DNA of 64,000 nucleotides from Thermoplasmata archaeon (lineage in GTDB: Archaea; Thermoplasmatota; E2; JACPAO01; JAHFTW01): assembly GCA_034667725.1 (NCBI GenBank), contig JAXDQS010000001.1, positions 109,593 to 173,592 of the forward strand, read 5' to 3'. Below the pieces are notes generated by a model that saw nothing but the letters and a program-made list of their open reading frames with translations, made no database searches and was not told the DNA's origin. How positions within the stretch are numbered: the stretch's first letter is position 1; every line of letters begins with the position of its first letter. This document shows, piece by piece, positions 1-64,000 of the stretch. The position numbers and the translations under genes are program-made.

Positions 1-107
1 GGCGTGGTGACGTCCATGACGACCCCGCCCTTCTGCATCTTGGCGAAGCCGCGCTTGACGAGCTCCGTGCCCCAGCGCAGCGACCCAAGGTCGACCTCGC
101 GGCTCAT
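1..107 (-). CDS. pdxS: Pyridoxal 5'-phosphate synthase subunit PdxS. Only the N-terminal 35 aa lie in the window; the gene continues past coordinate 1.
   Basis: Minus-strand translation from ATG at 107 reads [35 protein letters not shown]. The KRG-A-MQKGGVIMDV block matches the PdxS N-terminus. Confidence 0.8.
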
Positions 108-232
108 TGGGCGGGCCAGGGGCTCCGCGACTTGAACGTATGGCCGCGGCCCCGACAGGAGGACTCCGAGAACAGGGGAAGAAGGGAGAGAAAGATGGAG
201 GAGGTGAGAATGCGTCCGAAGACTGCGAAGCC

Positions 233-337
233 TTACTTCTTCGCGGTCTTCTTGGACGTCTTCTTCGCCGCCTTCTTCGTGGTCTTCTTCGTCGTAGACT
301 TCTTGGCGGTCTTCTTCGCAGCCTTCTTGGTCACCAT
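233..337 (-). CDS. 34-aa lysine-rich small basic protein, [34 protein letters not shown]. It is not in the ORF track.
   Basis: The ATG is preceded by GGGGTGA 8 nt upstream. A perfect AAG/ACC/GCC codon-repeat structure sits in an otherwise 70% GC context. The plus-strand ORFs 107..382 and 132..392 are its antisense artefacts (LLRRLL repeats). Confidence 0.45.
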
Positions 338-653
338 GAGTGCAGTCACCCCCTGTCCACTAACTCGTGGTGCTTCGAATAAGCCTTCCTAAACGCATCT
401 TGCAACAGCCGCGCGACGGGCGCCGCGTTCGTTTGTGCGCGTGACAGGGATCAAAATCGGGCGGCTCCGACTGCCATCCTCAAGTCCTGCGCGGCCTTGC
501 AAGGCGTGCCCGCGATGACGATGTTATCCCAGGGAGAGGGCTTGATATCCCCAGAGTGATCGGAAGCTCAACGCGGAGCGGGCAACGGGAGGGCAAGGGC
601 GCGCGCATGGCCGCCGCAATCGCGGTTTTCAACCCGGCCTTGCTGGCGCGCGC

Positions 654-2315
654 ATGGGCAAGCTGGTGCTGGACCCGGTCGTGCGGGGCGAGGACGGCAA
701 GGCTGCGAAGGCCATCGCGGAGCGCATCAACCGCTTCCAGAACAAGAACACCTGGTGGCGCCACGGCCAGAACGGCACGATGGCGGAGTTCGACGCCGCG
801 TTCGAGGCCGCGATGGCGCGCGTGCGGGGCCAGCTCGGCCGCACCTACCCGCTCGTGATCGACGGGCGCGAGGTCGCCACCGCGACGACGTTCGAGACCA
901 CGAGCCCCGCCGACGGCAGCCTGGTCGTCGGCCGTTGGGCGGCGGGCACGAAGGCGCACGCGCAGGAGGCGATCCGCGCCGCGAAGAAGGGCTGGCGGGC
1001 CTGGGCCGAGCTGCCGTGGCAGGAGCGCGCCGCCATCCTGGAGAAGGCCGCCGACCTGTTCACCACGCACTTCTACGACCTGTGCGCCGTCATGTGCATC
1101 GAGGCCGGCAAGACCCGCTTCGAGGCCTCCATCGACGTCGACGAGGCCGTGGACTTCCTGCGCTACTACGCGCTCACGATGCGGGAGATGGACGGCTTCG
1201 ACGTCGCGATGGGCAAGCCGTTCCCGAACGAGGAGTGCCGCAGCGCCCGCAAGCCCTGGGGCGTGTTCGCGGTCGTCTGCCCGTTCAACTTCCCGGTCGC
1301 GATCACCGCCGGCATGGCGTCGGCGGCGCTGGTCACGGGCAACACCATCGTCCTCAAGCCGAGCGGCAAGGGCTGCCTGTCGGGCTGGTGGGTGTTCGAC
1401 CTGCTGCGCCGCGCCGGCGTCCCCACCGGGGCCATGCACTTCCTGACCGCGGGCGACCACGGCGTCAGCTCCGAGCTCTTGGAGTCCCCCGAGGTCGATG
1501 GCCTCGTGTTCACGGGCTCGAAGCGGGTAGGCATGGGCGCCTGGCAGAAGGCGGCCGCGCACGGCAGGCCTAAGCCCCTCATCGCCGAGATGGGCGGCAA
1601 GAACGCCATCGTGGTCTCCGCCAAGGCCGACCTCGACAAGGCCGTACAGGGCGTGTTCCGCAGCGCCTTCGGGTTCTCGGGCCAAAAGTGCTCGGCGTGC
1701 AGCCGGGTCTACGTGGACCGCAAGGTCGCGCCCGAGTTCCTGGAGCGCCTCGCCAAGCTCACCCAGGCCGCCCGCGTCGGGTTGCCGTGGGACAAGGAGA
1801 CCTTCATGGGCCCCGTCATCGAGCCCGCCAAGCTGAAGCTGGTGGCGGAGCTGGCGGCGGAGACGCAGCGCCACGGCGGCAAGGTCGTGGCCGGCGGCAA
1901 GCCCGTCGCGAAGGACGCTGACGGCAAGCCGCTGGCGGGCAACTACATGGCGCCCACCATCGTCGCCGGCCTCAGCCCCGACCACCGCGTGTTCTCCGAG
2001 GAGTTCTTCATGCCGTTCGTCGCGGTCGCCGAAGTGGACTCGTTCGAGGAGGGCATCCGCCACGCCAACAACGTCGAGTACGGGCTCACGGCCGGCTGCT
2101 TCACCGAGGACAAGGCCGAGGCGGAGCTGTTCTTCCGCCGCATCGAGGCGGGCGTCACCTACCTCAACCGCGCCGCGGGCGGCTCGACGGCCGCCGTCGT
2201 CAACGGCCAGGCCTTCGGCGGCTGGAAGAACTCGGGCACCACCGGCACCGGCGCCGGCGGCCGCTACTACCTCCTGCAGTTCACCCGCGAGCAGGCCCAG
2301 ACGCGGGTCCAGTAG
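654..2315 (+). CDS. Aldehyde dehydrogenase family, 1-pyrroline-5-carboxylate (L-glutamate gamma-semialdehyde) dehydrogenase-like. The start could instead be the internal Met at 780.
   Basis: ALDH fold motifs FTGS..GMGAW, the catalytic Cys in FGFSGQKCSACSR, and the EMGGKN box. Length and N-terminus are typical of RocA/P5CDH. Confidence 0.8.
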   Translation: MGKLVLDPVVRGEDGKAAKAIAERINRFQNKNTWWRHGQNGTMAEFDAAFEAAMARVRGQLGRTYPLVIDGREVATATTFETTSPADGSLVVGRWAAGTKAHAQEAIRAAKKGWRAWAELPWQERAAILEKAADLFTTHFYDLCAVMCIEAGKTRFEASIDVDEAVDFLRYYALTMREMDGFDVAMGKPFPNEECRSARKPWGVFAVVCPFNFPVAITAGMASAALVTGNTIVLKPSGKGCLSGWWVFDLLRRAGVPTGAMHFLTAGDHGVSSELLESPEVDGLVFTGSKRVGMGAWQKAAAHGRPKPLIAEMGGKNAIVVSAKADLDKAVQGVFRSAFGFSGQKCSACSRVYVDRKVAPEFLERLAKLTQAARVGLPWDKETFMGPVIEPAKLKLVAELAAETQRHGGKVVAGGKPVAKDADGKPLAGNYMAPTIVAGLSPDHRVFSEEFFMPFVAVAEVDSFEEGIRHANNVEYGLTAGCFTEDKAEAELFFRRIEAGVTYLNRAAGGSTAAVVNGQAFGGWKNSGTTGTGAGGRYYLLQFTREQAQTRVQ

Positions 2316-2323
2316 GCGCCTGG

Positions 2324-2677
2324 ATGGACTGGCGTGCGGTCGTGCTGGTGGCGGCGGGCGGGGCGGCCGGGGCCGTGGCGCGCTTCGGCGTCTCGACCCT
2401 GCTTGCGACCAAGGGCTTCCCGTGGGCGACCCTCGCGGTCAACCTCGCCGGCTGCCTTGCCATCGGAGTGCTGATGCAGCCGGGCCAGCCCGGGCACGCC
2501 ACCCGGCTCTGGGCCGTCGTCGGCTTCCTCGGCGCCTTCACGACCCTGAGCACCTACGGCTTCGAGACGTTCGACCTGTGGCGCGCCGGCCACCGCGGGC
2601 TCGCCGTCGGCAACATGCTCGCCAACGGCCTCGGCGGCCCGCTGCTGGCGGCCGTGGGTTGGCGGCTCGCCCGCTAG
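2324..2677 (+). CDS. crcB: Fluoride ion channel CrcB/Fluc
   Basis: 117 aa with 4 TM helices. GGxxGAxARF..., FPWATLxVNLxGC and GFxGAFTTxSTY motifs are typical of CrcB. Confidence 0.85.
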   Translation: MDWRAVVLVAAGGAAGAVARFGVSTLLATKGFPWATLAVNLAGCLAIGVLMQPGQPGHATRLWAVVGFLGAFTTLSTYGFETFDLWRAGHRGLAVGNMLANGLGGPLLAAVGWRLAR

Positions 2678-4149
2678 AACCCGAACAGCCCCTTCTGGCC
2701 GACGCCCGGCTTGGGGCGCGCCGGCTTCTCCTCGGCCGGCGCCTCGCCGTCCTCCGCCGGCCGCGGCTTCGCGCGCGGCTTCGGCTTGGCGGCCTCGTCG
2801 TCCGGCTTGGGCGGGTTGAGCCGTGCCTCGACGTCGGCGCGGATGCGCTTGATCGCGGCACCGGTGGCGTCCGGCCCCAGCAGGACGGCGACCTCGTCGT
2901 CGCTCATCTCCAGCTCCATCGTGGTCTGCACGGCGAAGGCGTGGTCGAGGCGGAACAGCTGCGCCACCGTCTCCACCATCTCCATGCGGGCCTTGCGGCG
3001 GCTGGTGTGGGTGTGGCGCCCGAGGTGCTCCGCAAGCTGGTCCTTGATCTGCCGACTGCCCTTGGTGCGGCTCATCTTGCTGAGCCACTGGGGGAACCCG
3101 AACGGCACGAACTCCTTGTACTCGTGGCGGCGCGCAGTCATGACGCCCAAGGTCGAAAGCTCCCCCGCGTAGGCCCACAAGCCGTAGTCCTGCGTCGACT
3201 TGGTGCGGCCAAGGAACACGTCGGCGCGGGCCAGCATCTCGTAGCCGGCCACCAGGTCGCGCGGGTCGCGGTACTCCTTCGGCAGGTTCTCGTCCACCCA
3301 CAGCACGAGGTCCTCCGGCGTTGCGTCCACCGAGTAGATCTCCGACTTGACGTCCGCGACGGCGCGGCCCTTCAGCACGTGGCGCATCAGGTCAAACAGC
3401 GAGGTCTCGGTGTCGCGGCGGCCTAGGCTCTGCGCCTCCAGCATCGTGACCCGGGTGCGCCCCAGCGAGATCGACTCCAGGTCGCGCACGGCGGCGCGCA
3501 GGTCGCCCTCGGCCCGCACCGCGATGTGCTCCAACACCTCGCGGTCCACCTGAAGGCCCTCCAGCGTCGCGATGCGGGCCAGCGCCGTCGGGATGCTGCG
3601 GACGTTGACCTTCGCGAACTTCAGCACCTCGGTGAGCCCGCGCAGCGCCGACCCCGACCCCTTCTCCAACGCGTACAGGTCGTTGACGATGAGGATGATG
3701 GGCTGCCGGGTCTGGCGGATGGTCTCGATGATGGCCGACTTGCCGCCGCGGTCGGAGAAGCTGCTGCCGTCCTCGCCCGAGTCGCTGCCCGCGCGCTCGT
3801 AGAGGTTGTCCGCCTCGTCCAACACGATGAGCTTGCGGCCGCCCGTGCTGAACGAGCCGTCGGAGCCGAACGTCTGGTGGACCGCGCCCGCCGTCGCGAT
3901 GCGCTGGATCGTGCCCGCGTTGCGCGCGTCCGAGGCGTTGAGCTCGATGACGCTCCAGCCCATGTCGTTGGCGAGCGCCAGCGCCGTGCTGGTCTTGCCC
4001 GTCCCCGGGCTGCCGGCGAGCACGATGGCGCGCTTGTCCGGGATGCCCGTGGCCCACGCCTCGGCCCACGCGCGCAGGCGGGCCACCGTGGGGCCGTTGC
4101 CGACCACCTCCTTCAGGGAGCGCGGCCGGTGCTTCTCCGTCCAGTCCAA
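2674..4149 (-). CDS. rfcL: Replication factor C large subunit (archaeal RfcL)
   Basis: N-terminal MDWTEKHRPRSL, Walker A GSPGTGKTS, and clamp-loader AAA+ boxes. The C-terminal QKGLFGF is a PIP-box-like PCNA-binding tail. Confidence 0.9.
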   Translation of the reverse strand: MDWTEKHRPRSLKEVVGNGPTVARLRAWAEAWATGIPDKRAIVLAGSPGTGKTSTALALANDMGWSVIELNASDARNAGTIQRIATAGAVHQTFGSDGSFSTGGRKLIVLDEADNLYERAGSDSGEDGSSFSDRGGKSAIIETIRQTRQPIILIVNDLYALEKGSGSALRGLTEVLKFAKVNVRSIPTALARIATLEGLQVDREVLEHIAVRAEGDLRAAVRDLESISLGRTRVTMLEAQSLGRRDTETSLFDLMRHVLKGRAVADVKSEIYSVDATPEDLVLWVDENLPKEYRDPRDLVAGYEMLARADVFLGRTKSTQDYGLWAYAGELSTLGVMTARRHEYKEFVPFGFPQWLSKMSRTKGSRQIKDQLAEHLGRHTHTSRRKARMEMVETVAQLFRLDHAFAVQTTMELEMSDDEVAVLLGPDATGAAIKRIRADVEARLNPPKPDDEAAKPKPRAKPRPAEDGEAPAEEKPARPKPGVGQKGLFGF

Positions 4150-4182
4150 CAGGACGCGGGAGGCCGGCCCCGCTCAAAGAGG

Positions 4183-4653
4183 CTACCCGACCAAGGCGTC
4201 CAGGCAGGACTCGCTGCGCGGCGACCCCTCGAGGAACTGCTCGCGGATGACCTGGAGGCTGCGGCGCTGCCCCGGCCACGGGAACCGGCGCGCCGCCTCG
4301 TCGTGGCCCACCCACTCGAAGTCGGTGTGCTCGTCCGACAGCAGCACCTCGGCCTCCGGATGGACCTCGGCGGCGAACACCGGCGTCAGCATGATCTGGT
4401 CGGTGGCGGCCAGGTAGAACCGGTTGACGTAGCTCGCCTGGTAGAAGTGGAGCGGATGCAGGCCCGTCTCCTCCTTGAGCTCCCGCAACGCCGCCGCGTA
4501 CGCCTTCTCGCCCGGCTCGATGCAGCCCGACACCATCTGCCAGGTCCCGCCCAGCCGGATGTTCGGCGCCCGCTTGAGCATCAGCCACTCCTCCCGCCCC
4601 GCCCGCCGCCGGAAGATGTGGCAGTCGACGAAGTGGGAGACGATGTCGGGCAA
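4183..4653 (-). CDS. NUDIX hydrolase
   Basis: Nudix box GCIEPGEKAYAAALRELKEETG. Confidence 0.85.
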   Translation of the reverse strand: MPDIVSHFVDCHIFRRRAGREEWLMLKRAPNIRLGGTWQMVSGCIEPGEKAYAAALRELKEETGLHPLHFYQASYVNRFYLAATDQIMLTPVFAAEVHPEAEVLLSDEHTDFEWVGHDEAARRFPWPGQRRSLQVIREQFLEGSPRSESCLDALVG

Positions 4654-4681
4654 CGCGAGCCGATGCCGCTCCTGGGCTTGG

Positions 4682-5725
4682 CTATTTCGCCCGCAGCATC
4701 TTCCCCAACCTGGCCACCGCCTCCTCGCAATCCGCCCGCGTCACGTCGCGGTGGGTCACGAAGCGCACTGTCGGCCCTGCGTCGCGGAAGTTGCCGAGGA
4801 CGCCGAGCTTCTTGGCGGCGGCCATGAACGCGGCGGAGCCCATGCCGGTGGCGGACACGTCGGCCATGACCATGTTGGTCTCGACGGCGTCCAGGTCCAC
4901 CTTCAGCCCGGGCAGCCCAGCCAATCCCTCGGCAAGCAGGCGGGCGTTGGCGTGGTCCTCCTGGAGCCGTTCGATGCCGGTGTCGAGGGCGACGAGGCCG
5001 GCGGCGGCGAGGTGGCCGGCCTGGCGCATGCCGCCGCCGAGCACTTTGCGCACGAAGCGGGCCTCGTCGATGAACGCCTTGTTGCCGCACACTAGGCTGC
5101 CGACGGGGGCGCTGAGCCCCTTGCTGAGGCAGAACATGACGGAGTCGGCGCCTTTGCAGAGCGCCGCGGCAGTGGTGTTGCTTGCGGCGGCGGCGTTGAA
5201 CACGCGGGCGCCGTCGACGTGCAGCTTGGCACCATGGGCGTGGGCTGCGTCCGCGATGGCCTTGGTCTGCTTGGAGGTCCAAGTGCGGCCGCCGGAGTAG
5301 TTGTGGGTGTTCTCGACGGCGACCAGGCGGACTTGGGAGAAGTGGGGGTCGCGGGGCAGGAAGAAGCGCTCGATGTCCTCGGGCGCGAACGTGCCGCGCT
5401 CGCCGCGCACGGTCTTGACGGCGACGTTGGAGAGCAGGCTGGCGGCGCCGCCTTCGTAGAGGCTGATGTGGCTGTTCTCCTCGCACACGATGGCGCCTTG
5501 GCGTTGGGAGTGGACCCAGACGGCGACCTGGTTGCCCATCGTGCCGGTGGGGACGAACAGGGCGGCCTCCATGCCGACGAGCTTGGCGGCCTTGGCCTCC
5601 AGCTTCTTGACGGTGGGGTCTTCGCCGTAGACGTCGTCGCCGACCTCGGCGGCCGCCATCGCCTTGCGCATGGCGTCGGTGGGCTGGGTGATGGTGTCGC
5701 TGCGGAAGTCCAGGGGTCGCGCCAT
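4682..5725 (-). CDS. ltaE: Low-specificity L-threonine aldolase (PLP-dependent)
   Basis: N-terminal FRSDTITQPT..M, VGDDVYGEDPTV and HVDGARVFNA blocks characteristic of the LtaE/GLY1 family. Confidence 0.8.
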   Translation of the reverse strand: MARPLDFRSDTITQPTDAMRKAMAAAEVGDDVYGEDPTVKKLEAKAAKLVGMEAALFVPTGTMGNQVAVWVHSQRQGAIVCEENSHISLYEGGAASLLSNVAVKTVRGERGTFAPEDIERFFLPRDPHFSQVRLVAVENTHNYSGGRTWTSKQTKAIADAAHAHGAKLHVDGARVFNAAAASNTTAAALCKGADSVMFCLSKGLSAPVGSLVCGNKAFIDEARFVRKVLGGGMRQAGHLAAAGLVALDTGIERLQEDHANARLLAEGLAGLPGLKVDLDAVETNMVMADVSATGMGSAAFMAAAKKLGVLGNFRDAGPTVRFVTHRDVTRADCEEAVARLGKMLRAK

Positions 5726-5729
5726 GGGT

Positions 5730-6008
5730 TCACTCCTGGTCCGGTTGGTCGGGGCGGTTCCAGTCGGGCTCGCGCGGCTTGCGCGGGTCGGGGCCGTCGA
5801 GCTCCGGGTCGTAGGCCCACGGGTCGCCTCGGGCCTTGCGCAGCCGTGCGCTCCAGAACAGCGCCAGCGGCGCGCCGGCCAGGACCATGGCGACGCCGCC
5901 GAAGGCCAGGCTGGTGTTCCAGGAGCCCAGGAAGATCATGCCCAGCCCGCCGGCGACGGCCCCGAGGGCGGCGTCGCGGCGGCGCTGGAGGCGTGCGGTC
6001 TCGTCCAC
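5730..6008 (-). CDS. Small hypothetical membrane protein (2 predicted TM)
   Basis: 92-aa ORF ending 4 nt upstream of the ltaE start. Hydrophobic segments GAVAGGLGMIFLG and GGVAMVLAGAPLALFW. Confidence 0.4.
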   Translation of the reverse strand: MDETARLQRRRDAALGAVAGGLGMIFLGSWNTSLAFGGVAMVLAGAPLALFWSARLRKARGDPWAYDPELDGPDPRKPREPDWNRPDQPDQE

Positions 6009-6243
6009 GCCGTGGGGACGCCGCCGCGCCTTTTTCGCCTTTCAGACGTCGCTCAGACTTCGGACAGCACCGGCTCGGGGTCGGCGTGGTGGTTGCCGTC
6101 CGCGAGGCGGCCGACCCAACGGTCGAGGTCCTCGTCGACGTGCAGGCGCATCCAGTCTTCCTTGTTGTGGGCGTGCAGGTTGGGCTGCATCGGCCCAGGG
6201 TTGCGCTGGGCGCCTTGACCCCCCTTTCGGCCAAAGCTTAACA

Positions 6244-6554
6244 TCAGGGCGGAAGCGGCTGGGAGGGGTCGAGGCCCTCCAGGATGACGAGGCGGCTGCG
6301 GGCGGAGCGCATCCGGATGGGCAGCACGGCCTGGTAGGCGGGGGAGCCGTACCATGCTTGGCGGCGGCGACGGACGGGAACTCCAGGAGGACGGTGCGGT
6401 GCAGGCCCCAGTCGCCCTCCAGGGTCTCGGCGCGGCCGCCGCGCACGACGTAGCGGCCGCCGGCGGCCATCACGGTGGGGGCGGCGCGGGCGCGGTACTC
6501 CTTGTACTCGTCCGGGTCGGTCACGTCCACGTCGACGAGCACGTAGGCGGGCAC
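6244..6554 (-). pseudogene. DUF1330-family protein interrupted by a single-nucleotide frameshift (a one-base deletion, about 6357).
   Basis: The N-terminal half (MPAYVLVDVDVTDPDEYKEY...LEGDWGLHRTVLLEFPS) is in one frame. The C-terminal half (AWYGSPAYQAVLPIRMRSARSRLVILEG) is in another. Together they reconstitute a ~100-aa DUF1330 protein if one base is restored in tgc|tt. Confidence 0.7.
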
Positions 6555-6576
6555 GCGAGGCGACTGGCGGGGAGGA

Positions 6577-6632
6577 AAAAAGCCCAGGGGGCCGCGGGCG
6601 GAAGACGCAGCGGGAGAAAGCCCGCCCGCGGC
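6577..6632 (-). terminator. Terminator-like hairpin plus T-tract downstream of the 6802..7158 gene
   Basis: On the minus strand CCGCGGGCGG...CCGCCCGCGG forms a 10-bp GC stem. It is followed by CCCCCTGGGC and then TTTTTT. Confidence 0.45.
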
Positions 6633-6801
6633 CGATCATTGGGAGGTTGGGGTCAGAGGTCCCAGACGAGGGCGGCGGGGCTGTCCAGGTCGGGGGTGAT
6701 GACGTCGATGCCAGAGGGGCCTGCGTCCATGCCTCTAGGTCAGCCTTGGCGGCATGAACCCCTTCTGGAACAGAGGTCGAACGGTTGCCGCGACCGAAAC
6801 C

Positions 6802-7158
6802 TTAGCGCGGCCGGCCCAGCCACAGCAGCGCCAGCGTCCCGGCGCTGCCGCCGACCCCGACCGGTCCTGCGACGTGGACGAGGATGGAGGTCCAGACCAA
6901 CGTGAAGCCCGCCAGCGCCAGGGCGAGCCGGTGGTGCGTGGCGCGCGTGCCGTCCTGCCGGAGGCGCCAGCCGCACCAGGCCAGCGCCGCGCCGACCGTG
7001 AGCATCACCCACCCGAGCGCCAACATGACGGCCCAGCGGTGGTCGAGCCCGCCGCGCTCCCGGAACGCGGTGGCGGTGGCAGCACCCGTGTGCAGCACGG
7101 CCACGACGACGCCGGCCGCGCCCCAGACGAGCGCGGCGTAGGCGGCGGCGCGCCTCAT
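6802..7158 (-). CDS. Small hypothetical membrane protein (118 aa, 3-4 TM)
   Basis: Its start ATG overlaps the upstream gene's stop in ATGA (7155-7158). Hydrophobic helices are present. The rest of ORF 6802..8148 is an artefactual extension. Confidence 0.5.
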   Translation of the reverse strand: MRRAAAYAALVWGAAGVVVAVLHTGAATATAFRERGGLDHRWAVMLALGWVMLTVGAALAWCGWRLRQDGTRATHHRLALALAGFTLVWTSILVHVAGPVGVGGSAGTLALLWLGRPR

Positions 7159-9188
7159 GCGAAGCGGCGGCGGATGGACACGACCGCGACCGTGAGGACC
7201 GCGGCGACCACGACGACGCCGACGCCGCCCAGGATCCAGCCGTAGGTCCAGTCGGTCGCCTTGTGCTCGACCTTGAGGTCGCCGGCGGGCCCGGCCGAAG
7301 GCGCCAGCGCGTAGCTGCTGGTGTGGCTGACCTTGACCCAGGCGATGCCGCGGCCCAGGTCGCGGCCGGCCTCCAGCACGCGCAGCTCGCCCTCGGGCGT
7401 CGTGGCGGGCACGATGCCGTCCTCGTCGGCCGCGAGGTCCACCCAGGCCTCGCCGTCCCAGAAGTGGATGCCCATGGTGGCCGCGGCGTCGGCGGGCAGG
7501 CCCTCCAGGCCCATCTCGATGGTGACGGCCTCCGGCACGGCGCTGGTGGCGTCGGGCTCGACGTGCAGGTACTTGGTGGCGTCCTCGAGCGGCAGGACCG
7601 GCACGGGCAACGCGGACGGGTCGAGGGCGACGGTGGCCTCGGCGACGATGGTGGCCGCGGCCTCGACGTGGTAGCGCAGCACGACCTTCTCGGGCAGGCT
7701 GACCCGGAGCGGCCGCAGCGGGGTGGCGCGGCCGTCGATCGGGGTCGGCAAGGGCAACGCTTCGACCGCGCACGGCAGGTCGAGGGTGACGGGATGGGTG
7801 CGGGCGTGGGTGTGGTTCCAGTCGGCGTCGGCCACGGCCTCCTCCGCCAAGCCGCAGGGGCCGGGAACGGCCGCGACGGGCGCGATGGAGCAGGCGGGCG
7901 GCGTGGAGGCCCCCGTGGTCGTCGTCATGGTCCGGGTCGTCGTCCACCCGCTCGTGGTCGGCGTGGAGGCCATGGTGGGGGACGGCCCCGGCGCGTCGCA
8001 CGTCGTGGGCATGCGCGCGTCCAGGTCCCAGATGTAGATGGGCAGCCGCTCGTCGGAGGTCGCGCCGGCCGCCACCAGCGTGCCGCTGCCGCGCGCGACC
8101 TGGAACGACAGCAAGCCGTTGGCAGGGTCCAGGATCGAGAGGTCCCACTTGCGGAACCCCTCCGGCGGCGACTCCACGTGCAGCCAGCCGGGAGCGACGG
8201 CCACGGCCAAGCTGGACCCGTCGGCGTCGGCGGCGACCGACGTGATGGCGCCGGCCTCGGCGCGCGCCACGGTGCCCTCCAGCGTCCAGGCGCCCTTGCC
8301 GTCCAGGACGTAGTGGTAGGTCATGGGCGACTCGTCCTCGCCGCTGCCGCCCACGACGAGATGGCGGCTGGAGGCGTCCAACGGCCAGGCGAACGACCGG
8401 GCGCCGGGGGGCGGCAGGAAGTGCTGCAGCGGCTCGCCGGCGCGCGGGTCGAAGGCCTGGATGCCGGTCGCCACGCTCACGTGCGCGAACAGCGTGTCCT
8501 CGTTCGCGGCCAGCGCGGTGCCGAAGGCGGGCGCGTCGGCCGGGGCCATGAAGCTGCGGGCCCAGGCCCAGCCGGCCGGGCCCTCCTCGAAGACGTGGAC
8601 GGCGCCTTCCATCGCCTCGGGCTCCGCGACCGCGGCCCAGCCGTCGCCCAGCGCCACGGCCCAGCCGTAGCTGGACGAGTGGCTGGGCACCGCCAGGCTG
8701 GCCACGTGGTCGAGGGTGCCGGCGCGCAGGTCGTAGAGGTCGGCGCGGCCGGGGGTGCCGGGGCCCGAGAACCCCACCAGGAGCCGGCCATCGCGCAGGT
8801 CCACGGCGGCCATGTCGCCCACGTAGGTCGCGTTGTGGGGGATGTCCACGGCGTCCGCCAGCCGCCAGGCGGAGGTGCGGACGTAGAGCTCCACCCGCAG
8901 CGGCGCCGAGCTGTTGGTGGCGTAGGCCACGACGACGATGGCGCCGTCGGCGGCCACTTGGGCCACGCGGCCGCCTGCCTTGGACAGCGCAGGGCTCAGG
9001 AAAGCGGCAGCCGGCTCCGGCGGGGCGTAGGGGTCGGCCGTGAAAGGCGGCGCCCGCGTGGTGGTAGTGGGGGTGGGAGTGGCCGTGGAGGTGTGCGAGG
9101 GCGAGCTGCTGGTGGTCGCCAGCACCGAGCCGGCGAAGGCAAGCAGGAGGGCGGCGGCGAGGACCGCGACCGGGCGGAGGGCAACCAT
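7155..9188 (-). CDS. Cell-surface protein: signal peptide, Thr/Pro-rich linkers, C-terminal TM anchor and RRRFA tail
   Basis: N-terminal signal MVALRPVAVLAAALLLAFAGSVLA. T/P-rich low-complexity stretches. C-terminal GWILGGVGVVVVAAVLTVAVVSIRRRFA. Confidence 0.55.
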   Translation of the reverse strand: MVALRPVAVLAAALLLAFAGSVLATTSSSPSHTSTATPTPTTTTRAPPFTADPYAPPEPAAAFLSPALSKAGGRVAQVAADGAIVVVAYATNSSAPLRVELYVRTSAWRLADAVDIPHNATYVGDMAAVDLRDGRLLVGFSGPGTPGRADLYDLRAGTLDHVASLAVPSHSSSYGWAVALGDGWAAVAEPEAMEGAVHVFEEGPAGWAWARSFMAPADAPAFGTALAANEDTLFAHVSVATGIQAFDPRAGEPLQHFLPPPGARSFAWPLDASSRHLVVGGSGEDESPMTYHYVLDGKGAWTLEGTVARAEAGAITSVAADADGSSLAVAVAPGWLHVESPPEGFRKWDLSILDPANGLLSFQVARGSGTLVAAGATSDERLPIYIWDLDARMPTTCDAPGPSPTMASTPTTSGWTTTRTMTTTTGASTPPACSIAPVAAVPGPCGLAEEAVADADWNHTHARTHPVTLDLPCAVEALPLPTPIDGRATPLRPLRVSLPEKVVLRYHVEAAATIVAEATVALDPSALPVPVLPLEDATKYLHVEPDATSAVPEAVTIEMGLEGLPADAAATMGIHFWDGEAWVDLAADEDGIVPATTPEGELRVLEAGRDLGRGIAWVKVSHTSSYALAPSAGPAGDLKVEHKATDWTYGWILGGVGVVVVAAVLTVAVVSIRRRFA

Positions 9189-9271
9189 GCGCCGGGCACC
9201 ACGCCCCCGGCTACATCACGCTTTGCAGGCTGTCGGGTGGCCACCGAACCTTAATCCACGCCGGCGATGGC

Positions 9272-9814
9272 TTGGCCGTGGCGCGCGAGCTTGCGACCTT
9301 GGCCGGCGGCTGCTTCTGGTGCATCGAGGCGGCGTTCCACCAGATGGAGGGCGTCGAGTCGGCCATCTCGGGCTACATGGGCGGCCACGTCGCCAAGCCA
9401 ACCTACGAGCAGGTGTGCGGCGGGGACACAGGCCACGCCGAGGTGGTGCAGGTCGCCTTCGACAACGAGGCGCTCGACTACCGCACCGTGCTGGAGGCGT
9501 TCTTCTCGCTGCACGACCCCACGACCCTGAACCGGCAGGGCGCCGACGTGGGCACGCAGTACCGCAGCGCCGTGTTCACGCACAGCCCCGAGCAGGAGCG
9601 GACGGCGCGCGCCCTCGTGGCCGAGCTGGAGAAGGAGAAGGTGTGGGACGACCCCATCGTGACCGAGGTCGTGCCGGCCGCCACGTTCTGGCCCGCCGAG
9701 GCGTACCACCAGCGCTACTACGAGCGCAACCCCCATGCCGGCTACTGCATGGCCGTCGTGCGCCCCAAGCTGGCCAAGTTCCAGAAGGCCTGGAAGGCCC
9801 GGCTCAAAGCCTGA
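9272..9814 (+). CDS. msrA: Peptide methionine sulfoxide reductase MsrA. The start is TTG 9272 or GTG 9278.
   Basis: GCFWC active-site motif near the N-terminus. Conserved MsrA blocks GHAEVVQVAFD and TQYRSAVF. Confidence 0.9.
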   Translation: MAVARELATLAGGCFWCIEAAFHQMEGVESAISGYMGGHVAKPTYEQVCGGDTGHAEVVQVAFDNEALDYRTVLEAFFSLHDPTTLNRQGADVGTQYRSAVFTHSPEQERTARALVAELEKEKVWDDPIVTEVVPAATFWPAEAYHQRYYERNPHAGYCMAVVRPKLAKFQKAWKARLKA

Positions 9815-9888
9815 CGCGGCCCGGCCGGGACCCCCCGGGGAACAAAGCGACACCCTCACCCTATAAGCCGGGGCGGGAATGGACGCGC

Positions 9889-10434
9889 ATGCGCCGATCC
9901 GCCTTCTGGGCGTCGCTGGTTGCGCTTGCCCTCACCGCAACCAACGCCGCGGCCGCCCCGCCGCAGGAGCCGCCGAACCACGTCGCCGCCTACCCGCACG
10001 ACAAGGGCGTCCTGGTCGACTGGTCCGGCTCCACCGTCCCCGTCATGCCTTGGACGACGATGTACGAGGTCATGCGGCACGACATCTTCCCCTTGGCCAG
10101 CACCGGCTTCCGCGCCGTCGGCAGGGTCACGCCCACGGTCACGAACTTCGTCGACACCACCGTCCCCGACCAGAGCGTGGTGGAGTACTGCGTGCGCGCC
10201 GTGACCGTCGACGGCCCCCAGGCGTGCAGCGAGTCCGCCTACTACGTGGACCCCGCCGACTGCGTCCTGCTCTACGGCGCCTACACGCTCGACCTCGACA
10301 CGCACTGCCTCTACACCACGGACCCGCCCCTGCCCATCTTCTACCCGACGTGCGCGCCGGTGGCCGCCCAGGTCACCTCGCAAGGCACGTTCAACGTCCA
10401 GCCGCGGATGACCTGCATCCAGTTCTGGCCATGA
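9889..10434 (+). CDS. Secreted Cys-containing protein (181 aa, signal peptide). First gene of a 3-gene operon.
   Basis: ATG at 9889, with the TATA-like CTATAAG 22 nt upstream (leaderless). Signal peptide MRRSAFWASLVALALTATNAAAA. Its stop overlaps the next start (ATGA 10431-10434). Confidence 0.55.
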   Translation: MRRSAFWASLVALALTATNAAAAPPQEPPNHVAAYPHDKGVLVDWSGSTVPVMPWTTMYEVMRHDIFPLASTGFRAVGRVTPTVTNFVDTTVPDQSVVEYCVRAVTVDGPQACSESAYYVDPADCVLLYGAYTLDLDTHCLYTTDPPLPIFYPTCAPVAAQVTSQGTFNVQPRMTCIQFWP

Positions 10435-11843
10435 GCCCGTGCCCGCGGGCCGTGCCGTTCGCGCTGGCCGCCGCGTTCCTCGCCCTCCCCGTGCTGGTGC
10501 CGCCCGCCAACGCCTTGGGCGGCGAGGCGCAGCGCGCCATGGTCACCGACGCCGACCTGCGGGGCCCGCTCGTGGCCGCCGACCTGCCGCCTGAGCACGC
10601 CGACGCCAAGCTGACGCTGCGGCTTGAGGCGGCGGCCGCCACCTTCCTGGTGCAAGAGTATCGCTGGACGGCCGGCGCCACCAGCGTCCAGTCGCTCGCC
10701 ACCCATCCCGACGACCGCGTCGGCCACGTCGAAGGCGTCGTGGCCACGGGCGCGAGCCGCGACGACGTCGCCTTCACCCTGCTGCCCCTCGCCGAGGGCG
10801 CCGCCACCCTCCAGGTCGTGGCGCCCTGCCTCGGCCTGGCGGCCGCCACCAGCGGCACCGCCACGTTCGTGGACCGCACCGGCGGCGGCCCCAGCCCGCC
10901 GCCCGCGCGCCCCGCGCCATTGGCCGGCAGCCTGGCCGCAGGGGCGTGCCAAGGCACCGCCACCGTGCGCGCCACCGGCTCGTTCCAGTTCTCGCTGTGG
11001 AGCCTCGACGTCGAAGCCAGCGGCGCCGGCGACGCCGGCACCTACCCCTCCGGCCGGGAGCAGGACGCCCGGGCCCCCGGCGCCCCCTGCGTGGCCGGCT
11101 GCGACCTCGTCAAGCGCCAATCCTACGTCACCGTCGAGAACGGCACCCTGGAGATCACGGGCGTCCCGCTCGCCTCCGCGTTGCTGCACGCCACCGCGCT
11201 GCGCGGCCCCGCCACCAAGCTCGTCCTCGACGAGGGCGAGCCCATCGTGCACGCCGGCGGCCTCACGCTCGACCTGCGCGCCGACAGCGGCCGCGTCCGC
11301 GCCGTGGCCGCCCCCGTCCAGCCGCCCGCCAACCCCGACGCCGTCGTCGCCCAAGGCCCGCTCGCCTGGGGCTGGGGCTACGGCCTGCTTGCCGCCCTCG
11401 CCCTCCCGGCCGTCGCCGTCGGCCTCATCGCCGTCCGCGGCCGCCGCGCCGCGCGCCGGCTCGACGACGCCGAGGCGCTGCTGGAGCAAGGCCTGCCCCA
11501 CGAGGCCGCGCGGCTGGCCCGCCCACTATTGCGGCGCGCCCGCCAGCGCGACGAGGCCGCCTTCGTCCTCGTGCAGGCGCTGTGCGACGCCGGCGTGCCC
11601 GCCGAGGCGCGCGCGACCGTCGCGCAAGTGTGGCCGGCCGACCGCCCGGTCGCCGCCTACCTGCGCGCCTACATCGAGGCCGCGCAAGGCCGGCAGGACG
11701 CCGCCGTCCGCGAGCTGGCCGACTGCCTCGCCGCCGCGCCCGACTTCCTGCCGGAGGTCCAGGCCCAGCCCTTGTTCCGCCGCGCCCTGCGATCGCCCGC
11801 CCTGGCCCGCTGGCTGGGGCCGCACAGCCCGGGGTACTCGTGA
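10431..11843 (+). CDS. Single-pass membrane protein with an extracellular domain and a cytoplasmic TPR-like helical tail
   Basis: Signal peptide MSPCPRAVPFALAAAFLALPVLVPPANA. TM WGWGYGLLAALALPAVAVGLIAV. Ala/Arg-rich helical repeats at the C-terminus. Coupled by ATGA to the upstream gene. Confidence 0.55.
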   Translation: MSPCPRAVPFALAAAFLALPVLVPPANALGGEAQRAMVTDADLRGPLVAADLPPEHADAKLTLRLEAAAATFLVQEYRWTAGATSVQSLATHPDDRVGHVEGVVATGASRDDVAFTLLPLAEGAATLQVVAPCLGLAAATSGTATFVDRTGGGPSPPPARPAPLAGSLAAGACQGTATVRATGSFQFSLWSLDVEASGAGDAGTYPSGREQDARAPGAPCVAGCDLVKRQSYVTVENGTLEITGVPLASALLHATALRGPATKLVLDEGEPIVHAGGLTLDLRADSGRVRAVAAPVQPPANPDAVVAQGPLAWGWGYGLLAALALPAVAVGLIAVRGRRAARRLDDAEALLEQGLPHEAARLARPLLRRARQRDEAAFVLVQALCDAGVPAEARATVAQVWPADRPVAAYLRAYIEAAQGRQDAAVRELADCLAAAPDFLPEVQAQPLFRRALRSPALARWLGPHSPGYS

Positions 11844-12319
11844 TGGAGCCGGACGCCCGCGCCCGCATCGTCGTCCTGGTCGCCGCCACCCCTGGCCTTT
11901 CGCTGCAGGACCTGGCGCTCGCGATGGGCCTCAGCCGCACCGCCGTCGCCCGCCACACCCGCCGCCTCGCCAAGGACGGCCGCATCCGCCGCATCCGCTC
12001 CGGCCGCCGCGTGCTGCACGTCCCCAACGGCCACGAGGGCAACCCGACCATCCTCGCCGCGATGCGCCAACGCACCGCCCGCATCGTGCTGGAGTCGTTC
12101 CGCGCCGACCCCCGCCTGCCCGTGCGCGAGCTGGCGCGGCGGCTCGACGTCACGCCGAAGGCCGTCCGCTGGCACGTCAAGCGCTTCCGCGCCGACGGCC
12201 TGCTGGAGGGCGCCGGCATGGAGCGCGACGGCCGCCGCGGCCGCCCCGACGCCGGGCTCGGCGAAGGACTGGAGGCGATGCCGGTGTGGGACCCGGCGGA
12301 GCATCCGGAGCACGGCTGA
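11844..12319 (+). CDS. Tandem winged-helix (wHTH) transcriptional regulator
   Basis: Two repeats of the HTH pattern (LSLQDLALAMGLSRTAVARHTRRLAKDGRIRR and LPVRELARRLDVTPKAVRWHVKRFRADGLL). Begins 1 nt after the upstream stop. Confidence 0.6.
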
Positions 12320-12430
12320 CGCCGGCCGCCGGCTACAGGCTCGCCCGCACCTTCGCCTTGGCGGCTTCCAGGCACTCGCGCGAGGGCGCTCCGCCCCGCG
12401 ACCCCCTGAAGGCTCGCGCTGCGGCGCTCG

Positions 12431-15178
12431 CTACGACAGGGACTGGGCGACGTTGCGCTTCGCTTGCTCGAGGAACGCCGGGACCATCGCCGTGTTGGTC
12501 GTCGCGCCCTGCACCATGTCCGGCTTGCCTCCGCCACGGGCTCCGGCCAAGTCCTTGACTTCCTGGAACTTGGCTCGCAGGTCCAACTGGACGTCAGCGG
12601 AACGCGCGAAGATGAACGGGCCTTCCGTCGAAGCCAGCAAGGCCACGACGCCTTCGGGTTGGGTCAATTCGGCAGCGACTTTCTGCAAGGCCGCCGCGGG
12701 CAGAATCTGCACCACGATGCGGAACCGTCCAACCGGGTGGGCGTTCGCGACCGCGGCCTTGCTCTCCAGCTCGGCGAGGCGGGCGTTCAGGGTCTCGAGC
12801 TGCTTGCGCTGCTCCTTCCATTCGCCGAAGAACCGCTTGGCCGCGTTGGGGACCTCGGCGGGCGCCACCTCCATCGCCTCGCCGGCGGAGCGCAGCAGGT
12901 CGTCGGTGGCCTGCCAGCGCTGCACGGCGTAGGGGCCGGCGGCGTACTCGAAGCGCTCGACGCCGTCCTGGACGCGCTCGGTGCGGTACAGCTTGATGGG
13001 GCCGACCTCGTGGGTGGTGTTGCAGTGGGTGCCGCCGCAGTATTCGACGTCGAAGTCCGCGATCTCCACGACGCGCACGTCGCGGCCCTTGGGGATGCCG
13101 CCTTGCAGCAGCGTGAGGCCGTACTTGTTCTCGGCCTCCTCGCGCTTCCACCAGGTCTTGGTGACGGCGCGGCCTTCCAGGACGACCTGGTTGGCAAGCT
13201 GCTCGATGCGCTCCAGCTCCTCCTTGGTGGGGCGCCGGAAGTGGGTCATGTCGACGCGGGCGCAGTCGTGGTACTTCTGGGTGCCCGCCTGCCACGAGTG
13301 CATGCCGAGGACGCGGCGGACGGCCTGGTTCATGATGTGGGTCGCGGTGTGGCTGCGGGTGCAGTCGAGGCGGAACGCCCAATCGACCTCGCCGTGGACG
13401 GTGGCGCCGACGGGGACCGGCTCGCTGACGTGGTGGACCGCGTGGCCGCCGTCCTTGGCGGTCGTGAGGACCTTCACCTTCTTGCCGCCCACCAGGAGCG
13501 TACCTTGGTCGCCGGGCTGGCCGCCGGTCTCCGCGAAGAAGCAGGTCTTGTCCAGGACGACGGCGTGGGCCTTGCCGTCCATGCCGGACCACAGCACCTT
13601 GGCGTCGAACGCGCGCTGGTCCTGGTGCTTGTAGTACACGAGCTCGGTGGGCGGGACCTGGAGCCGCAGCCCCTTCTCCTTGCCCTTGGCGGCCTTGCTG
13701 TGCCGGGCCGCGACCACCATGTCGAAGTCGTCGGGCACCTCGACCTTGATGCCCATCTGGGCGGCGGCCTCCGCCACCGTGTTCGGGCCGAGGCCGTGGG
13801 TGTCGTAGAGGTCCACCAAATCGTCGGTGGTGAGCGCCTTCTTCTTCTGCAAGGTGCGCTCCACCAGGCGGAGGCCCTTGTCGCGGGAGTCGATGTAGCG
13901 CTCGGTCTCCAGCGCCATGATCTCCATCGCGCGCGGCACGGCGGCCTTGAACTCGGGGAACTCGCCGAGCATCCGCTCCATGTTCCAGGCCACGAGGTCG
14001 CCCAAGGGCTCGCGGATCCCGAGCTGCTCCATGAAGCGGAGCGCGCGGCGGGTCACGAGGCGCATGAGGTAGCCGGCCTTGACGTTGGAGGGCACGATGC
14101 CGTCGCCCACCATGATGGAGAGGCAGCGCAGGTGGTCGCAGAGCGCGTACATGCTCTCGACCGGGCCCATGATGTCGTTGAGCTCGGCGACGTCGGTCTG
14201 GATGCCGTGCGCGGCGAGCCGCTTGACGACCTCGGCCCGCAGGCCGTCGAGCTTCTGGCCGATGTCCAGGTTGAGGATGCCTTGGACGCGGGCGTGCTCG
14301 GTGATGATGCGGTTGGCCTTGGCGTCGTCGCGGATGCGGGCGGTGGCGAGGCCCTTGATGCGGCCAATGGTGTCGGGGAACACGGTGTCGTAGGCCGTCG
14401 GCGTCCCGGTCGAGGCCCAGGCCAGGCGCTCCAGGCCCCAGCCGGTGTCGATGATGCGCATGGGCATCCGGCGGTAGCTCTCGCCCTTGATGCTGAACTC
14501 GCCGCCCTCGGCCTCCTCCAGGCACATGAACACCAGGGTCGCGACCTCGAGGCCGCCGGCGAACACCTCGACCGCGGGGCCCGCGTTGCCGCCGCCGTTC
14601 CAGGTGCCTTCCTTGAACGTGATGCGCTTGCCGTCCAGCCCGAGGACCTTGGTCAGGAACTCGACGCCGTAGGCGACGCACTCCTCGGTCCAATACTTCT
14701 CGTCGCCGGGATAGTTGAAGGCGTGGTGGCCCATCATCTCGAAGCACGAGAAGTGGCGCCCGGAGCGGCCGATGTTGGACAGGTCGTTGAGGCGGATGCA
14801 GGGCTGCGACACCACCAGCGGGTTGGCGGGCGGCGGCACCTCGCCGGAGGTCACGTGGGGCTGGTAGTTCGCGATCGACGCGATGTTGAGGTAGATGTCG
14901 TCCCGCCAGCGGGCGACCACCGGGTTGCGGGGCACGCGCTTGTGGCCCTTGGACTCGAAGAACCGCAGGAACGCCTCGCGCATCTGCGCCACCGACAGCG
15001 GCTTGGTGGTGAGCGGGTTGCCCAGGAAGTCGTACTCGACGCAGTTGGAGTCGCCGCACAAGGTCCGCGCCGCGTCCGTCGTCCAGAACGGGTCGTGGCA
15101 CGTCGGGCAGATGCGGCGCTGGTAGCCGTTCTCGTGGAAGAACCGCAGGTCCAGCATCTTGGCGAGTTCCGGGTTCAT
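12431..15178 (-). CDS. alaS: Alanyl-tRNA synthetase (archaeal type). An alternative start lies 21 codons upstream at 15241.
   Basis: N-terminus MNPELAKMLDLRFFHENGYQRRICPTCHDPFWT matches the archaeal AlaRS N-terminal zinc motif. Class II core plus editing domain HxxxH/CxxxH (HTATHIMNQAVRRVLG...CGGTHC). The ~915-aa length is typical. The upstream part of ORF 12431..16495 is an artefact. Confidence 0.9.
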   Translation of the reverse strand: MNPELAKMLDLRFFHENGYQRRICPTCHDPFWTTDAARTLCGDSNCVEYDFLGNPLTTKPLSVAQMREAFLRFFESKGHKRVPRNPVVARWRDDIYLNIASIANYQPHVTSGEVPPPANPLVVSQPCIRLNDLSNIGRSGRHFSCFEMMGHHAFNYPGDEKYWTEECVAYGVEFLTKVLGLDGKRITFKEGTWNGGGNAGPAVEVFAGGLEVATLVFMCLEEAEGGEFSIKGESYRRMPMRIIDTGWGLERLAWASTGTPTAYDTVFPDTIGRIKGLATARIRDDAKANRIITEHARVQGILNLDIGQKLDGLRAEVVKRLAAHGIQTDVAELNDIMGPVESMYALCDHLRCLSIMVGDGIVPSNVKAGYLMRLVTRRALRFMEQLGIREPLGDLVAWNMERMLGEFPEFKAAVPRAMEIMALETERYIDSRDKGLRLVERTLQKKKALTTDDLVDLYDTHGLGPNTVAEAAAQMGIKVEVPDDFDMVVAARHSKAAKGKEKGLRLQVPPTELVYYKHQDQRAFDAKVLWSGMDGKAHAVVLDKTCFFAETGGQPGDQGTLLVGGKKVKVLTTAKDGGHAVHHVSEPVPVGATVHGEVDWAFRLDCTRSHTATHIMNQAVRRVLGMHSWQAGTQKYHDCARVDMTHFRRPTKEELERIEQLANQVVLEGRAVTKTWWKREEAENKYGLTLLQGGIPKGRDVRVVEIADFDVEYCGGTHCNTTHEVGPIKLYRTERVQDGVERFEYAAGPYAVQRWQATDDLLRSAGEAMEVAPAEVPNAAKRFFGEWKEQRKQLETLNARLAELESKAAVANAHPVGRFRIVVQILPAAALQKVAAELTQPEGVVALLASTEGPFIFARSADVQLDLRAKFQEVKDLAGARGGGKPDMVQGATTNTAMVPAFLEQAKRNVAQSLS

Positions 15179-15376
15179 CCCGGAGGTCGCCTTAGGCGCA
15201 GCGGGAGCGGAGCCGTCGCGCGGCTCGGGCGACATCACCATGCGGCGCGGCACGGAGGTCCGACGGATAAGCGGCCCGGCGCAGGAGGGAACCGCCGGCT
15301 TCGGCGCGCACATTGGCCTACGTTCGTCGGCCTCCGAGGGGCAACGCCTAAGCGGAGGGTCAGGACTCGCTGGCGC

Positions 15377-16378
15377 ATGGACCCCAAGACCGCGAGCCTC
15401 GCCGCCCTGGCGCTGCTGCTCATGGCCGGCTGCACCGGCGAGACCGGCCCGGCCACCGACACGCCGCTCGATTCCCACGGCAACCCTGTCCCGCCGCCCG
15501 TCCAGATTCCGGCGCCCGTGTGGAAGGTCGGCCAGTCGTGGACCTACAGTTGGCTGATCGAGGGCGACCCCAACCCGTTCGACGTCCAGTCCGTCGTCGC
15601 CGAAGCCACCCCCGCCGGCTACCTGCTGGCGACCCCCAGCCTCGCCAGCGCCGCCATCCACGGCGCCTTCACCCTCCCCACCCTCGGCCTGTTCTCCCCC
15701 ACCGACCTCACCGCCAGCGCCGACGGCGGCACCTGGCCCTGGTACCGCTTCCCCCTCTCCGAGAACCTCACCTGGCAAGCCAGCCTGTCGAGCAAGGACG
15801 GCGAGGGCGGCACGTACCAGCAGACCTGGGCCATGGCCGCCAGCAACGTCACCAGCCGCGGCGCCGACATCGTGGCCCGCGTCGACGGCGTCGTCATCGC
15901 CCAGTACGACTTCGACAACGCCACCGGCTGGTTCACCGAGGCCCGCTTCTACAGCGAGGAAGGCGACCTGCAGTTCCACATCACCCTCAAGGAGAAGGCC
16001 GCCACGTTCCAGGGCACCCTGTACGACGCCACCGGCGACTTCCTGTTCCAGGCCGACTTCGCCGCCGAGCCCGGCACCTTCGGCGGCCAGCCCACGGCGC
16101 AGTTCAGCCCCGACGCCGACCACACCCACATCCTCGCGTTCCCGTACGCCTACGCCGCCGGCGGCGCCTCGGCCAGCACCCTGGTCGCCCCCAACGGCAC
16201 CGCCTACCCGCTGCACACCGACCCCGCCCAAGCCGTGGACGGCACCGGCACCGGGGCGTTCCTGGTCGTGCCGGCGGCCCCGGGCAACTGGGAGTTCGCG
16301 ACCGTCGGCGCCGGCGCGTTCGCCTGGGGCGGCGGCGTGCAGGCGTTCGGGATCAGCGCGCGGGTGCTGACGGTATAA
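15377..16378 (+). CDS. Putative lipoprotein (lipobox LLLMAGC), hypothetical
   Basis: Signal peptide with lipobox MDPKTASLAALALLLMAGCTG. 333 aa. This is the C-terminal portion of the long antisense ORF 12464..16378. Confidence 0.55.
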   Translation: MDPKTASLAALALLLMAGCTGETGPATDTPLDSHGNPVPPPVQIPAPVWKVGQSWTYSWLIEGDPNPFDVQSVVAEATPAGYLLATPSLASAAIHGAFTLPTLGLFSPTDLTASADGGTWPWYRFPLSENLTWQASLSSKDGEGGTYQQTWAMAASNVTSRGADIVARVDGVVIAQYDFDNATGWFTEARFYSEEGDLQFHITLKEKAATFQGTLYDATGDFLFQADFAAEPGTFGGQPTAQFSPDADHTHILAFPYAYAAGGASASTLVAPNGTAYPLHTDPAQAVDGTGTGAFLVVPAAPGNWEFATVGAGAFAWGGGVQAFGISARVLTV

Positions 16379-16382
16379 GGGC

Positions 16383-17225
16383 TCAGTAGAACCAACCGAC
16401 GGCCGAAACGGAACGGCGGGGAATCTCGAAAAGCGGGCCCGCCCGAGGATCCATCGTCCCGTTCCGGACCAGGAAGCTGTCGGATGTGGTCGCAAGGACG
16501 AACACGGGAACGGTGTACCCGAAACCCGAGGTCTCGTTCACGTTCTCCAGCAGGTTGCGGCGGACCACGGGAGTCAAGCCATCGGGCTCGATTTCCAAGA
16601 TGGCGACCTCTGGGAAGGTCCCACCAAACTCGGGTGCAAGGTCTTCCATGAAAATGAGCGGAAACGAAATCATGGCCACCATTACGAAAGTCCCGACGAC
16701 CAAGACCGTGACGTCCTCCTCGTCCTTATGGAGGTGTTTGTCTTTTGCGAAGAGCCGGTTGAGCAGGGCCGCGAGAGCCGGCACCGCCACACCCAACAGA
16801 ACGCCCTGCATCGCGTACAGCCAAGGGGAGTAGGTGTTCTCTTCCAGCATGTCGAACCCTTGTCCAATGAAGTAGCATGCCAACACGCCCAATGCTCCGG
16901 CAACGGGGTAGACAAGGAGCACCCAGGTCGACCTCCATCCCCGACGGCAGGCTTTCCTGTAGGCCTGATGCGCCATCACGAGGGCAAACGCGACCATGAG
17001 TCCAAGCACAAGGGCTGCAAACCCAAGCGCCAGCAGCCGCTCCGGTGGTGCGGAAACCCATCCTAGACGGTAATCGTACAGATGCCGGCCCCAGGCCATG
17101 AAGCCAATGACATAGGCGGCCGGCAAGATACCCAATGCGATGTTCCTGACGGTCAGCATCCAACCGTAGCGGAAAGTCAACTCCGGATCAGAGATGTCCG
17201 CTTCCTGGACGGTCTCGTCTGCCAT
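16383..17225 (-). CDS. Hypothetical polytopic membrane protein. The gene has markedly lower GC (~55%) than its surroundings.
   Basis: Start MADETVQEADISDPELTF at 17225 (alternative 17297). 5-6 TM helices. Many A/T-ending codons (aaa, att, ttt, gaa), atypical for this genome. Confidence 0.6.
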   Translation of the reverse strand: MADETVQEADISDPELTFRYGWMLTVRNIALGILPAAYVIGFMAWGRHLYDYRLGWVSAPPERLLALGFAALVLGLMVAFALVMAHQAYRKACRRGWRSTWVLLVYPVAGALGVLACYFIGQGFDMLEENTYSPWLYAMQGVLLGVAVPALAALLNRLFAKDKHLHKDEEDVTVLVVGTFVMVAMISFPLIFMEDLAPEFGGTFPEVAILEIEPDGLTPVVRRNLLENVNETSGFGYTVPVFVLATTSDSFLVRNGTMDPRAGPLFEIPRRSVSAVGWFY

Positions 17226-17315
17226 TGCACGCCTATCGAAAAATTCGCAGAAAGAGGTATCGATTTCTTGCTCCCTGTTGGGTGTCCTAAAAAGCATGGA
17301 GAATCTAGACCCCTC
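17226..17315. promoter_or_regulatory. AT-rich divergent promoter region between the 16383..17225 gene (-) and the DHH nuclease gene (+)
   Basis: The 90-nt region is ~45% GC. TATA-like AATTTTTCG lies ~20 nt upstream of the minus-strand ATG. CCTAAAAAG lies ~25 nt upstream of the plus-strand GTG start. Confidence 0.5.
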
Positions 17316-18785
17316 GTGGACGCCCTCCCCCCCGCCCTCGACCCCCGCCTGCGGGCGCGGGCGCTGGCGGGCGCGGCGTGGGTGCGCGAGCAGCACCAGG
17401 CGGGCCGCCGCATCCTGGTCGTCCACCACTTGGACGCCGACGGCGTGACGGCCGGCGCCATCGCCGCCGAGGCGCTGGCGCGCGCCAACGTCCTGCACGC
17501 CACCCAGGTGGTGCGCTCGCTCGACGACGTCCACGTCCGGCTGGTCCACGACGCGGCGCCGACCGCGCTCTGGTTCTGCGACCTTGGCAGCACGGCGTAC
17601 ATGCACTTCCCGCAGCCGAAGCTGGTGTGCGACCACCACCAACTGGTGCGCGACGGCCACGAGGAGTCGTTCCCGCACGTGAACCCGCTCCTGGACGGCA
17701 TCCCGGGCGAGACCATCTCCGGCGCGGGCTGCGCGTTCCTGGTCGCCGCCGCCATGGACGCGGCCAACGCGGACCTGGTCGTCCCGGCCCTCGTGGGCGC
17801 CGCGGGCGACCGGCAGGACCGGCCGTTCGAGGGCACCAACCAGCTCCTGGTCCGCCTTGCCGTCGGGCGCGGCCTCGCCGACGCCGCCATGGACCTGTCG
17901 TTCTTCGGCCCCGAGACCCGGCCGCTGCGGCAGTTCCTCGCCCGCGGCGACGTCCGCGTGCCCGGCGTCGCCGGCGACCCCCGCGGCGCCGAGGCCCTGC
18001 TCCTGGAGCTGGGCCTGCCGGCCGACACCACCTGGAGCGCGTTGTCGCCCGACGAGCGGCTGCGCGTCCGCTCCGCCCTGGCGACGCGGCTCCTCGACTG
18101 CGGCCTGGCCGCCGAGGTCCCCGGCCTGTGGCGCGAGGTCGTGCGGCTGGCGCGCGAGCCGCCGGGCCCGACGCGCGAGCTGCAGGAGTTCGCCACCCTC
18201 CTCAACAGCACCGCCCGCTACGGCCGCCCCGAGGTCGGCCTGGCCGTGGCCCGCGGCGACCGCGCCGCCGCCTACCAGGAGGCGCTGGCGCTGCTGGTGG
18301 ACCACCGCAAGCACCTCGTCGGCAGCCTCGGCCACCTCGCGGCCGCCGGCGTGCGCGACGGCGTGGCGCTGCAGTGGGTCGACGTCGAGGACCGCGTCCG
18401 CGACACGGTGCTCGGCATCGTGTGCGGCATGGCGCTCGGCGGCGACATGGGCCTGCGGCAGGACCGCCCCATCGTCGGCTTCGCCTGGACGCCCGACGGC
18501 CGCACCAAGGTCTCGACCCGCCTGCCCGCCTTGGCGGAGGCGCGGTTCGACCTGGCGCCCGCCGTGCGGGCGGCCGCGGAGGCGGTGGGCGGCCAAGGCG
18601 GCGGCCACCGCGGGGCCGCCGGGGCGACCATCGGGCGCGGCGACCGCGACCGCTTCCTGGCGGAGCTGGACCGCCTGCTGGCCGCGCAGGTGGGGCTCGC
18701 CCTGCCGGCGCCGGCGCCGACGCCGGCGGCGCCCGCGCAGATGCTGGTGCGCTCAAGCGGCGCGCAGACCCGGTTTGCCCTGTAG
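17316..18785 (+). CDS. DHH-family phosphoesterase, archaeal RecJ-like/GAN-like nuclease (GTG start)
   Basis: DHH motifs ILVVHHLDADGVTAGAI and VCDHHQL. Length ~490 aa. There is no in-frame ATG before the motifs, so GTG at 17316 is the inferred start. Confidence 0.65.
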   Translation: MDALPPALDPRLRARALAGAAWVREQHQAGRRILVVHHLDADGVTAGAIAAEALARANVLHATQVVRSLDDVHVRLVHDAAPTALWFCDLGSTAYMHFPQPKLVCDHHQLVRDGHEESFPHVNPLLDGIPGETISGAGCAFLVAAAMDAANADLVVPALVGAAGDRQDRPFEGTNQLLVRLAVGRGLADAAMDLSFFGPETRPLRQFLARGDVRVPGVAGDPRGAEALLLELGLPADTTWSALSPDERLRVRSALATRLLDCGLAAEVPGLWREVVRLAREPPGPTRELQEFATLLNSTARYGRPEVGLAVARGDRAAAYQEALALLVDHRKHLVGSLGHLAAAGVRDGVALQWVDVEDRVRDTVLGIVCGMALGGDMGLRQDRPIVGFAWTPDGRTKVSTRLPALAEARFDLAPAVRAAAEAVGGQGGGHRGAAGATIGRGDRDRFLAELDRLLAAQVGLALPAPAPTPAAPAQMLVRSSGAQTRFAL

Positions 18786-18840
18786 CGCTGCGAGGCTACC
18801 TCCAATGAATTTGTATAGCCGTCATGCAGCGTCCCCTGTC

Positions 18841-20913
18841 ATGCGCAACCTTGTCCTTGCCCTCCTGACCCTCGCCTTGGTGCTGCCCACCCCGTCGTTC
18901 GCCCAGGAGGCGGGGCAAGGCGTCCGGGTGCTGGAGGACCCCGCCGGCGACGTCGACTTCGCGGACACCGGCCAACCCCTGCCCGCCGGCGGCAACCCCT
19001 ACCTCGACATCCGCACCCTGGACGTCGAGGAGCGCGACGAGGTGTTCGTGTTCCGCTACAAGACCGAGGGCTTCCCCTCTGAGCCCGAGGCCCCCATCGT
19101 CGGCTCGGCGTCGCACCAGATCTCGTTCCGCCACAACGACGCCACCTTCTGGGTCTTCATCTGGCGCCAGGTCCTGGTCCAGACCCCGACCTACTACGCC
19201 AGCTTCGCGGCCAGCTACGGCGGCCAAGCGGGCGGCTCGTTCGCCAACCTCGACATCGTCGTGGGCGACGCCGGCCTCCTGACCTTCGAGATCCCGCGCA
19301 TCCTCCTGGCCGACGCCCAGGGCGCGCCGCCCTTCCCCGGCCGCGTCCTCGAGGACTTCCAGGCCGAGTCCGACAGCGGCGGCAGCTCGATCTGCATCCT
19401 CGAATGCCGCGAGCTGGTCAAGCAGAAGGACGTCGCGTCCTCCACCAGCTCCTTCGAGGTCAAGCTCGGCGTCCAGCAGAGCGGCAACGCCCGCCTCAGC
19501 TCGGCGACGCCCTACCGCGCCACCAACGGCCAGGCCGGCACCACCATCTTCGAGGTCCAGGCCGCCAACATCGGCATCGTCGCCGAGACCTTCGACCTCG
19601 CCGCCGTCAAGGTCCCCGCCAACTGGAAGGTCAGCCTGCCCCAGACCCAGGTCCGCCTGGAGCCCGGCGCCACCGCCACCTTCCCCGTCCTCCTGGAGAT
19701 CCCGTTCCAGCACGTCCACGGCCGCCTCCAGACCTTCGTGGTCGAGATGCGCAGCCCGCTGGACGCCGGCACCGTCGGCCGCGTCGAGCTGGGCCTCCAG
19801 TTCGTGGACCCGCCCCAGCCCGCCGGGCACCACCCCGCCCTGTTCCTGCACAGCCACGCCGCCCGCGACGAGCTCAACACCGCCTTCGGCGCGCTGGTGG
19901 CCGGCAACGGCGCCTGGGCCTCGATGAACACCCTCGACAAGGACGACCTCGACGCCGGCGTCCCGGTGTCCGCCCAGTACAGGGGCGCGGAGGGCGACCT
20001 CGCCGAGCGCAGCAAGTTCCAATGGACCGTCCCGCTGGCCCCCGGCCTCCGCATGGGCATCGACGGCGACATGGCCGGCCTCGGCGCCATCCGCCTCCCG
20101 GTCAGCACCGTCCTGCCCATGGACAACGCCATCGTCGACGGCGCCCTCATCGTCGTCGTCCCCGAGTACTCCTTCGACGGCTACACCTACTGGGAGGAGG
20201 GCACCGAGACCACGATCGCCACCATCCCGCCCACGGCCGCCGTCTCGATCGGCGCCAACGGCCAAGCCATGCTGGAGGGCGAGGTGCGCCCCCACCCGGC
20301 CGGCGACCTGGTGCCGTTCCAGGCCGGCCAGCAGATGCTGCTGGTGCTCAACGTCACCTTCGACCGGCCCGCGACCGTCACGGCCCCGGAGGCGCCCGCG
20401 CTCCTGCCCGGCGGCACCCTCACCGTCCCGCTGCTGGACTACTCCGACCCCGTCGACCAGGTGCTCTCGACCCTGTCGGGCCTGAGCCTCACCGCCAAGG
20501 ACGGCCAGGAGCGCCGCGCCCCGCCCGACTCCACCGCCGTCTACACGATGGAGCTCACCGGCCCCGCCGGCGAGTACCGCCTGGCCGCCTACGGCGCGAA
20601 CCAGGAATGGGTCCGGTTCGCCGAGGGCGAGTCGGCCACCGTCGTCGACGGCGTCGCCACCCTGCACGTCCTCATCGACGTCCCGGCCGACACGCCGAGC
20701 AGCACGGTGACCGACTTCGTCGTCGAGGCCGCCCACCGCGAGATGCTCGACGCCCGCGCCGTGGCCCGCCTGCGCCTGGTCGCCGACCCCACGGCGCCCG
20801 CCGCCGAGAACGTCCCCGACGAGGTCGCGCTCGAGTCGCCGTCGGCGGCCGTCGCCCTCTTGGGCGTGGCCCTGCTGGCGGCCGCCGGCTCGCGGCGCCG
20901 GGTCTATCCGTAG
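18841..20913 (+). CDS. Large secreted protein with a C-terminal TM anchor and basic tail (SPSAAVALLGVALLAAAGSRRRVYP). An alternative start is at 18805.
   Basis: Signal peptide MRNLVLALLTLALVLPTPSFAQEA. TATA-like TTTGTATAG ~25 nt upstream. C-terminal hydrophobic helix plus RRR. No recognisable catalytic motifs. Confidence 0.55.
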   Translation: MRNLVLALLTLALVLPTPSFAQEAGQGVRVLEDPAGDVDFADTGQPLPAGGNPYLDIRTLDVEERDEVFVFRYKTEGFPSEPEAPIVGSASHQISFRHNDATFWVFIWRQVLVQTPTYYASFAASYGGQAGGSFANLDIVVGDAGLLTFEIPRILLADAQGAPPFPGRVLEDFQAESDSGGSSICILECRELVKQKDVASSTSSFEVKLGVQQSGNARLSSATPYRATNGQAGTTIFEVQAANIGIVAETFDLAAVKVPANWKVSLPQTQVRLEPGATATFPVLLEIPFQHVHGRLQTFVVEMRSPLDAGTVGRVELGLQFVDPPQPAGHHPALFLHSHAARDELNTAFGALVAGNGAWASMNTLDKDDLDAGVPVSAQYRGAEGDLAERSKFQWTVPLAPGLRMGIDGDMAGLGAIRLPVSTVLPMDNAIVDGALIVVVPEYSFDGYTYWEEGTETTIATIPPTAAVSIGANGQAMLEGEVRPHPAGDLVPFQAGQQMLLVLNVTFDRPATVTAPEAPALLPGGTLTVPLLDYSDPVDQVLSTLSGLSLTAKDGQERRAPPDSTAVYTMELTGPAGEYRLAAYGANQEWVRFAEGESATVVDGVATLHVLIDVPADTPSSTVTDFVVEAAHREMLDARAVARLRLVADPTAPAAENVPDEVALESPSAAVALLGVALLAAAGSRRRVYP

Positions 20914-20931
20914 GCGCGCCAATCGCGCCGC

Positions 20932-21555
20932 ATGGATTTCGGAGCCTGGTGGAACGACAACGGCGGCGCCCTGGAGTCGCTCGGCATCTACGCCGTCGGC
21001 ATCGCCGCCTACACCCTCGTCGTGACGGCGCTCTACGTCCCGCTCGGCCACCGCGTCATGCTGGGCCGGCTCCGGGGCACCGAGCGGGTCGCCACCAGGG
21101 GCCGCACCGCGCTCTACTTCCTCCTGTTCCCCCTCATCTCGTTCAGCTTCTTCCTCGTCGTCGTCAGCTCGCTGCTGTTCCTGTCGAGCACCTCGTCGTC
21201 CACGTTGCTGCCGAAGGACATCCTCACCATCGGCATGGGCACGGTCATCGCCATCCGCCTGGTGGCCTACTTCCACGAGAACGCGGCGCAGGAACTGGGC
21301 AAGATCATGCCCCTTGGCCTCTTGGGCGTCGTGCTGGTCACCAACCGCGTCGACTCCTTGGGCGACTCCCTGGCGCAGCTCAAGCTGCTGATCGAGCACC
21401 TCGACGTCGTCGGCCTCTACTTCACCGTCATGGTGCTGGTCGAGTTCACCTGCCGCGGCATCCACGCCGTCTGGGCCCGCTCCACGGGGCACAAGGCCAA
21501 GGCGCCCGCCAAGCCGGCCACCCCGGCCCGTCCTGCCTTCGTGCAACGCAAGTAA
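20932..21555 (+). CDS. Hypothetical membrane protein (about 5 TM), probably co-transcribed with 18841..20913
   Basis: 207-aa ORF starting 18 nt after the upstream stop. Multiple hydrophobic helices. Lys/Ala/Pro-rich C-terminal tail. Confidence 0.5.
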   Translation: MDFGAWWNDNGGALESLGIYAVGIAAYTLVVTALYVPLGHRVMLGRLRGTERVATRGRTALYFLLFPLISFSFFLVVVSSLLFLSSTSSSTLLPKDILTIGMGTVIAIRLVAYFHENAAQELGKIMPLGLLGVVLVTNRVDSLGDSLAQLKLLIEHLDVVGLYFTVMVLVEFTCRGIHAVWARSTGHKAKAPAKPATPARPAFVQRK

Positions 21556-21582
21556 GCCGGCTTCTGCCCACGGCCGTCGTCA

Positions 21583-21605
21583 TTTATAGAAGCGCCAACC
21601 ATGCC
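21583..21605 (+). promoter_or_regulatory. TATA box plus conserved downstream box, TTTATAGAAGCGCCAACCATGCC, upstream of psmB (leaderless)
   Basis: TATA TTTATAGA lies 21-28 nt upstream of the psmB ATG. The 23-nt stretch is near-identical to the one upstream of cdc48 (57022..57045). Confidence 0.6.
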
Positions 21606-21611
21606 GGGACG

Positions 21612-22226
21612 ATGACGACCACGGTCGGGATCAAGACTCCGGAGGGCATCGTCTTGGCGACGGACCGCCGGGCGACGATGGGCTACTACGTCGCGGACAA
21701 GGACGTCGTGAAGATCGAGCCGCTGGACGCCGACTCGGCCATCACCATCGCGGGCTCCGTGGCGCAAGCCCAGTCCTACGCCCACATGCTTCGCCTGAAC
21801 CTGGAGTACACCCGCGGCCGCCGCGGCTGGTCGCTCTCGCCCCAGGAGCTCGCCAAGCTCGCCGCGCACACCATCCAGCGCGCCGGCGGCATCTACGGCC
21901 AGTTCATCCTCGCCACCCGCGGCACCGACGGCACCCACCTCTGGGACGTCGGCGGCGACGGCTCGCTCATCGCCAAGCGCGACTACACCTGCACCGGCTC
22001 CGGCACCGGCCCCGCCGTGGGCGTCCTGGAGTCCGCCGACTGGTCCAAGGTCAAGGGCATGAAGGACGCCGTCGAGCTCGCCAAGAAGGCCGTGCGCGCC
22101 AGCACCCAGCGCGACGTCGCCTCCGGCAACGGCTTCGTGGTCTACACCCTGCCCAACGCCGGCGACGCCGGGCTGCGCATCTACACTTTCAGCACCGAAG
22201 TGACCGAGGAGGTGCTGCCCGCATGA
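21612..22226 (+). CDS. psmB: Proteasome beta subunit with no propeptide (Met immediately followed by Thr1)
   Basis: MTTTVGIKTPEGIVLATDRRATMGYYVADKDVVKI. The catalytic Thr is at the position after Met1. GSVAQAQSY, K33 and D17 context. No in-frame start upstream, because the TATA box occupies that space. Confidence 0.9.
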   Translation: MTTTVGIKTPEGIVLATDRRATMGYYVADKDVVKIEPLDADSAITIAGSVAQAQSYAHMLRLNLEYTRGRRGWSLSPQELAKLAAHTIQRAGGIYGQFILATRGTDGTHLWDVGGDGSLIAKRDYTCTGSGTGPAVGVLESADWSKVKGMKDAVELAKKAVRASTQRDVASGNGFVVYTLPNAGDAGLRIYTFSTEVTEEVLPA

Positions 22227-22302
22227 ACAGCCGGCACGCTTGCGGGCAGGCTGCCGAGGCCCGCAGGGCCGAGGATGAATGCGCGAGCCCGGAGGCGAGC
22301 GC

Positions 22303-23028
22303 ATGAAGCCCACCGTCGACACCGCCTACCTCCACTTCGACGAGACCGGCAGCATCCCGGCCATCAAGTACGCCCGCATCACCCTCGGGATGGGCCTGCC
22401 CATCATCGCCGCCCGCGACGACAAGCAGGTCGTGGTGGCCACCGTCAACCGCGACGGCAACCCGCTCTACACCGGCGCCGACAAGACCATCCGCGTCAGC
22501 CGCGACTGCGTCGTCCTGGTCACCGGCCACGGCGGCGACACCAACCAGGTCCGCCAACTGCTGCGGGACCTCGCGGTCAACCACAAGTTCGTCCTCGGCA
22601 GCGAGGTCTCCCCCAAGGAGGTCAGCCTCGCGCTCTCCGACTACCTGCACCAGCTCGGCATGAGCTACCGCCGCCCCCTCGGCGTCGGCATCATCGTCGC
22701 CGGCTTCGACGTCCACGGCACCGAGCCCGCGCTCTACCACTGCGACGTCGACGGCAACGCCACCGACCGTGTCGGCATCGCCCTCGGCAAGGAGGCCAGC
22801 CAGGCCGAGCACATCCTCCAGGACGGCATGCGCTCCAAGGGCCCCAAGAAGCTCGAGGACATCGTCCGCGCCGCCGCCGACGCCGCCATCAAGGGCTTGA
22901 AGGAGTCCAACGTCGACATGGCCGGGCAGAGCTTCCGCGTCGACCTGGAGGCGCTGCGGCCGAGCCGCGAGGTCACGGCCCCCGCCACCGAGCGCAAGCC
23001 CGCGAAGGAACCCAAGGGCAGCGCCTAG
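22303..23028 (+). CDS. psmA: Highly divergent proteasome alpha-type (Ntn-fold, no Thr1) subunit. SD-dependent second gene of the operon.
   Basis: GGAGG 7 nt upstream of the ATG. HFDETGSIPAIKYA aligns with alpha FSPDGRLFQVEYA. RRPLGVGIIVAGFDVHGTEPALYHCDVDGN aligns with alpha RPFGVSLLIAG.D..PRLYETDPSG. The YDR gate motif is not conserved. Confidence 0.6.
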   Translation: MKPTVDTAYLHFDETGSIPAIKYARITLGMGLPIIAARDDKQVVVATVNRDGNPLYTGADKTIRVSRDCVVLVTGHGGDTNQVRQLLRDLAVNHKFVLGSEVSPKEVSLALSDYLHQLGMSYRRPLGVGIIVAGFDVHGTEPALYHCDVDGNATDRVGIALGKEASQAEHILQDGMRSKGPKKLEDIVRAAADAAIKGLKESNVDMAGQSFRVDLEALRPSREVTAPATERKPAKEPKGSA

Positions 23029-23049
23029 CCGCCCACCGCCCCGGACGAA

Positions 23050-23083
23050 ACACAGATTCCACAGAGTTCTGTGGAATCTGTGT
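23050..23083. terminator. 34-bp perfect palindrome (ACACAGATTCCACAGA-GT-TCTGTGGAATCTGTGT) between the convergent psmA-like and oxidoreductase genes
   Basis: 16-bp perfect inverted arms with a 2-nt centre. Lower GC than the flanks. Likely a bidirectional terminator hairpin or a dimeric-TF operator. Confidence 0.5.
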
Positions 23084-23113
23084 CTAGTGGGTCGAGGGGA
23101 GTCGGGAAAGGCG

Positions 23114-24226
23114 TCAGGGCGCCCCGTACCCCTCGCGCAACTCGAACTCCAGCGCCGGCTCCGGCCCGAAGCGCGCCGGGTCCAGGTCCGCGTGCGGCCG
23201 CCCGCGCACCACGTCGGCCAGCCGCTGCCCCAACGCCAGCGACCGCATCAGCCCGAAGCCGTTGTCGCCCGTCAGCACGAACAGCCCCGGCCGCCCCGGC
23301 ACCGCGCCGCACAGCGGCCGGCGGTCGGGCGTGCCGACGCACAGCCCAGCCCAGCCGGACCGCACCGTCGCCTCGCCGCCATGCGTGAAGCGGCGCACGA
23401 CCCGCTCGGCCGTGTGCACGATGAACTCCGGGTCCGCGACCTCGTTGTAGGCCTCCGGGTCGAACGGGCGCAACTGGGTCCCATTGCCCGCCAGCATGGA
23501 GCCCGCCGACTCCGGCCGGGTGTAGAAGTGCTGCACCAGGTCGTGGACGATGGGCAGCTCCTCCGCGTCCGGGATGGCCAGGCTGGCCAACTGGGTGCGG
23601 TAGGCCAGCAACGGCAGGCGGACGCCGTCCTTGGCCAGCAAGTCGCGGGTCCAGGCGCCGCCGCACACCGCCACCACGCCGCCGCCGTTGCGGAGGTCGG
23701 CGAGGCTTGCCGCCGAGCGCTCGCGCACCGTGACGCCCTCCTGCTCCAGCCGCGCCCGCAGCGCCGCCAAGAAGTCGCCCGCCTCGATGACGCCGTCCTC
23801 CTGCGCCACCAAGACCTCCTCGCTGGGCGCGAACTCGACGCCCGGGAACTCGCGGCCCGCCTCGCGCGCCGACATGCGGTCGCACTCCTCAGTATGCCGC
23901 TCGACCCGGGATTGCAGCTCGTCCAGCATCGGCGACCCCTGCGGCCCCACGATGATGGACTCCGTCGGCCGCCACGCCGCCTTCGCGTTGCGCTCGCCGG
24001 CCGCCATCGCAAGCGCGATCAGCTCGCCCAAGGCGCCGCGCGTCTCCGCGATGAGCCGGTAGTCGGCGTCGTTCCACGCAAACGACGACAGGATGCCGGC
24101 CGCCTTGGCCGACGCGCCCGCGCCCAGGTTGGCGCGCTCGACGAGGGTCACGGCGTGCCCGGCCTCCGCCAAGGCGAGCGCCGAGGCGCAGCCGAGGGCG
24201 CCGCCACCGACGACGGTGATGTCCAC
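23114..24226 (-). CDS. FAD-dependent oxidoreductase (DAO/glycine oxidase-like)
   Basis: N-terminal dinucleotide-binding motif MDITVVGGGALGCASALALAEAG..V.LVER. DAO-family length ~370 aa. Confidence 0.75.
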   Translation of the reverse strand: MDITVVGGGALGCASALALAEAGHAVTLVERANLGAGASAKAAGILSSFAWNDADYRLIAETRGALGELIALAMAAGERNAKAAWRPTESIIVGPQGSPMLDELQSRVERHTEECDRMSAREAGREFPGVEFAPSEEVLVAQEDGVIEAGDFLAALRARLEQEGVTVRERSAASLADLRNGGGVVAVCGGAWTRDLLAKDGVRLPLLAYRTQLASLAIPDAEELPIVHDLVQHFYTRPESAGSMLAGNGTQLRPFDPEAYNEVADPEFIVHTAERVVRRFTHGGEATVRSGWAGLCVGTPDRRPLCGAVPGRPGLFVLTGDNGFGLMRSLALGQRLADVVRGRPHADLDPARFGPEPALEFELREGYGAP

Positions 24227-24276
24227 GCCCGCCGGACGGCGGCACGCCTTATGGCCGGAGCGCCCTGGCGGGCCGC

Positions 24277-24699
24277 ATGGACGGGGTCATCTGCGAGAAG
24301 GGTCGCCACGTCAACTGCCTGCACGCCAAGCGCAAGGCGAAGGCGGCCAGCCCCGTGCAGGACTACCTGGCCGGCCTAGCCCCCGAGCCGCGGGCGGCCT
24401 TGGAGAAGCTCCAGAAGGCCATCCTGGCGGCGGCGCCGACGGCGGTCGAGGGCATGAGCTACGGGATGCCCGCCTTCAAGCTGGACGGCCACGGCATCGC
24501 GGCGTTCGCGGCCTTCAAGGACCACTTGAGCTTCTTCCCGATGAGCGGCACCCTGGTGGCGACGATGCAGGCCGACCTTGGGGGGTTCAAGACCTCCAAG
24601 GGCACCGTGCAGTTCACCCTGGACAAGCCCCTTCCGGCAGCGCTCGTCAAGAAGATGGTCAAAGCCCGCATCGCAGAGTTGCGGACGACGGGGCGCTGA
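24277..24699 (+). CDS. DUF1801 (YdhG-like) domain protein
   Basis: The VQDYLAGLAPEPRAALEKLQKAI...GMSYGMPAFKLDG...FAAFKDHLSFFP pattern is typical of DUF1801. Confidence 0.65.
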   Translation: MDGVICEKGRHVNCLHAKRKAKAASPVQDYLAGLAPEPRAALEKLQKAILAAAPTAVEGMSYGMPAFKLDGHGIAAFAAFKDHLSFFPMSGTLVATMQADLGGFKTSKGTVQFTLDKPLPAALVKKMVKARIAELRTTGR

Positions 24700-24863
24700 C
24701 GCAGGCTCATATATGGGGTGGGTGTCGGCCCGACTTGCAGCAGGCTTGCCCGCTGCCCTGGAATGTGCCCCCGCCGCCTCGTGCGGCACGCCCGGCCGGA
24801 CCTCGTGTCTGGCCACCAACGGCGCGGGGTGAACCTGGAAACCCGCGACCTCAAAGGTGCATC

Positions 24864-25496
24864 ATGCCCAACGCGTACCACCACATCGGAGAAGCCTGGA
24901 AGAGGCACGAGAAGACCCACGGCAGCGCCCAGTGGAACCGCCTCGTCGAATGGCGCGAGAGCGAGTCGTTCGCCCGCGTCGAGAAGCCGCTGCGCCTCGA
25001 CCGCGCCCGCGCCCTCGGCTACAAGGCAAAGCAGGGCATCATCGTGGTGCGCGCCCGCGTCCGCCGCGGCGGCCTGCACAAGAAGCGCTTCGTCCAGGGC
25101 CGCGTCCCCTCCAAGATGGGTGTCGCCAAGATCACGATGCGCCAGAACACCCAGGCCATCGCCGAGGTCCGCACCTCGAAGCACTACCCGAACCTCGAGG
25201 TCCTGAACTCGTACTGGGTCGGCGAGGACGGCAAGCACCACTACTACGAGGTCATCCTCGTGGACCCCTTCCACCCCGCCATCCAGTCCGACAAGCACCT
25301 GGCCTGGATCTGCACCAAGCCCGCCACCAACCGTGTGCTGCGTGGCAAGACCGCGGCCGGCCAGCGCCACCGCGGCCTGCGCTGGAAGGGCACGGGCTCG
25401 GAGCACACCCGCCCGTCGGTCAGCAAGTCCGGCGTCCGCCGCAAGGACAAGCTGCTGTGGAAGCGCCAGGACCAGGCGCGCCGCACCAAGCTGTGA
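24864..25496 (+). CDS. rpl15e: 50S ribosomal protein L15e
   Basis: MPNAYHHIGEAWKRHEK...RLDRARALGYKAKQGIIVVRARVRRGG...NLEVLNSYWVGEDGKHHYYEVILVDPFHPAIQ matches L15e along its whole length. Confidence 0.95.
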   Translation: MPNAYHHIGEAWKRHEKTHGSAQWNRLVEWRESESFARVEKPLRLDRARALGYKAKQGIIVVRARVRRGGLHKKRFVQGRVPSKMGVAKITMRQNTQAIAEVRTSKHYPNLEVLNSYWVGEDGKHHYYEVILVDPFHPAIQSDKHLAWICTKPATNRVLRGKTAAGQRHRGLRWKGTGSEHTRPSVSKSGVRRKDKLLWKRQDQARRTKL

Positions 25497-25507
25497 GCCT
25501 GCAGCGA

Positions 25508-25541
25508 TTCCTTTTCCCCTCCTTCTCCCCTTCTTTTCTTC
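25508..25541 (+). promoter_or_regulatory. 34-nt pure polypyrimidine tract (TTCCTTTTCCCCTCCTTCTCCCCTTCTTTTCTTC) immediately after rpl15e and directly before the GTG start of the next gene
   Basis: An uninterrupted C/T run with T4-T5 blocks. One of four similar tracts in the window. Terminator (oligo-U) or leader element. Confidence 0.4.
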
Positions 25542-25916
25542 GTGTCCGCTGACGCCAACCGTGCCACGGCCTTGGCCTTCCTTCGTCAGGCCGCGGCCGG
25601 CGACGTCGAGCCGTTGAAGGCCCTCGTCGCCCCTGGGGCCCGCCACCACAACCAGTATTTTCCGGCCGGCTTCGACGCGCTGCTGGCGGCGATGGCCGAG
25701 AACGCCCGGCAGCAGCCTCGCAAGGCGTTCACGGTCCATCATGCCGTCGCGGAAGGGGACCTGGTCGCGGTCCACTCGCACCTGGTCCCCGAGCCGGGCC
25801 AGCCTGGGATGATGGTGCTGCACCTGTTCCGGTTCGCGAAAGGCAAGGTCATCGAGCTGTGGGACATGGGGCAGCCCATCCAGCCTGATGGCCCGAACCG
25901 CGACGGGCCGTTCTGA
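25542..25916 (+). CDS. SnoaL-like / NTF2-fold (ketosteroid isomerase-like) protein, GTG start
   Basis: 124 aa with the alpha+beta NTF2-like pattern (LAFLRQAAAGDVEPLKALVAPGARHH...VAEGDLVAVHSHL...KGKVIELWD). Confidence 0.6.
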   Translation: MSADANRATALAFLRQAAAGDVEPLKALVAPGARHHNQYFPAGFDALLAAMAENARQQPRKAFTVHHAVAEGDLVAVHSHLVPEPGQPGMMVLHLFRFAKGKVIELWDMGQPIQPDGPNRDGPF

Positions 25917-25925
25917 GTCGTCGAA

Positions 25926-27386
25926 TCACGCGATGGGCGCGTCGGTGTCCACGAGGTTGCCGCCGTAGCCGCCGCCGAGGCCGCCGTGGCCCCACTTCAG
26001 CAGCAGGCCTTGGTGGCGCGCCCAGTCGGCGTTGTAGTCGGCGCAGGGGCAGGGCTCGTAGTCCGCCTGCCAGGTGCGCACCGTCGTGGGTTGGCCGATG
26101 ACCTTGGTGGCGTAGCTGCCTTCCCCGATGACCTGGGTGTCCATCGACTGCAAGGCGCAGCGGACGATCACGTTGCCGGTGACGTTCTGGCCGACGGCGA
26201 CGGCGGCGGGCCAGGAGGGCGGGGCATAGCTGACGGGCTCGTCGATGGCCGCGTAGGTGTCCTGCGGCGTGTTGTATTGGCTGTAGGTGTGCTCGGTGCC
26301 CCGGCAGGTGCCGCGCCAGCCGTCGCGGGTGTAGCGGAGCTCGACCATCACGTCGTAGCTGACCCAGTAGTCGCCGCCGGGGGAGCCGGAGCCGCCGGTG
26401 GCGTGGTAGGTGGCGGAGCTCTCGACGGGCGTCGGCCACGTGGTGGGCTGGGCCGACGGCCAGCGGTAGGGCGAGGATTGGCTGCACACGGCTTGGCTGT
26501 TGCAGGCGCGGAACTGGACGAAGGAGCCGTCCGGCGCCGCGATGGCGGCGGCGAAGTCGCCGTAGGATTGGCGGGCAAGGTTGCGCCAGGCGCCGCCGTC
26601 GACGCGGGCCTCGACCTTGGCCGCGGGCTGGCTGGCGGGGGTGTAGACGTTGGCCTGCACCCAGCCGGTGTTGCCCTTGACGTTCAGGAACAGCGCCTCG
26701 AACACGCCACGCTCGGCGGGGAACGGCGCCGCGTTCGGCCAGGTCCAGCCGTTGGAGGGGAAGTAGAGGGCGCCGTCGGTGGCGCGGACCCGGAACTGCA
26801 CTTCGGCGCCAGAGACGACATGGGTCGAGACGGCCCAGCCGCCCCAGCTCTGCAGCTTGAGCGGGACCCAGGTGCCGCCGTCGACGCGGGCATCGACGCC
26901 CGCGAGGGCGCGGTCGCTCTTGACGGAGACTTGGATCCACCATTCGTTGCCCTGGATGCCGGACAGCGTGGGGTTGTAGCCGGTCGGCGCGGGCGGGGGC
27001 GGAGGCGGCGGAGGGGGCGGCGTGGTGGAGCACTTCTCGGCGCCGGCAGGGTGGCTGAACCAGCAGCTCAACTGCTGCGCGCCGCCGCTCCAGGAGGCCC
27101 GGAACCGGACGTCGTGGCCGGGCTCGATGTGGAACGAGGCCGCGTAGGCGCCCCAGGACTTCTTCTCCATCTTGACCCACGGCCCGCCGGTGTCCTGGCC
27201 TTCCAGGGTCATGACGGTGCCGGAGCCTTGGCCCGACAGCACCACCTCGACCCACCACTCGTTGCCGGTCCTGTGGTCGAACACGATGGCCTTGCCCGTG
27301 TCGTTCTGAAGATGGTTGCCGCCAGCGGGCACGCCCAAGAAGGCGGCTGCGACGAGCAGCGCGACCAGCAGGGCGGCGCGGGGCAT
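25926..27386 (-). CDS. Secreted protein A with three tandem expansin-C/CBM63-like modules, poly-Pro linkers and a C-terminal domain of unknown function
   Basis: Signal peptide MPRAALLVALLVAAAFLGVPA. Repeated ~95-aa modules with the GNEWW(V/I)(E/Q)V...V(E/D)ARVDGG(A/T)W.PL..QSWG...VQFR(A/V) signature. P11 linker. The rest of ORF 25926..28202 is an artefactual extension. Confidence 0.65.
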   Translation of the reverse strand: MPRAALLVALLVAAAFLGVPAGGNHLQNDTGKAIVFDHRTGNEWWVEVVLSGQGSGTVMTLEGQDTGGPWVKMEKKSWGAYAASFHIEPGHDVRFRASWSGGAQQLSCWFSHPAGAEKCSTTPPPPPPPPPPAPTGYNPTLSGIQGNEWWIQVSVKSDRALAGVDARVDGGTWVPLKLQSWGGWAVSTHVVSGAEVQFRVRATDGALYFPSNGWTWPNAAPFPAERGVFEALFLNVKGNTGWVQANVYTPASQPAAKVEARVDGGAWRNLARQSYGDFAAAIAAPDGSFVQFRACNSQAVCSQSSPYRWPSAQPTTWPTPVESSATYHATGGSGSPGGDYWVSYDVMVELRYTRDGWRGTCRGTEHTYSQYNTPQDTYAAIDEPVSYAPPSWPAAVAVGQNVTGNVIVRCALQSMDTQVIGEGSYATKVIGQPTTVRTWQADYEPCPCADYNADWARHQGLLLKWGHGGLGGGYGGNLVDTDAPIA

Positions 27387-27469
27387 GCTCTCTTCTTGTC
27401 GCCCAGGAAGGGAAAGGCTGTCGTCTGGCGCAACCGGGCCCTTCGGCAAGGGGATTCCCCGGCCGGCCG

Positions 27470-27499
27470 CAAGAAAAGGGAAGAAAGAGGAGGAAAAAG
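27470..27499 (-). promoter_or_regulatory. 30-nt polypyrimidine tract on the minus (coding) strand between paralog genes B and A
   Basis: Plus strand is pure purine, AAGAAAAGGGAAGAAAGAGGAGGAAAAAGG. Minus strand reads CCTTTTTCCTCCTCTTTCTTCCCTTTTCTT with T5 runs. Follows the stop of gene B. Confidence 0.4.
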
Positions 27500-27514
27500 G
27501 CGGCCTTGGCCGCG

Positions 27515-29602
27515 CTAGCAGGCGATGGTCGCCGCGAACCCGCCGCTTGGCGGGATCCAGCGGTAGCAGCCCGAGACGTCGGCCGCGCCGGCGCCGCTGG
27601 TGGCCCGGAACTGGACCTTGGTGCCCTCCACGATGTGGTAGGACGCCGCGTAGTCCGTCGGGCCCCACGACTGCTTCGCGAGGGGCTGCCAGGCGCCGCC
27701 GTTGAGGCGCACCTCCACCTTGGCGATGGTGTGGCCGCTGTTCGGCGACACCTTGGCCTGCACCCACCACTCGTTGCCCGTCACGAACCCGAAGGTGGCG
27801 TCGAAGCCGGTCGGGGGCGGGGGCGGCGGAGGCGGCGGCGTGCCGCCGGGGCAGGCCACCTTGGTGGCGTCCGCGTTGCTCGGCGGGATCCAGCGGTAGC
27901 AGTCGCTCAGGTCGGTGGCGCCGGTGTTGGCGGTGGCGCGGAACTGCACGATGGTGCCGTCCACGGCGCGCAGGCCGGCGGACCAGCCCCACGACTGCTG
28001 CGTCATCGGCTTCCAGTCGCCGCCGTTGAGGCGAAGCTCCACCTTGGCGAGGATGGAGGTGCCGGTGGCGACGTGCACCTGCTCCCACCACTCGTTGCCG
28101 CGCACCTGCGAGAAGGTCGCGTCGAACGCGGGCGGCGGGGGAGGCGGCGGCGGGGCGCTGCCCGCGTACTCCACGATGTAGGCGTTCACGGGCGGGCAGC
28201 ACGCCCCGGTGCGGCTGGAGCCGGCCACGATGGCGTCGAGGGTGCCGTCGCCGTCGTTGTCGCCGGTGGCGATGGACCGCAGCTCGTCGCCGGAGCCCAC
28301 CTGCGCCACCGTGGTGACGAACCAGGCGGACGGGATCCAGCGGACCTGCAGGACGCGGCCGTCCTCGTCCACGGCGTAGAGCTCGAACTTGTCGTCGCGG
28401 TCCAGGTCGTGCAGCATGAGGTCGTAGGCGGCGCGCGGGCCCAAGGGAATCGAGGTGCCGAACCAGTCGCTGTCATGGAACGAGTAGCGGTCGATGCGCG
28501 TGGAGGCGCTCGCGACGTTGCGCAGCACGTAGAGCTCCTGCTGGCCGTCGTTGTCGCCGTCGGTGGCCAGGATGTCCACGACCTCCTGGTCGGTCGAGGA
28601 GACGAACTGGAGCTGGGTGTTGTAGCCGCCCGTCGCGTCCCGCTCGATGCGGTAGACGGCCTGCCGGTCGCCGTTGTAGCCGGCGGCCCACAGCTCGGGG
28701 ATGCCGTCGCGGGTGGCGTCGCCGAAGGCCAGGTAGGGCGCGGCGTCGGCCGACACGAGCTGCACGCCGTCGGGCAGCTGCCAGTCGAAGTCCACGCGGT
28801 ACAGGGGCTGCTCGCCGAAGCCGTTGGAGGTGCCGACGTAGAGCGAGACGTCGCCGTCGCCCCAGTTGCCGACCGTCATGCTGCGCACCGGGTAGGGCAG
28901 GTCGGCGGCGACGGTGGTCTGCCAGCCGGGGAAGACCCATTCGTGGCGCAGCACGAGGTCATGGGTGCCGACGCCGCTGCGGCCCGAGGAATACACCTCG
29001 GGGCGGCGGTCGCCGTCGAGGTCGGCGACGAGGACGCGGGTGCGCTCGCGGTCGGTGACCAGGGTGCTGGTCCAAGCGCCGGCGTCGTTGCGCTCCATCG
29101 CGACCAGGCCCTCGCGGGTCGGGACGTAGACCTCGGTGTGAGTGTCCCGGTCGAGGTCGCCGGTGGCGATGCCCAGGTCGTCCGGCATCGAGCCGGTCGT
29201 GAACGCCTTGGCCGTCGCCCAGCCGGCGGGCGGCGGCGGGTTGTCGCACATCTCGGTGCCCGCGGGGTGCGTGAACCAGCAGGACACGGCCTGCACGCCG
29301 TCGCCGAAGGTCGCGCGGAACCGGACCTCCTCGCCCGGCGGGAAGGCGTAGCTGCCGGCCCAGGAGCCCCAGGACTTCTTCTCCAAGGGATGCCAGACGC
29401 GGTTCGTCTCGTCCTGCACGTCCACGCGCACGACCGAGGAGGCCGCGGCGCCGCCCAGCACGACCTCGACCCAGTAGTCGTTGCCCGTCTTGTGGTCGAA
29501 CACGATGGACTTGCCCGAGTCGTTCTGGGTGTGGTTGGCCTGGACGGGGACGAGCCCGCCAAGCAGCAGGGCGACCCCGAAGGCCGCCAGCACCCGCCTC
29601 AT
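27515..29602 (-). CDS. Secreted protein B: N-terminal expansin-C-like module, FG-GAP/VCBS beta-propeller, two C-terminal expansin-C/CBM63-like modules separated by Pro9-11 linkers
   Basis: Signal peptide MRRVLAAFGVALLLGGLVPVQA. Seven DxDxDG-type FG-GAP repeats (e.g. GDLDRDTHTEVYV, TDGDNDGQQELYV, GDNDGDGTLDAIVAG). Modules FSQVRGNEWWEQVHV...VELRLNGGDWKPMTQQSWG...VQFRAT align with Phl p 2 / expansin domain 2. The start overlaps gene C's stop (ATGA). Confidence 0.7.
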   Translation of the reverse strand: MRRVLAAFGVALLLGGLVPVQANHTQNDSGKSIVFDHKTGNDYWVEVVLGGAAASSVVRVDVQDETNRVWHPLEKKSWGSWAGSYAFPPGEEVRFRATFGDGVQAVSCWFTHPAGTEMCDNPPPPAGWATAKAFTTGSMPDDLGIATGDLDRDTHTEVYVPTREGLVAMERNDAGAWTSTLVTDRERTRVLVADLDGDRRPEVYSSGRSGVGTHDLVLRHEWVFPGWQTTVAADLPYPVRSMTVGNWGDGDVSLYVGTSNGFGEQPLYRVDFDWQLPDGVQLVSADAAPYLAFGDATRDGIPELWAAGYNGDRQAVYRIERDATGGYNTQLQFVSSTDQEVVDILATDGDNDGQQELYVLRNVASASTRIDRYSFHDSDWFGTSIPLGPRAAYDLMLHDLDRDDKFELYAVDEDGRVLQVRWIPSAWFVTTVAQVGSGDELRSIATGDNDGDGTLDAIVAGSSRTGACCPPVNAYIVEYAGSAPPPPPPPPAFDATFSQVRGNEWWEQVHVATGTSILAKVELRLNGGDWKPMTQQSWGWSAGLRAVDGTIVQFRATANTGATDLSDCYRWIPPSNADATKVACPGGTPPPPPPPPPTGFDATFGFVTGNEWWVQAKVSPNSGHTIAKVEVRLNGGAWQPLAKQSWGPTDYAASYHIVEGTKVQFRATSGAGAADVSGCYRWIPPSGGFAATIAC

Positions 29603-31755
29603 GGGCACCCCGCCGTCGGGGTGGCTTGGGGCCAGATGTATCCGGCGGAGTAGTCGACGGCGCCGGTGGTGCTGGTGGCGCGGAAGTCCACCTTGGAGCC
29701 GCTGGGGACGTTGAAGCTCTTGGCGTAGGAGCCCCAGCTTTGCAGCGTCAAGGTTTGCCAAGCGGTGCCGCAGTTGACGCGGGCCTCGACCTTGGCGATG
29801 GCCTGGTTGGCCGTCACCTTGGCCTCGACCCACCAGTCGTTGCCCTTGACGCTCGAGAACGTCGCATCAAAGCCCGGAGGCGGCGGGGGCGGCGGGGGCG
29901 GGGGCGGCGTGCTGCCGCACGCGACCTTGGTTGCGTCGGTGTTGCTGGGAGGAATCCACTGGTAGCAGTCGCTCAGGTCGGTGGCGCCCGTGGTGCTGGT
30001 GGCCCGGAACTGCACGACGGTGCCCTGCACCGCATGGTACGAGGCCGCCCAGCCGCCCCATGACTGCTTTGTGAGGGGTTGCCAGGCGCCGCCGTTGAGG
30101 CGCACATCCACCTTGGAGAGCGTGCCGCCAGCGGCCGCAACATTCGCCTGGATCCACCACTCGTTGCCACGCACACCCGTGAACGTGGCGTCGAAGCTGG
30201 TGCTGGCGCGCGGCACCCCGACCTGGTACACCTCGGTGTGCCCCTCGTCGTACGGGATGCCCGTGCTGTAGCTGATGCTCAGGTAAGCCTCGCGCCGGCC
30301 GTCGCCATCGCCGTCGCCGACCACGGTCAAGGCCGCGTTGCCGTTCTCGCCGCTGCCATCGGTGGGCCGGGCGACCTCGGTGACCTGCCAGAACGCGCCG
30401 TCCCAGCGGACCTGGATCAGTTGGCCATACCACGTGGTCACGTAGAGCTCGTCGCTGCCGTCGCCGTCGCCGTCCCCGAGGAACAGGCCCGAGGGCGCGA
30501 TGGCGGGGGCGGAGCCCGAGGGAAGCGAGGAGTAAGGCGTCTGGATGTTCCAGCCGGTGGCCGGGCTGAACGAGGCGCGCCGGAACTCGCCTTGGTCGGT
30601 GATGCTGTAGATCTCGGGCTTGCCGTCGCGGTCGCCGTCGCCCGCCACCACGTGCTTCTCGCCGTAGTTGGAGCCGCCCTGGTCGATGGTGGTGAACTCC
30701 CAGCCGCTGCTGGTGTGGCGCAGCCGGCTTGCCTTGGCGGCGTGGGCCGTGCCGTGCCCGATGTAGAGCTCGAAGCTGCCGTCGCGGTCGCCGTCGCCGA
30801 TCCACAGCGACTCCAGGTGGCCCTGCTGCAGCAGGATGAGCTGCGACTCCACGAGCCCGCCGGCGGCGTCGAGCCGGACCTTGTGCACGGCCGAGGAGGT
30901 GCCGTCGGCCATGCCGACGTAGAGCTCGGGGCCGGGGATGCCGTCGATGTCGCCGATCGTCATGTCGTCCGGGAACGGCTCGGCGAAGCTCGTGACCAGC
31001 GTCTCCACCCAGGCGCCACCGACGAAGTCGTAGCGCACCAGGTCGGAGTTGCTCATGGCGTAGATCTCGGAGCGGCCGTCGCCGTTGCCGTCGCCCACCG
31101 CCACCGCGTAGGTGGCCGAGCGGGAGCCAATCTGCTGGCGAACCCAGGCGGTGCCGGTCCACTCGAAGTTGAAGATGCCGTTGCGGGTGGCCTGCGTCAC
31201 GTCGCGCCGGCCGTCGTTGTCGGCGTCGCCCACCGCCATGTCGCCGCTGCCGGACGAGACGCCGGCGTTGCCCATCAGGCGGACCTGCCAATCCTGGGGC
31301 GGCAACGGGCTGCCGCACTCCTCGACGCCGACGGGGTGCGTGAACGGGCACGACTCGACGAAGCCCACTTGGCCCGTCGCGCCGTCGGTCATGTAGGCGC
31401 GGAAGATGACGCGGTCGCCGGGCGGGATGCGGAACGCCTGGTTCGGCGCCCACTTCGTCCAGCCGTTGCTGGTGCCGACCGCGTGCATGGTGTTGGTGGT
31501 CGTGCCGTGCTCGGCCCGCGCCTCCACGACGTTGACGGAGTCGCCTGCGGCGGGCTTGGTCAGGACCTCGACCCACCATTCGTTGTCGCCGTCGTGGTCG
31601 AACTGCACCCCGATGGAGCCGCTGCCGGCGGAGCCGGTCTGGACGTGGTTGGAAAGGACAGGGGACGGAACGAGAAGGAGCGCTGCGAACGCGACGGCGG
31701 CGAGCCACCAACGTTTCGGTCGGGGAGGGTCGGAGGGAACCTGCGGGCCAATCAT
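29599..31755 (-). CDS. Secreted protein C, a paralog of B with the same architecture (expansin-C-like module, FG-GAP propeller, two expansin-C/CBM63-like modules)
   Basis: Signal-like N-terminus WWLAAVAFAALLLVPSPVLS. FG-GAP repeats (GDADNDGRRDV, GDGNGDGRSEIY, GDGDRDGKPEIYS, GDGDGDGSDELYV). C-terminal modules TGVRGNEWWIQANV...VDVRLNGGAWQPLTKQSWG...VQFRATS. P13 linker. Confidence 0.7.
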   Translation of the reverse strand: MIGPQVPSDPPRPKRWWLAAVAFAALLLVPSPVLSNHVQTGSAGSGSIGVQFDHDGDNEWWVEVLTKPAAGDSVNVVEARAEHGTTTNTMHAVGTSNGWTKWAPNQAFRIPPGDRVIFRAYMTDGATGQVGFVESCPFTHPVGVEECGSPLPPQDWQVRLMGNAGVSSGSGDMAVGDADNDGRRDVTQATRNGIFNFEWTGTAWVRQQIGSRSATYAVAVGDGNGDGRSEIYAMSNSDLVRYDFVGGAWVETLVTSFAEPFPDDMTIGDIDGIPGPELYVGMADGTSSAVHKVRLDAAGGLVESQLILLQQGHLESLWIGDGDRDGSFELYIGHGTAHAAKASRLRHTSSGWEFTTIDQGGSNYGEKHVVAGDGDRDGKPEIYSITDQGEFRRASFSPATGWNIQTPYSSLPSGSAPAIAPSGLFLGDGDGDGSDELYVTTWYGQLIQVRWDGAFWQVTEVARPTDGSGENGNAALTVVGDGDGDGRREAYLSISYSTGIPYDEGHTEVYQVGVPRASTSFDATFTGVRGNEWWIQANVAAAGGTLSKVDVRLNGGAWQPLTKQSWGGWAASYHAVQGTVVQFRATSTTGATDLSDCYQWIPPSNTDATKVACGSTPPPPPPPPPPPGFDATFSSVKGNDWWVEAKVTANQAIAKVEARVNCGTAWQTLTLQSWGSYAKSFNVPSGSKVDFRATSTTGAVDYSAGYIWPQATPTAGCP

Positions 31756-32146
31756 GCTTGAGGTTCTCGCTCCCGACCAAGTTAAGCCTGAGCGTCGGTG
31801 GTCAGAAGCCCGCGACGAACGCCGGGCACGCGCAACCCTTCACTTTGCACGGCCCCTCGCCCCAGCGGCCGCGCCGCCCGGGGCCCACGAAATGGCCTTC
31901 CCGTCCGTTGCCCATCTTCGGGTGCCTGCACTCGGGCCGTCGGCACAGGTCGGACATGGCCCCAACATAAGGTCGAGCGGGCCTAAGAGTTGCCCGAGCG
32001 TTCCTGCGTTGGCGAAACGTCGGGGCGGATTTCGCGCACGAGGATAGAAATCACCGCGGCTTTCGGCGCGGGTCCCCCAGGCAGGCTGTTGAAGCGAAGG
32101 GTTCCCGTTCCCGTCCCGCCATCCTCATCAACGCGCCGCCGGTCCC

Positions 32147-32602
32147 GTGCGCATGCCGGCCAAAGCGAAACCCATGCCGCGAAAGAAGGCCGCGGCCCCA
32201 TCCTCCAGCACGGGGGCCGCCAAGCGCATCGACCAGGAGATCGCCGACCTGGGCGACTGGAGGGGCGAACGGCTGGCCGAGATTCGCAAGCTCATCCACG
32301 AGGTGGACCCCGACGTGGTCGAGGAGTGGAAGTGGAAGGGCACGCCGGTCTGGTCGAACGAGGGGATGTACGCCCTCGCCAACGCCCACAAGGCGCACGT
32401 CAAACTGACCTTCTTCCACGGCGCCGAGCTTCCCGACCCCAAGAAGATGTTCAACGCGATGCTCGAAGGGAACAAGTGGCGCGCCATCGACTTTGAGCAA
32501 GAGGACAAGATCGACAAGGCCGCGCTGAAGGCGCTGCTGCGGGCCGCCATCGCCTACAACCAGACGCACTCGGTCCCCAAGAGCAAAGGGTCGCGGGTGT
32601 AG
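32147..32602 (+). CDS. DUF1801-family protein (paralog 1 of a tandem pair)
   Basis: VDPDVVEEWKWKGTPVWSNEGMYALANAHKAHVKLTFFHGAELPD pattern. An alternative Met start is within the first 10 codons. Confidence 0.55.
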   Translation: MRMPAKAKPMPRKKAAAPSSSTGAAKRIDQEIADLGDWRGERLAEIRKLIHEVDPDVVEEWKWKGTPVWSNEGMYALANAHKAHVKLTFFHGAELPDPKKMFNAMLEGNKWRAIDFEQEDKIDKAALKALLRAAIAYNQTHSVPKSKGSRV

Positions 32603-32613
32603 GAGGGAGCCTC

Positions 32614-33024
32614 GTGCCCAGCAAGCCCAAGCCGACTCTCCTGAGCGGGGGGAACCCCCAGATCGCCAAGGCCGACGGCGACGCCCCCGTGCAGGCGTAC
32701 ATCGCCGCCATGCCCGACTGGAAGCGCGACATCGGCCGGCGCCTCGACGCCCTCGTCGTGCGCAACGTGCCCGGCGTGCGCAAGGCCGTGAAATGGAACT
32801 CACCGTTCTACGGCATCGAGGGCCAAGGCTGGTTCCTGTCGTTCCACGTCTACGCCCGCTACGTCAAGGTGACCTTCTTCCAAGGCACCTCGCTGCGGCC
32901 GGTCCCCCCTGGAGGCACGGCCAAGGACGCGCGCTGGATCGACGTCCACGAGGACGACCTCGACGAGGCGCAGATTGCGAAGTGGGTCAAGCAGGCGGCG
33001 GCGGTGCCGGGCTGGATTCCGTAG
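32614..33024 (+). CDS. DUF1801-family protein (paralog 2)
   Basis: AVKWNSPFYGIEGQGWFLSFHVYARYVKVTFFQGTSL follows the same pattern as the upstream gene. Confidence 0.55.
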   Translation: MPSKPKPTLLSGGNPQIAKADGDAPVQAYIAAMPDWKRDIGRRLDALVVRNVPGVRKAVKWNSPFYGIEGQGWFLSFHVYARYVKVTFFQGTSLRPVPPGGTAKDARWIDVHEDDLDEAQIAKWVKQAAAVPGWIP

Positions 33025-33237
33025 GGCAGTGTTGGGCTCGACGTACTCGACCTCCCACACCCTCAAATACCACCCCCGTGTCGCGGAACCGTCCAAAGCC
33101 GTCTTCCGCCTAGATGCGGAGGTCGGTCCCGGCGGAGTCGATCAGGCTTCCGCAGGGTACTCGCAGGCCCCCTGGCCCACGCGGTACGCTGCCGGTCGCA
33201 GGGTCGGCCTCACTGGGGAGACATAGGGTGATTCCCC

Positions 33238-34497
33238 ATGGCATCCAACAAGCCCCACATGAACCTCGTCGTGATCGGCCACGTCGACCACGGCAAGTCG
33301 ACCCTCGTCGGTCGCCTGATGCTCGACACGGGCCAGTTCCCGGCCCATGAGATTGAACGCTTCAAGAAGGAGTCCGCCGAGAAGGGCAAGGGCTCGTTCT
33401 TCCTCGCCTGGGTCATGGACAACCTGAAGGAGGAGCGCGAACGCGGCGTCACCATCGACGTCTCGCACAAGAAGTTCGACACCCCGAAGTATTACTTCAC
33501 GATCATCGACGCCCCGGGCCACCGCGACTTCGTCAAGAACATGATCACGGGCGCCTCCCAGGCCGACGCGGCCATCCTGACCTGCTCGGCCATCGAGGGC
33601 CCCCAGGCGCAGACCAAGGAGCACATCTTCCTCGCGAAGACCCTCGGCATCGACCAGCTCGTGGTCGCCGTCAACAAGATGGACGCCGTCAGCTTCTCCG
33701 AGGACAAGTTCAAGGAGACCGTCGAGGCCGTCAAGAAGCTCACCAAGCTCATCGGCTTCAAGGAGGAGAAGGTCCAGTTCGTCCCCGTCGCCGCCTTCTC
33801 GGGCGTCAACACCATCAACCCGTCCCCCGAGATGCCCTGGTACAAGGGCCCGACGCTGGTCGCGGCGCTCGACAACTTCGTCATGCCCAACAAGCCGACG
33901 GACAAGCCCCTGCGCATCCCTATCCAGGACGTCTACACCATCACCGGCATCGGCACCGTCCCGGTCGGCAAGGTCGAGACGGGCATCCTGAAGCCCGGCA
34001 TGTCGATCCACTTCAACCCCAGCAACAAGACCGCTGAGGTCAAGTCGGTCGAGATGCACCACGAGCAGCTCCCCCAGGCCATCCCTGGCGACAACGTGGG
34101 CTTCAACTGCCGTGGCCTCGCCAAGAACGACATCCGCCGCGGCGACGTCGGCGCTCCCGTCGACAAGCCCGCCACCGTGGCCAAGACGTTCACCGCGCAG
34201 GTCATCGTCCTGAACCACCCGTCGGTCATCACCGCCGGCTACACCCCCGTCTTCCACGCCTACACCGCGCAGAACGCGTGCACCTTCGTCGAGATCAAGA
34301 AGGTCGTCCGCGGCGGCAAGGAGCAGGAGGACAAGTCGTTCATGAAGACCGGCGACTCTGGCATCGTCAAGATCCAGCCGACCCGCCCCATGGTCGTCGA
34401 GAAGGCCACCGAGTTCCCCCCGCTCGGCCGCTTCGCCATCCGCGACATGGGCCAGACCGTGGCCGTCGGCGTCGCCATCGACGTGGAGCCCCGCTAG
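33238..34497 (+). CDS. tuf: Translation elongation factor EF-1 alpha
   Basis: G1 [10 protein letters not shown]3 [12 protein letters not shown]. Full-length match. The conserved archaeal tuf-rps10 arrangement. Confidence 0.97.
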
Positions 34498-34505
34498 GCG
34501 GGACT

Positions 34506-34522
34506 CCCTCCCATCTGGGAGG
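34506..34522 (+). promoter_or_regulatory. Stem-loop that sequesters the rps10 Shine-Dalgarno (CCTCCC-ATCT-GGGAGG)
   Basis: 6-bp perfect stem with a 4-nt loop. Its 3' arm is the GGAGG located 6 nt upstream of the rps10 ATG. Its 5' arm, CCUCCC, mimics the anti-SD. Confidence 0.45.
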
Positions 34523-34528
34523 CACTAC

Positions 34529-34843
34529 ATGGCCAACGCAAAGGCACGCATCAGCCTCACCGGCACGGACCCGACCAAGGTCGACTCGGTGTGCGCGCAG
34601 ATCAAGATGATCAGCGAGCGCACCGGCGTCAGCATGGCCGGCCCGATCCCGCTGCCGACCAAGAAGCTCAACGTCCCGACCCGCAAGGCGCCCGACGGCG
34701 AGGGCTCGGAGACGTACGACCGGTGGCAGATGCGCGTGCACAAGCGCCTCATCGACCTGGACGCGGACGACCGCGCCCTGCGCCAGCTCATGCGCATCCA
34801 GGTCCCTGACGGCGTGAACATTGAGATTATGCTCCGCTCGTGA
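34529..34843 (+). CDS. rps10: 30S ribosomal protein S10 (uS10)
   Basis: 104 aa. [42 protein letters not shown] matches the S10 fold. Confidence 0.95.
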
Positions 34844-34921
34844 GCCCGCCGGGTTCACAGTCGGGGTCGAGGACGACGCGAGTCGGCCTTGGCCTCCGCT
34901 CGTAAGCGGCGCCTGGTCCCG

Positions 34922-34990
34922 CCTTTTCCCCTTCCTCTCCCTTTCCCTTCCGGTTTTTTCTCGCGGATTTCGGCAATCCGGACCCCTTGT
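34922..34990 (+). terminator. Polypyrimidine/T-tract element plus hairpin downstream of rps10
   Basis: 30-nt pure C/T run, CCTTTTCCCCTTCCTCTCCCTTTCCCTTCC. Then GGTTTTTTCTC. Then the hairpin CGGATT-TCGGC-AATCCG. Confidence 0.5.
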
Positions 34991-35038
34991 TTGCCGCGAC
35001 TGCGGCCTGTTATGCTGGCGCCGGGTTTCCCTCTGGCC

Positions 35039-35227
35039 ATGCCTGCCGCACAAACCGTGTCCCAGGATGCCAAGACCAAGGCCCAGATCCAGTTCAAGGG
35101 CGAGCCGAACGAGGAGAGCATCCGCCTCCGCGCCTACGAGATCTACCTGTCCCGCGGCGGCCAGCCGGGCCGCGCGGCCGAGGACTGGGAGCAGGCGCGC
35201 CGCGAGCTCATGGCCCGCGCCCGCTAG
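35039..35227 (+). CDS. Small DUF2934-like protein (62 aa)
   Basis: IRLRAYEIYLSRGGQPGRAAEDWEQARREL matches the DUF2934 signature (IRxRAYExW..RG.P.G...DW..AE.EL). The N-terminal part of ORF 34889..35227 is a translation of the CT tract. Confidence 0.55.
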   Translation: MPAAQTVSQDAKTKAQIQFKGEPNEESIRLRAYEIYLSRGGQPGRAAEDWEQARRELMARAR

Positions 35228-35265
35228 GCCTTCGCCTTTTACGAAGCAGCGCCGTCGCCGCCCGC

Positions 35266-36753
35266 GTGGCCTGGAACGGACCCCTGCACGACCTCGGACG
35301 GGGCGTCCACGAGATTCCGGCCGACTACAAGGGCGCCAACGGGAACCTCACGATGCGCGTGCCCGGCCGCATCATCGCCCAGCCGGACCTGCTGGAGCAC
35401 ATCCAGGACGACATGGCGCCGGAGCAGGTCGCCAACGTCGCGGCCCTTCCCGGCATCGTCGGCTACTCCTTGGCCATGCCCGACATCCATTGGGGCTACG
35501 GCTTCCCGATCGGCGGGGTCGCGGCGTTCGACCCGGACGCGGGCGGCGTCGTGTCGCCCGGCGGCGTCGGCTTCGACATCAACTGCGGCGTGCGGCTGCT
35601 CCGGACCGGCCTCACCGAGCGCGACGTGCGCGCCCGCCTTCCCGAGGTCGTCGACGCGCTGTTCGACGCGGTGCCGTGCGGCATGGGCAGCAAGGGCGGC
35701 CTGGAGCTGGGCGAGCGCGAGCTAGAAGGCATCCTGGACGGCGGCGCCCAATGGGCCGTCGAGCGCGGCTGGGCCACGGCGCGCGACCGCGAGCACATGG
35801 AGGAGCGCGGCGTCATCCCGGGCGCCGACTCCTCGAAGGTCCACGAGCGCGCCCGCGTCCGGGGGCGACGGAGCCTCGGGTCGCTGGGCTCGGGCAACCA
35901 TTTCCTCGAGCTGCAGGTCGTGGACCAGTTGTGGGACGAGGCCGCGTGCAAGGCCTACGACGTGGGTGTTGGCGACGTGCTGGTGATGATCCACACCGGC
36001 AGCCGCGGCCTCGGCCACCAGATCTGCGAGGACCACGTCAAGGAGCTGCAATCCGTGTCCGCCCGGCACGGCATCGAGCTGCCCGACCGCCAGCTGGCCG
36101 CGGCGCCGTTGGGGACGCCGGAGGCCGACCGCTACCTGGGCGCCATGGCCGCCGCCGCGAACTTCGCCTTCGTCAACCGCAGCGTCCTCACCAGCCACAC
36201 CCGCAAGACGTTGGGCCGGCTGTTCGGCGGCGGCGACATGGGCCCCGACGTCGAGGTGGTCTACGACGTGTGCCACAACATCGCCAAGTTCGAGGAGCAC
36301 GTCGTCCCCCACGGCCCCGACAAGGGCAAGCGCAAGCGGCTGTGCGTCCACCGCAAGGGCGCGACGCGGGCATACGGCCCCGGCCACCCCGGCGTCCCGG
36401 CCGGCTACCGCGACGTCGGCCAGCCCGTCATCGTCCCCGGCGACATGGGCCGCATGAGCTTCCTCCTGGCCGCGAGCCCCGGCGCCTTGGCCACCACCTT
36501 CGGGTCGAGCTGCCACGGCGCCGGCCGCCGCCTGAGCCGGAGTGCCGCCAAGCGGACCTGGGACGGCCCCGAGCTGATTCGCAAGCTGTGGGAAGTGGAC
36601 GGCATCCGGGTGCGCGCGGCGACGCCGGACGTGGCCGCCGAGGAGGCGCCGGAGTCCTACAAGGACGTCAGCCGGGTCGTCGATTCGGTCGAGGTGGCGG
36701 GGCTGGCCCGGAAGGCGGCGCGGATGCGGCCCATCGGCGTGGTCAAAGGCTGA
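35266..36753 (+). CDS. rtcB: RNA-splicing ligase RtcB (tRNA ligase), GTG start
   Basis: MRVPGRI..., LPGIVGYSLAMPDIHWGYGFPIGGVAA, NCGVR and GSGNHF motifs with metal-binding His/Cys. ~495 aa. No intein. Confidence 0.9.
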   Translation: MAWNGPLHDLGRGVHEIPADYKGANGNLTMRVPGRIIAQPDLLEHIQDDMAPEQVANVAALPGIVGYSLAMPDIHWGYGFPIGGVAAFDPDAGGVVSPGGVGFDINCGVRLLRTGLTERDVRARLPEVVDALFDAVPCGMGSKGGLELGERELEGILDGGAQWAVERGWATARDREHMEERGVIPGADSSKVHERARVRGRRSLGSLGSGNHFLELQVVDQLWDEAACKAYDVGVGDVLVMIHTGSRGLGHQICEDHVKELQSVSARHGIELPDRQLAAAPLGTPEADRYLGAMAAAANFAFVNRSVLTSHTRKTLGRLFGGGDMGPDVEVVYDVCHNIAKFEEHVVPHGPDKGKRKRLCVHRKGATRAYGPGHPGVPAGYRDVGQPVIVPGDMGRMSFLLAASPGALATTFGSSCHGAGRRLSRSAAKRTWDGPELIRKLWEVDGIRVRAATPDVAAEEAPESYKDVSRVVDSVEVAGLARKAARMRPIGVVKG

Positions 36754-36770
36754 CGCCTTGACCAACCACG

Positions 36771-36823
36771 GATGCCACGGATTGCACGGACCATGGGTTC
36801 CGTGGCATCCGTGCAATCCGTGG
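36771..36823. terminator. Repeat-rich hairpin element with two mutually exclusive stems between the convergent rtcB and archaeosortase genes
   Basis: Stem A: 36771-36781 pairs with 36799-36809 (11 bp). Stem B: 36775-36788 pairs with 36810-36823 (14 bp). Built from the CCACGGAT and ATCCGTG repeat units. Confidence 0.5.
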
Positions 36824-36827
36824 TCCG

Positions 36828-37733
36828 TCAAGCGGAGGCCGGCGCAGCCGCCTTCTGCTTGCGGTTGACGATCCAGGCGAACAGGAACGCCCACGCCACG
36901 AAGAACACCCAGCCCGCCTGGGCGTGGGCCTCCATCAAGGCGTCGACGCCCCAGTGGTAGCCCACCACCATCAGCATCACCAGCCGCAGCAGGTTCGCGA
37001 CGTACACGCCGCCGAGGCCGATCAGCGTGAGGAGCGCCGCGCGAGGGCCGGACGGGCGCTCGACCAGAAGATAGAGGGCCAGCAGGACCGCGAACAGCGC
37101 CATCGCCTGGATGCCGGAGCACGCCGCCCCGACCTCGACCGTGATCGGGCCGGCCGCCGTGGTGTAGCCCAGGATCTGGCCGTCCAGGTGCGGCTGCCAG
37201 CCCAGCACCGTGAGGATGCCCGTCAAGGGCCAGAGCAGGCCGACCTGGAGGAACGCTTCGACCGGGGTGCTGCCGACCGCCGCCTCGAAGCCCGCCTGCA
37301 CCGCGTGGACCGCGAGCGGCGCGCCGAGGACGGCGGCGAGGCTCACGGCCAGCGTGGACACCGTTGCTTCGGGCCGCCCGCGCAACGGCAGGCGGACGCG
37401 CTCTTGGAGGTGCTGCGCGCACGCGGCGAGCACGAGGCCGGTGCCGACCATGGCGGCCTTGGGCAGGTCGAACGCGGTGCGGGCGAGCGCGACGTAGGCG
37501 ATGGGGCCGAGGGCGAGGAGGGCGGCCAGCACCCAGGCGAGCCAGGCCGGCATCGTAGGCAGCCGGGGGACTTGGCGGACGGAGGCGACCAAGGCGGCGC
37601 CGAAGGCGGCCAGGCCGAGGCCGACCAGGAGGTCCTCATGCGGCACGACGCCGAGCAGGATGGCGAGACCCCAGCCCAGCAGGGCGAGGCCGAGGAACCA
37701 GGGGCCGGTGCCGTGGGCGGGAGCGGGGGACAT
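36828..37733 (-). CDS. Archaeosortase / exosortase-family transpeptidase (polytopic membrane protein)
   Basis: About 8 TM helices. Active-site Cys in GAACSGIQAMALF. Conserved Arg in VANLLRLVMLMV (N..R motif). ~300 aa, typical of EpsH/ArtA-family enzymes. Confidence 0.7.
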   Translation of the reverse strand: MSPAPAHGTGPWFLGLALLGWGLAILLGVVPHEDLLVGLGLAAFGAALVASVRQVPRLPTMPAWLAWVLAALLALGPIAYVALARTAFDLPKAAMVGTGLVLAACAQHLQERVRLPLRGRPEATVSTLAVSLAAVLGAPLAVHAVQAGFEAAVGSTPVEAFLQVGLLWPLTGILTVLGWQPHLDGQILGYTTAAGPITVEVGAACSGIQAMALFAVLLALYLLVERPSGPRAALLTLIGLGGVYVANLLRLVMLMVVGYHWGVDALMEAHAQAGWVFFVAWAFLFAWIVNRKQKAAAPASA

Positions 37734-37751
37734 GGGGGGACCTCAGGGGAC

Positions 37752-37782
37752 GGAAGGAAGGGAAGGAAGGAGGGGAAGAGGA
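37752..37782 (-). promoter_or_regulatory. 31-nt polypyrimidine tract (minus strand) between the sorting-signal protein gene and the archaeosortase gene
   Basis: Plus strand is pure purine, GGAAGGAAGGGAAGGAAGGAGGGGAAGAGGA. Lies 19-49 nt upstream of the archaeosortase ATG. Confidence 0.35.
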
Positions 37783-37794
37783 TCGAGGGCGGGC

Positions 37795-38547
37795 CTACTT
37801 GCGCAGGCGGCCGCGGACCATCACGCCCGCGGCACCCAAGGCACCGAGGGCGCCGAGGGCCAGGGCGGGCGCGGACGGGAAGAACGGCACCTGGCCGTCC
37901 GGCGGGGAGCTGTCGTCGCTCCCGCCAGTGGTCGTGCCGGTCGTCGTGCCGGTGTCCGTGTCGGTGTCGTCGTCCTCCTCGCCCTCGTCGCCTGGCGGGG
38001 TGTCGTCGCCACCGTCGTCGACCGGGGGCGTGTCGTCGCCCGTGCACTCGGCGAGCGCGTCGAGGTCGATGCCGATGCCCTCCTCGACCAGCATGGTGAG
38101 GCCGGCGGCGGCCTCGAACTCGCCCATCGCCTCGAGCTGGGCCGCGAGGTCCAGGACGATGGCGGCGGCCAAGGCGGCGGCGACCTCGTCCTGCAGGCTG
38201 GCGGGGATGTTGCCGGCCGCGTCCATGCGGGCCTCGATCTCGGCGTCGACCTCCTCGAAGAAGTCGGCCTCGCCGGCCATGACGGCCTCGAGGTCCACCG
38301 TGTCGACGTCGGCGGCCAAGCCCGCGGTGACGGCGGCGGCGACCTTGGCCTGGAGGTTGGCGTTCAGGTCGGCGCCGACCTGGGCCGCGACGCAGCCGCC
38401 AAGCGAGGCGTCCACCTCGACGTCGGCGGCCGTGTTGGCGGAGGCCGTGAGGCTAGGAAGGGCGGCGGCCGTCCCCGCCAGCACGAGGAGGCTGGCGAGG
38501 GCGGCTAGGCCGAGCAGGCGTTTGCGTCGGGGTCGGGTCGGGAGCAT
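37795..38547 (-). CDS. Secreted acidic protein with a C-terminal sorting signal VPFFPSAP-TM-RGRLRK (putative archaeosortase substrate)
   Basis: Signal peptide MLPTRPRRKRLLGLAALASLLVLAGTAAA. Asp/Glu/Thr-rich linker (DDTPPGDEGEEDDDTDTDTGTTTGTTTGGSDDSSPPDG). Then VPFFPSAPALALGALGALGAAGVMV plus RGRLRK. The upstream part of ORF 37795..40011 is antisense to 38680..39990. Confidence 0.6.
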   Translation of the reverse strand: MLPTRPRRKRLLGLAALASLLVLAGTAAALPSLTASANTAADVEVDASLGGCVAAQVGADLNANLQAKVAAAVTAGLAADVDTVDLEAVMAGEADFFEEVDAEIEARMDAAGNIPASLQDEVAAALAAAIVLDLAAQLEAMGEFEAAAGLTMLVEEGIGIDLDALAECTGDDTPPVDDGGDDTPPGDEGEEDDDTDTDTGTTTGTTTGGSDDSSPPDGQVPFFPSAPALALGALGALGAAGVMVRGRLRK

Positions 38548-38661
38548 TGCGCACCTTGGTGGTTCTGCCTCGTGAAGCCGTCTTAAGCGGAGGCGATAGA
38601 ACGGGAAACGCCAGGGCGCTGACTTGTCCACGTCCGGGGTCCACAACCTATTAGACCGAGA

Positions 38662-38679
38662 ATTTCGGCTCGCCGAAAT
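38662..38679 (+). promoter_or_regulatory. Perfect palindrome ATTTCGGC-TC-GCCGAAAT abutting the GTG start of 38680..39990
   Basis: 8-bp arms with a 2-nt spacer, in the divergent intergenic region. Candidate operator or leader hairpin. Confidence 0.35.
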
Positions 38680-39990
38680 GTGAAGCTGCTGGCGCTCGTG
38701 GCCCTTGCCCTGCTGCCGGCCGTCGCGGCCCAGGCGCCCGGCATTTACAACCCGACCGAGGCGGCGCCCGTCGAGCTCTACTTCCATCTCGACGGCTTCC
38801 AGGAGTTCCCCATCAACACCCAGGCGCCCCCGGACAGCGCCTCCGGCGACATCGGCCCCGGCATCCTGGGCACCAGCTCCTCCTGCCTTCCCGGCACCGG
38901 CGCCACCGGCCAGTCGCTGCACACCATGCGCGGCTTCTCCAGCCCCTCCTACGTCGAGTACGGCTTCATCGAGCAGGGCATGGTCCGCCTGCACCCCGAG
39001 CGCGGCCTGAGCTACGACGTGGACATCGAGGGCTCCCCCGTGCTGCACTGGTTCCTCTCCACCGACCCCGGCCTGGCCCCCGAAGGCGGCGTGGACCCCG
39101 CCACCCTGCCGCTCCTGGTGCCCCAGGCCATCGTCGAGGCGACGTTGCGCACCGGCGGCGGCGCCGGCCCCGAGGACCTCCGCAACGACACCGGCACGCT
39201 GCTGGGGTCGGGCCGCAGCGCGCCCGCCTTCCTTGCCGGCCCCTTGACGCCCCAGGCGAGCCCCGAGGTCGAGTACGCCACCGTCGACGGCCGGCCCGTG
39301 TACCACTTCCAGGTCCCGCTCACCCTGGCGGCCCCCGTCATCCCGGCGGCGGGCGGCTTCACCCTGCGCGTCGACACCCGCATCGACCTGCCCGCGTGCA
39401 GCGACGGCGCCGCCTACCTCGCGCCCTCGTCCATCAAGGCGCACACGAGCCCCGCCCACCGCCCCCGCCTGTCGATGCAGGTCCACGAGGCCGTGCGCAT
39501 CGAGTACCTGCACCCGCAGCGCGTCGGCGACCAGGTGTTCATCCACACCGCCCTCAACTCGCCGTTCGGCAACTACGACGTCAACGAGACCGCCCTCCGC
39601 CTCCGCCTCGACGGCCCCACGCCGGCAACAAGCCTGCGCCCCGGCGACCTGGTGCAGCGCACCCACGAGCACGGCCACCACACCGAGGCCGTCGACCAGC
39701 CCTGGATCTGGGACTACCGCGCCGACCACGCCGAGGGCGCCTACACCATCGTGCTGGAGGCCGCCAACGACCAAGGCAGCGCCACGGCGCGGGCCGTCGG
39801 CCGCATCGAGGTCGGCGACGAGGTCAAGGTCACGGGCTGCGGCTCGCTGGCAGGCCCCGGCGGCTGCGCCGAGGAGACCCAGGACATCTCCGGCAACCCC
39901 GTGGCCGGCGAGGCCGCGTCCGCCTGGCCTGCCGCCGGCCTCGCGCTGGCCATGCTCGGGGCCGCCTCCTGGCGGCGCCGGCGCCGCTGA
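38680..39990 (+). CDS. Secreted protein with a C-terminal TM plus poly-Arg tail (SAWPAAGLALAMLGAASWRRRRR), GTG start
   Basis: Signal peptide (M)KLLALVALALLPAVAAQA. 436 aa. C-terminal hydrophobic helix followed by R5. Confidence 0.55.
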   Translation: MKLLALVALALLPAVAAQAPGIYNPTEAAPVELYFHLDGFQEFPINTQAPPDSASGDIGPGILGTSSSCLPGTGATGQSLHTMRGFSSPSYVEYGFIEQGMVRLHPERGLSYDVDIEGSPVLHWFLSTDPGLAPEGGVDPATLPLLVPQAIVEATLRTGGGAGPEDLRNDTGTLLGSGRSAPAFLAGPLTPQASPEVEYATVDGRPVYHFQVPLTLAAPVIPAAGGFTLRVDTRIDLPACSDGAAYLAPSSIKAHTSPAHRPRLSMQVHEAVRIEYLHPQRVGDQVFIHTALNSPFGNYDVNETALRLRLDGPTPATSLRPGDLVQRTHEHGHHTEAVDQPWIWDYRADHAEGAYTIVLEAANDQGSATARAVGRIEVGDEVKVTGCGSLAGPGGCAEETQDISGNPVAGEAASAWPAAGLALAMLGAASWRRRRR

Positions 39991-40053
39991 AGCTTGCCGC
40001 GGCCGACGCACGCATCAACCCCACGCGCCCAATCCGAGGGTCCGGTGACCTTG

Positions 40054-40221
40054 ATGAGCCAAGAACTCGCGGCCAACGTCCTCACGGTCCAATGCGCGGC
40101 CTGCCGCCAGGCGTTCGCGCTGGACGGCGACGCGGCCGAGATCGTCGCGGCCCGGCTGGCCGCCGGCGGCGCGGTGCGCTGCCTTGGCGACGGCTGCGGC
40201 GGCCTCTGCCTCCAGGCGTGA
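40054..40221 (+). CDS. Small zinc-ribbon protein (55 aa)
   Basis: CAAC ... C..GDGCGGLC four-Cys arrangement. GGTGA 5 nt upstream of the ATG. Confidence 0.4.
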   Translation: MSQELAANVLTVQCAACRQAFALDGDAAEIVAARLAAGGAVRCLGDGCGGLCLQA

Positions 40222-40222
40222 T

Positions 40223-41002
40223 CTAGCCGAAGCGGCCGAGGCTGGCCTGGCCGGCGTGGCGCATCCGCTCCACCTTGGGAAGGATGTCGGCCCAGTCCAG
40301 TTCCTTCCACTCCAGGCCCTGCTCCGCCAGCAGGCCGCGGGCCTTGTCCGCGACCCGGGGCGCGATCAGGATGCCACGGATCGCCGGGCTGGTGCCCCGG
40401 AGCCGCTCGACGTAGCGCCAGAGCTGCTGCGCCTCGGAGACGCCGGCGGTGGTGCGCTTGACCTCGACGACGATGCGGCGGCCGGTGGCGTCGTGGCCGT
40501 CGAGGTCGTGGTAGCCGCGGGCGGTGTTGCGCTCGCGCCGGGCCGGCACGAAGCCCGGCTCGACCAGCTCGGGGCGGGCGAACAGGAGCGCTTGCAGGTC
40601 GTCCTCGGTCCCGACCAAGGCCAGGTCGGCGCCGTCGGCGAGCGGGGCCGCCAGCAGGAGCGTGATGTTGCTGAAGGTCACGTGCACCACTTCCTCCGGC
40701 TTGGTGCGCAAGGCGGTCAGGCGCACTTGGCCGTCGATGAGCCCGACGCTGAAGCTGGCGCCGGGCGGCTGCCAGTTGACCGGCTTGGCGCGGGTGGCCG
40801 TGTGGACGAGGAGGGTGCCGTCCGGCTTGAGCAGGATGAGGCGCTCGCCGCGGTGCAGCGTGCTGGTGGCGCGGCCCTGGTAGGCGACCTCGCAGTCCCC
40901 GATGGCCTGGAGCAGGTGGCCCTGGCGGGAGGCGAGGCCGGCGAGCTCGGCCTGGAGGAACCGCAGGGCAGCCTCAGGGTCCGGGTCGCGCAGCAGCCGC
41001 AC
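40223..41002 (-). CDS. nucS: Endonuclease NucS (EndoMS, mismatch-specific RecB-like nuclease)
   Basis: ~260 aa. C-terminal RecB-like nuclease block GRRIVVEVKRTTAGVSEAQQLWRYVERL. N-terminal DNA-binding domain pattern. Confidence 0.8.
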   Translation of the reverse strand: MRLLRDPDPEAALRFLQAELAGLASRQGHLLQAIGDCEVAYQGRATSTLHRGERLILLKPDGTLLVHTATRAKPVNWQPPGASFSVGLIDGQVRLTALRTKPEEVVHVTFSNITLLLAAPLADGADLALVGTEDDLQALLFARPELVEPGFVPARRERNTARGYHDLDGHDATGRRIVVEVKRTTAGVSEAQQLWRYVERLRGTSPAIRGILIAPRVADKARGLLAEQGLEWKELDWADILPKVERMRHAGQASLGRFG

Positions 41003-41006
41003 CGGT

Positions 41007-41432
41007 TCAGCCCTTGAGCGCGTCCTGGATCTCGCGGCGCATGTCGGTGTCCGAGATGCCGCCGTCGCGCTCGCGCTCCTGCTCGATCTCCGACAACAGG
41101 TCGGCGAACTGGGCGCGGTACTCGGGGTCGTCGCGCACCTCGGTGGCCAGCTTGGTGGGCAGCAGGTGGTCGAAGATGTCGCGGAACGCCGGCCGGGGGT
41201 TCACGGCGTTGAACTGCTTCTGGCGGACGGTGGCGATGACGGCCGCCTCGACGTTCTTGGTGCCGAAGCCGGGGGTCGCGAACGAGCGCACGATGGCGTC
41301 CTCCTCGACGTCGGGGCATTCCGACTTGAGCTGGGCAAAGAGCGCGCGGCTCTGGGCGTCGTTGGCGATGACCTTGCGGCCGGCCGCGAGCTGCTTCTCC
41401 ATGTGCTCGGCCACTGGGATTTCGCGCGCCAT
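41007..41432 (-). CDS. Hypothetical cytoplasmic protein (141 aa)
   Basis: The C-terminal segment of the long ORF 41007..45176 has a plausible Met start and acidic helical composition. No recognised motif. Confidence 0.4.
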   Translation of the reverse strand: MAREIPVAEHMEKQLAAGRKVIANDAQSRALFAQLKSECPDVEEDAIVRSFATPGFGTKNVEAAVIATVRQKQFNAVNPRPAFRDIFDHLLPTKLATEVRDDPEYRAQFADLLSEIEQERERDGGISDTDMRREIQDALKG

Positions 41433-41531
41433 CGGGGCGGCGACCCTGGCGGCCCGGATAAGCCTTGGGCGGACCTGGAAGAAACGGGTCCTTCCGGGAA
41501 CCTTGAAGGGGCCAAGGTGGATGCGCCGCGC

Positions 41532-43277
41532 ATGGGCCTGGGACGGCTGGTCGAGCCCCACCCGTCGTTGCAGGGAGCCGCGGCCCGCCAGGCCCGGATG
41601 GCGGCGGCCCTGTGCGGCGTCCTGCTGCTGCTCTGCCCATTCTGGATCGCGGCCAACGTCGCCTCCGACGGCTGGGGGGCGTTGACGGTCCTTGGCAGCT
41701 CCACCAGCACCCTGCTGATGGTGGGGGCCTACTTCTTGGCCCGGTCGCGCCGGCCGACCCTTGGCGGGCTGCTGCTGTGCGCCATCCTCGTCGCGGTGGT
41801 CTGCTTCCTGCGGGTGGTCGAGCCGGACCCGGACGCCTCGAGCCACAGCTACACCTTCTTCCTGCTCCCCATCCTGATCGCCAGCCTGGTGCTGGGGCCC
41901 TGGCACGCGCTGGGCGTGTTCGCAGCCTCCTACTTTGCCGGCATCGTCGTGGACACCTCGTTCCACCTGCCCCAGGAGTCCCCGAAGGCTGTTCTCCTGT
42001 CGGTGCTGCTCGGCCTGGCCATCACGGGCCTGGCCGTCGTGTTCGCGTTCGTGAACCACGCCGCGCAAGAGGCCCTCCACCAGCGCGACGCCCAGTTGGC
42101 CGCCGCCAACGCCGACCTGGAGCGCCGTGTCCAGGCGCGCACCCGCGAGCTGGAGGCCGCCAAGGAGACCGCCGAGCGCGCCTCCCGCGCCAAGAGCGTG
42201 TTCCTCGCCAGCATGAGCCACGAGATCCGCACGCCGCTGCACGCCATGGTCAACGGCGCCGAGGCGCTGGCGCGCGACGGCAAGGACGCCGACGCCGCCA
42301 CCACCGTGCGCGCCAGCGCCGACGACATCCTCTGGGTCCTGGGCAGCGTGCTCGACTTCGCCGCCCTCGAGGACGGCGAAGTCGCCACCCTGCGCCGCCC
42401 GTTCGAGCCGCGCGCCGTGGTGCGCGACGCCATGGCCGCCGTCGCGCCCGCCGCCGCGGCCAAAGGCCTGCGGCTGGAGGCGGCGTCCGACGCGCTGCCG
42501 GAGCGCGCCGTCGGCGACGGCCTGCGGCTCGGCCAGGTGCTGCGCCACCTGCTGCACAACGCCGTCAAGTTCACGCCCACCGGCTCGGTGCGCATCGAGG
42601 CGGCGGTGCGCGCCGCCGACGACCGGCTGGAGCTGCGCTTCGTCGTCGTGGACACCGGGCCGGGCATCCCGGCCGAGGCCCAGGCCACCCTGTTCACGCC
42701 GTTCACGCAGGCCGAGCAAGGCACGCGGCGGCGCCACGACGGCGCCGGCCTCGGCCTGGCGCTCTGCAAGCGGCTGCTGGAGACCATGGGCGGCGGCATC
42801 CGGGTCGAGAGCACGCCCGGCGCCGGCACCCGCGTCGAGGCGTGGGTGGCCGCCTGGCCGGCGCCGCCCGCCAGCCTCGCGCCCGCCGTCCGGCTGGAGG
42901 GCCTGCGGGTGCTGGTGGTCGAGGACAACCCGACCAACCGCAAGGTGGCCGCCAAGCTGCTGGAGCGGCTCGGCATGGTGGCGGACACCGCCGAGGACGG
43001 CGTCCAAGGGGTCGCCAAGGCGAAGGCGACGCGCTACGACGCCATCCTCATGGACCTGCACATGCCGAACATGGACGGCTTCGAGGCGACCGCCGCGCTG
43101 CGCGGGCTGGGTCCGGACGCGATGCCGCCCATCCTTGCCATGACGGCCGACGTGCTGCCTGAGACGCGGCGGCGCTGCGAGGAGCTGGGGATGCGCGGGT
43201 TCCTGCCCAAGCCGACGCGGCTGGAGGAGCTCCGGGACGGGCTCGCCAAGGCGCTGGCTCAGTCGATGACCACGTAG
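41532..43277 (+). CDS. Hybrid sensor histidine kinase (N-terminal 5-TM sensor, HisKA, HATPase_c, C-terminal receiver)
   Basis: H-box SHEIRTPLHAM. N/G1/G2 boxes (LLHNAVKFT, DTGPGI, GAGLGLALC). REC domain LRVLVVEDNPTNRKV...DAILMDLHMPNMDG...K. Confidence 0.85.
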   Translation: MGLGRLVEPHPSLQGAAARQARMAAALCGVLLLLCPFWIAANVASDGWGALTVLGSSTSTLLMVGAYFLARSRRPTLGGLLLCAILVAVVCFLRVVEPDPDASSHSYTFFLLPILIASLVLGPWHALGVFAASYFAGIVVDTSFHLPQESPKAVLLSVLLGLAITGLAVVFAFVNHAAQEALHQRDAQLAAANADLERRVQARTRELEAAKETAERASRAKSVFLASMSHEIRTPLHAMVNGAEALARDGKDADAATTVRASADDILWVLGSVLDFAALEDGEVATLRRPFEPRAVVRDAMAAVAPAAAAKGLRLEAASDALPERAVGDGLRLGQVLRHLLHNAVKFTPTGSVRIEAAVRAADDRLELRFVVVDTGPGIPAEAQATLFTPFTQAEQGTRRRHDGAGLGLALCKRLLETMGGGIRVESTPGAGTRVEAWVAAWPAPPASLAPAVRLEGLRVLVVEDNPTNRKVAAKLLERLGMVADTAEDGVQGVAKAKATRYDAILMDLHMPNMDGFEATAALRGLGPDAMPPILAMTADVLPETRRRCEELGMRGFLPKPTRLEELRDGLAKALAQSMTT

Positions 43278-45460
43278 CCCCGCTCCTCGCGCGGGAACGT
43301 CACGGCGGACTGCAGCTCCAAGGTGGCAAGGTCGTGCGCGGTGGCGCCGGCCTGGCCAAGGGTGTAAACGCTGACGACGTTTTTCTCGGGGATGCCGAGG
43401 AACCAGCTGCGCTCGATGCTGTTCCAGCCGTTCTCCTGCTCGACGGCGGCCTGGCTCAGCACGCCGCCCGGGTAGAGCGCCATGTGGCCGAGGTCCACGT
43501 CCACCAGGTGCAAGGTGGCGCGGCCGTCGACCTGGACGGGCAGGGCCAGCTTGCCGATGGCCGCCCAGTAGGTGAACGCCTTGTGCTCGTGCGCCGCGGT
43601 CGACCAGGCGTAGCCGCCCTCGGGGGCGATGTCCATCACGTCGGCCCGCTTGGGGTCGGTGGGGTCCGACACGTCGAACAGGCTGACCTGGATGCGGCCC
43701 CAGTCGAGGCCCTCGTCGCCGCGCGGCCCGATGCCCACGGCCAACAGCTTGTCGTCGGCCAGCGGGTGCAGGTAGGTGCTGACGCCGGGGATCTTCAGCT
43801 CGCCCAGCACCGTCGGCACCGTGCCGGACAGGTCGATGACCCAGAGCGGGTCGGTCTGGCGGAAGGTCACGATGTAGGCGCGGGTGTCGGTGAAGCGTGC
43901 GCTCCAGATCTTCTCGCCGGGGGCGAGGCCGCCCACCATGCCGGCAAGCACCAGCTGGCCGCCCACGGCGTCGAACACCGCGAGGTGGCTCATCATCGGC
44001 TCGGGGTCGTCCAGCCAGTTGCGGGCCCACTGCCCGGTGGTGGTGGCCACGCGCAGCCGGCCGTCGTGGACGTCGAGGCTGAACGAGTCCAGCACTTGGC
44101 CAGGGACGCGGCCGGAGGCGAGGTGGCGGACCTCCAGGCCGTCGAGGGTGAACCAGTGCAGGTCGGTGGCCTCCTGCAGCTCGGGCTGGACCCAGTACCA
44201 CCAGGGCTCCTGGGTCGGCGCGGTCAGCACCAAGGCGTCGCCGGAGGCGTAGAGGATGCTGCTGGCGCCGAGCATCTGGACGGCGCGGTCGACCACCTTG
44301 CCGCCTTGGACGTCGAGCGACAGGATGGTGGTGACGCCACGGCCCTTGCCGCCATCGACCTGCAGCAGCGGCTGGCAGCCCTTGTCGATGGTCGGCATCC
44401 CGTCGCGGGTCACCTGGGGGACATGGTCGGCCAAGGTGAGGTTGGCCAGCTGGCGGACGTTGCGCTCGTCGGCCTCGCGGGCCAGCTTGGCAAGCAGGGT
44501 CTTGCGCACGGTCTCGTTGGTGTCCTGGTAGTAGGACTCCCAGTCGAGGCCGAAGCGCTGGAGGGAGGCTTCGTCCATCCCGACGTAGCTTTGGAGGGGC
44601 AGGCCGGCGTCGTTGGCGAGCACCACGACGTGGGCGCGGCCGTCGACCAGGCGGGCGCCGACGGGGTAGCCGTCGACGGCGAGGTCGTGGATGACCTGGG
44701 GCTTGGCGCGGTCGGCGAGCGACAGCACCATGACATGGGTCTGGGCCGACCAGGATTGCGGCGGGTAGTATCCGATGCCGACGCCGCTGGCGACGCGGGC
44801 CTGGTCGGAGGCCGGCATGGGGGCCGACTTCTGGGTGATGAGCACCAGCCGGTCGTCGGCGGGGTTGGCGGGGTCGCGGCGCTCCAGCAGCAGCTCGCCG
44901 CCCCAGCTGCCTTCCAGCTTGACCTCGGCGTAGGCCTCGAGGTCGCCGATGTTGGGGCTCCGGAGGATGCGCAGCACCTGGCCTTGGACGATGTAGGTCC
45001 ACTCGCCGTCGGTCTTGACGATGTCCGCCTCGTCGGCGGCGGCCTCCTGGTTGTTGGTGCCGGTCACCTGCGCCTCGCTGGAGGAGTAGGACTGGGCCCC
45101 GGCGGCCGCGCTGTCCATCGCGGCGGCAGAGGCGGTGGCGGCCATGGTCATGGTGTCGCCGCGGTAGTAGCCCCAACCCCAGCCGTAGCCGCCGTTCTCG
45201 ACGCTCTGCTCCAAGGAGACGCGGGCCTGGTCGAGGGCGCGCTGGTTGAGGACGTCCAGCAAGGCGGCGCAGTCGGTGACGCGCTCAGGGGTGGGGTCGC
45301 CGCGCTCGACGGCCGCGTACTCGAACAGGCGGCCGATAGTGGTCGCGATCGGAAGCTGGCCATCGCCGCCCGGGGTGAGGCAGCCGGCCCAAGGCAGCAG
45401 GAGGAGGGCAAGCAGGATGGCGCAGCGCATAGGACCAGAGAGACGCGGGCCGGGCTTCAT
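43259..45460 (-). CDS. Lipoprotein with a predicted beta-propeller domain (Beta_propel-like)
   Basis: Lipobox LLLPWAGC. ~730 aa. Repeated beta-strand-rich segments. The 3' end overlaps the kinase gene by 19 nt (convergent). Confidence 0.55.
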   Translation of the reverse strand: MKPGPRLSGPMRCAILLALLLLPWAGCLTPGGDGQLPIATTIGRLFEYAAVERGDPTPERVTDCAALLDVLNQRALDQARVSLEQSVENGGYGWGWGYYRGDTMTMAATASAAAMDSAAAGAQSYSSSEAQVTGTNNQEAAADEADIVKTDGEWTYIVQGQVLRILRSPNIGDLEAYAEVKLEGSWGGELLLERRDPANPADDRLVLITQKSAPMPASDQARVASGVGIGYYPPQSWSAQTHVMVLSLADRAKPQVIHDLAVDGYPVGARLVDGRAHVVVLANDAGLPLQSYVGMDEASLQRFGLDWESYYQDTNETVRKTLLAKLAREADERNVRQLANLTLADHVPQVTRDGMPTIDKGCQPLLQVDGGKGRGVTTILSLDVQGGKVVDRAVQMLGASSILYASGDALVLTAPTQEPWWYWVQPELQEATDLHWFTLDGLEVRHLASGRVPGQVLDSFSLDVHDGRLRVATTTGQWARNWLDDPEPMMSHLAVFDAVGGQLVLAGMVGGLAPGEKIWSARFTDTRAYIVTFRQTDPLWVIDLSGTVPTVLGELKIPGVSTYLHPLADDKLLAVGIGPRGDEGLDWGRIQVSLFDVSDPTDPKRADVMDIAPEGGYAWSTAAHEHKAFTYWAAIGKLALPVQVDGRATLHLVDVDLGHMALYPGGVLSQAAVEQENGWNSIERSWFLGIPEKNVVSVYTLGQAGATAHDLATLELQSAVTFPREERGYVVID

Positions 45461-45508
45461 CCTTCGCTGGAGGTTCGGTTCGTCCCCAACGACCGCGCCG
45501 CCGGAACC

Positions 45509-46648
45509 TCAGGCCAGGGCTTGCCGGACGTCGGCCACCAGGTCGTCCAGGTCCTCGATGCCGACCGAGATGCGCACCATCCCGTCCCGGACCCCTTCCC
45601 GCGCCCGCACCTCCGGCGGGTGGTAGGAGTGGCTGGTCTCCAAGGGCAGGCTCACGAGCGACTCGACGCCGCCGAAGCTGGCCGCCGGCGTCAGCAGGCG
45701 GACCTGGCGCCGGAACGCCTGGGCGCGGCCGACGGAGCCCAGGTCCAAGGTCACCATCCCCCCGAAGCCACCGGCCAGCACCTCGCAGGCCGTCAGGTGG
45801 TCCGGATGCGTGGCCAAGCCAGGGTAGTGGACCGTCTCGATGCCGGGCATCTCCAGGCAGGCGCGGGCGAGGCGGGCGGCGTTGGCGCAGTGCCGCTCCA
45901 TCCGGATGGGCAGGGTCTTCATGCCGCGGCCGAGGAGGTAGGCGGCGTGCGGGTCGAGGTGGGCGCCCAGGTTGCGGCGGACGCGCTTGAGGGAATCGGC
46001 CAACGGCGAGCCGTGGCCCCAGGCCAAGGAGCCGGCGATCAAATCGGTGTGGCCGCCGAGGTATTTGGTCGCGGAGTGCATCACCAGGTCGGCGCCCAGC
46101 GCGAGCGGCTTCTGCAGCAACGGGGTGGCGAAGGTGGCGTCCACGGCCAGCAGGGCGCCAGCGGCATGGGCGGCGTCGGCCCAGGCCCGCACGTCGGCCA
46201 CCCGCAGCGCGGGGTTGGTGATTGACTCCATCCAGACCAGCCTGGTGCCGGCGGGGACCTTGCACGGGCCGGCGGTCGGGAGGGCGTGGACCTTGACGCC
46301 GAAGCGCGCCATCTCGTCGCGCAGGAAGGCGGTGGTGCCGCCGTACACGCCGGACTGGACGGCCATGGTGTCGCCGGCCTGGAGGGTGGCGGCGACGGCG
46401 GCCTGGACCGCGCCCATGCCGGAGGCGAACAGCAGCGCCCCGTCGGCCCCTTCGAGGGCGGCCAGCTTGCGCTCGACCGCCTCCACGGACGGGTTGGTGT
46501 AGCGGCCGTAGATGTAGGGCGAGGCGCCGCCGCCGGGCAGCTCCGGGTACCAGAACGTGCTGGAGGTGGTGAGCGGGGTGGTGACGGCGCCCGTGCGGGG
46601 GTCGGGCTCGTCGCCGGCGTGCACCGCGGTCGTGCTGGGCCCAGGCAT
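45509..46648 (-). CDS. PLP-dependent cystathionine gamma-synthase/beta-lyase family enzyme (MetB/MetC-like). The start is more likely the internal Met at 46648 than 46735.
   Basis: TTAVHAG...DP.TGAV..P...SSTF, the PLP-Lys motif HSATKYLGGHTD, and D-A-T in LAVDATFATP. Confidence 0.8.
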   Translation of the reverse strand: MPGPSTTAVHAGDEPDPRTGAVTTPLTTSSTFWYPELPGGGASPYIYGRYTNPSVEAVERKLAALEGADGALLFASGMGAVQAAVAATLQAGDTMAVQSGVYGGTTAFLRDEMARFGVKVHALPTAGPCKVPAGTRLVWMESITNPALRVADVRAWADAAHAAGALLAVDATFATPLLQKPLALGADLVMHSATKYLGGHTDLIAGSLAWGHGSPLADSLKRVRRNLGAHLDPHAAYLLGRGMKTLPIRMERHCANAARLARACLEMPGIETVHYPGLATHPDHLTACEVLAGGFGGMVTLDLGSVGRAQAFRRQVRLLTPAASFGGVESLVSLPLETSHSYHPPEVRAREGVRDGMVRISVGIEDLDDLVADVRQALA

Positions 46649-46752
46649 GGGGGGCGGATGGACGGGGGCTTGATGGAGCCGCCGGAGGTTTCGGAGCACT
46701 TTCACCCACCCCTGGGCGTGGACGATATCCTTCAAGCGCCCATGCCGCGTCC

Positions 46753-47955
46753 GTGCAAGCGATGAGCCTGGTCGAGTCGGAGCTTGGGGGCCCGACGGTC
46801 TTCAAGGACCTCTCCAAGCTGGACTTCGACTACATCCCCGACGACCTGCCCGGCCGCGAGGAGGCCATCCGCTTCCTGGCCCGGACCTACAAGGGGCTCA
46901 CCCAAGGCGCCCAGCGCGAGCACGCCTTCCTCTGGGGGCCCGTCGGCACCGGCAAGACCGCCGTCGCCAAGCGCTTCGCCCGCGACTTCAAGGCCGCCCT
47001 CCAGAAGCAGGGCAAGGCGCTCGAGTTCGTCCACGTCAACTGCCGCAAGCGCAAGACCGACGGGCTTGCCATGCTGGGCATCCTGAACCATTTCGACCCC
47101 AACTACCCCGAGCGCGGCTTCGCGGTCGGCGAGATGCTGCGGGACCTGCGCAAGACCCTGGAGCGCAAGGGCGCCCACCTCATGGTCGTCCTGGACGAGG
47201 TGGACGCCCTGTTCCGCAGCGACGGCGGCAACCTGGTCTATGACCTGACGCGCTTCAACGACGAGACCGGCCCCTCCTGGGTCGGCGTCAGCCTCATCCT
47301 CATCAGCCAGGAGAACGTCCTCGGGCAGCTCGACCCCGCCGCCCTTTCGACCTTCAAGACCTCCAACGTGCTGCACATCCAGCCCTACGGCTCCCCCGAG
47401 CTGGAGCGCATCGTGGACCAGCGCGTCCGCCTCGCCTTCAACCCGGGCACGGTCGCCGAGGAGGTCGGGGCCCTGGTCGCCGACACCGCCGCCGCCCAAG
47501 GGGGCAACGCCCGCCTGGCCATCGAAATCCTCCAGAAGGCCGGCCAGAACGCCGACGACCACCGCCGCGACGAGGTGCTGGCCGAGGACGTCCGCACCGC
47601 CAAGGCCGACTCCTACTCCTACATCACGACGGCCAAGCTGACCGCGCTTCCCCGCCACCCCCTGCTGGTCCTGCTGGCGCTCGCCCGCCGCCTCCGGAAG
47701 GACGGCGCCTACAGCACCACGGGCAACGTCGAGAAGGCCTACGCCGTCGCGTGCGAGGAGTTCGGCGAGCAGCCCCGCGCCCACACCCAGTTCTGGAAGT
47801 ACCTCAACCAGCTCAAGGACGGCGGCTTCCTCGTGAGCCGCCTGTCGGGCAAGGGCCAGGCCGGCACCACCCAGCTCCTCTCGATTCCTGACGCGCCCGC
47901 CGAAGCCGTGGAAGGCAAGCTCGTCGAGCTGCTGCGCGCCATGCCCCTAGGCTGA
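46753..47955 (+). CDS. orc1: Orc1/Cdc6 replication initiator
   Basis: Walker A GPVGTGKT. Walker B/sensor VVLDEVD. C-terminal winged-helix. ~400 aa. Confidence 0.93.
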   Translation: MQAMSLVESELGGPTVFKDLSKLDFDYIPDDLPGREEAIRFLARTYKGLTQGAQREHAFLWGPVGTGKTAVAKRFARDFKAALQKQGKALEFVHVNCRKRKTDGLAMLGILNHFDPNYPERGFAVGEMLRDLRKTLERKGAHLMVVLDEVDALFRSDGGNLVYDLTRFNDETGPSWVGVSLILISQENVLGQLDPAALSTFKTSNVLHIQPYGSPELERIVDQRVRLAFNPGTVAEEVGALVADTAAAQGGNARLAIEILQKAGQNADDHRRDEVLAEDVRTAKADSYSYITTAKLTALPRHPLLVLLALARRLRKDGAYSTTGNVEKAYAVACEEFGEQPRAHTQFWKYLNQLKDGGFLVSRLSGKGQAGTTQLLSIPDAPAEAVEGKLVELLRAMPLG

Positions 47956-48072
47956 ACCCCCAGGCACGTCCAAGGCCATGCGCCGCGTGCCGCGCTTTCC
48001 ACGGACCCGCACGGGTCGGCAGCAGCGGTCCGAAGGTCACAACGTTCTAACCCCGAACGCAGATGTTCATGT

Positions 48073-48762
48073 ATGCACGAGCAGCAGCTGGAGCGGACGG
48101 AGGAGCGCGAGGCCATGCTCGCCGAGCTGGAGTCGGGCGGCTACCTCACGGACCCGCGCCTGGAGGAGGCCATGCTGGCCGTCCCCCGCCACCTGTTCGT
48201 GCCCAAGGAGCTGCGCGAGGCCGCCTACGAGGACCGTCCGCTGCCCATCGGCTTCGGCCAGACCGTCTCGGCGCCGCACATGGTGGCCATGATGACCAAC
48301 GCCCTGCAGCTCGAGCCCGGCCAGAAGGTGCTGGAGGTCGGCACCGGCGTCGGCTACCACGCCGCCGTCGTCAAGGGCGTCGTCGGCGACAAGGGCCGCG
48401 TCGACTCCATCGAGTTCCTGCCCGAGCTGGTGGAGCTGGCCCGCAAGAACCTCAAGGCCGCCAAGATCAAGGTCACGGTCCACGAGGGCGACGGCGCCAA
48501 CGGCCTCCCCGACGGTGCCCCCTTCGACGCCATCTACGTCACGTGCGCGATTCCGGACGTCCCCCAGACGCTTGTGTCCCAGCTCAAGGACGGCGGCCAC
48601 TTCGTGGCGCCCATCGGCATCACCCGCTGCCAGCTCATGGCGGGCCGCAAGGAAGGCGCCACCCTGACGCTGGAGGACCTGGGGCCGTGCCTGTTCGTCA
48701 ACGCGCAAGGCGCGCTGGGCCAGGTCGGGGCTGGCGGCGACGCCGCTCCCGCCGAATCTTGA
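48073..48762 (+). CDS. pcm: Protein-L-isoaspartate O-methyltransferase
   Basis: SAM-binding VLEVGTGVGYHAAV. Conserved PIMT blocks ...QTVSAPHMVA... and ...DAIYVTCA.... Confidence 0.88.
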   Translation: MHEQQLERTEEREAMLAELESGGYLTDPRLEEAMLAVPRHLFVPKELREAAYEDRPLPIGFGQTVSAPHMVAMMTNALQLEPGQKVLEVGTGVGYHAAVVKGVVGDKGRVDSIEFLPELVELARKNLKAAKIKVTVHEGDGANGLPDGAPFDAIYVTCAIPDVPQTLVSQLKDGGHFVAPIGITRCQLMAGRKEGATLTLEDLGPCLFVNAQGALGQVGAGGDAAPAES

Positions 48763-48804
48763 GCCCAGCCCAAGGTTGAAGCGCCTCCCTCCTGTCGCCG
48801 CCGC

Positions 48805-51801
48805 GTGGCCCTGCTGAACCTCTCCAACACCCATGCGTTCTGGCAGGGGCGCGAGCCGGAGCCGCTGGCCGACCTCCACAAGCCGTCGTTCCTGGCGTTC
48901 CCGCGCGACCCGAACGAGCCCATCCACAAGGCGCACGAGCGGCTGCTGGCCTTGGTCGAGGGCGCCCGCGGCGAGGACCCGGAGCGGACGGCGCTCGCCA
49001 AGGCCCACAGCGTGCTGGAGCCGATCCGCTACAAGTCGTTCTGGAACCACGGCCAGTCGCGCGACGCCATCCCGGTGGCGGCCAAGCGCAGCTTCTGGGT
49101 GCCCGACATCTCGGACGAGCTGTTCTTCCGGCACGGGTTCTACACCTGCGAGCACGACATCCCCTACACCGAGCGCGCCGCCGCCGACCTGGCCGCCGAG
49201 AAGGACTGGTGGCTGCTGGACTCCCACGGCCTGCCCAACAAGCTGTCGGTGCTGACCTACGACATCGAGACGACGCAGTACGGCAAGAACGGCAACCGCC
49301 CCGGCGCGTCGGTGCCCATCGACGTCATCGGCTACGCGGACTTCCCGGTCGAGTACGCCGCCCACAAGGACCTGGTGAACGAGCAGTTCGACTTCGAGTT
49401 CCGCCACCTGCCCGCCGACTGGGCCCAGCGCGAGGTCACGCAGCTCGTGGCGCACACGCCGGACCAGGAGATCGACAACCTGCAGCAGTTCACCGAGATG
49501 GCGGTGCGGCACGACATCGTCGCCGGCCACAACATCCTCGGCTTCGACAACAAGCAGATCCACGACCGCATCGTCGAGATCCTGCGCGCCGACCAGCGCA
49601 AGGGCACGCTGTCGCCCCGCACCCGCGAGTGGTTCCAGCGCTTCACCAACGTCTACTCGCGGCCCGACCGCAGCTTCCACTTCGGCACCCAGCAGGATAT
49701 CGCCGTCTGGCACCCGCTCACGCTCGACACGTTCCACGCTGCGCGCAAGTTCTACTTCTACCACGACGACTTCACCCTCAAAGGCCTGGCGCCGTGGCTC
49801 GGCATCGACGTGCCCGACCGTGTCCACATGGACGCGCACGACATGGCCCTCGACGCCAAGACCCTGCTCTACAACAAGCACGACGTCCAGGAGCAGATCG
49901 GCATCACCCAGATGCTCATCGCGCAGGCGCTGCCGCTGTGCTTCAACGTCAACCTCGCCCTCGACGACCTGCTCACGAGCGGCACCACCAAGATGTGGGA
50001 CCATATGGCGTTCCTGCGCGCCCGCCGCGAGCGCCGCTTCATGCCCGCCACCTGCCGCGCGCAGGCGGTCGCGCGCGCCGTGCAGCGCGTGCTGCCGCAC
50101 CGGCCGTTCCCGACCCGCGAGGAGGTCGCGGCCGCGTGCCTAGAGCTGCCGCCGGAGGAGCGCGCCACCTCGCAGAACAAGGAGTTCGTGCGCGTGGCCA
50201 AGCAGGGGCCCGAGATGCCGTTCTGGTGCGAGCATCCGGGTGTCATCGCGCGCAGCCAAGACAACGAGTCGGGCGACCCCGACGATCCGAACGGCTACGC
50301 CATCCCCGGCGGCATGACCCTCAAGCCGGACACGGAGCTGAAGTCCCACTTCGTGCCGTGGTTCCACGTCGTGGCGGCGGACGTCGGCGCCATGTACCCG
50401 ACCATCCTCAAGGCACGGAACCTGACGGCGGACACCGTCCAGCCCGCCAAGGCCGGCGAGACGCCCGACGACTGGATCTGGCTGTTCGAGCTGGACCCTG
50501 CCTTCGCCAACTCGGGCAAGTACCTCGTCAAGAAGGCCGACCCCGCCGACCGCTTCACCAAGGGCAAGGGCTGGCTCATCGGCGTCAAGCACTCCAAGGA
50601 CCCTGGCATGGTCAACCTCGCCATGACGGGCATCCTCAGCACCATCCAGAAGGTCAAGTCGGCCCGCGCCCGCGCCAAGAAGGAAGGCCGCCCCAAGGAC
50701 GAGATCCGCATCCACGACATGACCTACCAGAGCCTCAAGGCCGCCCGCAACGCCGGCACCCACGGCATCCTGGTCGCCGTCAACGTCAGCTGCCGCCAGT
50801 TCAACGTCTGGGGCGGCGCCAACATCACCACCATCGGCCAGCGCATCCTGCACGACACCTTGGTCGACTGGGAGTCGCAAGGCATCCGCGTCGTCTACGG
50901 CGACACCGACGGCATCTACATGGGCTGCAGCAAGTCGGCGGGCAACCTGCCGCACTTCGCCGCGGCGCTGGGCGCGGACGTGGAGCCCGAGGCGGACAAA
51001 TGGATCACCATGCCCCAGACCGCCCTCGACGCCGTGGCCGCCGCCAACCGCAAGTGGCGCGACGAGCTGCAGTACGAAGGCTTCGAGCTGGAGGCCGAGA
51101 CGCACGACGCCATGGTGTTCATCGTCCACAAGAACTACCTCATCTTCGACGCCAAGGCCGACGGCGCCAGCATCGGCATGGAGACCAAGGGCAACAACTT
51201 CAAGGGCAGCGACAAGGCCCCGCTCGCCCAGATCCTGCTCAAGGACATCATGGCCAAGGCGCTCCGGGACGTGGCGTCGTGGAGCAGCGAGGACAAGGCC
51301 CGCGAAGCGATGAAGACCGCGATCAAGAAGGCCACCCGCGAGGTCATGCAGGCCGTCCAAGTCGCCAAGACCGACTGGAACGACCTCATCCTGCGCCAAT
51401 CGGTGTCGAGCGTCAAGTCCTACGAAGCCAACCCCGACGGCACCCTCCGGAGCCAAGCCGTCCGCACCGCAGCACTCGAAGACCTGCTGGGCGAGCACAT
51501 CACCGCCACCCGGAAGTTCAAGTTCATCGTCTGCCGCGAGCCGCTGCCGCTCTACAAGGACCCCGCCAGCCAAGAACGCAAGCGGCTGGAGCTCGCCCGC
51601 GGCGGCCACCAACTCATCGTCAAGGAGCCCAAGAACCGCGGCCTCAAGCCCATCGAATACATGTGGCCCGTCGAGAAGGTCACGCCCGCCATGGTCGACT
51701 GGGCCTGGTACAAGTCGATGGTCGAGGACTACGTCAAAGGCGCCTTCGGGCTGGAGTCGCTGGACCTCGTCGTGCAGCGGGACCTGAGCAGCTGGTTCTA
51801 G
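48805..51801 (+). CDS. polB: Family B DNA polymerase (GTG start), divergent
   Basis: Exo I LTYDIETT. Exo II HNILGFD. Pol motif A DVGAMYPTI. Motif C YGDTDGIY. KxY-like KGNNFKG. 998 aa. No intein signatures. Confidence 0.88.
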   Translation: MALLNLSNTHAFWQGREPEPLADLHKPSFLAFPRDPNEPIHKAHERLLALVEGARGEDPERTALAKAHSVLEPIRYKSFWNHGQSRDAIPVAAKRSFWVPDISDELFFRHGFYTCEHDIPYTERAAADLAAEKDWWLLDSHGLPNKLSVLTYDIETTQYGKNGNRPGASVPIDVIGYADFPVEYAAHKDLVNEQFDFEFRHLPADWAQREVTQLVAHTPDQEIDNLQQFTEMAVRHDIVAGHNILGFDNKQIHDRIVEILRADQRKGTLSPRTREWFQRFTNVYSRPDRSFHFGTQQDIAVWHPLTLDTFHAARKFYFYHDDFTLKGLAPWLGIDVPDRVHMDAHDMALDAKTLLYNKHDVQEQIGITQMLIAQALPLCFNVNLALDDLLTSGTTKMWDHMAFLRARRERRFMPATCRAQAVARAVQRVLPHRPFPTREEVAAACLELPPEERATSQNKEFVRVAKQGPEMPFWCEHPGVIARSQDNESGDPDDPNGYAIPGGMTLKPDTELKSHFVPWFHVVAADVGAMYPTILKARNLTADTVQPAKAGETPDDWIWLFELDPAFANSGKYLVKKADPADRFTKGKGWLIGVKHSKDPGMVNLAMTGILSTIQKVKSARARAKKEGRPKDEIRIHDMTYQSLKAARNAGTHGILVAVNVSCRQFNVWGGANITTIGQRILHDTLVDWESQGIRVVYGDTDGIYMGCSKSAGNLPHFAAALGADVEPEADKWITMPQTALDAVAAANRKWRDELQYEGFELEAETHDAMVFIVHKNYLIFDAKADGASIGMETKGNNFKGSDKAPLAQILLKDIMAKALRDVASWSSEDKAREAMKTAIKKATREVMQAVQVAKTDWNDLILRQSVSSVKSYEANPDGTLRSQAVRTAALEDLLGEHITATRKFKFIVCREPLPLYKDPASQERKRLELARGGHQLIVKEPKNRGLKPIEYMWPVEKVTPAMVDWAWYKSMVEDYVKGAFGLESLDLVVQRDLSSWF

Positions 51802-51805
51802 GCTT

Positions 51806-52246
51806 ATGACCCGGCCGCGGCATCCAGCGCCGATGCGCGCCCTCCTCGCCATCCTCACGCTTGCCTTGGCCGCCACCGCCAGCCTGCCCTCCACCCACGC
51901 CGTCCAGGACCCCGCCGTGTGCATCCCGCCCGGCACCCTCAACCAAGCCTGCGTCGGCATCGTCAACGGCGAGCCGTGCGCCTGGCCCAACGGCGCCTCC
52001 CCGTTCGGCCGAATCTGCGTCAGCCCCTCCGAGGCCCTCCCCGCCGCCATCTGCGTCCCGCCCGCCAGCCTCAACGGCGCCTGCGTCGGCATCGTCGGCG
52101 ACGCCGCCTGCGCCTGGGTGTACGGCGGCCCCGCCTACCACTACGCCTGCGTCCACGCCGACGGCCGCATCGAGGCCTGCTCCACCAACCTGTTCGCGGC
52201 CCTCTACGGCGACGGCTTCCACTGCCTCGGCGACCCGATGCCCTGA
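51806..52246 (+). CDS. Small secreted Cys-rich protein with an internal duplication. The start is possibly at 51833 (MRALL...).
   Basis: Signal peptide MRALLAILTLALAATASLPSTHA. Two ~40-aa repeats, C(I/V)PP..LN.ACVGIV....CAW. 16 Cys in total. Confidence 0.5.
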   Translation: MTRPRHPAPMRALLAILTLALAATASLPSTHAVQDPAVCIPPGTLNQACVGIVNGEPCAWPNGASPFGRICVSPSEALPAAICVPPASLNGACVGIVGDAACAWVYGGPAYHYACVHADGRIEACSTNLFAALYGDGFHCLGDPMP

Positions 52247-52290
52247 GAGCGTTCCGGAACCTTCATCCTCGCCACCCCAAGTTTCCCGGC

Positions 52291-52584
52291 ATGGCCTACT
52301 CCTGGCCCTCCTGGGTCTCCATCAGCCTCGGCGCGGTCCTCCTGGCCATCGGCGTCGCCTTGGGCTACAGCCACCCCGAGCACGCCCTGGTTGGCCCCAT
52401 GGCCGTCGCCGGCGCCGTCCTCTTGGGCCTCGGCCTGCACGCCCTCCAAGCCAGCTACGACGCCTGGTGCGCCGACTGCTGGGACGACTGCGGCTGCGAC
52501 CACTGCGGCGACTGCGCCGAAGGCGACTGCTGCGGAGCGTGCGCCTGCGCCGAGCCCGCCACCCCGAACGGCCACAGCCACTAG
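52291..52584 (+). CDS. Small 2-TM membrane protein with a C-terminal Cys-cluster tail
   Basis: 97 aa. Two TM helices, then CADCWDDCGCDHCGDCAEGDCCGACACAEP (13 Cys, His, Asp). A metallothionein-like metal-binding tail. Confidence 0.45.
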   Translation: MAYSWPSWVSISLGAVLLAIGVALGYSHPEHALVGPMAVAGAVLLGLGLHALQASYDAWCADCWDDCGCDHCGDCAEGDCCGACACAEPATPNGHSH

Positions 52585-52629
52585 CCCTGCGACGGACTTA
52601 TCTACGATCCTCAAGTCGCCGGCGACAGC

Positions 52630-52702
52630 GGGCCCCTAGCTTAGACTGGTAGAGCACCCGGCTGATAACCGGGAGGTCGGGCGTTCGAATCGCCCGGGGC
52701 CC
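52630..52702 (+). tRNA. tRNA-Ile (anticodon GAT)
   Basis: Cloverleaf: acceptor GGGCCCC/GGGGCCC, anticodon stem CCCGG/CCGGG, loop CTGATAA, T-loop TTCGAAT, discriminator A. No encoded CCA. Confidence 0.85.
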
Positions 52703-52745
52703 ACTCCCAACCCTTTTGCCGCAGCGCAGGGTCGGGCCACACAAC

Positions 52746-52818
52746 GGGCGAGTAGATCAGCTGGTAGATCGCTGCCTTCGCAAGGCAGAGGCCGGGGGTT
52801 CAAATCCCTCCTCGTCCA
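52746..52818 (+). tRNA. tRNA-Ala (anticodon CGC) with the G3:U70 identity pair
   Basis: Acceptor GGGCGAG/CTCGTCC gives G3:U70. Anticodon stem CTGCC/GGCAG, loop TTCGCAA. T-loop TTCAAAT. Discriminator A. Confidence 0.85.
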
Positions 52819-52868
52819 TCCGTTTGGCTTCGCTTCCAGCGAAATCCACGAAGCCCACCCGCTTTTGA

Positions 52869-55022
52869 TCAGGGTCCGGCCTGGGCAGGCGCCGTTGCCT
52901 TTGGCAGGGTGAAGGCGGCCGTCACGCCCTTGCCCTTTCCGGCGCTGGTGAGCGTCAGCTTCCCGCCGTGCGCGTCCACGATGGCCTTGCTGAGGTAGAG
53001 CCCGAGGCCGGTGCCCTTGGATTCCTCTGCGACTCCTTGGACTTGCGAGAACGGGCGGAACAGGCGTGCGATCTGCTCGGGCGTCAGGCCCAAGCCTTCG
53101 TCCTGGACGTAGATCTCGACGTGCTCGGGGCTTTCCCGCGCCCCGAGGCGGATGGTGCTGCCTGCGGGGGCGTAGCGGACGGCGTTGCTGACGAGGTTGG
53201 TGATGACTTGCAGGATGCGCCGTTCGTCGCCGAACGCCTCTAGGCGCCCCTCAAGCTGGGACCCGAGCTTCAGCCTCCGTTGCTGGGCTTGCGCCTCGAA
53301 CGTCTCGACGGCGTCCTGGAGAAGCCTGCCCACCTCGATCTTGCCGGGCTTGATGGTCATGCGGCCGGCCTCCACGCGCGCCAGGTCCAGGAAGTCGTCC
53401 AGCATCGTCGTCAAGCGCTTGACGTTCCGTTGCATGATGGCCATGGAGCGGTTGCGCTCCTCCTCGGACATGGGGACCGTCGTCATCATGTGGATTTGCA
53501 GGCTCAATGCGCTAAGGGGGGTCTTGATGTCATGCGTGGCCATGTTGAGCAGGTCGGTCTTGAACTGGCTGGCCAGCAGGGCTTTGCGCTTCTCGCGGAC
53601 ATGAGACTCCAGAAGACGGCCCCGTTGCAGGCCGGCGCCCATGCGGTCGGCCACAAGCTGCAGCAGCTCCAAGTCCTTCACGGCGAAGCGGTCCCTGCTG
53701 CGCGCGCCGCAAACGAGGACCCCCTGCACCTTGTCCTGGATGCGCAGGGGCACCGCGACCAAGGACTGGATGCCTTCCTCGGCAAGGCCAATGCGGAAGA
53801 TGTCGTCCGGCTGGACGTCGCTGACCAGCACCGGCTCGCCCGTCTCGACGATCTTGCGGATGCTTCCGCTGACGGACACGGGCCGAACGCCCAGGGAGGT
53901 CGCAAACCCCAGGCTGGCGCGCGGCCACAATTGGTCGCCTTCGTCGTCCATCAGGAGGATCGCCGCGACGTCGCTGGCCAGCAAGGTGCGCGTTCCCTCA
54001 AGGAGCAGGGCCAGGCGCTCATCCATCGGCAAGGCTCCCAAGGCCGCGTCGCGCATGGCCTCGTAGTCGCCGACGGTGGTCGCCGCCTTGGTCTGCTGCT
54101 CCACGTGGGCTTGGGCCAAGTTGACCATCGCTTCCGCATCGCCCTCCTTCGCGGCCTTGCGGAGCGCCACCGCCAAGGCCTGTTCTTCGTCGATGATGGG
54201 CTGGACCAGCCGGCGCCGCGTGCTGCCGGACTCCGTCTTGTCCAAGGGGGCGACGCGTGCCCGCTCGACGGCCATGCCGACCTGTTCTGCGACGACCTCG
54301 AGCAGGCGCTTCTCCTGCTCGTCAAAGCCGCGGCGGGTCGCCCAGCCGACCTCAAGCACGCCAAGGGGCTTGTCGCCCGCAAGGATGGGGACGGTCACAA
54401 GCCGCTGGATTCCCCGGCTCAGCAGCAATGGGTTCGCGACGGTCTTCTCATTGACGTCGTCCACCGTCTGGGTCTCACGGGTCGCAAGGGCCACTCCGGC
54501 CACGCCTTCGCCCATGGGAATCCGGATTCCAGCCGTGACGGCGTCCTCAAGGCCGCTGGAGGCCCGGGCGAAGAGCTGGCGGCCGTCGGCCTCAAGCAGG
54601 AACACGGTGGCCGCGTCGGCGTCCAGCATCGTTCGGATGCGGCCGAGGATCTCGGGGAAGAACAGGTCGGGGTCCAGGTTCCTGAGCGCTGCGTCCAGGA
54701 TTTGCTCGTAGTGGCTGATGGTGACGGCCCGATGGACCTGCTCCTCGGCGTGCGCCACGGCCTCCTCGGCGACCTCGGTGGGCCCCTTCTCCGCCGCGCG
54801 CACCGCCTTCTGCAAGTGCTCTTTTTCCTCCGAGATGAGCTCATCGACGTGCGGGTCGACGTGCTCGCCGGCCGGCTTGCTTCCGTCGAGTGGCGGGTCC
54901 GCAGGCTTCGACGCTGGGGCCGCGCCCGGTTCAGGGGCGACCCAGCCCGATGGAGGGCGGCCTGATCTTTTGCGATGTCGGTCCTTGGAGGTCGCCGGTG
55001 CGGCGGCACGGTCGCGCGCCAT
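52869..55022 (-). CDS. Sensor histidine kinase with tandem GAF domains (cytoplasmic)
   Basis: H-box ATHDIKTPLSAL. HATPase_c N/G boxes (LVSNAVRYAP, DEGLGL, GTGLGLYLSKAIV). Two GAF-like regions upstream. The N-terminal half of ORF 52869..56741 is an artefact. Confidence 0.8.
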   Translation of the reverse strand: MARDRAAAPATSKDRHRKRSGRPPSGWVAPEPGAAPASKPADPPLDGSKPAGEHVDPHVDELISEEKEHLQKAVRAAEKGPTEVAEEAVAHAEEQVHRAVTISHYEQILDAALRNLDPDLFFPEILGRIRTMLDADAATVFLLEADGRQLFARASSGLEDAVTAGIRIPMGEGVAGVALATRETQTVDDVNEKTVANPLLLSRGIQRLVTVPILAGDKPLGVLEVGWATRRGFDEQEKRLLEVVAEQVGMAVERARVAPLDKTESGSTRRRLVQPIIDEEQALAVALRKAAKEGDAEAMVNLAQAHVEQQTKAATTVGDYEAMRDAALGALPMDERLALLLEGTRTLLASDVAAILLMDDEGDQLWPRASLGFATSLGVRPVSVSGSIRKIVETGEPVLVSDVQPDDIFRIGLAEEGIQSLVAVPLRIQDKVQGVLVCGARSRDRFAVKDLELLQLVADRMGAGLQRGRLLESHVREKRKALLASQFKTDLLNMATHDIKTPLSALSLQIHMMTTVPMSEEERNRSMAIMQRNVKRLTTMLDDFLDLARVEAGRMTIKPGKIEVGRLLQDAVETFEAQAQQRRLKLGSQLEGRLEAFGDERRILQVITNLVSNAVRYAPAGSTIRLGARESPEHVEIYVQDEGLGLTPEQIARLFRPFSQVQGVAEESKGTGLGLYLSKAIVDAHGGKLTLTSAGKGKGVTAAFTLPKATAPAQAGP

Positions 55023-55084
55023 GTCGCTCCCAGAACGCGGGAGAAAGGATGAGGCAGGCCCATGGGGGCAAATCGCGCCACCCT

Positions 55085-56320
55085 TCACAAGCACCGTTCG
55101 AGGATGTCCAACCCCCCGTCCGCCGTCTCCTGGTCGATGGTGAGCGCGGGGAACATCTGCAGCACGTCGTCGTCGGCCTTGACGAGCAGGCCCTCCTCGC
55201 GGCAGGTCTCCTCGATGCGCTTGGCGTGCTTGCGGTCCGCCAGCTGGACGCCGATCGCCAGGCCCTTCACGCGAACCTTGGAGCCGTCGCCGAAGTCCAT
55301 GGCGTCGAGGCGGCCGCGGAACTGGGCGCTGCGGCGGTCGACGTTGCGTAGGAGGGCGGCCTTGTGCTTCTGGATGTAGCGCAAGTTTGCCAACGCGGCC
55401 TCGACGGCAAGCGGGTGCCAGCCGAAGGTCGAGTAGACGTGCAGGTCCTCGCCGGCGCGGTCGGCGACCTCTTGCGTGAGGAGGGTGGCGGCCAACGGCG
55501 CGTGCCCGCCCGTGATGGCCTTGCCCAAGGTCAGGATGTCGGGCGCGACGTCGAAGTGCTCGGTGGCGAACAGCTTGCCCGTGCGCCCGATGCCGCAGGC
55601 GACCTCGTCGAGGACCAGCAGGGTGCCATATTTGTCGCACAGCTCGCGCAGGCCGGTCATGAAGCGCTCCGACGGCACCAGCGCGCCGAGGTTGCAGATC
55701 ACGGGCTCCATCAGGAAGGCGGCGACGTCGCGGCCTTTGAGGGCGGTCTCGACGCGAGCCAGCGCCTGGGCGTCCAGGGGCGGCTTGACGGTGCGGCCGG
55801 CGCGCAGCGTGCGCCCGAACGGCGTCTTGCCGGTGGCGAGCTGGATGCCGAGCGAGTTGCCGTGGTAGGCCTCCTCGATGGTGACGAACTTGTGGCGGCC
55901 GGTCGCCGCCATCGCGGCCTGGAGGGCGATCTCGACGGCCTCGCTGCCGCCGACGGCGCGGACGCATTTGGTGAGGCGTCCCGGCGCCAGGTCGGACAGC
56001 AGGCCGGCCAGCTCGGACCAGGGGCCGTACTGGAAGGCGGGCGGGACGTAGTCGGGGCCTTCGAACGCATGGAGCCGGTCGCGAATCTCCTGCTGCGCCC
56101 AGCCGAGGTTGCCGACGCACCAGCCCATGACGAAGTCGATGTAGGTGCGGCCGCGCGCGTCGCGCACGAGGGAGCCGGAGGCGGCGGTGACGCGCAGGTC
56201 GACGGGGGGATGGGCGCGCTGGAGGTGGGCGCGGTCGAGGCGCTCGAGGGTCCGGGGCACGGGCGTGGCGTGGGGGCGCCGGCCGCGGGCGGCAGGCTTG
56301 TGGACTTGGCGCGTCGGCAT
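55085..56320 (-). CDS. Class-III PLP-dependent aminotransferase (acetylornithine/GABA aminotransferase family)
   Basis: GSEAVE, LVLDEVACGIGRTGKLFATE..., the TLGKAITGG Lys motif, and YIDFVMGWCVGNLGW at the N-terminus. Confidence 0.8.
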   Translation of the reverse strand: MPTRQVHKPAARGRRPHATPVPRTLERLDRAHLQRAHPPVDLRVTAASGSLVRDARGRTYIDFVMGWCVGNLGWAQQEIRDRLHAFEGPDYVPPAFQYGPWSELAGLLSDLAPGRLTKCVRAVGGSEAVEIALQAAMAATGRHKFVTIEEAYHGNSLGIQLATGKTPFGRTLRAGRTVKPPLDAQALARVETALKGRDVAAFLMEPVICNLGALVPSERFMTGLRELCDKYGTLLVLDEVACGIGRTGKLFATEHFDVAPDILTLGKAITGGHAPLAATLLTQEVADRAGEDLHVYSTFGWHPLAVEAALANLRYIQKHKAALLRNVDRRSAQFRGRLDAMDFGDGSKVRVKGLAIGVQLADRKHAKRIEETCREEGLLVKADDDVLQMFPALTIDQETADGGLDILERCL

Positions 56321-56374
56321 GCCGGCTTCGATGGGCGTGCGGGGCTAAGGGGTTGGGCTGGCGGCAGGGGCCGG

Positions 56375-56797
56375 CTAGACGAATGGGCACATGCGGTGCT
56401 CGCGGTGGCTGCGGACGTGCAGCAAGGCCAGGCCGAGGGTGTGCAGCGCCCAGATGGCGAACAGGCTGCCCCAGAAGACGGTGCCGCCGACCTCGGTGTC
56501 GATGCCTTTGGAGGCCAGGTAGAGGAGGCCGACGAGGACGATGATGGCGGCGACCCGGCTCCAGAAGCCGCGCCGGTCGGGGGCGATCTGGTGGCGGCGG
56601 ACGCCGATGGCGACGACGAACACGCCGCCGACGTGGACGGCGACGAGGGCCCAGAGGTACACGGTGGCGGCCAGTTCGTCCTGCCAGAGCAGGATGGGGA
56701 CGAGGGCGATGGTGGTGGCGGCGAGGAGGGCGGTCTTCCACCAGAAGGTGCGGCGGTCGCTGAAGACCATCCGCGGGGCTGGGGCCGCCGGCTCCAT
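56375..56797 (-). CDS. Small 4-TM membrane protein, first gene of the aminotransferase-kinase operon
   Basis: The hydrophobic C-terminal portion of ORF 56375..56998 from Met MEPAAPAP (alternative MVFSDRR at 56770). Confidence 0.45.
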   Translation of the reverse strand: MEPAAPAPRMVFSDRRTFWWKTALLAATTIALVPILLWQDELAATVYLWALVAVHVGGVFVVAIGVRRHQIAPDRRGFWSRVAAIIVLVGLLYLASKGIDTEVGGTVFWGSLFAIWALHTLGLALLHVRSHREHRMCPFV

Positions 56798-57021
56798 GGG
56801 CTGCGCGGTGGGGCCGTCGCTATTTGGGGGCTTGCGCTTCGGTGGTTGACATGTTCGCCTGCGTGGCCCTGCTTGCCTCCACCCGAAGGGGCAAGCCTCG
56901 GCCCGTCCAACAGCAGCCCTCAGGAACCGCGCGCCGCCAGGAAGGACGGGCCTCCATGACGCAAAGGCCACCCTTATACCGCGGCGCCCGATTCCCATTT
57001 AGGGGATAGGTCGGTCTTCTT

Positions 57022-57045
57022 TTTATAGAAGTGCCGACCCATGCC
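57022..57045 (+). promoter_or_regulatory. TATA box plus conserved downstream box, TTTATAGAAGTGCCGACCCATGCC, upstream of cdc48
   Basis: Near-identical (21/23 with one indel) to the psmB promoter element at 21583..21605. The TATA lies 34-41 nt upstream of the cdc48 ATG. Confidence 0.6.
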
Positions 57046-57062
57046 TGCCCTGGAGATTCTCG

Positions 57063-59279
<2,217 letters not shown>

Positions 59280-59295
59280 GCCGGGCTGCGCCTCG

Positions 59296-60066
59296 TCAGC
59301 GCCGCCCCGGCTCCAGGTACTGCCTGCCCGCCTCGCGCATCTCCGCGATCAGCGCCTTCGCCCGCGCTTCCGGGCCCGTGGCGCGAATCACGATGCGGCC
59401 GCGGTCCGGGTAGCTGCCCAGCGTCACGTCCGGGTAGGCCTTCTCCAGCCGCGCCAGGACGCCGTAGAACCGCGACTCCTCGGTGTGCAGCACCAGCTCC
59501 TCGCTGTGGATCGGCGTCCCGGCGGCAAGCCGCGGGCGCACCGACTCGTCGAACATGCGGTAGAACTCGGCGGGCACGCCGGGCAGCGTGAACAGCGTCG
59601 TCGGCTTCGGACCCGCTGTCACGATGGCGCCCAAGGCGGTGCCGACGGCGTTGGGCATCGGGATGGCCCCCTCGGGAAGCTTGGCCATCTTCAGCAGGCC
59701 TTCGTTGGGTTCTGGCGACTCGAAGTAGCCGAGGCGGTGGCCGAAGCGGGCGCGCTCGCGCATCCACGCCAGGTTCTCGGGCGTCGTGACGAGCGGCTTG
59801 CCGATCGCCTGCGCGATGCCTGCCATGGTGCGGTCGTCGGGGGTCGGGCCGAGGCCGCCGGAGGTGACGACGTAGTCCAGGTCCAGGTCGAAGACGAAGC
59901 GGCGCACCGACGCGACGATGTCCGGCAGGTCGTCGCTGCACACCTCGACGCGGCGGAGCGCGATGCCCATCGGCTTGACCTGCTTGGCCAGCCAGTGCGA
60001 GTTGGATTCGTGGACGTGGCCGCCCAGCACCTCGTCGGCCACGACCAGGACGCCGATGCGCTTCAC
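59296..60066 (-). CDS. CinA-like / MoCF-biosynthesis (MoaB/MogA-fold) domain protein
   Basis: IGVLVVADEVL...VVTSGGLGPTPDD motif of the molybdopterin-binding fold. Confidence 0.7.
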   Translation of the reverse strand: MKRIGVLVVADEVLGGHVHESNSHWLAKQVKPMGIALRRVEVCSDDLPDIVASVRRFVFDLDLDYVVTSGGLGPTPDDRTMAGIAQAIGKPLVTTPENLAWMRERARFGHRLGYFESPEPNEGLLKMAKLPEGAIPMPNAVGTALGAIVTAGPKPTTLFTLPGVPAEFYRMFDESVRPRLAAGTPIHSEELVLHTEESRFYGVLARLEKAYPDVTLGSYPDRGRIVIRATGPEARAKALIAEMREAGRQYLEPGRR

Positions 60067-60073
60067 GGGCCCG

Positions 60074-60967
60074 TCATCGGGTCGTCGTCTTGAAGGCTGG
60101 CGGTCGGCGCAGGTCGGGGATCGGGATGGGCGGGTTCAGCCGGAAGCGGGCGTCCCACGCGGCGCGCGGCCAGTAGAGGGTCGCCCGCAGCAAGAGGAGG
60201 CCGCCGGCCATCGCCACCGCGGGGCCCAGGACGGGGCCGCCGCGGTCGACGTTGGAGGCGAAGGCGTACATCGCGACGCCAATCACTCCGGCACCGAGGA
60301 AGACCAGGCCCCAATAGGGGACCGTGCGCCACGACGAGCCAGAGAGCAGGGCCGCAAGCAGCGCGAGGTCGGCCGTCGAGAGGACCACCTGGACGGCCAG
60401 CGGCTCGGTGCCTCCAAGCCTTTGGCCCGCGAGCATGACGAGGGGGATGGCCGTGATGGCGGCGACGATGCGCACCGGCGGCGGCAGCCGGAGCGCCGGC
60501 AGCGCCGCCACGAACAGCAGCGAGACGATGAAGCTCAACGGCTCGTGCTTGACGTCCAAGGTGAAGTAGAGCATCCCCATGGCAAGGCTGGCGGACAGGA
60601 AGACCGGACTGCGCTTGCCGCTCACGGTCGCAAGGCCGAGCAGCAACCCCGTGATGACCAAGGGGGCCCATGGGGTGACGCGGTGCGGCTCTTGGTCCGT
60701 TGCCTCGTCCAAGGCGACGTCGGCCCCCATCAGCAGGGCGGCAAGGACGATGGCCATGCAGAGGCCCAGCAGGGGCAGCCGCAGCTCGCGCAGGTCGGGC
60801 CGGCCGAAGGGGAACAGGTTGAACGTCCACAAGTGCGCCTCGGGAACGGGCGCGGCGGCGGCCGGTGGCGGAGGGGCCTCCGCTTCAAGGATGGCGTCCC
60901 TCTGCTCGGGGGAGATGAGCCCCTTCTCGACCCATTCCTCCAGTTGTCGCGTCTTGCCCGCCCGCAT
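60074..60967 (-). CDS. Polytopic membrane protein, DUF2157-like (paralog of 62618..63586)
   Basis: N-terminal cytoplasmic helix LEEWVEKGLISPEQRDAILEA, then 7-8 TM helices. Confidence 0.5.
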   Translation of the reverse strand: MRAGKTRQLEEWVEKGLISPEQRDAILEAEAPPPPAAAAPVPEAHLWTFNLFPFGRPDLRELRLPLLGLCMAIVLAALLMGADVALDEATDQEPHRVTPWAPLVITGLLLGLATVSGKRSPVFLSASLAMGMLYFTLDVKHEPLSFIVSLLFVAALPALRLPPPVRIVAAITAIPLVMLAGQRLGGTEPLAVQVVLSTADLALLAALLSGSSWRTVPYWGLVFLGAGVIGVAMYAFASNVDRGGPVLGPAVAMAGGLLLLRATLYWPRAAWDARFRLNPPIPIPDLRRPPAFKTTTR

Positions 60968-61024
60968 GGCACGGCCACGAGCCCGGCAAAGGTTTGGCCC
61001 TTCTGGCGTGTTTGTTTGACTTGA

Positions 61025-61531
61025 CTACTCAAAACCCAGCGCCTGCTCCTCGACGGCGACCCGGCGGCGCACGGCCACCAGGTTCAGCAGCGGCACGGCG
61101 ACGGCGGCGGCCCACAACCCGAACGCGGCCGCGAAGCCCAGAAGCTCGAACGTGACGCCGAGGTAGATCGGGTGCCGCAGGTGGCAGTATGGCCCCTTGG
61201 CCACCAGCGGCGCCTCCGGCAGCACCCAGACCCGCGTGCTCCAGCGGCCGCCCAAAGCCAGCATCGACCAGTAGCGCAACGCGGCGCCCGCCACGAAGAA
61301 CCCGATGCCCACGGGCGTCCACCAGCCGAGGGCCGCGCCCCGGACGGCGTCCTCCGCCGCGCAGGCCGCGAAGAACAGCACATGCACCGCGACGATGCCG
61401 AGCATCCCGTCGGGCCGCACCGGCCGCGCGCCTTGCGCCGCCAAGCCCTTCGCCGTGTGCCTGGCATAAGCCAGCTCGGCCAGGCGCTGCACGCCGACGA
61501 CCACGAGCGCCCCCGCCAACAACGGCATCAT
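61025..61531 (-). CDS. ICMT/PEMT-family membrane methyltransferase (BpsB/YpbQ-like)
   Basis: 168 aa. Multiple TM. C-terminal GPYCHLRHPIYLG...E motif of the isoprenylcysteine carboxyl methyltransferase family. The start ATG overlaps the PKS stop (ATGA 61528-61531). Confidence 0.7.
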   Translation of the reverse strand: MMPLLAGALVVVGVQRLAELAYARHTAKGLAAQGARPVRPDGMLGIVAVHVLFFAACAAEDAVRGAALGWWTPVGIGFFVAGAALRYWSMLALGGRWSTRVWVLPEAPLVAKGPYCHLRHPIYLGVTFELLGFAAAFGLWAAAVAVPLLNLVAVRRRVAVEEQALGFE

Positions 61532-62583
61532 GCGACCACCAACGCCAGCTCGCTTGCAAAGCCAGGCCCCAGGGCGGCCAGGAGCGCCGTGGACCCGGCC
61601 GCCGGGCGGCTGCGCTGCCACGCCTGCAACGCGAACAGCACCGTCGGGCTCGACATGTTGCCGTGCGCCCGCAGCACCTCCTCGCTCCACGCCAGGTCCG
61701 CAGACGACAGGCCCAAGGCGTCGCGGTAGGCCTCCAGCACCTTGGCGCCGCCCGGATGCAGCACCCAGGCGTCGACGCGGCGGCCTGCCACGAACGGCCG
61801 CACCAGATTCGCCATCTCGGCGCGCACGATGTCCGGGATGCGCGGCGACAGCACCACGTCCAGGTTGCCGTCCTCGACGTCCCAGCCCATGACGCGCTCG
61901 GTGCCGGGGAACAGGTGCGACGCGCCCGCCTCGTGGCGCGCGCCGATGCCCTGCCCGGACACCACGACCGCCGCGCAGCCGTCGCCGAACAGGCTCGCCG
62001 CGACCACCGCCTTCTTGTCGCCGCCCTGGCCGGCGGCCATGGCGCGCGGGGCGTCGAACGACAGGCTGCACAGCTCGAGCGCGACCGCGAGCACGTGCAG
62101 CCCGGGCCGCGCGCGCACCAGGTCGGCCGCCCGGTTGAGGGCCGCGACCCCGCCGGCGCAGCCGAGGCCCCAGACCGGCACCCGGAGCGTGTCCGGGCGG
62201 AGGCCAAGGCGGCCGGCGAGGCGGGCGTCGAGGCTCGGGGTCGCAAGGCCGGTGGTGGAGACGAACAGCACCGCGCCGATGTCCTGGGGCGCAAGGCCGG
62301 CGGTGGCGATGGCCTCGCGGGCGGCGGCCTCGACGAGGGGCAGGCCGGCGTCGACGTAGGCGGCGTTGCGGTCGCGGAAGCCGTGCGGCGCGAGATACCA
62401 CTCGATCGGCATCGCGAGCGCGCGGGCGGCCACGCTCGGGTGGTCGAACAGCTCGAGCGCGTTGCGTTTGGCGGCGCCCTCCGGCATCATGGCGGCCGCG
62501 ACCTCGCGCAGCTCCGCCTGCCGCAGCCGATGGGGCGGCGTCGTGGTGGCGACCGGATGCACGACGGCCAAGGATGGCCACAT
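61528..62583 (-). CDS. Type III polyketide synthase (chalcone/stilbene synthase family)
   Basis: Catalytic Cys in VWGLGCAGG. GFGPG replaced by LGPGF. H in VLHPGGAKV and N in HGNMSS. ~350 aa. Confidence 0.8.
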   Translation of the reverse strand: MWPSLAVVHPVATTTPPHRLRQAELREVAAAMMPEGAAKRNALELFDHPSVAARALAMPIEWYLAPHGFRDRNAAYVDAGLPLVEAAAREAIATAGLAPQDIGAVLFVSTTGLATPSLDARLAGRLGLRPDTLRVPVWGLGCAGGVAALNRAADLVRARPGLHVLAVALELCSLSFDAPRAMAAGQGGDKKAVVAASLFGDGCAAVVVSGQGIGARHEAGASHLFPGTERVMGWDVEDGNLDVVLSPRIPDIVRAEMANLVRPFVAGRRVDAWVLHPGGAKVLEAYRDALGLSSADLAWSEEVLRAHGNMSSPTVLFALQAWQRSRPAAGSTALLAALGPGFASELALVVA

Positions 62584-62617
62584 CGGCTCCAGCCTGAAGG
62601 GGTTTGTGCCGCGGGGG

Positions 62618-63586
62618 TCAGGTGCCGGGGTCGGCCCAGCGGCGGCGCAGCACGGTCGCGAGCGCCAGGACGGCGGCGGCCACGGCGAGGATCACCAGGA
62701 TGCCGAAGACCAGCCCGCCCACGTCGAAGGCGAACACGATGGCGTCGATGGCGAGCACGGTGGCGGCGCCGACCAGGAGGTTCGGGTCGCGGATGCGCAG
62801 GGCGAGCGCCAGGAGGGCGGCGGCGGGGAGGGCCACCGCCAGCTCCGGGGCGCCGTGGTCGTCCAGGTCCAGCACCTCGGCCGTGAAGACCGCGACGGGG
62901 GCGGCCACCAGCACCGCGGCCAGGCCAAGCGCCGGCGAGACCCATTCCTGCTTGAAGCCGACCCGAAGGAACGCCAAGGCGGCGAGGTGGACGGCGGCGA
63001 TGGCCAGCCAGGCCATGATGCCCGCGTCGCCGGGGCCAAAGAACTGGTCCTGGCCGAACAGGCGCAGGCTGACCACGAACGCGGCGGCTTGGAGCGCCAG
63101 CGTGGCGAAGAACGCGGCCATGGTCGTGCGGCGCGTGAACGAGACCGCGGCGGCCACGGCGACCGACACGACCGAGAACCATTGGCCGAGCGCCTCGTCC
63201 GGCAACGGCGCGAACGTCAGGCAGACGAGGGCCGCGACCAGCAAGGCGTCGGCGAGGTCCTGGTTGCGCGACAGGAACCAGAGCGCGACGCCGCCGGCCA
63301 GCAGGCCCAGCCCAAGCGCGAACAAGATGGACCCCTGCTCCGCGCGGTGGTCCCCGGCCACCTGGTCGAACAGCAGCACCACGAGGGCGATGGCCGCGGC
63401 GCCCAGCAGCACGCCGCCCAGCCCATGCAGGATGGTGGGCAGCGCCGCCCGCCGCCCCGACGGCTCTTGGGCAAGTGCTGGGGCCAGCTCCGCCTCGATG
63501 CGCGCGACGGAAGGTCCTGGAATCCAGCCTTTGGCGGCCCAACGGCGGACATGCGCCAGGAGCTTGCGGGCCTCGTCGCCGTCCAT
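62618..63586 (-). CDS. Polytopic membrane protein, DUF2157-like (paralog of 60074..60967). Start taken at the internal Met.
   Basis: N-terminal helix ARKLLAHVRRWAAKGWIPGPSVARIEAELA, then about 8 TM helices. The ORF extends to 63718 but the paralog alignment supports 63586. Confidence 0.5.
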   Translation of the reverse strand: MDGDEARKLLAHVRRWAAKGWIPGPSVARIEAELAPALAQEPSGRRAALPTILHGLGGVLLGAAAIALVVLLFDQVAGDHRAEQGSILFALGLGLLAGGVALWFLSRNQDLADALLVAALVCLTFAPLPDEALGQWFSVVSVAVAAAVSFTRRTTMAAFFATLALQAAAFVVSLRLFGQDQFFGPGDAGIMAWLAIAAVHLAALAFLRVGFKQEWVSPALGLAAVLVAAPVAVFTAEVLDLDDHGAPELAVALPAAALLALALRIRDPNLLVGAATVLAIDAIVFAFDVGGLVFGILVILAVAAAVLALATVLRRRWADPGT

Positions 63587-63677
63587 GCCGGACCAGCCGT
63601 TCGCCGGCCGATAACCATGCCGGAATCCCTTCCAAGGGGGAGCGGCATGGACGGGCGTGGCCGTCACCGTGGCGCCC

Positions 63678-64000
63678 ATGGCGGGCGAGGACGTCGAGTC
63701 CATCCGCTTCCTGCTCACCGGCTACGTCAAGGAGTTCGCCGCCGCCCTCGGCGCCCAGGACTTCGCCGCCGAGATGCTGGAGCTGCCCGAGCGCTACGCC
63801 CCGCCCGAGGGCCGGATGTTCGTCGTCCGCTGGGAAGGCATCGTCGTCGGCTGCGCGGCCTGGAAGCGGTTCGACGGGACCCGCTGCGAACTGAAGCGCA
63901 TGGTGGTCGCCCCGGAGGCGCGCGGCGTCGGCGCCGGCCGGGCGCTCGCGGTCGCCGCGATGCAGGACGCCGCCAGCCACGGCATGACCGAGATGCTGCT
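63678..64000 (+). CDS. GNAT-family N-acetyltransferase (partial, runs off the window end)
   Basis: ...RCELKRMVVAPEARGVGAGRALAVAAMQDA matches the acetyl-CoA-binding motif A (R/Q-x-x-G-x-G/A) of GNAT. Confidence 0.6.
   Translation, partial: MAGEDVESIRFLLTGYVKEFAAALGAQDFAAEMLELPERYAPPEGRMFVVRWEGIVVGCAAWKRFDGTRCELKRMVVAPEARGVGAGRALAVAAMQDAASHGMTEML

What the first reader, a model, noticed from the sequence alone, without database searches (positions are those of the whole stretch)
21583..21605. Near-identical 24-nt TATA-plus-downstream box upstream of both the proteasome operon and cdc48: a candidate proteostasis regulon
psmB upstream reads TTTATAGAAGCGCCAACC-ATGCC. cdc48 upstream (57022-57045) reads TTTATAGAAGTGCCGACCCATGCC. 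The match extends 15 nt beyond the TATA box. These are the only two TTTATAGA boxes I found in 64 kb of 70% GC DNA, and they sit in front of functionally linked genes (20S proteasome and its Cdc48 unfoldase). The extra GCC(A/G)ACC(C)ATGCC box is positioned like an initiator/TSS-proximal operator. It could bind a shared regulator, by analogy to bacterial proteasome/chaperone regulons.
Basis: seen in the sequence. Interest (0 to 1): 0.7.

Follow-up and report, generated by a model that had tools for sequence, protein, structure and literature searches.

The report
Shared promoter box: proteasome and Cdc48
In an uncultured high-GC Thermoplasmata archaeon, the proteasome operon and the gene for its likely unfoldase Cdc48 share a near-identical core promoter that is kept in related genomes, which suggests the two are switched together by an unknown factor.

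Summary
TTTATAGA occurs only at 21583 and 57022. The next 15 nt match 13/15 with one gap, which 31 of 200,000 random window pairs reach. The sites lie upstream of psmB-psmA (leaderless geometry, TATA centre about 26 nt before the ATG) and of cdc48 (predicted 5' UTR about 12 nt).

The match covers the core promoter from TATA to about -7 and has layers:
- TATA.
- A GAAG flank, also present at a few other TATA-type promoters.
- An 8-nt box, YGCYRACC, found only at these two gene families.
- A/T at -11/-10.

The block is kept in 10 of 11 other psmB promoters and in 6 cdc48 promoters from related genomes, while the flanks are randomised. In 216.6 kb of clade DNA, every strong PWM hit is a psmB or cdc48 promoter. 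EF-1a, L15e, tRNA, msrA and PCMT promoters lack it.

A shared cis-element is therefore well supported. A wider proteostasis regulon, a TSS-spanning operator and a regulator are not shown: the one genome-collection scan was cut off, no third target was found, and no transcription factor is identified.

My preferred reading is an operator for a repressor sited between TATA and the TSS. The main rival is a special promoter class read by a basal-factor paralogue. This would be a new member of a known kind, of moderate interest.

The parts
21583..21588 (+). TATA box of the psmB-psmA operon (TTTATA). Its centre is about 26 nt before the psmB ATG, which is leaderless geometry.
   Evidence: All 11 other psmB promoters retrieved from related contigs have a T-rich box about 30 nt before the ATG.
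21589..21592 (+). GAAG flank directly 3' of the TATA box. This layer is probably generic to TATA-type promoters of this clade.
   Evidence: TATA-like hexamer plus GAAG also occurs at rtcB (35237), at the Lys-rich small ORF (382, minus strand) and at L214:7639.
21593..21600 (+). Specific box CGCCAACC (consensus YGCYRACC), at about -19 to -12.
   Evidence: Conserved in psmB orthologues. Cross-identity with the cdc48 set is 0.43-1.0 per column, mean 0.68, against about 0.28 in the flanks.
21601..21605 (+). ATGCC. The A/T pair at 21601-21602 sits at about -11/-10.
   Evidence: A/T-rich dinucleotide kept at this position in all 11 aligned psmB promoters. The position relative to the TSS is inferred.
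21561..21569 (+). CTTCTGCCC, a second conserved block found only in psmB promoters, 14-22 nt 5' of the TATA box. Function unknown.
   Evidence: Information content 0.9-1.56 bits at columns -19 to -14 (except column -17 region values listed) in the psmB set, and not conserved in the cdc48 set.
21612..22226 (+). psmB, 20S proteasome beta subunit (204 aa, MTTTVGIK...).
22303..23028 (+). Second proteasome-fold gene (alpha-like), probably co-transcribed with psmB. No TATA-like box in the 76-nt gap.
   Evidence: The two genes are adjacent or overlapping in L214 and L215.
57022..57027 (+). TATA box of cdc48 (TTTATA, preceded by TT).
   Evidence: The 11-mer TTTTATAGAAG is identical in 6 of the 7 aligned cdc48 promoters including the window.
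57028..57039 (+). GAAG flank plus specific box TGCCGACC.
57041..57045 (+). ATGCC, displaced by 1 nt relative to psmB.
   Evidence: Semi-conserved in L113 and L014.
57009..57039 (+). Imperfect palindrome GGTCGG-T-CTTC...GAAG-TG-CCGACC centred on the TATA box. Specific to this genome and not conserved.
   Evidence: DNA fold -10.2 kcal/mol, z = -4.4 here. L014 gives z = -2.8, and the other cdc48 promoters range from -1.6 to +0.9.
57052..57055 (+). GGAG, a Shine-Dalgarno-like element 8 nt before the cdc48 ATG. The predicted 5' UTR is about 12 nt.
   Evidence: The TSS position is inferred from the TATA-to-ATG spacing at psmB.
57063..59279 (+). cdc48 (VAT-like AAA+ unfoldase, 738 aa).
56375..56770 (-). 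131-aa membrane protein, a conserved divergent neighbour of cdc48. The 292-nt intergenic region holds the cdc48 promoter.

Best explanation
The 23-nt match is the core promoter, from the TATA box to about -7, of two transcription units in an uncultured high-GC Thermoplasmata archaeon: psmB-psmA (20S proteasome) and cdc48 (VAT-type unfoldase).

It has four layers:
- A canonical TATA box.
- A GAAG flank that other TATA-type promoters of this organism also carry.
- An 8-nt box, YGCYRACC, at about -19 to -12, found only at these two gene families.
- An A/T pair at -11/-10.

Shown here: the block is under purifying selection in both promoter families and is specific to them in the DNA I could examine.

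Inferred: the specific box, probably read together with the GAAG flank, is the binding site of one DNA-binding factor that sets the output of both promoters. This would keep the protease core and its unfoldase in step. Because the site lies immediately 3' of the TATA box and 5' of the TSS, the most likely mode is repression: TBP and TFB can still bind, but RNA polymerase recruitment is blocked, and repression is relieved on proteotoxic stress. The factor, the signal and the sign of regulation are all unknown.
For: Non-random identity of the two window sites.

Position: the TATA centre is about 26 nt before the psmB ATG in the window and in all 11 related psmB promoters retrieved. In cdc48 orthologues the distance from TATA start to ATG is 34-46 nt.

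Conservation: 10 of the 11 related psmB promoters (78-87% protein identity where reported) and 6 related cdc48 promoters (88-93% protein identity for those fetched by protein) keep the block. Sequence immediately 5' and 3' is unalignable.

The two independent alignments converge on the same consensus, TTTATAGAAGYGCYGACC. Cross-set identity is 0.6-1.0 in most columns from -1 to +18 and about 0.28 outside.

Specificity: in 216.6 kb of clade DNA scanned on both strands, every PWM hit of 20 bits or more is a psmB or cdc48 promoter, and the next best hits score 13-16 bits. Within the window and its 18 kb of same-contig extension, the two sites score 30 bits and the next best 14.6.

Promoters of EF-1a, L15e, tRNA-Ile and tRNA-Ala, which are normally the strongest in a genome, have other TATA boxes and no box.

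In a second organism both promoters carry the unusual TTTGTAGAAGCGC variant (L011 and L214). This is one case of within-genome covariation.

A degenerate form, GTAGAATCG, persists upstream of cdc48 down to 73% protein identity (L015, L219).

Precedent: P. furiosus Phr represses the Cdc48 homologue VAT1, HSP20 and the proteasome-assembly chaperone PbaA from promoter-proximal sites (PMC10746257).
Against: No third target and no regulator were found.

The conserved unit is not a dyad. A palindrome around the TATA box is strong only in the window and in L014, whereas most archaeal transcription factors bind inverted repeats.

The GAAG layer, and possibly the -10 A/T layer, are generic promoter features, which leaves only about 8 nt that are specific.

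Both genes are likely to be highly expressed, so convergence on a strong core promoter is hard to exclude without expression data.

The loci examined were fetched because they carry psmB or cdc48, so the control set is only their neighbouring genes.

Confidence: 0.5

Rival explanations
1. A special core-promoter class rather than an operator. The TATA flavour, the GAAG flank (at the position of the eukaryotic downstream BRE) and the box would be read by the basal machinery itself, for example a TFB or TBP paralogue or TFE. The promoters would then be strong, or responsive through the abundance of that general factor, as proposed for the haloarchaeal hsp5 promoter.
For: The conserved block abuts and includes the TATA box, and the 11-mer TTTTATAGAAG is identical in 6 of the 7 aligned cdc48 promoters. 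The block is asymmetric, as basal elements are. TATA plus GAAG also occurs at rtcB, at a small basic-protein ORF and at L214:7639. GTF-directed heat-shock regulation through core elements is documented (PMC2396416).
Against: The 8-nt box is absent from the other TATA+GAAG promoters and from the EF-1a, L15e and tRNA promoters. In hsp5 the responsive elements were BRE and TATA, not sequence 3' of the TATA box (PMC2396416). No TFB or TBP paralogue was examined.
Confidence: 0.3
2. The factor is a homologue of the known euryarchaeal heat-shock repressors Phr (Thermococcales) or HSR1 (Archaeoglobus). This would be their regulon in Thermoplasmata, extended to the proteasome operon.
For: Phr controls a Cdc48 homologue (VAT1) and the proteasome-assembly chaperone PbaA from sites close to the promoter (PMC10746257). 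HSR1 controlling a cdc48-hsp20 operon is from my own recollection and was not checked here.
Against: Phr recognises a palindrome (PMC10746257). The consensus I recall, TTTA-N3-AC-N5-GT..., is not matched: positions 8-9 of both sites are AA, not AC. The conserved unit here is not a dyad. In P. furiosus the proteasome subunits themselves are not heat-induced (PMC10746257). Presence of a Phr homologue in this genome was not tested.
Confidence: 0.08
3. Chance resemblance of two TATA promoters, with the apparent conservation explained by recent common ancestry of the compared genomes.
For: Only two sites occur in the window. The high-GC background makes any TATA box stand out.
Against: p is about 1.6e-4 for the 15 nt after the TATA box alone. 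In both orthologue sets the flanks are saturated while the block is kept. Two non-homologous promoter families share one consensus.
Confidence: 0.03
4. A structural DNA element: a palindrome or cruciform, or a bidirectional promoter centred on the TATA box, serving cdc48 and the divergent membrane-protein gene.
For: The window cdc48 site is a 31-nt imperfect palindrome (z = -4.4), and L014 also has one (z = -2.8). A divergent neighbour gene is conserved.
Against: The arms are not conserved. L013, L113 and L211 and the psmB sites show no significant fold. The divergent gene starts about 250 nt away (56770). psmB has no divergent partner.
Confidence: 0.04

Closest known systems
Phr heat-shock regulon of Pyrococcus furiosus and other Thermococcales
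   Same: An archaeal transcription factor co-regulates a Cdc48/VAT homologue with other proteostasis genes, including the proteasome-assembly chaperone PbaA. Its sites lie close to the core promoter and it acts as a repressor (PMC10746257).
   Different: Phr sites are palindromic and A/T-rich. The box here is G+C-rich and asymmetric. In P. furiosus the 20S subunit genes are not part of the response, whereas here the psmB-psmA operon is one of the two targets. No Phr homologue has been shown in this organism.
Rpn4-PACE proteasome regulon of yeast (own knowledge; see also PMC6415940)
   Same: One short promoter element is shared by proteasome subunit genes and CDC48, which couples the supply of the protease and its segregase or unfoldase.
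   Different: PACE (GGTGGCAAA) is an upstream activator site in a eukaryote, read by a zinc-finger activator that is itself a proteasome substrate. Here the element lies inside an archaeal core promoter, the sequence is unrelated, and no feedback loop is shown.
GTF-directed regulation of the haloarchaeal hsp5 promoter (TFB2/TFBb)
   Same: A stress-protein promoter is distinguished by its core-promoter sequence and read by a particular general-factor paralogue (PMC2396416).
   Different: In hsp5 the determinants are BRE and TATA, and sequence 3' of the TATA box was dispensable. Here the distinguishing part lies 3' of the TATA box.
Canonical archaeal promoter architecture (BRE-TATA, -10 'WW'/PPE, leaderless mRNAs) and the eukaryotic downstream BRE (own knowledge)
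   Same: The TATA box is centred about 26 nt before the start of a leaderless gene. There is an A/T pair at -11/-10. The GAAG flank occupies the position of a downstream BRE.
   Different: There is no purine-rich BRE 5' of the TATA box; the sequence there is pyrimidine-rich or variable. A conserved G+C-rich 8-mer between TATA and -10 is not part of the canonical model.

Membership tests
Archaeal TBP/TFB-dependent core promoter | TATA box centred about 26-27 nt upstream of the transcription start | tested here: met
   TATA centre (about 21586) to psmB ATG (21612) is 26 nt. The same spacing holds in all 11 related psmB promoters retrieved. The TSS itself is inferred from leaderless geometry and was not mapped.
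Archaeal TBP/TFB-dependent core promoter | Purine-rich BRE immediately 5' of the TATA box | tested here: not met
   The sequence 5' of the TATA box is variable or pyrimidine-rich (gtcgtca, tcttctt, gtgct...). The purine-rich GAAG lies 3' of the TATA box instead.
Transcription-factor operator shared by a regulon | Conserved in orthologous promoters beyond neutral expectation | tested here: met
   10 of 11 related psmB promoters and 6 of 6 close cdc48 promoters keep the block while the flanks are randomised.
Transcription-factor operator shared by a regulon | Present at several functionally linked transcription units and absent from unrelated ones | tested here: inconclusive
   Exactly two transcription units carry it, and nothing else does in 216.6 kb. 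No whole genome could be scanned, and the collection scan was truncated at 118 rows.
Transcription-factor operator shared by a regulon | Dyad or direct-repeat symmetry typical of dimeric archaeal transcription factors | tested here: not met
   The conserved unit is asymmetric. Palindromes around the TATA box are genome-specific (z = -4.4 and -2.8 in two promoters, not significant in the others).
Transcription-factor operator shared by a regulon | A cognate DNA-binding protein | not testable with these tools
   The only clear transcription factor in the window (two wHTH domains, 11843-12319) has no link to either site. Binding needs an experiment.
Phr/HSR1 heat-shock regulon | Palindromic Phr-type operator | tested here: not met
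   Phr recognises a palindrome (PMC10746257). The box is not palindromic, and by inspection it does not fit the consensus I recall.
Phr/HSR1 heat-shock regulon | A Phr or HSR1 homologue encoded in the genome | not tested
   Only 82 kb of this genome was available, and none was seen in the Pfam scans.
Rpn4-PACE type proteasome regulon | PACE element and an Rpn4-like activator that is a proteasome substrate | not tested
   The sequences are plainly unrelated to GGTGGCAAA. The comparison is functional only.

The most novel reading that the evidence does not exclude
The box is the operator of a dedicated proteasome-Cdc48 homeostat that is widespread in mid- and high-GC Thermoplasmata, a lineage whose cultured relatives lack PAN and use Cdc48/VAT as the proteasomal unfoldase (own knowledge). 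A single factor, possibly itself turned over by Cdc48-20S, would adjust both genes to proteolytic load. This would be an archaeal, independently evolved counterpart of the eukaryotic Rpn4/Nrf1 feedback loop.
Probability: 0.12. Interest if true: 0.7.

Novelty: new member of a known kind. Interest (0 to 1): 0.42.

Why it matters
How archaea set proteasome levels is largely unknown. I found no paper describing a promoter element common to 20S and Cdc48 genes in archaea. In the best-studied case, P. furiosus Phr, the 20S subunits are not part of the response (PMC10746257).

A short, sharply conserved box shared by the protease core and its probable unfoldase gives a concrete handle. It can serve as bait to fish out the regulator, as a PWM to define the regulon in complete genomes, and as a test of whether coupling of proteasome and Cdc48 expression, known from eukaryotes, also exists in archaea.

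It also hints at an unusual promoter grammar in this uncultured clade, with a purine flank 3' of the TATA box and no canonical BRE.

Tried and rejected
1. Generic strong-promoter consensus. EF-1a/S10, L15e, tRNA-Ile and tRNA-Ala promoters have different TATA boxes and no GAAG or box. Most other genes have weak CCTTATGG-type boxes at -30. Rejected for the 8-nt box, but kept for the GAAG flank.

2. Bidirectional promoter with the ORF 56375-56998. The long ORF is an artefact of high GC. Coding signal, my gene call and the JGI call put the start at 56770, about 250 nt away.

3. Upstream mini-ORF. ATGCCGGGACGATGA overlaps the psmB start, but its ATG lies only 18 nt after the TATA start and so falls upstream of the predicted TSS. 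Rejected.

4. Conserved hairpin or cruciform. Not conserved.

5. Extra copies in the window. RACCATGCC has 4 matches against 1.1 expected, including one at 63613. Those other matches lack the TATA and GAAG context and fall far below the two sites in the PWM scan. The 14.6-bit hit at 17293 (minus strand) owes its score to the T-run.

6. Exact-pattern scan of genome contigs. It stopped at 118 rows and almost all hits were chance hits in bacteria. The three hits in Thermoplasmatota-clade MAGs (L108, L113, L211; one is labelled Halobacteriales) are all cdc48 promoters. Two Bathyarchaeia hits (L117, L156) are not upstream of a proteostasis gene.

7. The viral-contig scan gave 79 hits, a number I estimate to be at chance level. 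They were not examined.

8. The metagenome scan returned only 10 psmB loci.

9. Rfam and tRNA scans found nothing at or near the two sites.

10. Pairing psmB and cdc48 promoters from the same genome succeeded for only one further organism (L011 and L214).

Full report
**Observation.** The two strings are present exactly as reported: 21583-21605 reads TTTATAGAAGCGCCAACCATGCC and 57022-57045 reads TTTATAGAAGTGCCGACCCATGCC. TTTATAGA occurs twice in the window on either strand, against 0.00 expected from shuffles. GAAGNGCCRACC has perfect matches only at these two places, and looser copies are not enriched (39 against 68 expected). The 15 nt after the octamer match 13/15 with one 1-nt gap, and 31 of 200,000 random pairs of window segments reach that. 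The window is about 70% G+C and holds only 13 A/T-rich 8-mers, so canonical TATA boxes are rare in it.

**Context.** The window comes from a MAG labelled Thermoplasmata archaeon. The beta-subunit protein is found at 100% identity on a 367,845-bp contig, and the same sequence lies on JGI contig Ga0467041_0000031. I called genes by codon-position G+C and checked them against Pfam.

Site 1 lies in the 56-nt gap before psmB (21612-22226, MTTTVG..., PF00227). A second proteasome-fold gene follows at 22303-23028, with no TATA-like box between them. In relatives the two genes abut or overlap, so they form an operon.

Site 2 lies before cdc48 (57063-59279), which has CDC48_N, CDC48_2 and two AAA domains. 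The ORF that seemed to start 26 nt to the left of this TATA box (56998) is a high-GC artefact. The real divergent gene is a conserved 131-aa membrane protein that starts at 56770.

**Geometry.** At psmB the TATA centre is 26 nt before the ATG. The same spacing holds in all 11 related psmB promoters retrieved. This is the signature of a leaderless mRNA with the TSS at or next to the ATG, so the shared sequence spans about -29 to -7. It lies between TATA and the TSS and does not span the TSS.

At cdc48 the distance from TATA start to ATG is 34-46 nt in different genomes. That gives short 5' UTRs of 5-17 nt, and the window has a GGAG 8 nt before the ATG. All TSS positions are inferred.

**Conservation.** Ten psmB loci came from the metagenome scan, nine of them with the promoter region (78-87% protein identity). 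Two more came from protein look-ups (L214, L215). All but L007 keep a T-rich box, then GAAG (or CGAG/GAAC), then YGCYRACC, then an A/T pair.

For cdc48, three orthologues fetched by protein (L011, L013, L014; 88-93% identity) carry TTT(A/G)TAGAAG followed by the box. So do three more found by the pattern scan (L108, L113, L211).

In a column-by-column profile the cdc48 set is nearly invariant from -1 to +20 and random outside. Identity between the psmB set and the cdc48 set is 0.6-1.0 in most columns from -1 to +18, averages 0.68 over the eight box columns, and is about 0.28 in the flanks. Because the flanks are saturated, recent shared ancestry does not explain the block. Two non-homologous promoter families have converged on, or retained, one consensus: TTTATAGAAGYGCYGACC.

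The psmB set has an additional block of its own, CTYCTGCCC, 14-22 nt 5' of the TATA box.

**Phylogenetic range.** More distant cdc48 promoters keep only a degenerate core:
- L015, 81% identity: CTCGTAGAATCGTACC.
- L218, 79%: CTTAAGTAGCCCCTGGAC.
- L219, 73%, 55% G+C: TTATGTAGAATCGCTAAAATACC.

Two A/T-rich lineages at 71-72% identity have nothing comparable.

**Specificity.** I built an 18-column PWM from 17 sites and ran it over 216.6 kb of clade DNA. This comprised the window, 18 kb of same-contig extension, and all related loci. It gives 20-33 bits at psmB and cdc48 promoters only, and the next best hits score 13-16 bits.

Promoters that are usually the strongest in an archaeal genome do not carry it:
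- EF-1a/S10: CTCAAATACC, with a long leader.
- L15e: TCATATATGG.
- tRNA-Ile: CTTATCTA.
- tRNA-Ala.

 Most other genes have weak CCTTATGG- or CTATAAG-type boxes at -30. Two protein-repair genes in the window, msrA (9272) and PCMT (48073), also lack it.

**Layers.** Not all of the match is specific. A TATA-like hexamer followed by GAAG also precedes three other genes:
- rtcB: TTTTACGAAGCAGCGCC at 35237, with the same -30 geometry.
- A 34-aa Lys-rich ORF on the minus strand: TTATTCGAAGCACC at 382.
- A secreted-protein gene in a relative: L214:7639.

GAAG is therefore probably a general flank of TATA-type promoters in this clade. It sits where a downstream BRE would lie, and no purine-rich BRE is seen 5' of the TATA box. 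The A/T pair inside ATGCC falls at -11/-10, the position of the archaeal -10 element (my own knowledge). What remains specific to psmB and cdc48 is the 8-mer YGCYRACC, together with the unusually strict conservation of the whole block.

**Symmetry.** The window's cdc48 site is an imperfect 31-nt palindrome (z = -4.4), and L014 has another (z = -2.8). The arms differ between genomes, and the other promoters, including all psmB sites tested, show no significant fold. I treat this as incidental. The conserved unit is asymmetric.

**Covariation.** In the one other organism for which both promoters could be retrieved (P0066 and P0132 share the same contig statistics, including the 672,745-bp longest contig), both carry the otherwise unique TTTGTAGAAGCGC variant. 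This is suggestive, but it is a single case.

**Mechanism.**
- Shown: a sharply bounded, conserved promoter block shared by two functionally linked transcription units and found nowhere else in the DNA available.
- Inferred: a common trans-acting reader.

Because the block sits directly 3' of the TATA box and 5' of the TSS, the textbook archaeal mode is a repressor that tolerates TBP/TFB binding but blocks RNAP recruitment. Phr of P. furiosus, which controls VAT1, HSP20 and PbaA, is a precedent (PMC10746257). I give this about 0.5.

The main rival, at about 0.3, is that the block defines a promoter class read by a basal-factor paralogue, as proposed for hsp5 (PMC2396416). The asymmetry of the block and its fusion to the TATA box favour this rival. 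The absence of the 8-mer from other TATA+GAAG promoters counts against it.

Chance and structural-DNA explanations are unlikely.

**The regulon claim.** A wider regulon including PAN, SAMP or chaperones is untested rather than refuted. Its 118 rows were almost all chance hits in bacteria, and the three hits in the clade were all cdc48 promoters. No regulator gene was found near either site. The only clear transcription factor in the window (11843-12319) belongs to an unrelated operon.

**Known or new.** Literature searches found no description of a promoter element common to archaeal proteasome and cdc48 genes. An archaeal Cdc48 homologue is reported to interact directly with the 20S proteasome (PMC6017811). 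I file this as a new member of a known kind, a conserved promoter-proximal cis-element defining a small co-regulated gene set, of moderate interest.

Noticed in passing
window 233-337 (-), promoter about 373-382: A 34-aa Lys-rich ORF ([34 protein letters not shown]) with a GGGGGTGA Shine-Dalgarno sequence and a TTATTCGAAG promoter. It looks like a small histone-H1-like basic protein. The JGI annotation calls an antisense 86-aa ORF here instead (L216 9479-9739).
   Followed up: partly
window 35237-35266 (+): rtcB (PF01139, E=1e-159) has TTTTACGAAGCAGCGCC with its start codon 30 nt after the TATA start. This is the same TATA+GAAG architecture as psmB but without the YGCYRACC box.
   Followed up: partly
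window 16383 to about 17240 (-): The 937-nt 'gap' holds a membrane-protein ORF (...MADETVQEADISDPELTFRYGW...) of atypically low third-position G+C, which my composition-based gene call missed. It may be foreign DNA. No Rfam match in the region.
   Followed up: partly
window 22303-23028 (+): The second proteasome gene matches only PF00227. The N-terminal alpha-subunit signature did not appear among the Pfam matches, and the N-terminus reads TAYLHFDETGSIPAIKYARI. It may be a divergent alpha subunit with an unusual gate region.
   Followed up: no
window 59256-59279 (+); L013 about 5190-5214: Cdc48 ends in -GGMEFL, conserved in L013. The penultimate residue is aromatic, but this is not a canonical HbYX (hydrophobic-Tyr-X) proteasome-docking tail.
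   Followed up: no
window 56375-56770 (-); L011 2389-2808; L014 2275-2844: A small membrane protein ending in CPFV is a conserved divergent neighbour of cdc48 (61% and 56% identity). It has no Pfam family.
   Followed up: partly
window 21561-21569 (+): CTTCTGCCC, 14-22 nt 5' of the psmB TATA box, is conserved in psmB orthologue promoters only. It is a second, psmB-specific element of unknown function.
   Followed up: partly
window 52869-54815 (-); L013 1-1310: A histidine kinase (GAF-HisKA-HATPase in the window; HisKA-HATPase in the truncated L013 copy) lies two to three genes upstream of cdc48 in both the window and L013. This may be conserved synteny.
   Followed up: no
window 24277-24699, 32174-32602, 32614-33024: Three DUF1801 paralogues within 9 kb, two of them adjacent.
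   Followed up: no
L015/L016 5217-6407; L011 423-1415 and about 2160-2340: Mobile-element traces next to cdc48 in relatives. An IS605 OrfB/TnpB (Cas12f-like) gene lies directly after cdc48 in L015. A phage-type integrase plus tRNA-like sequences lie upstream in L011.
   Followed up: no
L117 1398-1500; L156 about 3380-3480 (-): Two Bathyarchaeia MAGs share a conserved stretch of about 60 nt containing TTTATAGAAGYGCCAACC. It is not upstream of a proteasome or cdc48 gene and is probably unrelated.
   Followed up: partly

Follow-up and report, generated by a model that had tools for sequence, protein, structure and literature searches.

Two consecutive genes on the minus strand of a contig from a soil-dwelling Thermoplasmata archaeon raise the question of whether a polytopic membrane protein acts as the sorting enzyme of the secreted protein encoded beside it and, if so, to which class of sorting system the pair belongs. 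Archaeosortase systems determine the protein coat of the archaeal cell, and experimental study has so far concerned ArtA alone. ArtA cleaves the PGF-CTERM signal, its substrates become lipid-anchored, and its activity requires Cys173, Arg214, and Arg253 (PMC9263693, PMC6098224). The gene pair lies in a 64,000-nucleotide stretch of contig JAXDQS010000001.1 (here called the window), in which the original prediction had placed a dedicated archaeosortase and an adjacent substrate with a noncanonical sorting signal; both genes are present at the predicted positions and on the predicted strand. We conclude that one very probably encodes a sorting enzyme and the other its target in cis, the pair representing an uncurated archaeosortase subfamily met so far in high-GC Thermoplasmatota MAGs.

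Results

The sortase gene (positions 36828 to 37733, minus strand; NCBI locus tag QOD77_130, on a 367,845-bp contig) encodes a 301-residue polytopic protein with about eight transmembrane helices (eight to nine hydrophobic segments by hydropathy). With 66.8 bits for the exosortase/archaeosortase signature model TIGR04178 (cut-off, 23) and 43.3 bits for PF09721 (cut-off, 25.7), it belongs to the predicted family, and these results rule out a CAAX protease or a rhomboid. The signature region spans residues 199 to 291 and contains Cys205, the presumed catalytic nucleophile (GAACSGI; codon at 37119 to 37121, minus strand). This residue, the presumed active-site Arg250 (NLLRLV; 36984 to 36986, minus strand), and a presumed active-site His270 (AHAQAGW; 36924 to 36926, minus strand) are invariant in 22/22 aligned homologues, all of which match TIGR04178; the Cys and the Arg are those that had been singled out from the sequence beforehand. 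A Cys/Arg/His set that includes the conserved Arg has been described for the family (bioRxiv 10.1101/2023.06.07.544157). The AlphaFold2 model, a bundle of membrane helices, is of high confidence (pLDDT 91, pTM 0.84). Sequence and fold searches of the PDB with the sortase returned nothing significant, and they yielded no structure for any member of the archaeosortase fold.

Homologues of the sortase number 80, at 42 to 80% identity, and all those with a taxonomic name are Thermoplasmata/Thermoplasmatota. A metagenome scan with the sortase alignment returned six loci, two of them long. So far, the subfamily and its signal are restricted to high-GC Thermoplasmatota MAGs.

The comparison with subfamily models that the prediction called for left the enzyme under every curated cut-off. 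ArtC (TIGR03762) comes closest, scoring 56.7 bits where the cut-off is 100 in a match limited to the shared catalytic core (residues 174 to 289), and it is the top-scoring subfamily model for 22/22 homologues (lowest E value, 5.2e-18). ArtA (TIGR04125) gives 16.4 bits (cut-off, 75), ArtE 17.8 (cut-off, 95), ArtF 16.5 (cut-off, 150), and thaumarchaeosortase 19.2 (cut-off, 250); for these last three, as for the ArtB, XrtA-Y, and cyanoexosortase models, every score is far under the cut-off. Judged by the curated-model scores, the enzyme is an archaeosortase of an uncurated subfamily with its own cognate signal.

The candidate target (37795 to 38547, minus strand) is an acidic secreted protein of 250 residues in which no Pfam or NCBIfam domain was detected, and its layout is the one predicted. 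It begins with a signal-peptide-like segment (residues 1 to 37, MLPTRPRRKRLLGLAALASLLVLAGTAAALPSLTASA; 38437 to 38547, minus strand), with a basic n-region and an h-region at residues 11 to 29; the cleavage site was judged by eye. The mature part has a pI of about 4 and contains 44 Asp/Glu, 2 Lys/Arg, and two Cys. Residues 47 to 169, approximately, are predicted to be helical (single-sequence AlphaFold2 model of low confidence, pLDDT 54) and are followed by a low-complexity linker rich in Asp, Glu, Thr, and Pro (residues 170 to 216, approximately; 37900 to 38040, minus strand). The C terminus carries a tripartite signal: the signature motif V-P-F-F-P-S (residues 220 to 225; 37873 to 37890), a 19-residue transmembrane segment rich in Gly, Ala, and Leu that coincides with a hydropathy peak (residues 226 to 244; 37816 to 37872), and the terminal basic cluster RGRLRK (residues 245 to 250; 37798 to 37815), all on the minus strand. 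Between the target stop codon and the sortase ATG lies a 61-nt spacer (37734 to 37794, minus strand) in which no terminator-like site was found, and a GAGGT Shine-Dalgarno-like element precedes the sortase ATG by about 8 nt. The two genes are probably cotranscribed.

To establish how widespread this tail is, a profile made from three sequences was searched against 1.84 billion representative proteins. Among the 48 matches at an E value of ≤1e-3, 47 bear the tail at the extreme C terminus and thus represent 47 further carriers; two tail carriers are annotated by NCBI as "hypothetical protein." A profile search with the tail alignment in a 5.8-billion-protein collection scored 5,777 candidates and left two at an E value of ≤10. 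Alignment of 55 tails gave the consensus T-[EQ]-[IV]-P-[FV]-F-P-[ST]-xx-A-L-x-L-G-xx-G-A-L-G-G-x-L-L-[MV]-L-R-R-R-L. The motif Pro and Phe are invariant (55/55 each), the residue between them is Phe in 42 tails, Val in 13, and Glu in 0, and the second Pro is present in 46/55. The first motif position is Ile in 34 and Val in 20 ([IV] in 54/55). In the hydrophobic stretch of about 20 residues that follows the motif, the Gly positions are conserved in 48/55 and 54/55 tails, and the three basic positions are Arg in 53, 51, and 47 of the 55.

Several of Haft's attributes of tripartite sorting signals are seen here. The signal lies at the very C terminus in 47/47 true matches and combines at least three near-invariant motif residues with a hydrophobic helix and a basic cluster; a hydrophobic, signal-like segment is present at the N terminus of most carriers (44/47 full-length proteins by a simple hydropathy test), and BLASTP without the tails shows many pairs of carriers that are alike only in the signal. 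Furthermore, the 30 residues before the motif are at least 50% Ser/Thr/Pro in 23/56 carriers.

The tail had been said not to read as PGF-CTERM, and the models extend this statement: none of the sorting-domain models of NCBIfam release 20 reached its cut-off on the tail. PGF-CTERM (TIGR04126; cut-off, 24.5 bits) matched neither any tail nor the Phe-to-Gly variants, and PGF-like endings in L009 and L020 were ruled out as PGF-CTERM, having no match to that model. With PEF-CTERM (TIGR03024; cut-off, 23 bits), neither 12 natural tails nor the consensus nor Phe-to-Glu variants produced a match at an E value of ≤10. Synthetic positive controls scored 48.4 bits (PEF-like) and 48.2 bits (PGF-like); the PEF-like sequence (IPEFP...) is one that we take to represent its class, with the 48-bit model score as its only validation. 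We found no use of the names PVF-, PFF-, or PxF-CTERM in the literature.

These scores bear on the possibility that the pair is a divergent member of the already described ArtC/PEF-CTERM system in which the motif Glu has been swapped for Phe or Val. We consider this quite unlikely, even if ArtC scores best for all 22 homologues and the synthetic tail aligns with the entire PEF-CTERM model, showing that I-P-E-F-P and I-P-F-F-P are one residue apart. The score of the window enzyme is far under the curated cut-off and reflects the shared catalytic core, and none of the 12 natural tails matches PEF-CTERM. Moreover, the consensus and window tails still miss the model after in silico replacement of the middle Phe by Glu; therefore, the difference from PEF-CTERM reaches through the Gly-rich helix. 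The reading that we favor, an enzyme and signal outside the curated classes, still shares much with the ArtC pair of methanogens and ANME: the superfamily, the tripartite design of the tail, a motif abutting the helix, and the local pattern I-P-x-F-P. It differs from that pair in the middle residue (Phe/Val, never Glu), in the Gly-rich helix (ALxLGxxGALGG), in its lineage, Thermoplasmatota, and in having targets that are mostly encoded beside the enzyme.

We also scored every six-frame ORF from the window and 27 loci (291 kb) with the tail HMM. Matches at ≥35.7 bits numbered 21, the next ORF scoring 11.3 bits; some of the tails scored had themselves gone into building the HMM. Exactly one window ORF is among the matches, so that of the two alternatives offered by the original prediction, several recognition classes or one true substrate, the latter is right for the window. 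Other window proteins have C-terminal transmembrane and Arg-rich anchors lacking a conserved motif (7155 to 9188, 17857 to 20913, 38680 to 39990, and 62618 to 63718). The first three, the second of them given as 18841 to 20913, had already been noted to lack the PFF box; they are rejected as members of the P-F-F class, since they have no tail-HMM score and the L015 orthologue of 38680 to 39990 runs 25 residues beyond its helix.

Enzyme and tail occur together well beyond the window. A gene with the same tail adjoins the sortase gene in 17/20 independent related loci, which generalizes the predicted adjacency, and the enzyme-tail pairing is more than chance. In the window, the tail gene immediately precedes the sortase gene, as a tail gene also does in L001, L003, L004, L005, L007, L008, L010, L011, L015, L016, L017, L020, and L021; by the gene calls, the two genes overlap by 4 nt at one extreme and are about 200 nt apart at the other. 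In L015, a target orthologue with the same tail adjoins a sortase 80% identical to that of the window. When contigs with enough flanking sequence were examined from the tail side, a sortase gene was found in 3/3 cases: 10 nt downstream of P0102, 45 nt downstream of P0125, and divergent from P0112 at a distance of about 157 nt. Adjacency is not universal, since in one sortase clade (L002, L009, and L012) no tail gene was found within 6 kb.

A tail that serves merely as a permanent membrane anchor at the C terminus, with no functional meaning in its proximity to a sortase, is highly improbable. Motif-less transmembrane and Arg anchors are indeed common in these genomes. However, the plain anchors of the window receive no score from the tail HMM, whereas the tail keeps an invariant Pro and Phe and its Gly spacing, is found on unrelated proteins, and is linked to the sortase from both sides of the look-up. 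A sorting signal thus remains our reading of the tail. Tail subtypes track the sortase tree (RGRLRK in the window and L015, PFFTSGT in L001 and L016, RRRN in L004 and L021, and PIPxFP in L005, L008, and L020), a covariation that simple vertical inheritance of the locus could explain.

The prediction of a "dedicated" system stands in part. Enzyme and target are consecutive genes in most loci, but the signal occurs on more than one target family. Two tail genes occur in tandem in L004, L010, and L025, and one MAG (L004 plus L005) combines a pair of sortase paralogues with three tail genes. With several target families, tandem tails, paralogues, and a clade that lacks adjacent targets, the system is mostly cis encoded and not strictly one-to-one. 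The mature parts of the carriers are often mutually unrelated, many pairs being similar only in the tail, and the signal is present on at least six unrelated mature domains or target families. In BLASTP searches without tails, the window/L015 pair matches no other carrier, and the L005 and L008 proteins match each other only. The remaining carriers contain at least four recurring modules in varied combinations (ICHATGS, GT[IV]KVH, DDMGF, and SFVSYNTT); in addition, P0087 matches Ice_binding and P0112 matches Big_3_5.

Discussion

ArtA serves as the mechanistic model for this pair, since cleavage and lipid anchoring have been proved experimentally for no other archaeosortase (PMC9263693, PMC6098224). 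In the course of events that we propose, the target would be exported via its N-terminal signal peptide, and its C-terminal helix would keep it in the membrane for a time, the Arg cluster facing the cytoplasm. The polytopic enzyme would then recognize [IV]-P-[FV]-F-P-[ST], which abuts the helix, and cut off the helix using Cys205 with Arg250 and His270. The new C terminus would be joined to a membrane lipid, as in Haloferax, and the acidic, probably glycosylated target would stay at the cell surface through this anchor. We infer cleavage, its position, reanchoring, and the nature of the new anchor from the ArtA precedent.

An enzyme that only cleaves, releasing the target into the medium or removing the helix for turnover, would leave no new anchor. 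One-step transfer by archaeosortases is an open question even for ArtA (bioRxiv 10.1101/2023.06.07.544157), and the target in the window is a small, strongly acidic protein of soluble appearance. Nevertheless, we judge cleavage alone to be rather unlikely, since ArtA, the sole characterized archaeosortase, yields lipid-anchored products (PMC6098224) and many carriers have, ahead of the motif, a stalk rich in Ser, Thr, and Pro of the kind typically seen in proteins kept at the surface but at a distance from the membrane. Cleavage followed by lipid anchoring therefore remains the outcome that we favor.

The likeness to ArtA/PGF-CTERM of Haloferax volcanii extends to a polytopic enzyme with conserved Cys and Arg and to a tail in which a Thr/Ser-rich stalk precedes the P-x-F motif, helix, and basic cluster. 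The window enzyme nonetheless falls far short of the ArtA cut-off, and the P-F-F tail misses PGF-CTERM even with Gly in place of Phe. Moreover, ArtA has 1 to 52 dispersed targets per genome (PMC6098224), whereas P-F-F targets are clustered with the enzyme. The window resembles the dedicated one-to-one systems of Haft's definition in having exactly one enzyme and one target. The P-F-F system differs from them in that the signal is found on many unrelated proteins, sometimes in tandem, and the slot before the sortase varies in target family, so that no fixed enzyme-protein pair exists.

The pair, which comes from a Thermoplasmatota lineage of soil and groundwater that has not been cultivated, adds an enzyme subfamily and a recognition motif and leaves the concept of how such systems work unchanged. 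The recurrence of the enzyme-tag pairing across loci makes it a genuine, if incremental, extension of a surface-anchoring system of known type. Consecutive genes render the link between enzyme and target unusually clear, which makes the pair a convenient minimal system for the study of archaeosortase specificity; it is suited to such tests because P-G-F, P-E-F, and P-[FV]-F are set apart by a single position of the motif. With two new HMMs, one for the enzyme clade and one for the tail, dozens of proteins now labeled "hypothetical" would gain an annotation as surface proteins.

We also raise, as a rather unlikely reading, the idea that the slot between the DUF1616-like membrane-protein gene and the sortase gene may be an exchangeable cassette site, in which tail and sortase would form a portable "display module." As part of this idea, the acceptor might differ from the ArtA lipid. 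If it is true, these archaea could swap which protein is anchored at the surface. The slot lies in a syntenic surface-glycan cluster with the order FG-GAP, GT2, DUF6541-like, DUF1616, target, and sortase. L016, L028, and L032 hold different target families upstream of the sortase in otherwise syntenic clusters, and the target of L001 and L003 also differs by genome; what stays constant is the P-F-F tail.

Enzyme and target

The interval 36828-38547 is filled, as originally predicted, by two consecutive minus-strand genes, one encoding a 250-aa target protein (37795-38547) and the other, 61 nt downstream of it and preceded by a GAGGT element, a 301-aa membrane protein (36828-37733) identical to NCBI's "hypothetical protein QOD77_130 [Thermoplasmata archaeon]". 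The predicted membership of the latter in the exosortase/archaeosortase family was borne out by the NCBIfam signature TIGR04178 (66.8 bits; cutoff, 23) and by Pfam PF09721 (43.3 bits; cutoff, 25.7). At the subfamily level, the sortase reached the cutoff of no NCBIfam model, scoring 56.7 bits with ArtC (cutoff, 100), 49.2 with EpsH (105), 16.4 with ArtA (75), 17.8 with ArtE (95), 16.5 with ArtF (150), and 19.2 with the thaumarchaeosortase model (250). All 22 aligned homologs score on the family models as the window sortase does (best ArtC E value, 5e-18). Among 80 homologs (42 to 80% identity), every taxonomically named one belongs to Thermoplasmata or Thermoplasmatota, and those with a product name carry the generic family name only. 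Two bacterial loci from Terricaulis (L013 and L014) were rejected as members of the system, being ordinary exosortases that share the catalytic core only (38% identity over about 90 residues).

The Cys of GAACSGI and the Arg of NLLRLV, singled out at the outset, are both invariant in the homolog alignment (Cys205 in GAACSG and Arg250 in NLLRL), as are Asn247 of the latter motif and His270 (AHAQAGW). The catalytic residues of this family are considered to be Cys, Arg, and His (bioRxiv 10.1101/2023.06.07.544157), and Haloferax ArtA requires Cys173, Arg214, and Arg253 for activity (PMC9263693). At residues 31 to 34 (37632-37643), the first extramembrane loop holds a family-specific, invariant Pro31-His32 followed by a near-invariant Glu-Asp (VPHED), a stretch that the general signature model does not cover. 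Hydropathy gives about 8 to 9 hydrophobic segments. From the alignment of 22 sequences, AlphaFold2 produced a confident model (pLDDT, 91; pTM, 0.84). Neither sequence nor fold searches returned a similar solved structure.

The target has the layout proposed for it: an N terminus resembling a signal peptide, an Asp/Glu/Thr/Pro-rich linker, and the end VPFFPS-APALALGALGALGAAGVMV-RGRLRK. Its mature part is very acidic (44 Asp/Glu versus 2 Lys/Arg), contains two Cys residues, and is predicted, with low confidence, to be helical. No Pfam or NCBIfam domain matched it, and with its ortholog in related locus L015 it forms a separate family among the tail-bearing proteins (carriers).

The P-F-F tail as a probable sorting signal

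The alignment of 55 tails, with internal gaps in one column only, yields the consensus T-[EQ]-[IV]-P-[FV]-F-P-[ST]-x-x-A-L-x-L-G-x-x-G-A-L-G-G-x-[LF]-L-[MV]-L-R-R-R-[L], in which the Pro and the second Phe occur in 55/55 sequences and one Gly in 54/55. Among Haft's attributes of tripartite sorting signals, the tail displays the C-terminal location, the motif, the helix, and the basic cluster, a signal-like N terminus is present in 44 of 47 full-length carriers, and many pairs of these modular proteins have nothing but the tail in common. Recurrent carrier modules are GT[IV]KVH...NDPHVGC, DDMGF, SFVSYNTT, and ICHATGS...DIIPPF...SQNWD; Ice_binding, Big_3_5, and weak PKD domains occur in some carriers. 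The ICHATGS module, of about 65 residues (ICHATGS..NPY...GH..H...DIIPPF.Y....SQNWD..G), is occasionally present twice per protein, was seen in five loci (L001, L007, L010, L011, and L016) and in carriers P0090, P0091, P0104, P0107, and P0121, and has no Pfam match.

Described classes pair ArtA with PGF-CTERM, ArtB with VPXXXP-CTERM, and ArtC with PEF-CTERM; ArtD and ArtE are also described, their motifs not being named in the same papers (PMC5244752, PMC9723798, PMC6098224). None of the sorting-domain models of NCBIfam release 20 (June 2026) reached its cutoff on 12 natural tails, the matches being weak, generic, and confined to the helix and Arg region. Synthetic tails, used only as controls, scored 48.4 bits (PEF-like, on TIGR03024) and 48.2 bits (PGF-like, on TIGR04126), indicating that the library is able to detect such short domains. 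The P-F-F consensus matched neither model, and neither did variants with the middle Phe changed to Glu or Gly; the class thus departs from PEF and PGF beyond one residue, in line with the initial view that the signal is not PGF-CTERM. Two carriers are annotated by NCBI as "hypothetical protein", and the terms PVF-, PFF-, and PxF-CTERM were not found in the literature searched.

From homology and the precedent of ArtA (PMC9263693, PMC6098224), we infer that the target would be exported and then retained by its C-terminal helix, that the enzyme Cys would cleave it at or beside the helix-abutting P-F-F motif, and that the new C terminus would probably be passed to a membrane lipid. An enzyme that cleaves only is a less likely alternative.

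Linkage of tail and sortase

The adjacency of enzyme and target, noted originally for this locus, holds in 17 of 20 independent loci. Among those gathered by way of the sortase, a same-strand gene with a tail of this type sits immediately upstream of the sortase gene in the window and in L001, L003, L004, L005, L007, L008, L010, L011, L015, L016, L017, L020, and L021, with two tail genes in tandem in L004 and L010. L002, L009, and L012, whose sortases form one clade, lack an adjacent tail gene. The reverse search, of 1.84 billion representative proteins with a profile of three tails only (those of the window target, P0081, and P0082), returned 48 at an E value of ≤1e-3, in 47 of which the tail lies at the extreme C terminus; the exception is a WD40 protein. 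Six of the tail proteins so found were traced to their own contigs. About 157 nt separate P0112 from a divergently transcribed sortase N terminus, and a PF09721 gene follows P0102 after 10 nt and P0125 after 45 nt. The contigs of P0096, P0087, and P0128 are too short to judge sortase adjacency; two of the three show tandem target genes.

A tail HMM built from the 55 tails and run on all six-frame open reading frames (ORFs) from the window plus 27 loci (291 kb), thereby scoring some of its own training sequences, separated 21 tail ORFs (≥35.7 bits) from all others (≤11.3 bits); about 40 kb of extra flanks held no additional tail ORF. Taken together, sortase and P-F-F tail are well supported as an uncurated enzyme-signal pair within the archaeosortase kind, a conceptually incremental addition.

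Four L loci (L003, L004, L005, and L010) come from metagenome-assembled genomes titled "uncultured Halobacteriales archaeon", which share their sortase clade and tails with those of Thermoplasmatota; that taxonomic label looks doubtful.

Other helix-and-Arg tails

Further helix-and-Arg ends occur in the window at 7155-9188, 17857-20913 (originally delimited as 18841-20913), 38680-39990, and 62618-63718. None scored with the tail HMM, consistent with the earlier remark that the first three lack the PFF box, and no full-length protein contains a curated signal above cutoff. With the LPXTG anchor model, the truncated tail of 38680-39990 scored 17.0 bits (cutoff, 15.9), which we take to be a generic match, the score of the whole protein being only 10.9 bits. 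Its L015 ortholog continues 25 residues past the helix, which fits a plain membrane anchor. The 38680-39990 product, a secreted protein with a HEHGHH motif, a C-terminal helix, and no family match, is encoded on the plus strand as the divergent neighbor of the target gene; the synteny is kept in the closest relative (L015, 1111-2511, minus strand), and a functional connection with the sortase-target pair is possible.

A second, looser type of tail, with Val/Pro-rich openings (PVPAPP..., GVPTVGP..., SVPSLP..., ESPSAA...), is found in L030 (8471-9517), L005 (8524-9771), L009 (12091-12840, minus strand), and the window (17857-20913). Those tested had no NCBIfam match; they could represent another sorting class or merely plain anchors. 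The ends of L009 262-1095 (minus strand; ...AVPGFVAALSIALAVTLAVRRREA) and L020 847-2313 (minus strand; ...LLPGFGLLGAWVALGYGALRRRL) have a PGF-CTERM-like look and did not match the PGF-CTERM model.

Gene neighborhoods

One sortase sub-clade keeps a surface-biogenesis cluster (L016, 1-6936; L028, 4437-10846; L032, 827-9800) in the order FG-GAP proteins, GT2 glycosyltransferase, DUF6541-like membrane protein (roughly 570 aa; weak match), DUF1616, target, and sortase. The target slot is occupied by a different family in each of the three, which suggests cassette-like exchange of displayed proteins. A DUF1616-like C terminus also lies upstream of the targets in L001, L003, L007, and L026. In the window, which has 71% G+C, the pair is instead surrounded by archaeal housekeeping genes (RtcB, NucS, and AlaRS), with EF-1alpha, identified by its sequence, at 33232-34497. 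Two adjacent minus-strand paralogs with FG-GAP repeats (27515-29833 and 29599-31755), one also with an Expansin_C domain, have similar, Cys-containing C termini and no membrane tail. Between the convergent RtcB (stop, 36753) and sortase (stop, 36828) genes, an imperfect 34-nt palindrome (36757-36832; 82% complementary, with perfect sub-arms of 15 and 16 nt) overlaps the sortase stop codon; it might form a terminator hairpin acting in both directions or represent a repeat element.

What the first reader, a model, noticed from the sequence alone, without database searches (positions are those of the whole stretch)
59296..63586. Type III polyketide synthase translationally coupled to an ICMT-like membrane methyltransferase, flanked by paralogous membrane proteins (archaeal BpsA/BpsB-like cluster)
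The PKS (Cys-His-Asn triad contexts GCAGG / HPGG / GNMSS) ends in TGA, which overlaps the ATG of an ICMT-family methyltransferase (ATGA at 61528-61531). This is the same gene pair as Bacillus bpsA-bpsB (alkylpyrone/alkylresorcinol methyl ethers). Type III PKS, to my knowledge, is rarely reported in archaea. The pair is sandwiched between two paralogous DUF2157-like polytopic membrane proteins (60074-60967 and 62618-63586), with a CinA-like gene downstream, all on the minus strand with 7-57 nt gaps. This suggests a membrane-lipid or phenolic-lipid biosynthetic module.
Basis: partly seen in the sequence, partly recalled or inferred. Interest (0 to 1): 0.75.

Follow-up and report, generated by a model that had tools for sequence, protein, structure and literature searches.

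The report
Archaeal type III polyketide synthase–methyltransferase pair
A soil or groundwater-type Thermoplasmata archaeon carries the same two-gene unit that bacteria use to make methylated long-chain phenolic or pyrone lipids; it is a real and conserved archaeal copy of a known bacterial system, and the membrane genes around it are ordinary chromosomal neighbours.

Summary
The sequence observation holds. A 351-aa type III polyketide synthase (62583-61528, minus strand; Cys142/His276/Asn309) ends in a TGA that overlaps the ATG of a 168-aa ICMT-family membrane methyltransferase (ATGA, 61531-61528). The PKS is not FabH: its best solved relative is M. tuberculosis alkylpyrone synthase Pks11 (E 2e-54; model TM 0.92).

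The contig is archaeal (Orc1/Cdc6, PolB, aEF-1alpha, RFC, CDC48) and comes from a Thermoplasmata MAG. NCBI already names the gene "alkylresorcinol/alkylpyrone synthase".

The PKS-ICMT pair is adjacent in 15/15 archaeal relatives and in 113/136 bacterial loci. The archaeal PKSs (117 sequences) form one clade (NJ bootstrap 95) among bacterial BpsA-like enzymes, and all keep the catalytic residues.

The flanking genes are not part of the unit:
- The two membrane proteins are at best remotely related (BLASTP E 3; hhalign 42%).
- A relative (L171) keeps both of them plus the CinA-like gene with no PKS-ICMT on that contig.

Most likely function: O-methylated alkylpyrone or alkylresorcinol membrane lipids, BpsA/BpsB style, from a pair acquired from bacteria. 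The acyl starter in an archaeon is unknown.

Verdict: a new member of a known kind, of moderate interest.

The parts
61528..62583 (-). Type III polyketide synthase, 351 aa (NCBI MEA3189569.1, 'alkylresorcinol/alkylpyrone synthase')
   Evidence: Pfam Chal_sti_synt_N/C and FAE1_CUT1_RppA. Best PDB sequence hit is Pks11, E 2.1e-54. AF2 model pLDDT 91; Foldseek top hit Pks11 with TM 0.92, and the top 50 hits are all type III PKS.
62158..62160 (-). Catalytic Cys142 codon (GLGCAGG)
   Evidence: Aligns with Pks11 Cys138, the residue changed in the C138S entry 4JAT. Invariant in 117/117 archaeal and 45/45 bacterial sequences. Coordinates.
61756..61758 (-). Catalytic His276 codon (LHPGG)
61657..61659 (-). 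Catalytic Asn309 codon (HGNMSS)
62017..62055 (-). Subclade-specific surface-loop insertion in the PKS (residues 177-189, DAPRAMAAGQGGD)
   Evidence: The segment between C172 and F199 is longer than 20 residues in 91/117 archaeal-clade sequences and is exactly 20 in 45/45 bacterial ones. It is the lowest-confidence block of the model, pLDDT about 60.
61528..61531 (-). ATGA overlap: PKS stop TGA and methyltransferase start ATG
   Evidence: Overlap or a spacer of 0-1 nt is also seen in L083, L084, L085, L088 and L089.
61025..61531 (-). ICMT-family integral-membrane methyltransferase, 168 aa (MEA3189568.1), BpsB/DquB-like
   Evidence: Pfam ICMT PF04140 at 67.1 bits against a cut-off of 24; PEMT at 33 bits. 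The GPY..RHPIY and R.R...EE.AL motifs are shared with 131 PKS-adjacent homologues.
62618..63586 (-). DUF2157-like polytopic membrane protein, 322 aa (MEA3189570.1; JGI calls a 353-aa form starting at 63679)
   Evidence: DUF2157 at 27.3 bits, below the cut-off. About 9 hydrophobic segments. AF2 model pLDDT 77 with no significant PDB fold match. Found without a PKS in L170 and L171. Judged a neighbour and not a demonstrated component.
60074..60967 (-). Second polytopic membrane protein ('MEM2'), 297 aa, with no family assignment (MEA3189567.1)
   Evidence: No Pfam or NCBIfam hit. About 7 hydrophobic segments. Homologues sit in the same slot in L084 and L089, and next to the DUF2157-like gene in the PKS-less L171.
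59296..60066 (-). CinA N-terminal-type (COG1058 / MoCF_biosynth + FLAD1_M) protein, 256 aa, with no PncC deamidase domain
   Evidence: Pfam. PDB hits are Ta0487 (3KBQ) and residues 1-230 of the 394-aa CinA. It is syntenic only in the subclade with at least 56% identity, and it is present in L171 without the PKS.

Best explanation
The functional unit is the two-gene pair, a type III PKS plus an ICMT-family membrane methyltransferase. It was inherited within a lineage of high-GC Thermoplasmata/Thermoplasmatota after one ancient acquisition from bacteria.

Proposed mechanism, by analogy with BpsA/BpsB, DquA/DquB and Pks11:
1. The soluble homodimeric PKS loads a medium- or long-chain acyl thioester on Cys142.
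2. It condenses the starter with two or three malonyl-CoA units and cyclises the product to an alkyl-alpha-pyrone and/or an alkylresorcinol.
3. The amphiphilic product partitions into the membrane.
4. There the ICMT-like enzyme O-methylates a ring hydroxyl with S-adenosylmethionine. The result is a membrane-resident methylated phenolic or pyrone lipid.

Shown here: family identity, catalytic residues, fold, gene coupling, clade structure and archaeal chromosomal context.

Inferred: substrates, products, methylation target and physiological role.

The flanking DUF2157-like, MEM2 and CinA-like genes are co-directional neighbours from the local chromosomal backbone. They are probably co-transcribed but are not dedicated pathway components.
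For: PKS identity:
- Pfam and NCBIfam place it with chalcone/stilbene-synthase-type enzymes, far above the FabH models.
- All 60 listed PDB sequence hits and all top 50 Foldseek hits are type III PKSs, led by alkylpyrone synthase Pks11 (36.5% identity, TM 0.92, rmsd 2.0 A).

Conserved residues:
- C142, H276, N309, F199, W234 and K/R281 are conserved in 117/117 archaeal-clade sequences.
- C172 aligns with PKS18 Cys205, the residue changed in the 1TEE C205F mutant. T111 aligns with PKS18 Thr144.
- F199 and W234 match the acyl-binding Phe191 and Trp226 cited for DquA and Pks11 (PMC9827899).

Gene coupling:
- An ICMT gene lies directly downstream in 15/15 archaeal loci and 113/136 bacterial loci.
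- 13 of 15 archaeal ICMTs cluster together in a neighbour-joining tree.
- BpsB is reported to O-methylate BpsA products (PMC9827899).

Archaeal origin of the contig:
- The window carries RFC, a proteasome subunit, aEF-1alpha, RtcB, NucS, Orc1/Cdc6, PolB and CDC48.
- GC and GC3 are uniform across the region.

Single clade:
- Neighbour-joining bootstrap is 95/100 for archaeal monophyly against 45 bacterial sequences.
- Locus synteny is conserved across relatives of 56-65% identity.
Against: - There is no biochemical evidence for any archaeal member.
- No acyl-activating enzyme, ACP or acetyl-CoA carboxylase is encoded next to the pair in any archaeal locus or anywhere in the 64-kb window.
- Archaea generally lack ACP-dependent fatty-acid synthesis (general knowledge), so the starter supply is unexplained.
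- Ring type cannot be read from sequence. The Trp thought to favour resorcinols is present, but DquA has the same Trp and makes only pyrones.
- DquB methylation could not be shown in E. coli.
- The tree is neighbour-joining on a limited bacterial sample, and it includes no experimentally characterised BpsA, SrsA or ArsB sequences.
Confidence: 0.8

Rival explanations
1. All five genes (DUF2157-like, PKS, ICMT, MEM2, CinA-like) form one dedicated phenolic-lipid module. In this reading the membrane proteins export, flip or anchor the lipid.
For: - The genes are co-directional with 7-57 nt spacers, and no terminator-like site was found.
- A DUF2157-like or MEM2-like gene lies beside the pair in 7 of the 8 CinA-syntenic loci. 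It is sometimes upstream and sometimes downstream.
- In L085 the ICMT and CinA-like genes overlap by 4 nt.
Against: - None of these three genes occurs next to the pair in any bacterial locus, nor in the more divergent archaeal loci L004, L005, L086, L087, L090 and L093.
- L171 carries MEM2-like, DUF2157-like and CinA-like genes in a row with no PKS or ICMT on the 8.9-kb contig. L170 has a DUF2157-like gene with no PKS in the 6 kb upstream.
- The CinA N-terminal (COG1058) domain family is linked to nucleotide and NAD recycling, not lipid chemistry (general knowledge; PDB relatives).
Confidence: 0.1
2. The pair makes a polyketide quinone that serves as a membrane electron carrier. This role has been proposed for related type III PKS lipids in mycobacteria.
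For: - The closest solved relative is mycobacterial Pks11.
Against: - No hydroxylase or monooxygenase (SrsC-like) gene is adjacent in the window or in any archaeal locus examined.
- Such an enzyme would be needed to turn a methylated resorcinol into a quinone (general knowledge of SrsABC-type clusters).
Confidence: 0.06
3. The enzyme is a FabH/KAS III-type condensing enzyme of primary metabolism that has been mis-read as a PKS.
For: There are weak secondary hits to ACP_syn_III (24 bits) and ACP_syn_III_C (30 bits), and to FabH NCBIfam models (47-54 bits against cut-offs of 249-292).
Against: - The Chal_sti_synt_N/C and DpgA models score far higher (77, 42 and 140 bits).
- No FabH appears among the 60 PDB sequence hits or the 50 best fold hits.
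- The gene clusters with BpsA-like enzymes that carry the ICMT partner.
Confidence: 0.01
4. The pair is bacterial DNA that was mis-assembled or mis-binned into an archaeal MAG.
For: - The family is overwhelmingly bacterial.
- One close homologue (P0030) is labelled 'bacterium', and a partial one is labelled 'Halobacteriales'.
Against: - The pair lies inside a contig of 236-368 kb with archaeal hallmark genes on both sides.
- Composition matches the neighbouring genes.
- The same flanking archaeal genes recur in independent assemblies. These include the 'bacterium'-labelled contig L089.
Confidence: 0.02

Closest known systems
Bacillus subtilis BpsA/BpsB (alkylpyrone/alkylresorcinol synthase plus ICMT-type O-methyltransferase) and the Sporomusaceae pair DquA/DquB
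   Same: - Same two-gene architecture, with the PKS immediately upstream of a small ICMT-family membrane methyltransferase.
- Same catalytic triad.
- Same conserved Phe and Trp that are cited as acyl-binding residues.
   Different: - Only 35-39% identity to Bacillaceae homologues.
- The host is an archaeon with no link to sporulation.
- The window's subclade has an extra 6-12-residue loop after Phe176.
- The ICMT motif reads RHPIY where the bacterial consensus is RHPNY.
- Products are untested.
Mycobacterium tuberculosis Pks11 (PDB 4JAO/4JAP), a long-chain alkylpyrone synthase
   Same: - Best sequence match (E 2e-54, 36.5% identity) and best structural match (TM 0.92, rmsd 2.0 A).
- The triad and the HPGGxK motif align.
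   Different: - Two indels, a 7-residue insertion and a 5-residue deletion relative to Pks11.
- Whether pks11 has an adjacent ICMT-type gene was not examined here.
Streptomyces griseus SrsA/SrsB/SrsC and Azotobacter ArsB/ArsC phenolic-lipid systems
   Same: Same enzyme family and the same class of membrane-active alkylresorcinol or alkylpyrone products. SrsB is also a methyltransferase partner (general knowledge; roles summarised in PMC9827899).
   Different: - No SrsC-type hydroxylase and no ArsA/ArsD-type dedicated fatty-acid synthase lies near the archaeal pair.
- Sequences of these enzymes were not available for direct comparison here.
Type III PKS clusters flagged by antiSMASH-type surveys in archaeal MAGs (Thermoplasmatota in the Cariaco Basin, PMC9902471; a Cenarchaeum MAG, PMC12795557)
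   Same: Same kind of observation: a PKS gene in an uncultured archaeon, known from sequence only.
   Different: Those surveys give no gene-level analysis. This report adds the archaeal clade, the invariant ICMT partner, the synteny and the insertion.

Membership tests
Type III polyketide synthase (chalcone/stilbene synthase superfamily) | Chal_sti_synt N- and C-terminal domains scoring above curated thresholds | tested here: met
   PF00195 at 77.3 bits (cut-off 27), PF02797 at 41.6 bits (27) and PF08392 at 43.9 bits (27).
Type III polyketide synthase (chalcone/stilbene synthase superfamily) | Cys-His-Asn catalytic triad in register with solved enzymes | tested here: met
   C142, H276 and N309 align with Pks11 C138, H277 and N310. 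They are invariant in 117/117 clade members.
Type III polyketide synthase (chalcone/stilbene synthase superfamily) | Closer to type III PKS than to FabH/KAS III in both sequence and fold | tested here: met
   FabH models score 47-54 bits against cut-offs of 249-292. All 60 PDB sequence hits and all top 50 fold hits are type III PKSs.
Type III polyketide synthase (chalcone/stilbene synthase superfamily) | Iterative decarboxylative condensation of malonyl-CoA on an acyl starter, followed by cyclisation | not testable with these tools
   Needs an enzyme assay.
BpsA/SrsA/Pks11-type alkylpyrone/alkylresorcinol synthases | Residues lining the long acyl tunnel are conserved | tested here: met
   T111 and C172 align with PKS18 T144 and C205 (1TEE is the C205F mutant). 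F199 and W234 correspond to DquA F191 and W226. This is by alignment only. Tunnel geometry was not measured.
BpsA/SrsA/Pks11-type alkylpyrone/alkylresorcinol synthases | Adjacent ICMT-type methyltransferase gene | tested here: met
   4-nt overlap in the window. Present in 15/15 archaeal and 113/136 bacterial loci.
BpsA/SrsA/Pks11-type alkylpyrone/alkylresorcinol synthases | Groups phylogenetically with characterised members | tested here: inconclusive
   The archaeal clade sits among bacterial homologues that carry the ICMT partner, and Pks11 was included.
BpsA/SrsA/Pks11-type alkylpyrone/alkylresorcinol synthases | Long-chain alkylpyrone or alkylresorcinol product | not testable with these tools
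   Needs expression and LC-MS. Ring type cannot be predicted from the Trp/Gly position.
ICMT-family membrane methyltransferase (PF04140), BpsB-like | Pfam ICMT domain above threshold, with the GPY..RHPxY and C-terminal acidic motifs | tested here: met
   67.1 bits against a cut-off of 24. GPYCHLRHPIY at residues 113-123 and RRRVAVEEQAL at 155-165, conserved across 131 PKS-adjacent homologues. The NCBIfam isoprenylcysteine methyltransferase equivalog scores only 30.5 bits against a cut-off of 160, so this is not a protein-prenylcysteine enzyme by that model.
ICMT-family membrane methyltransferase (PF04140), BpsB-like | O-methylation of the PKS product | not testable with these tools
   Reported for BpsB. 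It could not be shown for DquB in E. coli.
DUF2157 (PF09925) | Score above the Pfam gathering threshold | tested here: inconclusive
   The upstream protein scores 27.3 bits against 32.4, but precomputed tables list PF09925 for it and for most of its homologues. MEM2 scores 13 bits on 22 residues only, which does not meet the threshold.
CinA (competence/damage-inducible protein A, bifunctional) | N-terminal COG1058/MoCF domain plus C-terminal PncC NMN-deamidase domain | tested here: not met
   Only the N-terminal part is present. The 256-aa protein matches residues 1-230 of the 394-aa CinA and the 172-aa Ta0487. NCBIfam scores are below all cut-offs. It is a stand-alone COG1058-type protein.

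The most novel reading that the evidence does not exclude
Archaea generally lack ACP-dependent fatty-acid synthesis, and no starter-supplying gene accompanies the pair. The archaeal clade, with its own loop insertion, may therefore be primed by a starter that is not a typical bacterial fatty acyl. Candidates include an isoprenoid-derived acyl-CoA or an acyl-CoA from an ACP-independent pathway. The product would be a class of polyketide membrane lipid, or a quinone-like carrier, not yet described in archaea. It would also be the first demonstrated archaeal polyketide.
Probability: 0.12. Interest if true: 0.75.

Novelty: new member of a known kind. Interest (0 to 1): 0.42.

Why it matters

This locus belongs to a coherent clade with intact catalytic residues. 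The clade holds more than 100 archaeal type III PKSs, and every neighbourhood examined has the methyltransferase partner. That gives a concrete two-gene target for answering the question by heterologous expression.

It also raises a specific problem: where an organism with isoprenoid ether lipids obtains a long-chain acyl starter and malonyl-CoA. If the products are ordinary methylated alkylpyrones or alkylresorcinols, the result extends a bacterial membrane-lipid trait to archaea through an old gene transfer. That would be useful but not surprising.

Tried and rejected
- **Paralogy of the two membrane proteins.** BLASTP E 3.1. hhalign 42% probability over the N-terminal third only. Pfam with E up to 10 was weak. 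Paralogy is not established.
- **Function of the DUF2157-like protein.** Only 11 homologues were found. The AF2 model has pLDDT 77 and pTM 0.61. Foldseek against the PDB gave no hit with E <= 0.001 and TM <= 0.41. No functional lead.
- **Starter-supply genes.** I searched for acyl-CoA ligase, ACP and acetyl-CoA carboxylase next to archaeal PKS genes and across the window. None were found. One locus, L004, has a 4HBT thioesterase two genes upstream.
- **Sigma-70 promoter and intrinsic terminator scan.** Nothing found, and the scan is not designed for archaea.
- **Monophyly of the archaeal ICMTs.** Not recovered for all 15. Thirteen form one clade, and the protein is short.
- **Product ring type from the ArsB Trp281 / ArsC Gly284 position.** Rejected as uninformative, because DquA and Pks11 carry Trp and make pyrones.
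- **K/R281 as an ACP-dependence marker.** Rejected, because DquA carries the same Lys and uses acyl-CoAs without ACP.
- **Literature.** No biochemical study of an archaeal type III PKS was found in the searchable library. One hit that mentions Thermoplasmatota T3PKS is a retracted paper and was not used.

Full report
**1. What is in the sequence.**

Between 59296 and 63586 the minus strand carries five co-directional ORFs:
- a 322-aa polytopic membrane protein (63586-62618);
- a 351-aa PKS-like protein (62583-61528);
- a 168-aa membrane protein (61531-61025);
- a 297-aa polytopic membrane protein (60967-60074);
- a 256-aa soluble protein (60066-59296).

The spacers are 34 nt, a 4-nt overlap, 57 nt and 7 nt. 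A convergent CDC48 AAA-ATPase gene ends 16 nt beyond the last ORF, and a divergent GNAT acetyltransferase gene starts 91 nt upstream of the first.

The PKS stop and the next gene's start overlap as ATGA at 61531-61528. All five ORFs have the GC3 of 0.91-0.96 typical of genes in this 71% GC window.

**2. Identity of the two core genes.**

The PKS matches Pfam Chal_sti_synt_N (77 bits), FAE1_CUT1_RppA (44) and Chal_sti_synt_C (42). All are above threshold. FabH-type models score only 24-30 bits in Pfam, and 47-54 bits in NCBIfam against cut-offs of 249-292.

Against the PDB, the best sequence hit is M. tuberculosis Pks11, a long-chain alkylpyrone synthase (E 2.1e-54, 36.5% identity). All 60 listed hits are type III PKSs.

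An AlphaFold2 model has pLDDT 91 and pTM 0.92. It superposes on Pks11 with TM 0.92 and rmsd 2.0 A. The 50 best fold matches are all type III PKSs and none is a FabH.

Residue correspondences:
- Cys142, His276 and Asn309 align with Pks11 Cys138, His277 and Asn310. The C138S mutant entry marks the nucleophile.
- Cys172 and Thr111 align with PKS18 Cys205 and Thr144. PDB 1TEE is the C205F mutant of that enzyme. My recollection is that these residues line the acyl tunnel.
- Phe199 and Trp234 correspond to the acyl-binding Phe191 and Trp226 cited for DquA and Pks11.

The 168-aa protein matches Pfam ICMT at 67 bits against a cut-off of 24. It carries GPYCHLRHPIY and a C-terminal RRRVAVEEQAL motif, both shared by 131 PKS-adjacent homologues. 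It does not reach NCBI's protein-prenylcysteine methyltransferase equivalog (30 bits against 160). That fits a small-molecule BpsB-type enzyme.

**3. Origin and context.**

The exact protein is in public databases as MEA3189569.1, 'alkylresorcinol/alkylpyrone synthase [Thermoplasmata archaeon]'. Its neighbour is named 'methyltransferase' and the other three are 'hypothetical' (locus tags QOD77_148-152). It lies on contigs of 236-368 kb.

The window is unmistakably archaeal. It carries the RFC large subunit, a proteasome subunit, aEF-1alpha, RtcB, NucS, Orc1/Cdc6, family-B DNA polymerase and CDC48. The pair's base composition matches its surroundings. Contamination, or a very recent transfer, is unlikely.

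**4. Conservation.**

The protein search returned 120 listed relatives of 48-85% identity. Wherever a source names them, it calls them Thermoplasmata or Thermoplasmatota. The exceptions are one partial 'Halobacteriales' hit and one 'bacterium' hit, and the latter's contig (L089) is syntenic with the archaeal ones.

In a neighbour-joining tree, 117 of these sequences plus four archaeal species representatives form one clade. Bootstrap support is 95/100 against 45 bacterial sequences from Chloroflexota, Bacillota, Alphaproteobacteria and other phyla, plus Pks11. All 117 keep the triad, F199, W234 and K/R281.

Across 15 distinct archaeal-clade loci, the ICMT gene is directly downstream in every case. 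It overlaps or lies within 0-1 nt in six of them, counting the window. Among bacterial loci with room downstream, 113 of 136 have it. Thirteen of the 15 archaeal ICMTs form one clade.

The simplest reading is that the pair entered an ancestor of this high-GC (63-75%) Thermoplasmatota lineage once, as a unit, and has since been inherited vertically under selection.

**5. The flanking genes.**

The claim that the pair is sandwiched between paralogous DUF2157 proteins within a lipid module does not hold up.
- The upstream protein scores below the DUF2157 threshold (27.3 against 32.4 bits). The downstream one matches only a 22-residue N-terminal helix.
- The two proteins are not similar by BLASTP (E 3.1). 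They are only marginally similar by profile comparison (42%, N-terminal third).
- None of the three flanking genes occurs beside the pair in bacteria or in the deeper archaeal branches (L004, L005, L086, L087, L090, L093).

In the subclade with at least 56% identity, the whole region is syntenic. The order is GMP-synthase subunit, (aminotransferase), PKS, ICMT, a variable membrane protein, the CinA-like gene, then ATP_bind_1 and GARS.

The slot between ICMT and the CinA-like gene varies:
- DUF2157-like in L003, L083 and L088;
- MEM2-like in the window, L084 and L089;
- empty in L085 and L091.

Decisively, contig L171 from another Thermoplasmatota MAG has aminotransferase, MEM2-like, DUF2157-like and CinA-like genes in a row, with no PKS or ICMT. 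L170 has a DUF2157-like gene with no PKS in the 6 kb upstream. The membrane genes and the CinA-like gene are therefore local backbone into which the PKS-ICMT pair is set.

The CinA-like protein is a stand-alone COG1058/MoCF domain (relatives Ta0487 and the N-terminal half of CinA). It lacks the deamidase half.

The DUF2157-like protein has about nine hydrophobic segments. Its moderate-confidence model has no significant fold match in the PDB, so its function stays open.

**6. Mechanism.**

The comparison is with BpsA/BpsB, DquA/DquB and Pks11 (PMC9827899).
1. The PKS most likely accepts a medium- or long-chain acyl thioester.
2. It adds two or three malonyl units and releases an alkyl-alpha-pyrone and/or an alkylresorcinol.
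3. The membrane-embedded ICMT-type enzyme then O-methylates the product.
4. The result is a membrane-resident lipid that modifies membrane properties.

Family identity, catalytic residues, fold and gene coupling are shown. Substrates, products and role are inferred.

Two sequence 'predictors' were examined and set aside:
- The Trp at the ArsB-281 position does not predict resorcinols, because DquA and Pks11 carry it and make pyrones.
- Lys/Arg after HPGG does not imply ACP dependence, because DquA uses acyl-CoAs.

The real open point is the starter. No acyl-activating enzyme, ACP or carboxylase accompanies the pair, and archaea generally lack ACP-dependent fatty-acid synthesis (general knowledge).

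**7. A clade-specific feature.**

Ninety-one of the 117 archaeal-clade sequences, including this one, carry a 6-12-residue insertion after Phe176. In the window it reads DAPRAMAAGQGGD, residues 177-189. It is absent from all 45 bacterial sequences and from the 26 deepest archaeal ones. It is the least confident part of the model, so it is probably a flexible surface loop. Its role is unknown.

**8. Novelty.**

The gene pair is a known kind of system, and this gene already carries the right name in NCBI and JGI. In the literature, archaeal type III PKSs appear only as counts in BGC surveys (PMC9902471, PMC11051675, PMC12795557).

[quoted passage not shown] I found no biochemical study.

This report adds:
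- the monophyletic archaeal clade;
- the invariant methyltransferase partner;
- the vertical synteny;
- the insertion;
- the demotion of the flanking genes.

I rate it a new member of a known kind, with moderate interest (0.42). There is roughly a 12% chance that the archaeal setting hides unusual starter chemistry, which would make it considerably more interesting.

Noticed in passing
L171:3820-6553 (GCA_041622435.1, JBFJYU010000117.1): A Thermoplasmatota contig carries MEM2-like, DUF2157-like and CinA-like genes in a row after an aminotransferase, with no PKS or ICMT gene. It looks like the 'empty site' version of the window's locus.
   Followed up: partly
window 62017-62055 (PKS residues 177-189): A 6-12-residue loop insertion is present in 91/117 archaeal-clade PKSs and in none of 45 bacterial ones. 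It has low model confidence and its function is unknown.
   Followed up: partly
window 24277-24699, 32147-32602, 32614-33024 (+): Three DUF1801-domain paralogues lie within 9 kb, two of them in tandem.
   Followed up: no
window 27515-29833 and 29599-31755 (-): Two large adjacent ORFs carry FG-GAP-like repeats, and one also has an expansin C-terminal-like domain. The called ORFs overlap by about 230 nt, so their start sites are uncertain. They are probably surface or secreted proteins.
   Followed up: no
window 36828-37733 (-): An exosortase/archaeosortase-family membrane protein (Exosortase_EpsH, 43 bits).
   Followed up: no
window 46753-51801 (+): Orc1/Cdc6, a protein-L-isoaspartate O-methyltransferase and a 998-aa family-B DNA polymerase lie in a row. 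A replication origin may be nearby. I did not look for origin repeats.
   Followed up: no
window 12431-16495 (-): The alanyl-tRNA synthetase ORF is 1354 aa as listed, and the synthetase domain starts only at residue 504. Either the true start is far downstream or there is a long N-terminal extension.
   Followed up: no
window 7155-9188 (-), 9879-11843 (+), 38680-39990 (+): Three ORFs (677, 654 and 436 aa) with coding-like GC3 have no Pfam match at E <= 1e-5. The 9879-11843 ORF has an unusual GC1 of 0.85.
   Followed up: no
window 40902-43277 (+) and about 52869-55022 (-): Bacterial-style signalling proteins in an archaeon: a hybrid histidine kinase with a receiver domain, and a GAF-GAF-HisKA-HATPase kinase (the latter from the JGI gene table for L001).
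   Followed up: no
window 52630-52818 (+): tRNA-Ile(GAT) and tRNA-Ala(CGC) lie 42 nt apart. No rRNA is present in the window.
   Followed up: no
L004:4813-5238: In one archaeal relative a 4HBT-family acyl-CoA thioesterase lies two genes upstream of the PKS. It is the only acyl-thioester enzyme seen near any archaeal PKS-ICMT pair.
   Followed up: no
window 63587-63677: A 91-nt divergent intergenic region separates the DUF2157-like gene from a GNAT acetyltransferase gene. A TTAT element lies about 25-28 nt upstream of the ATG at 63586. That would fit a leaderless archaeal transcript and favours the 322-aa start over the 353-aa JGI call. This is inference only.
   Followed up: no
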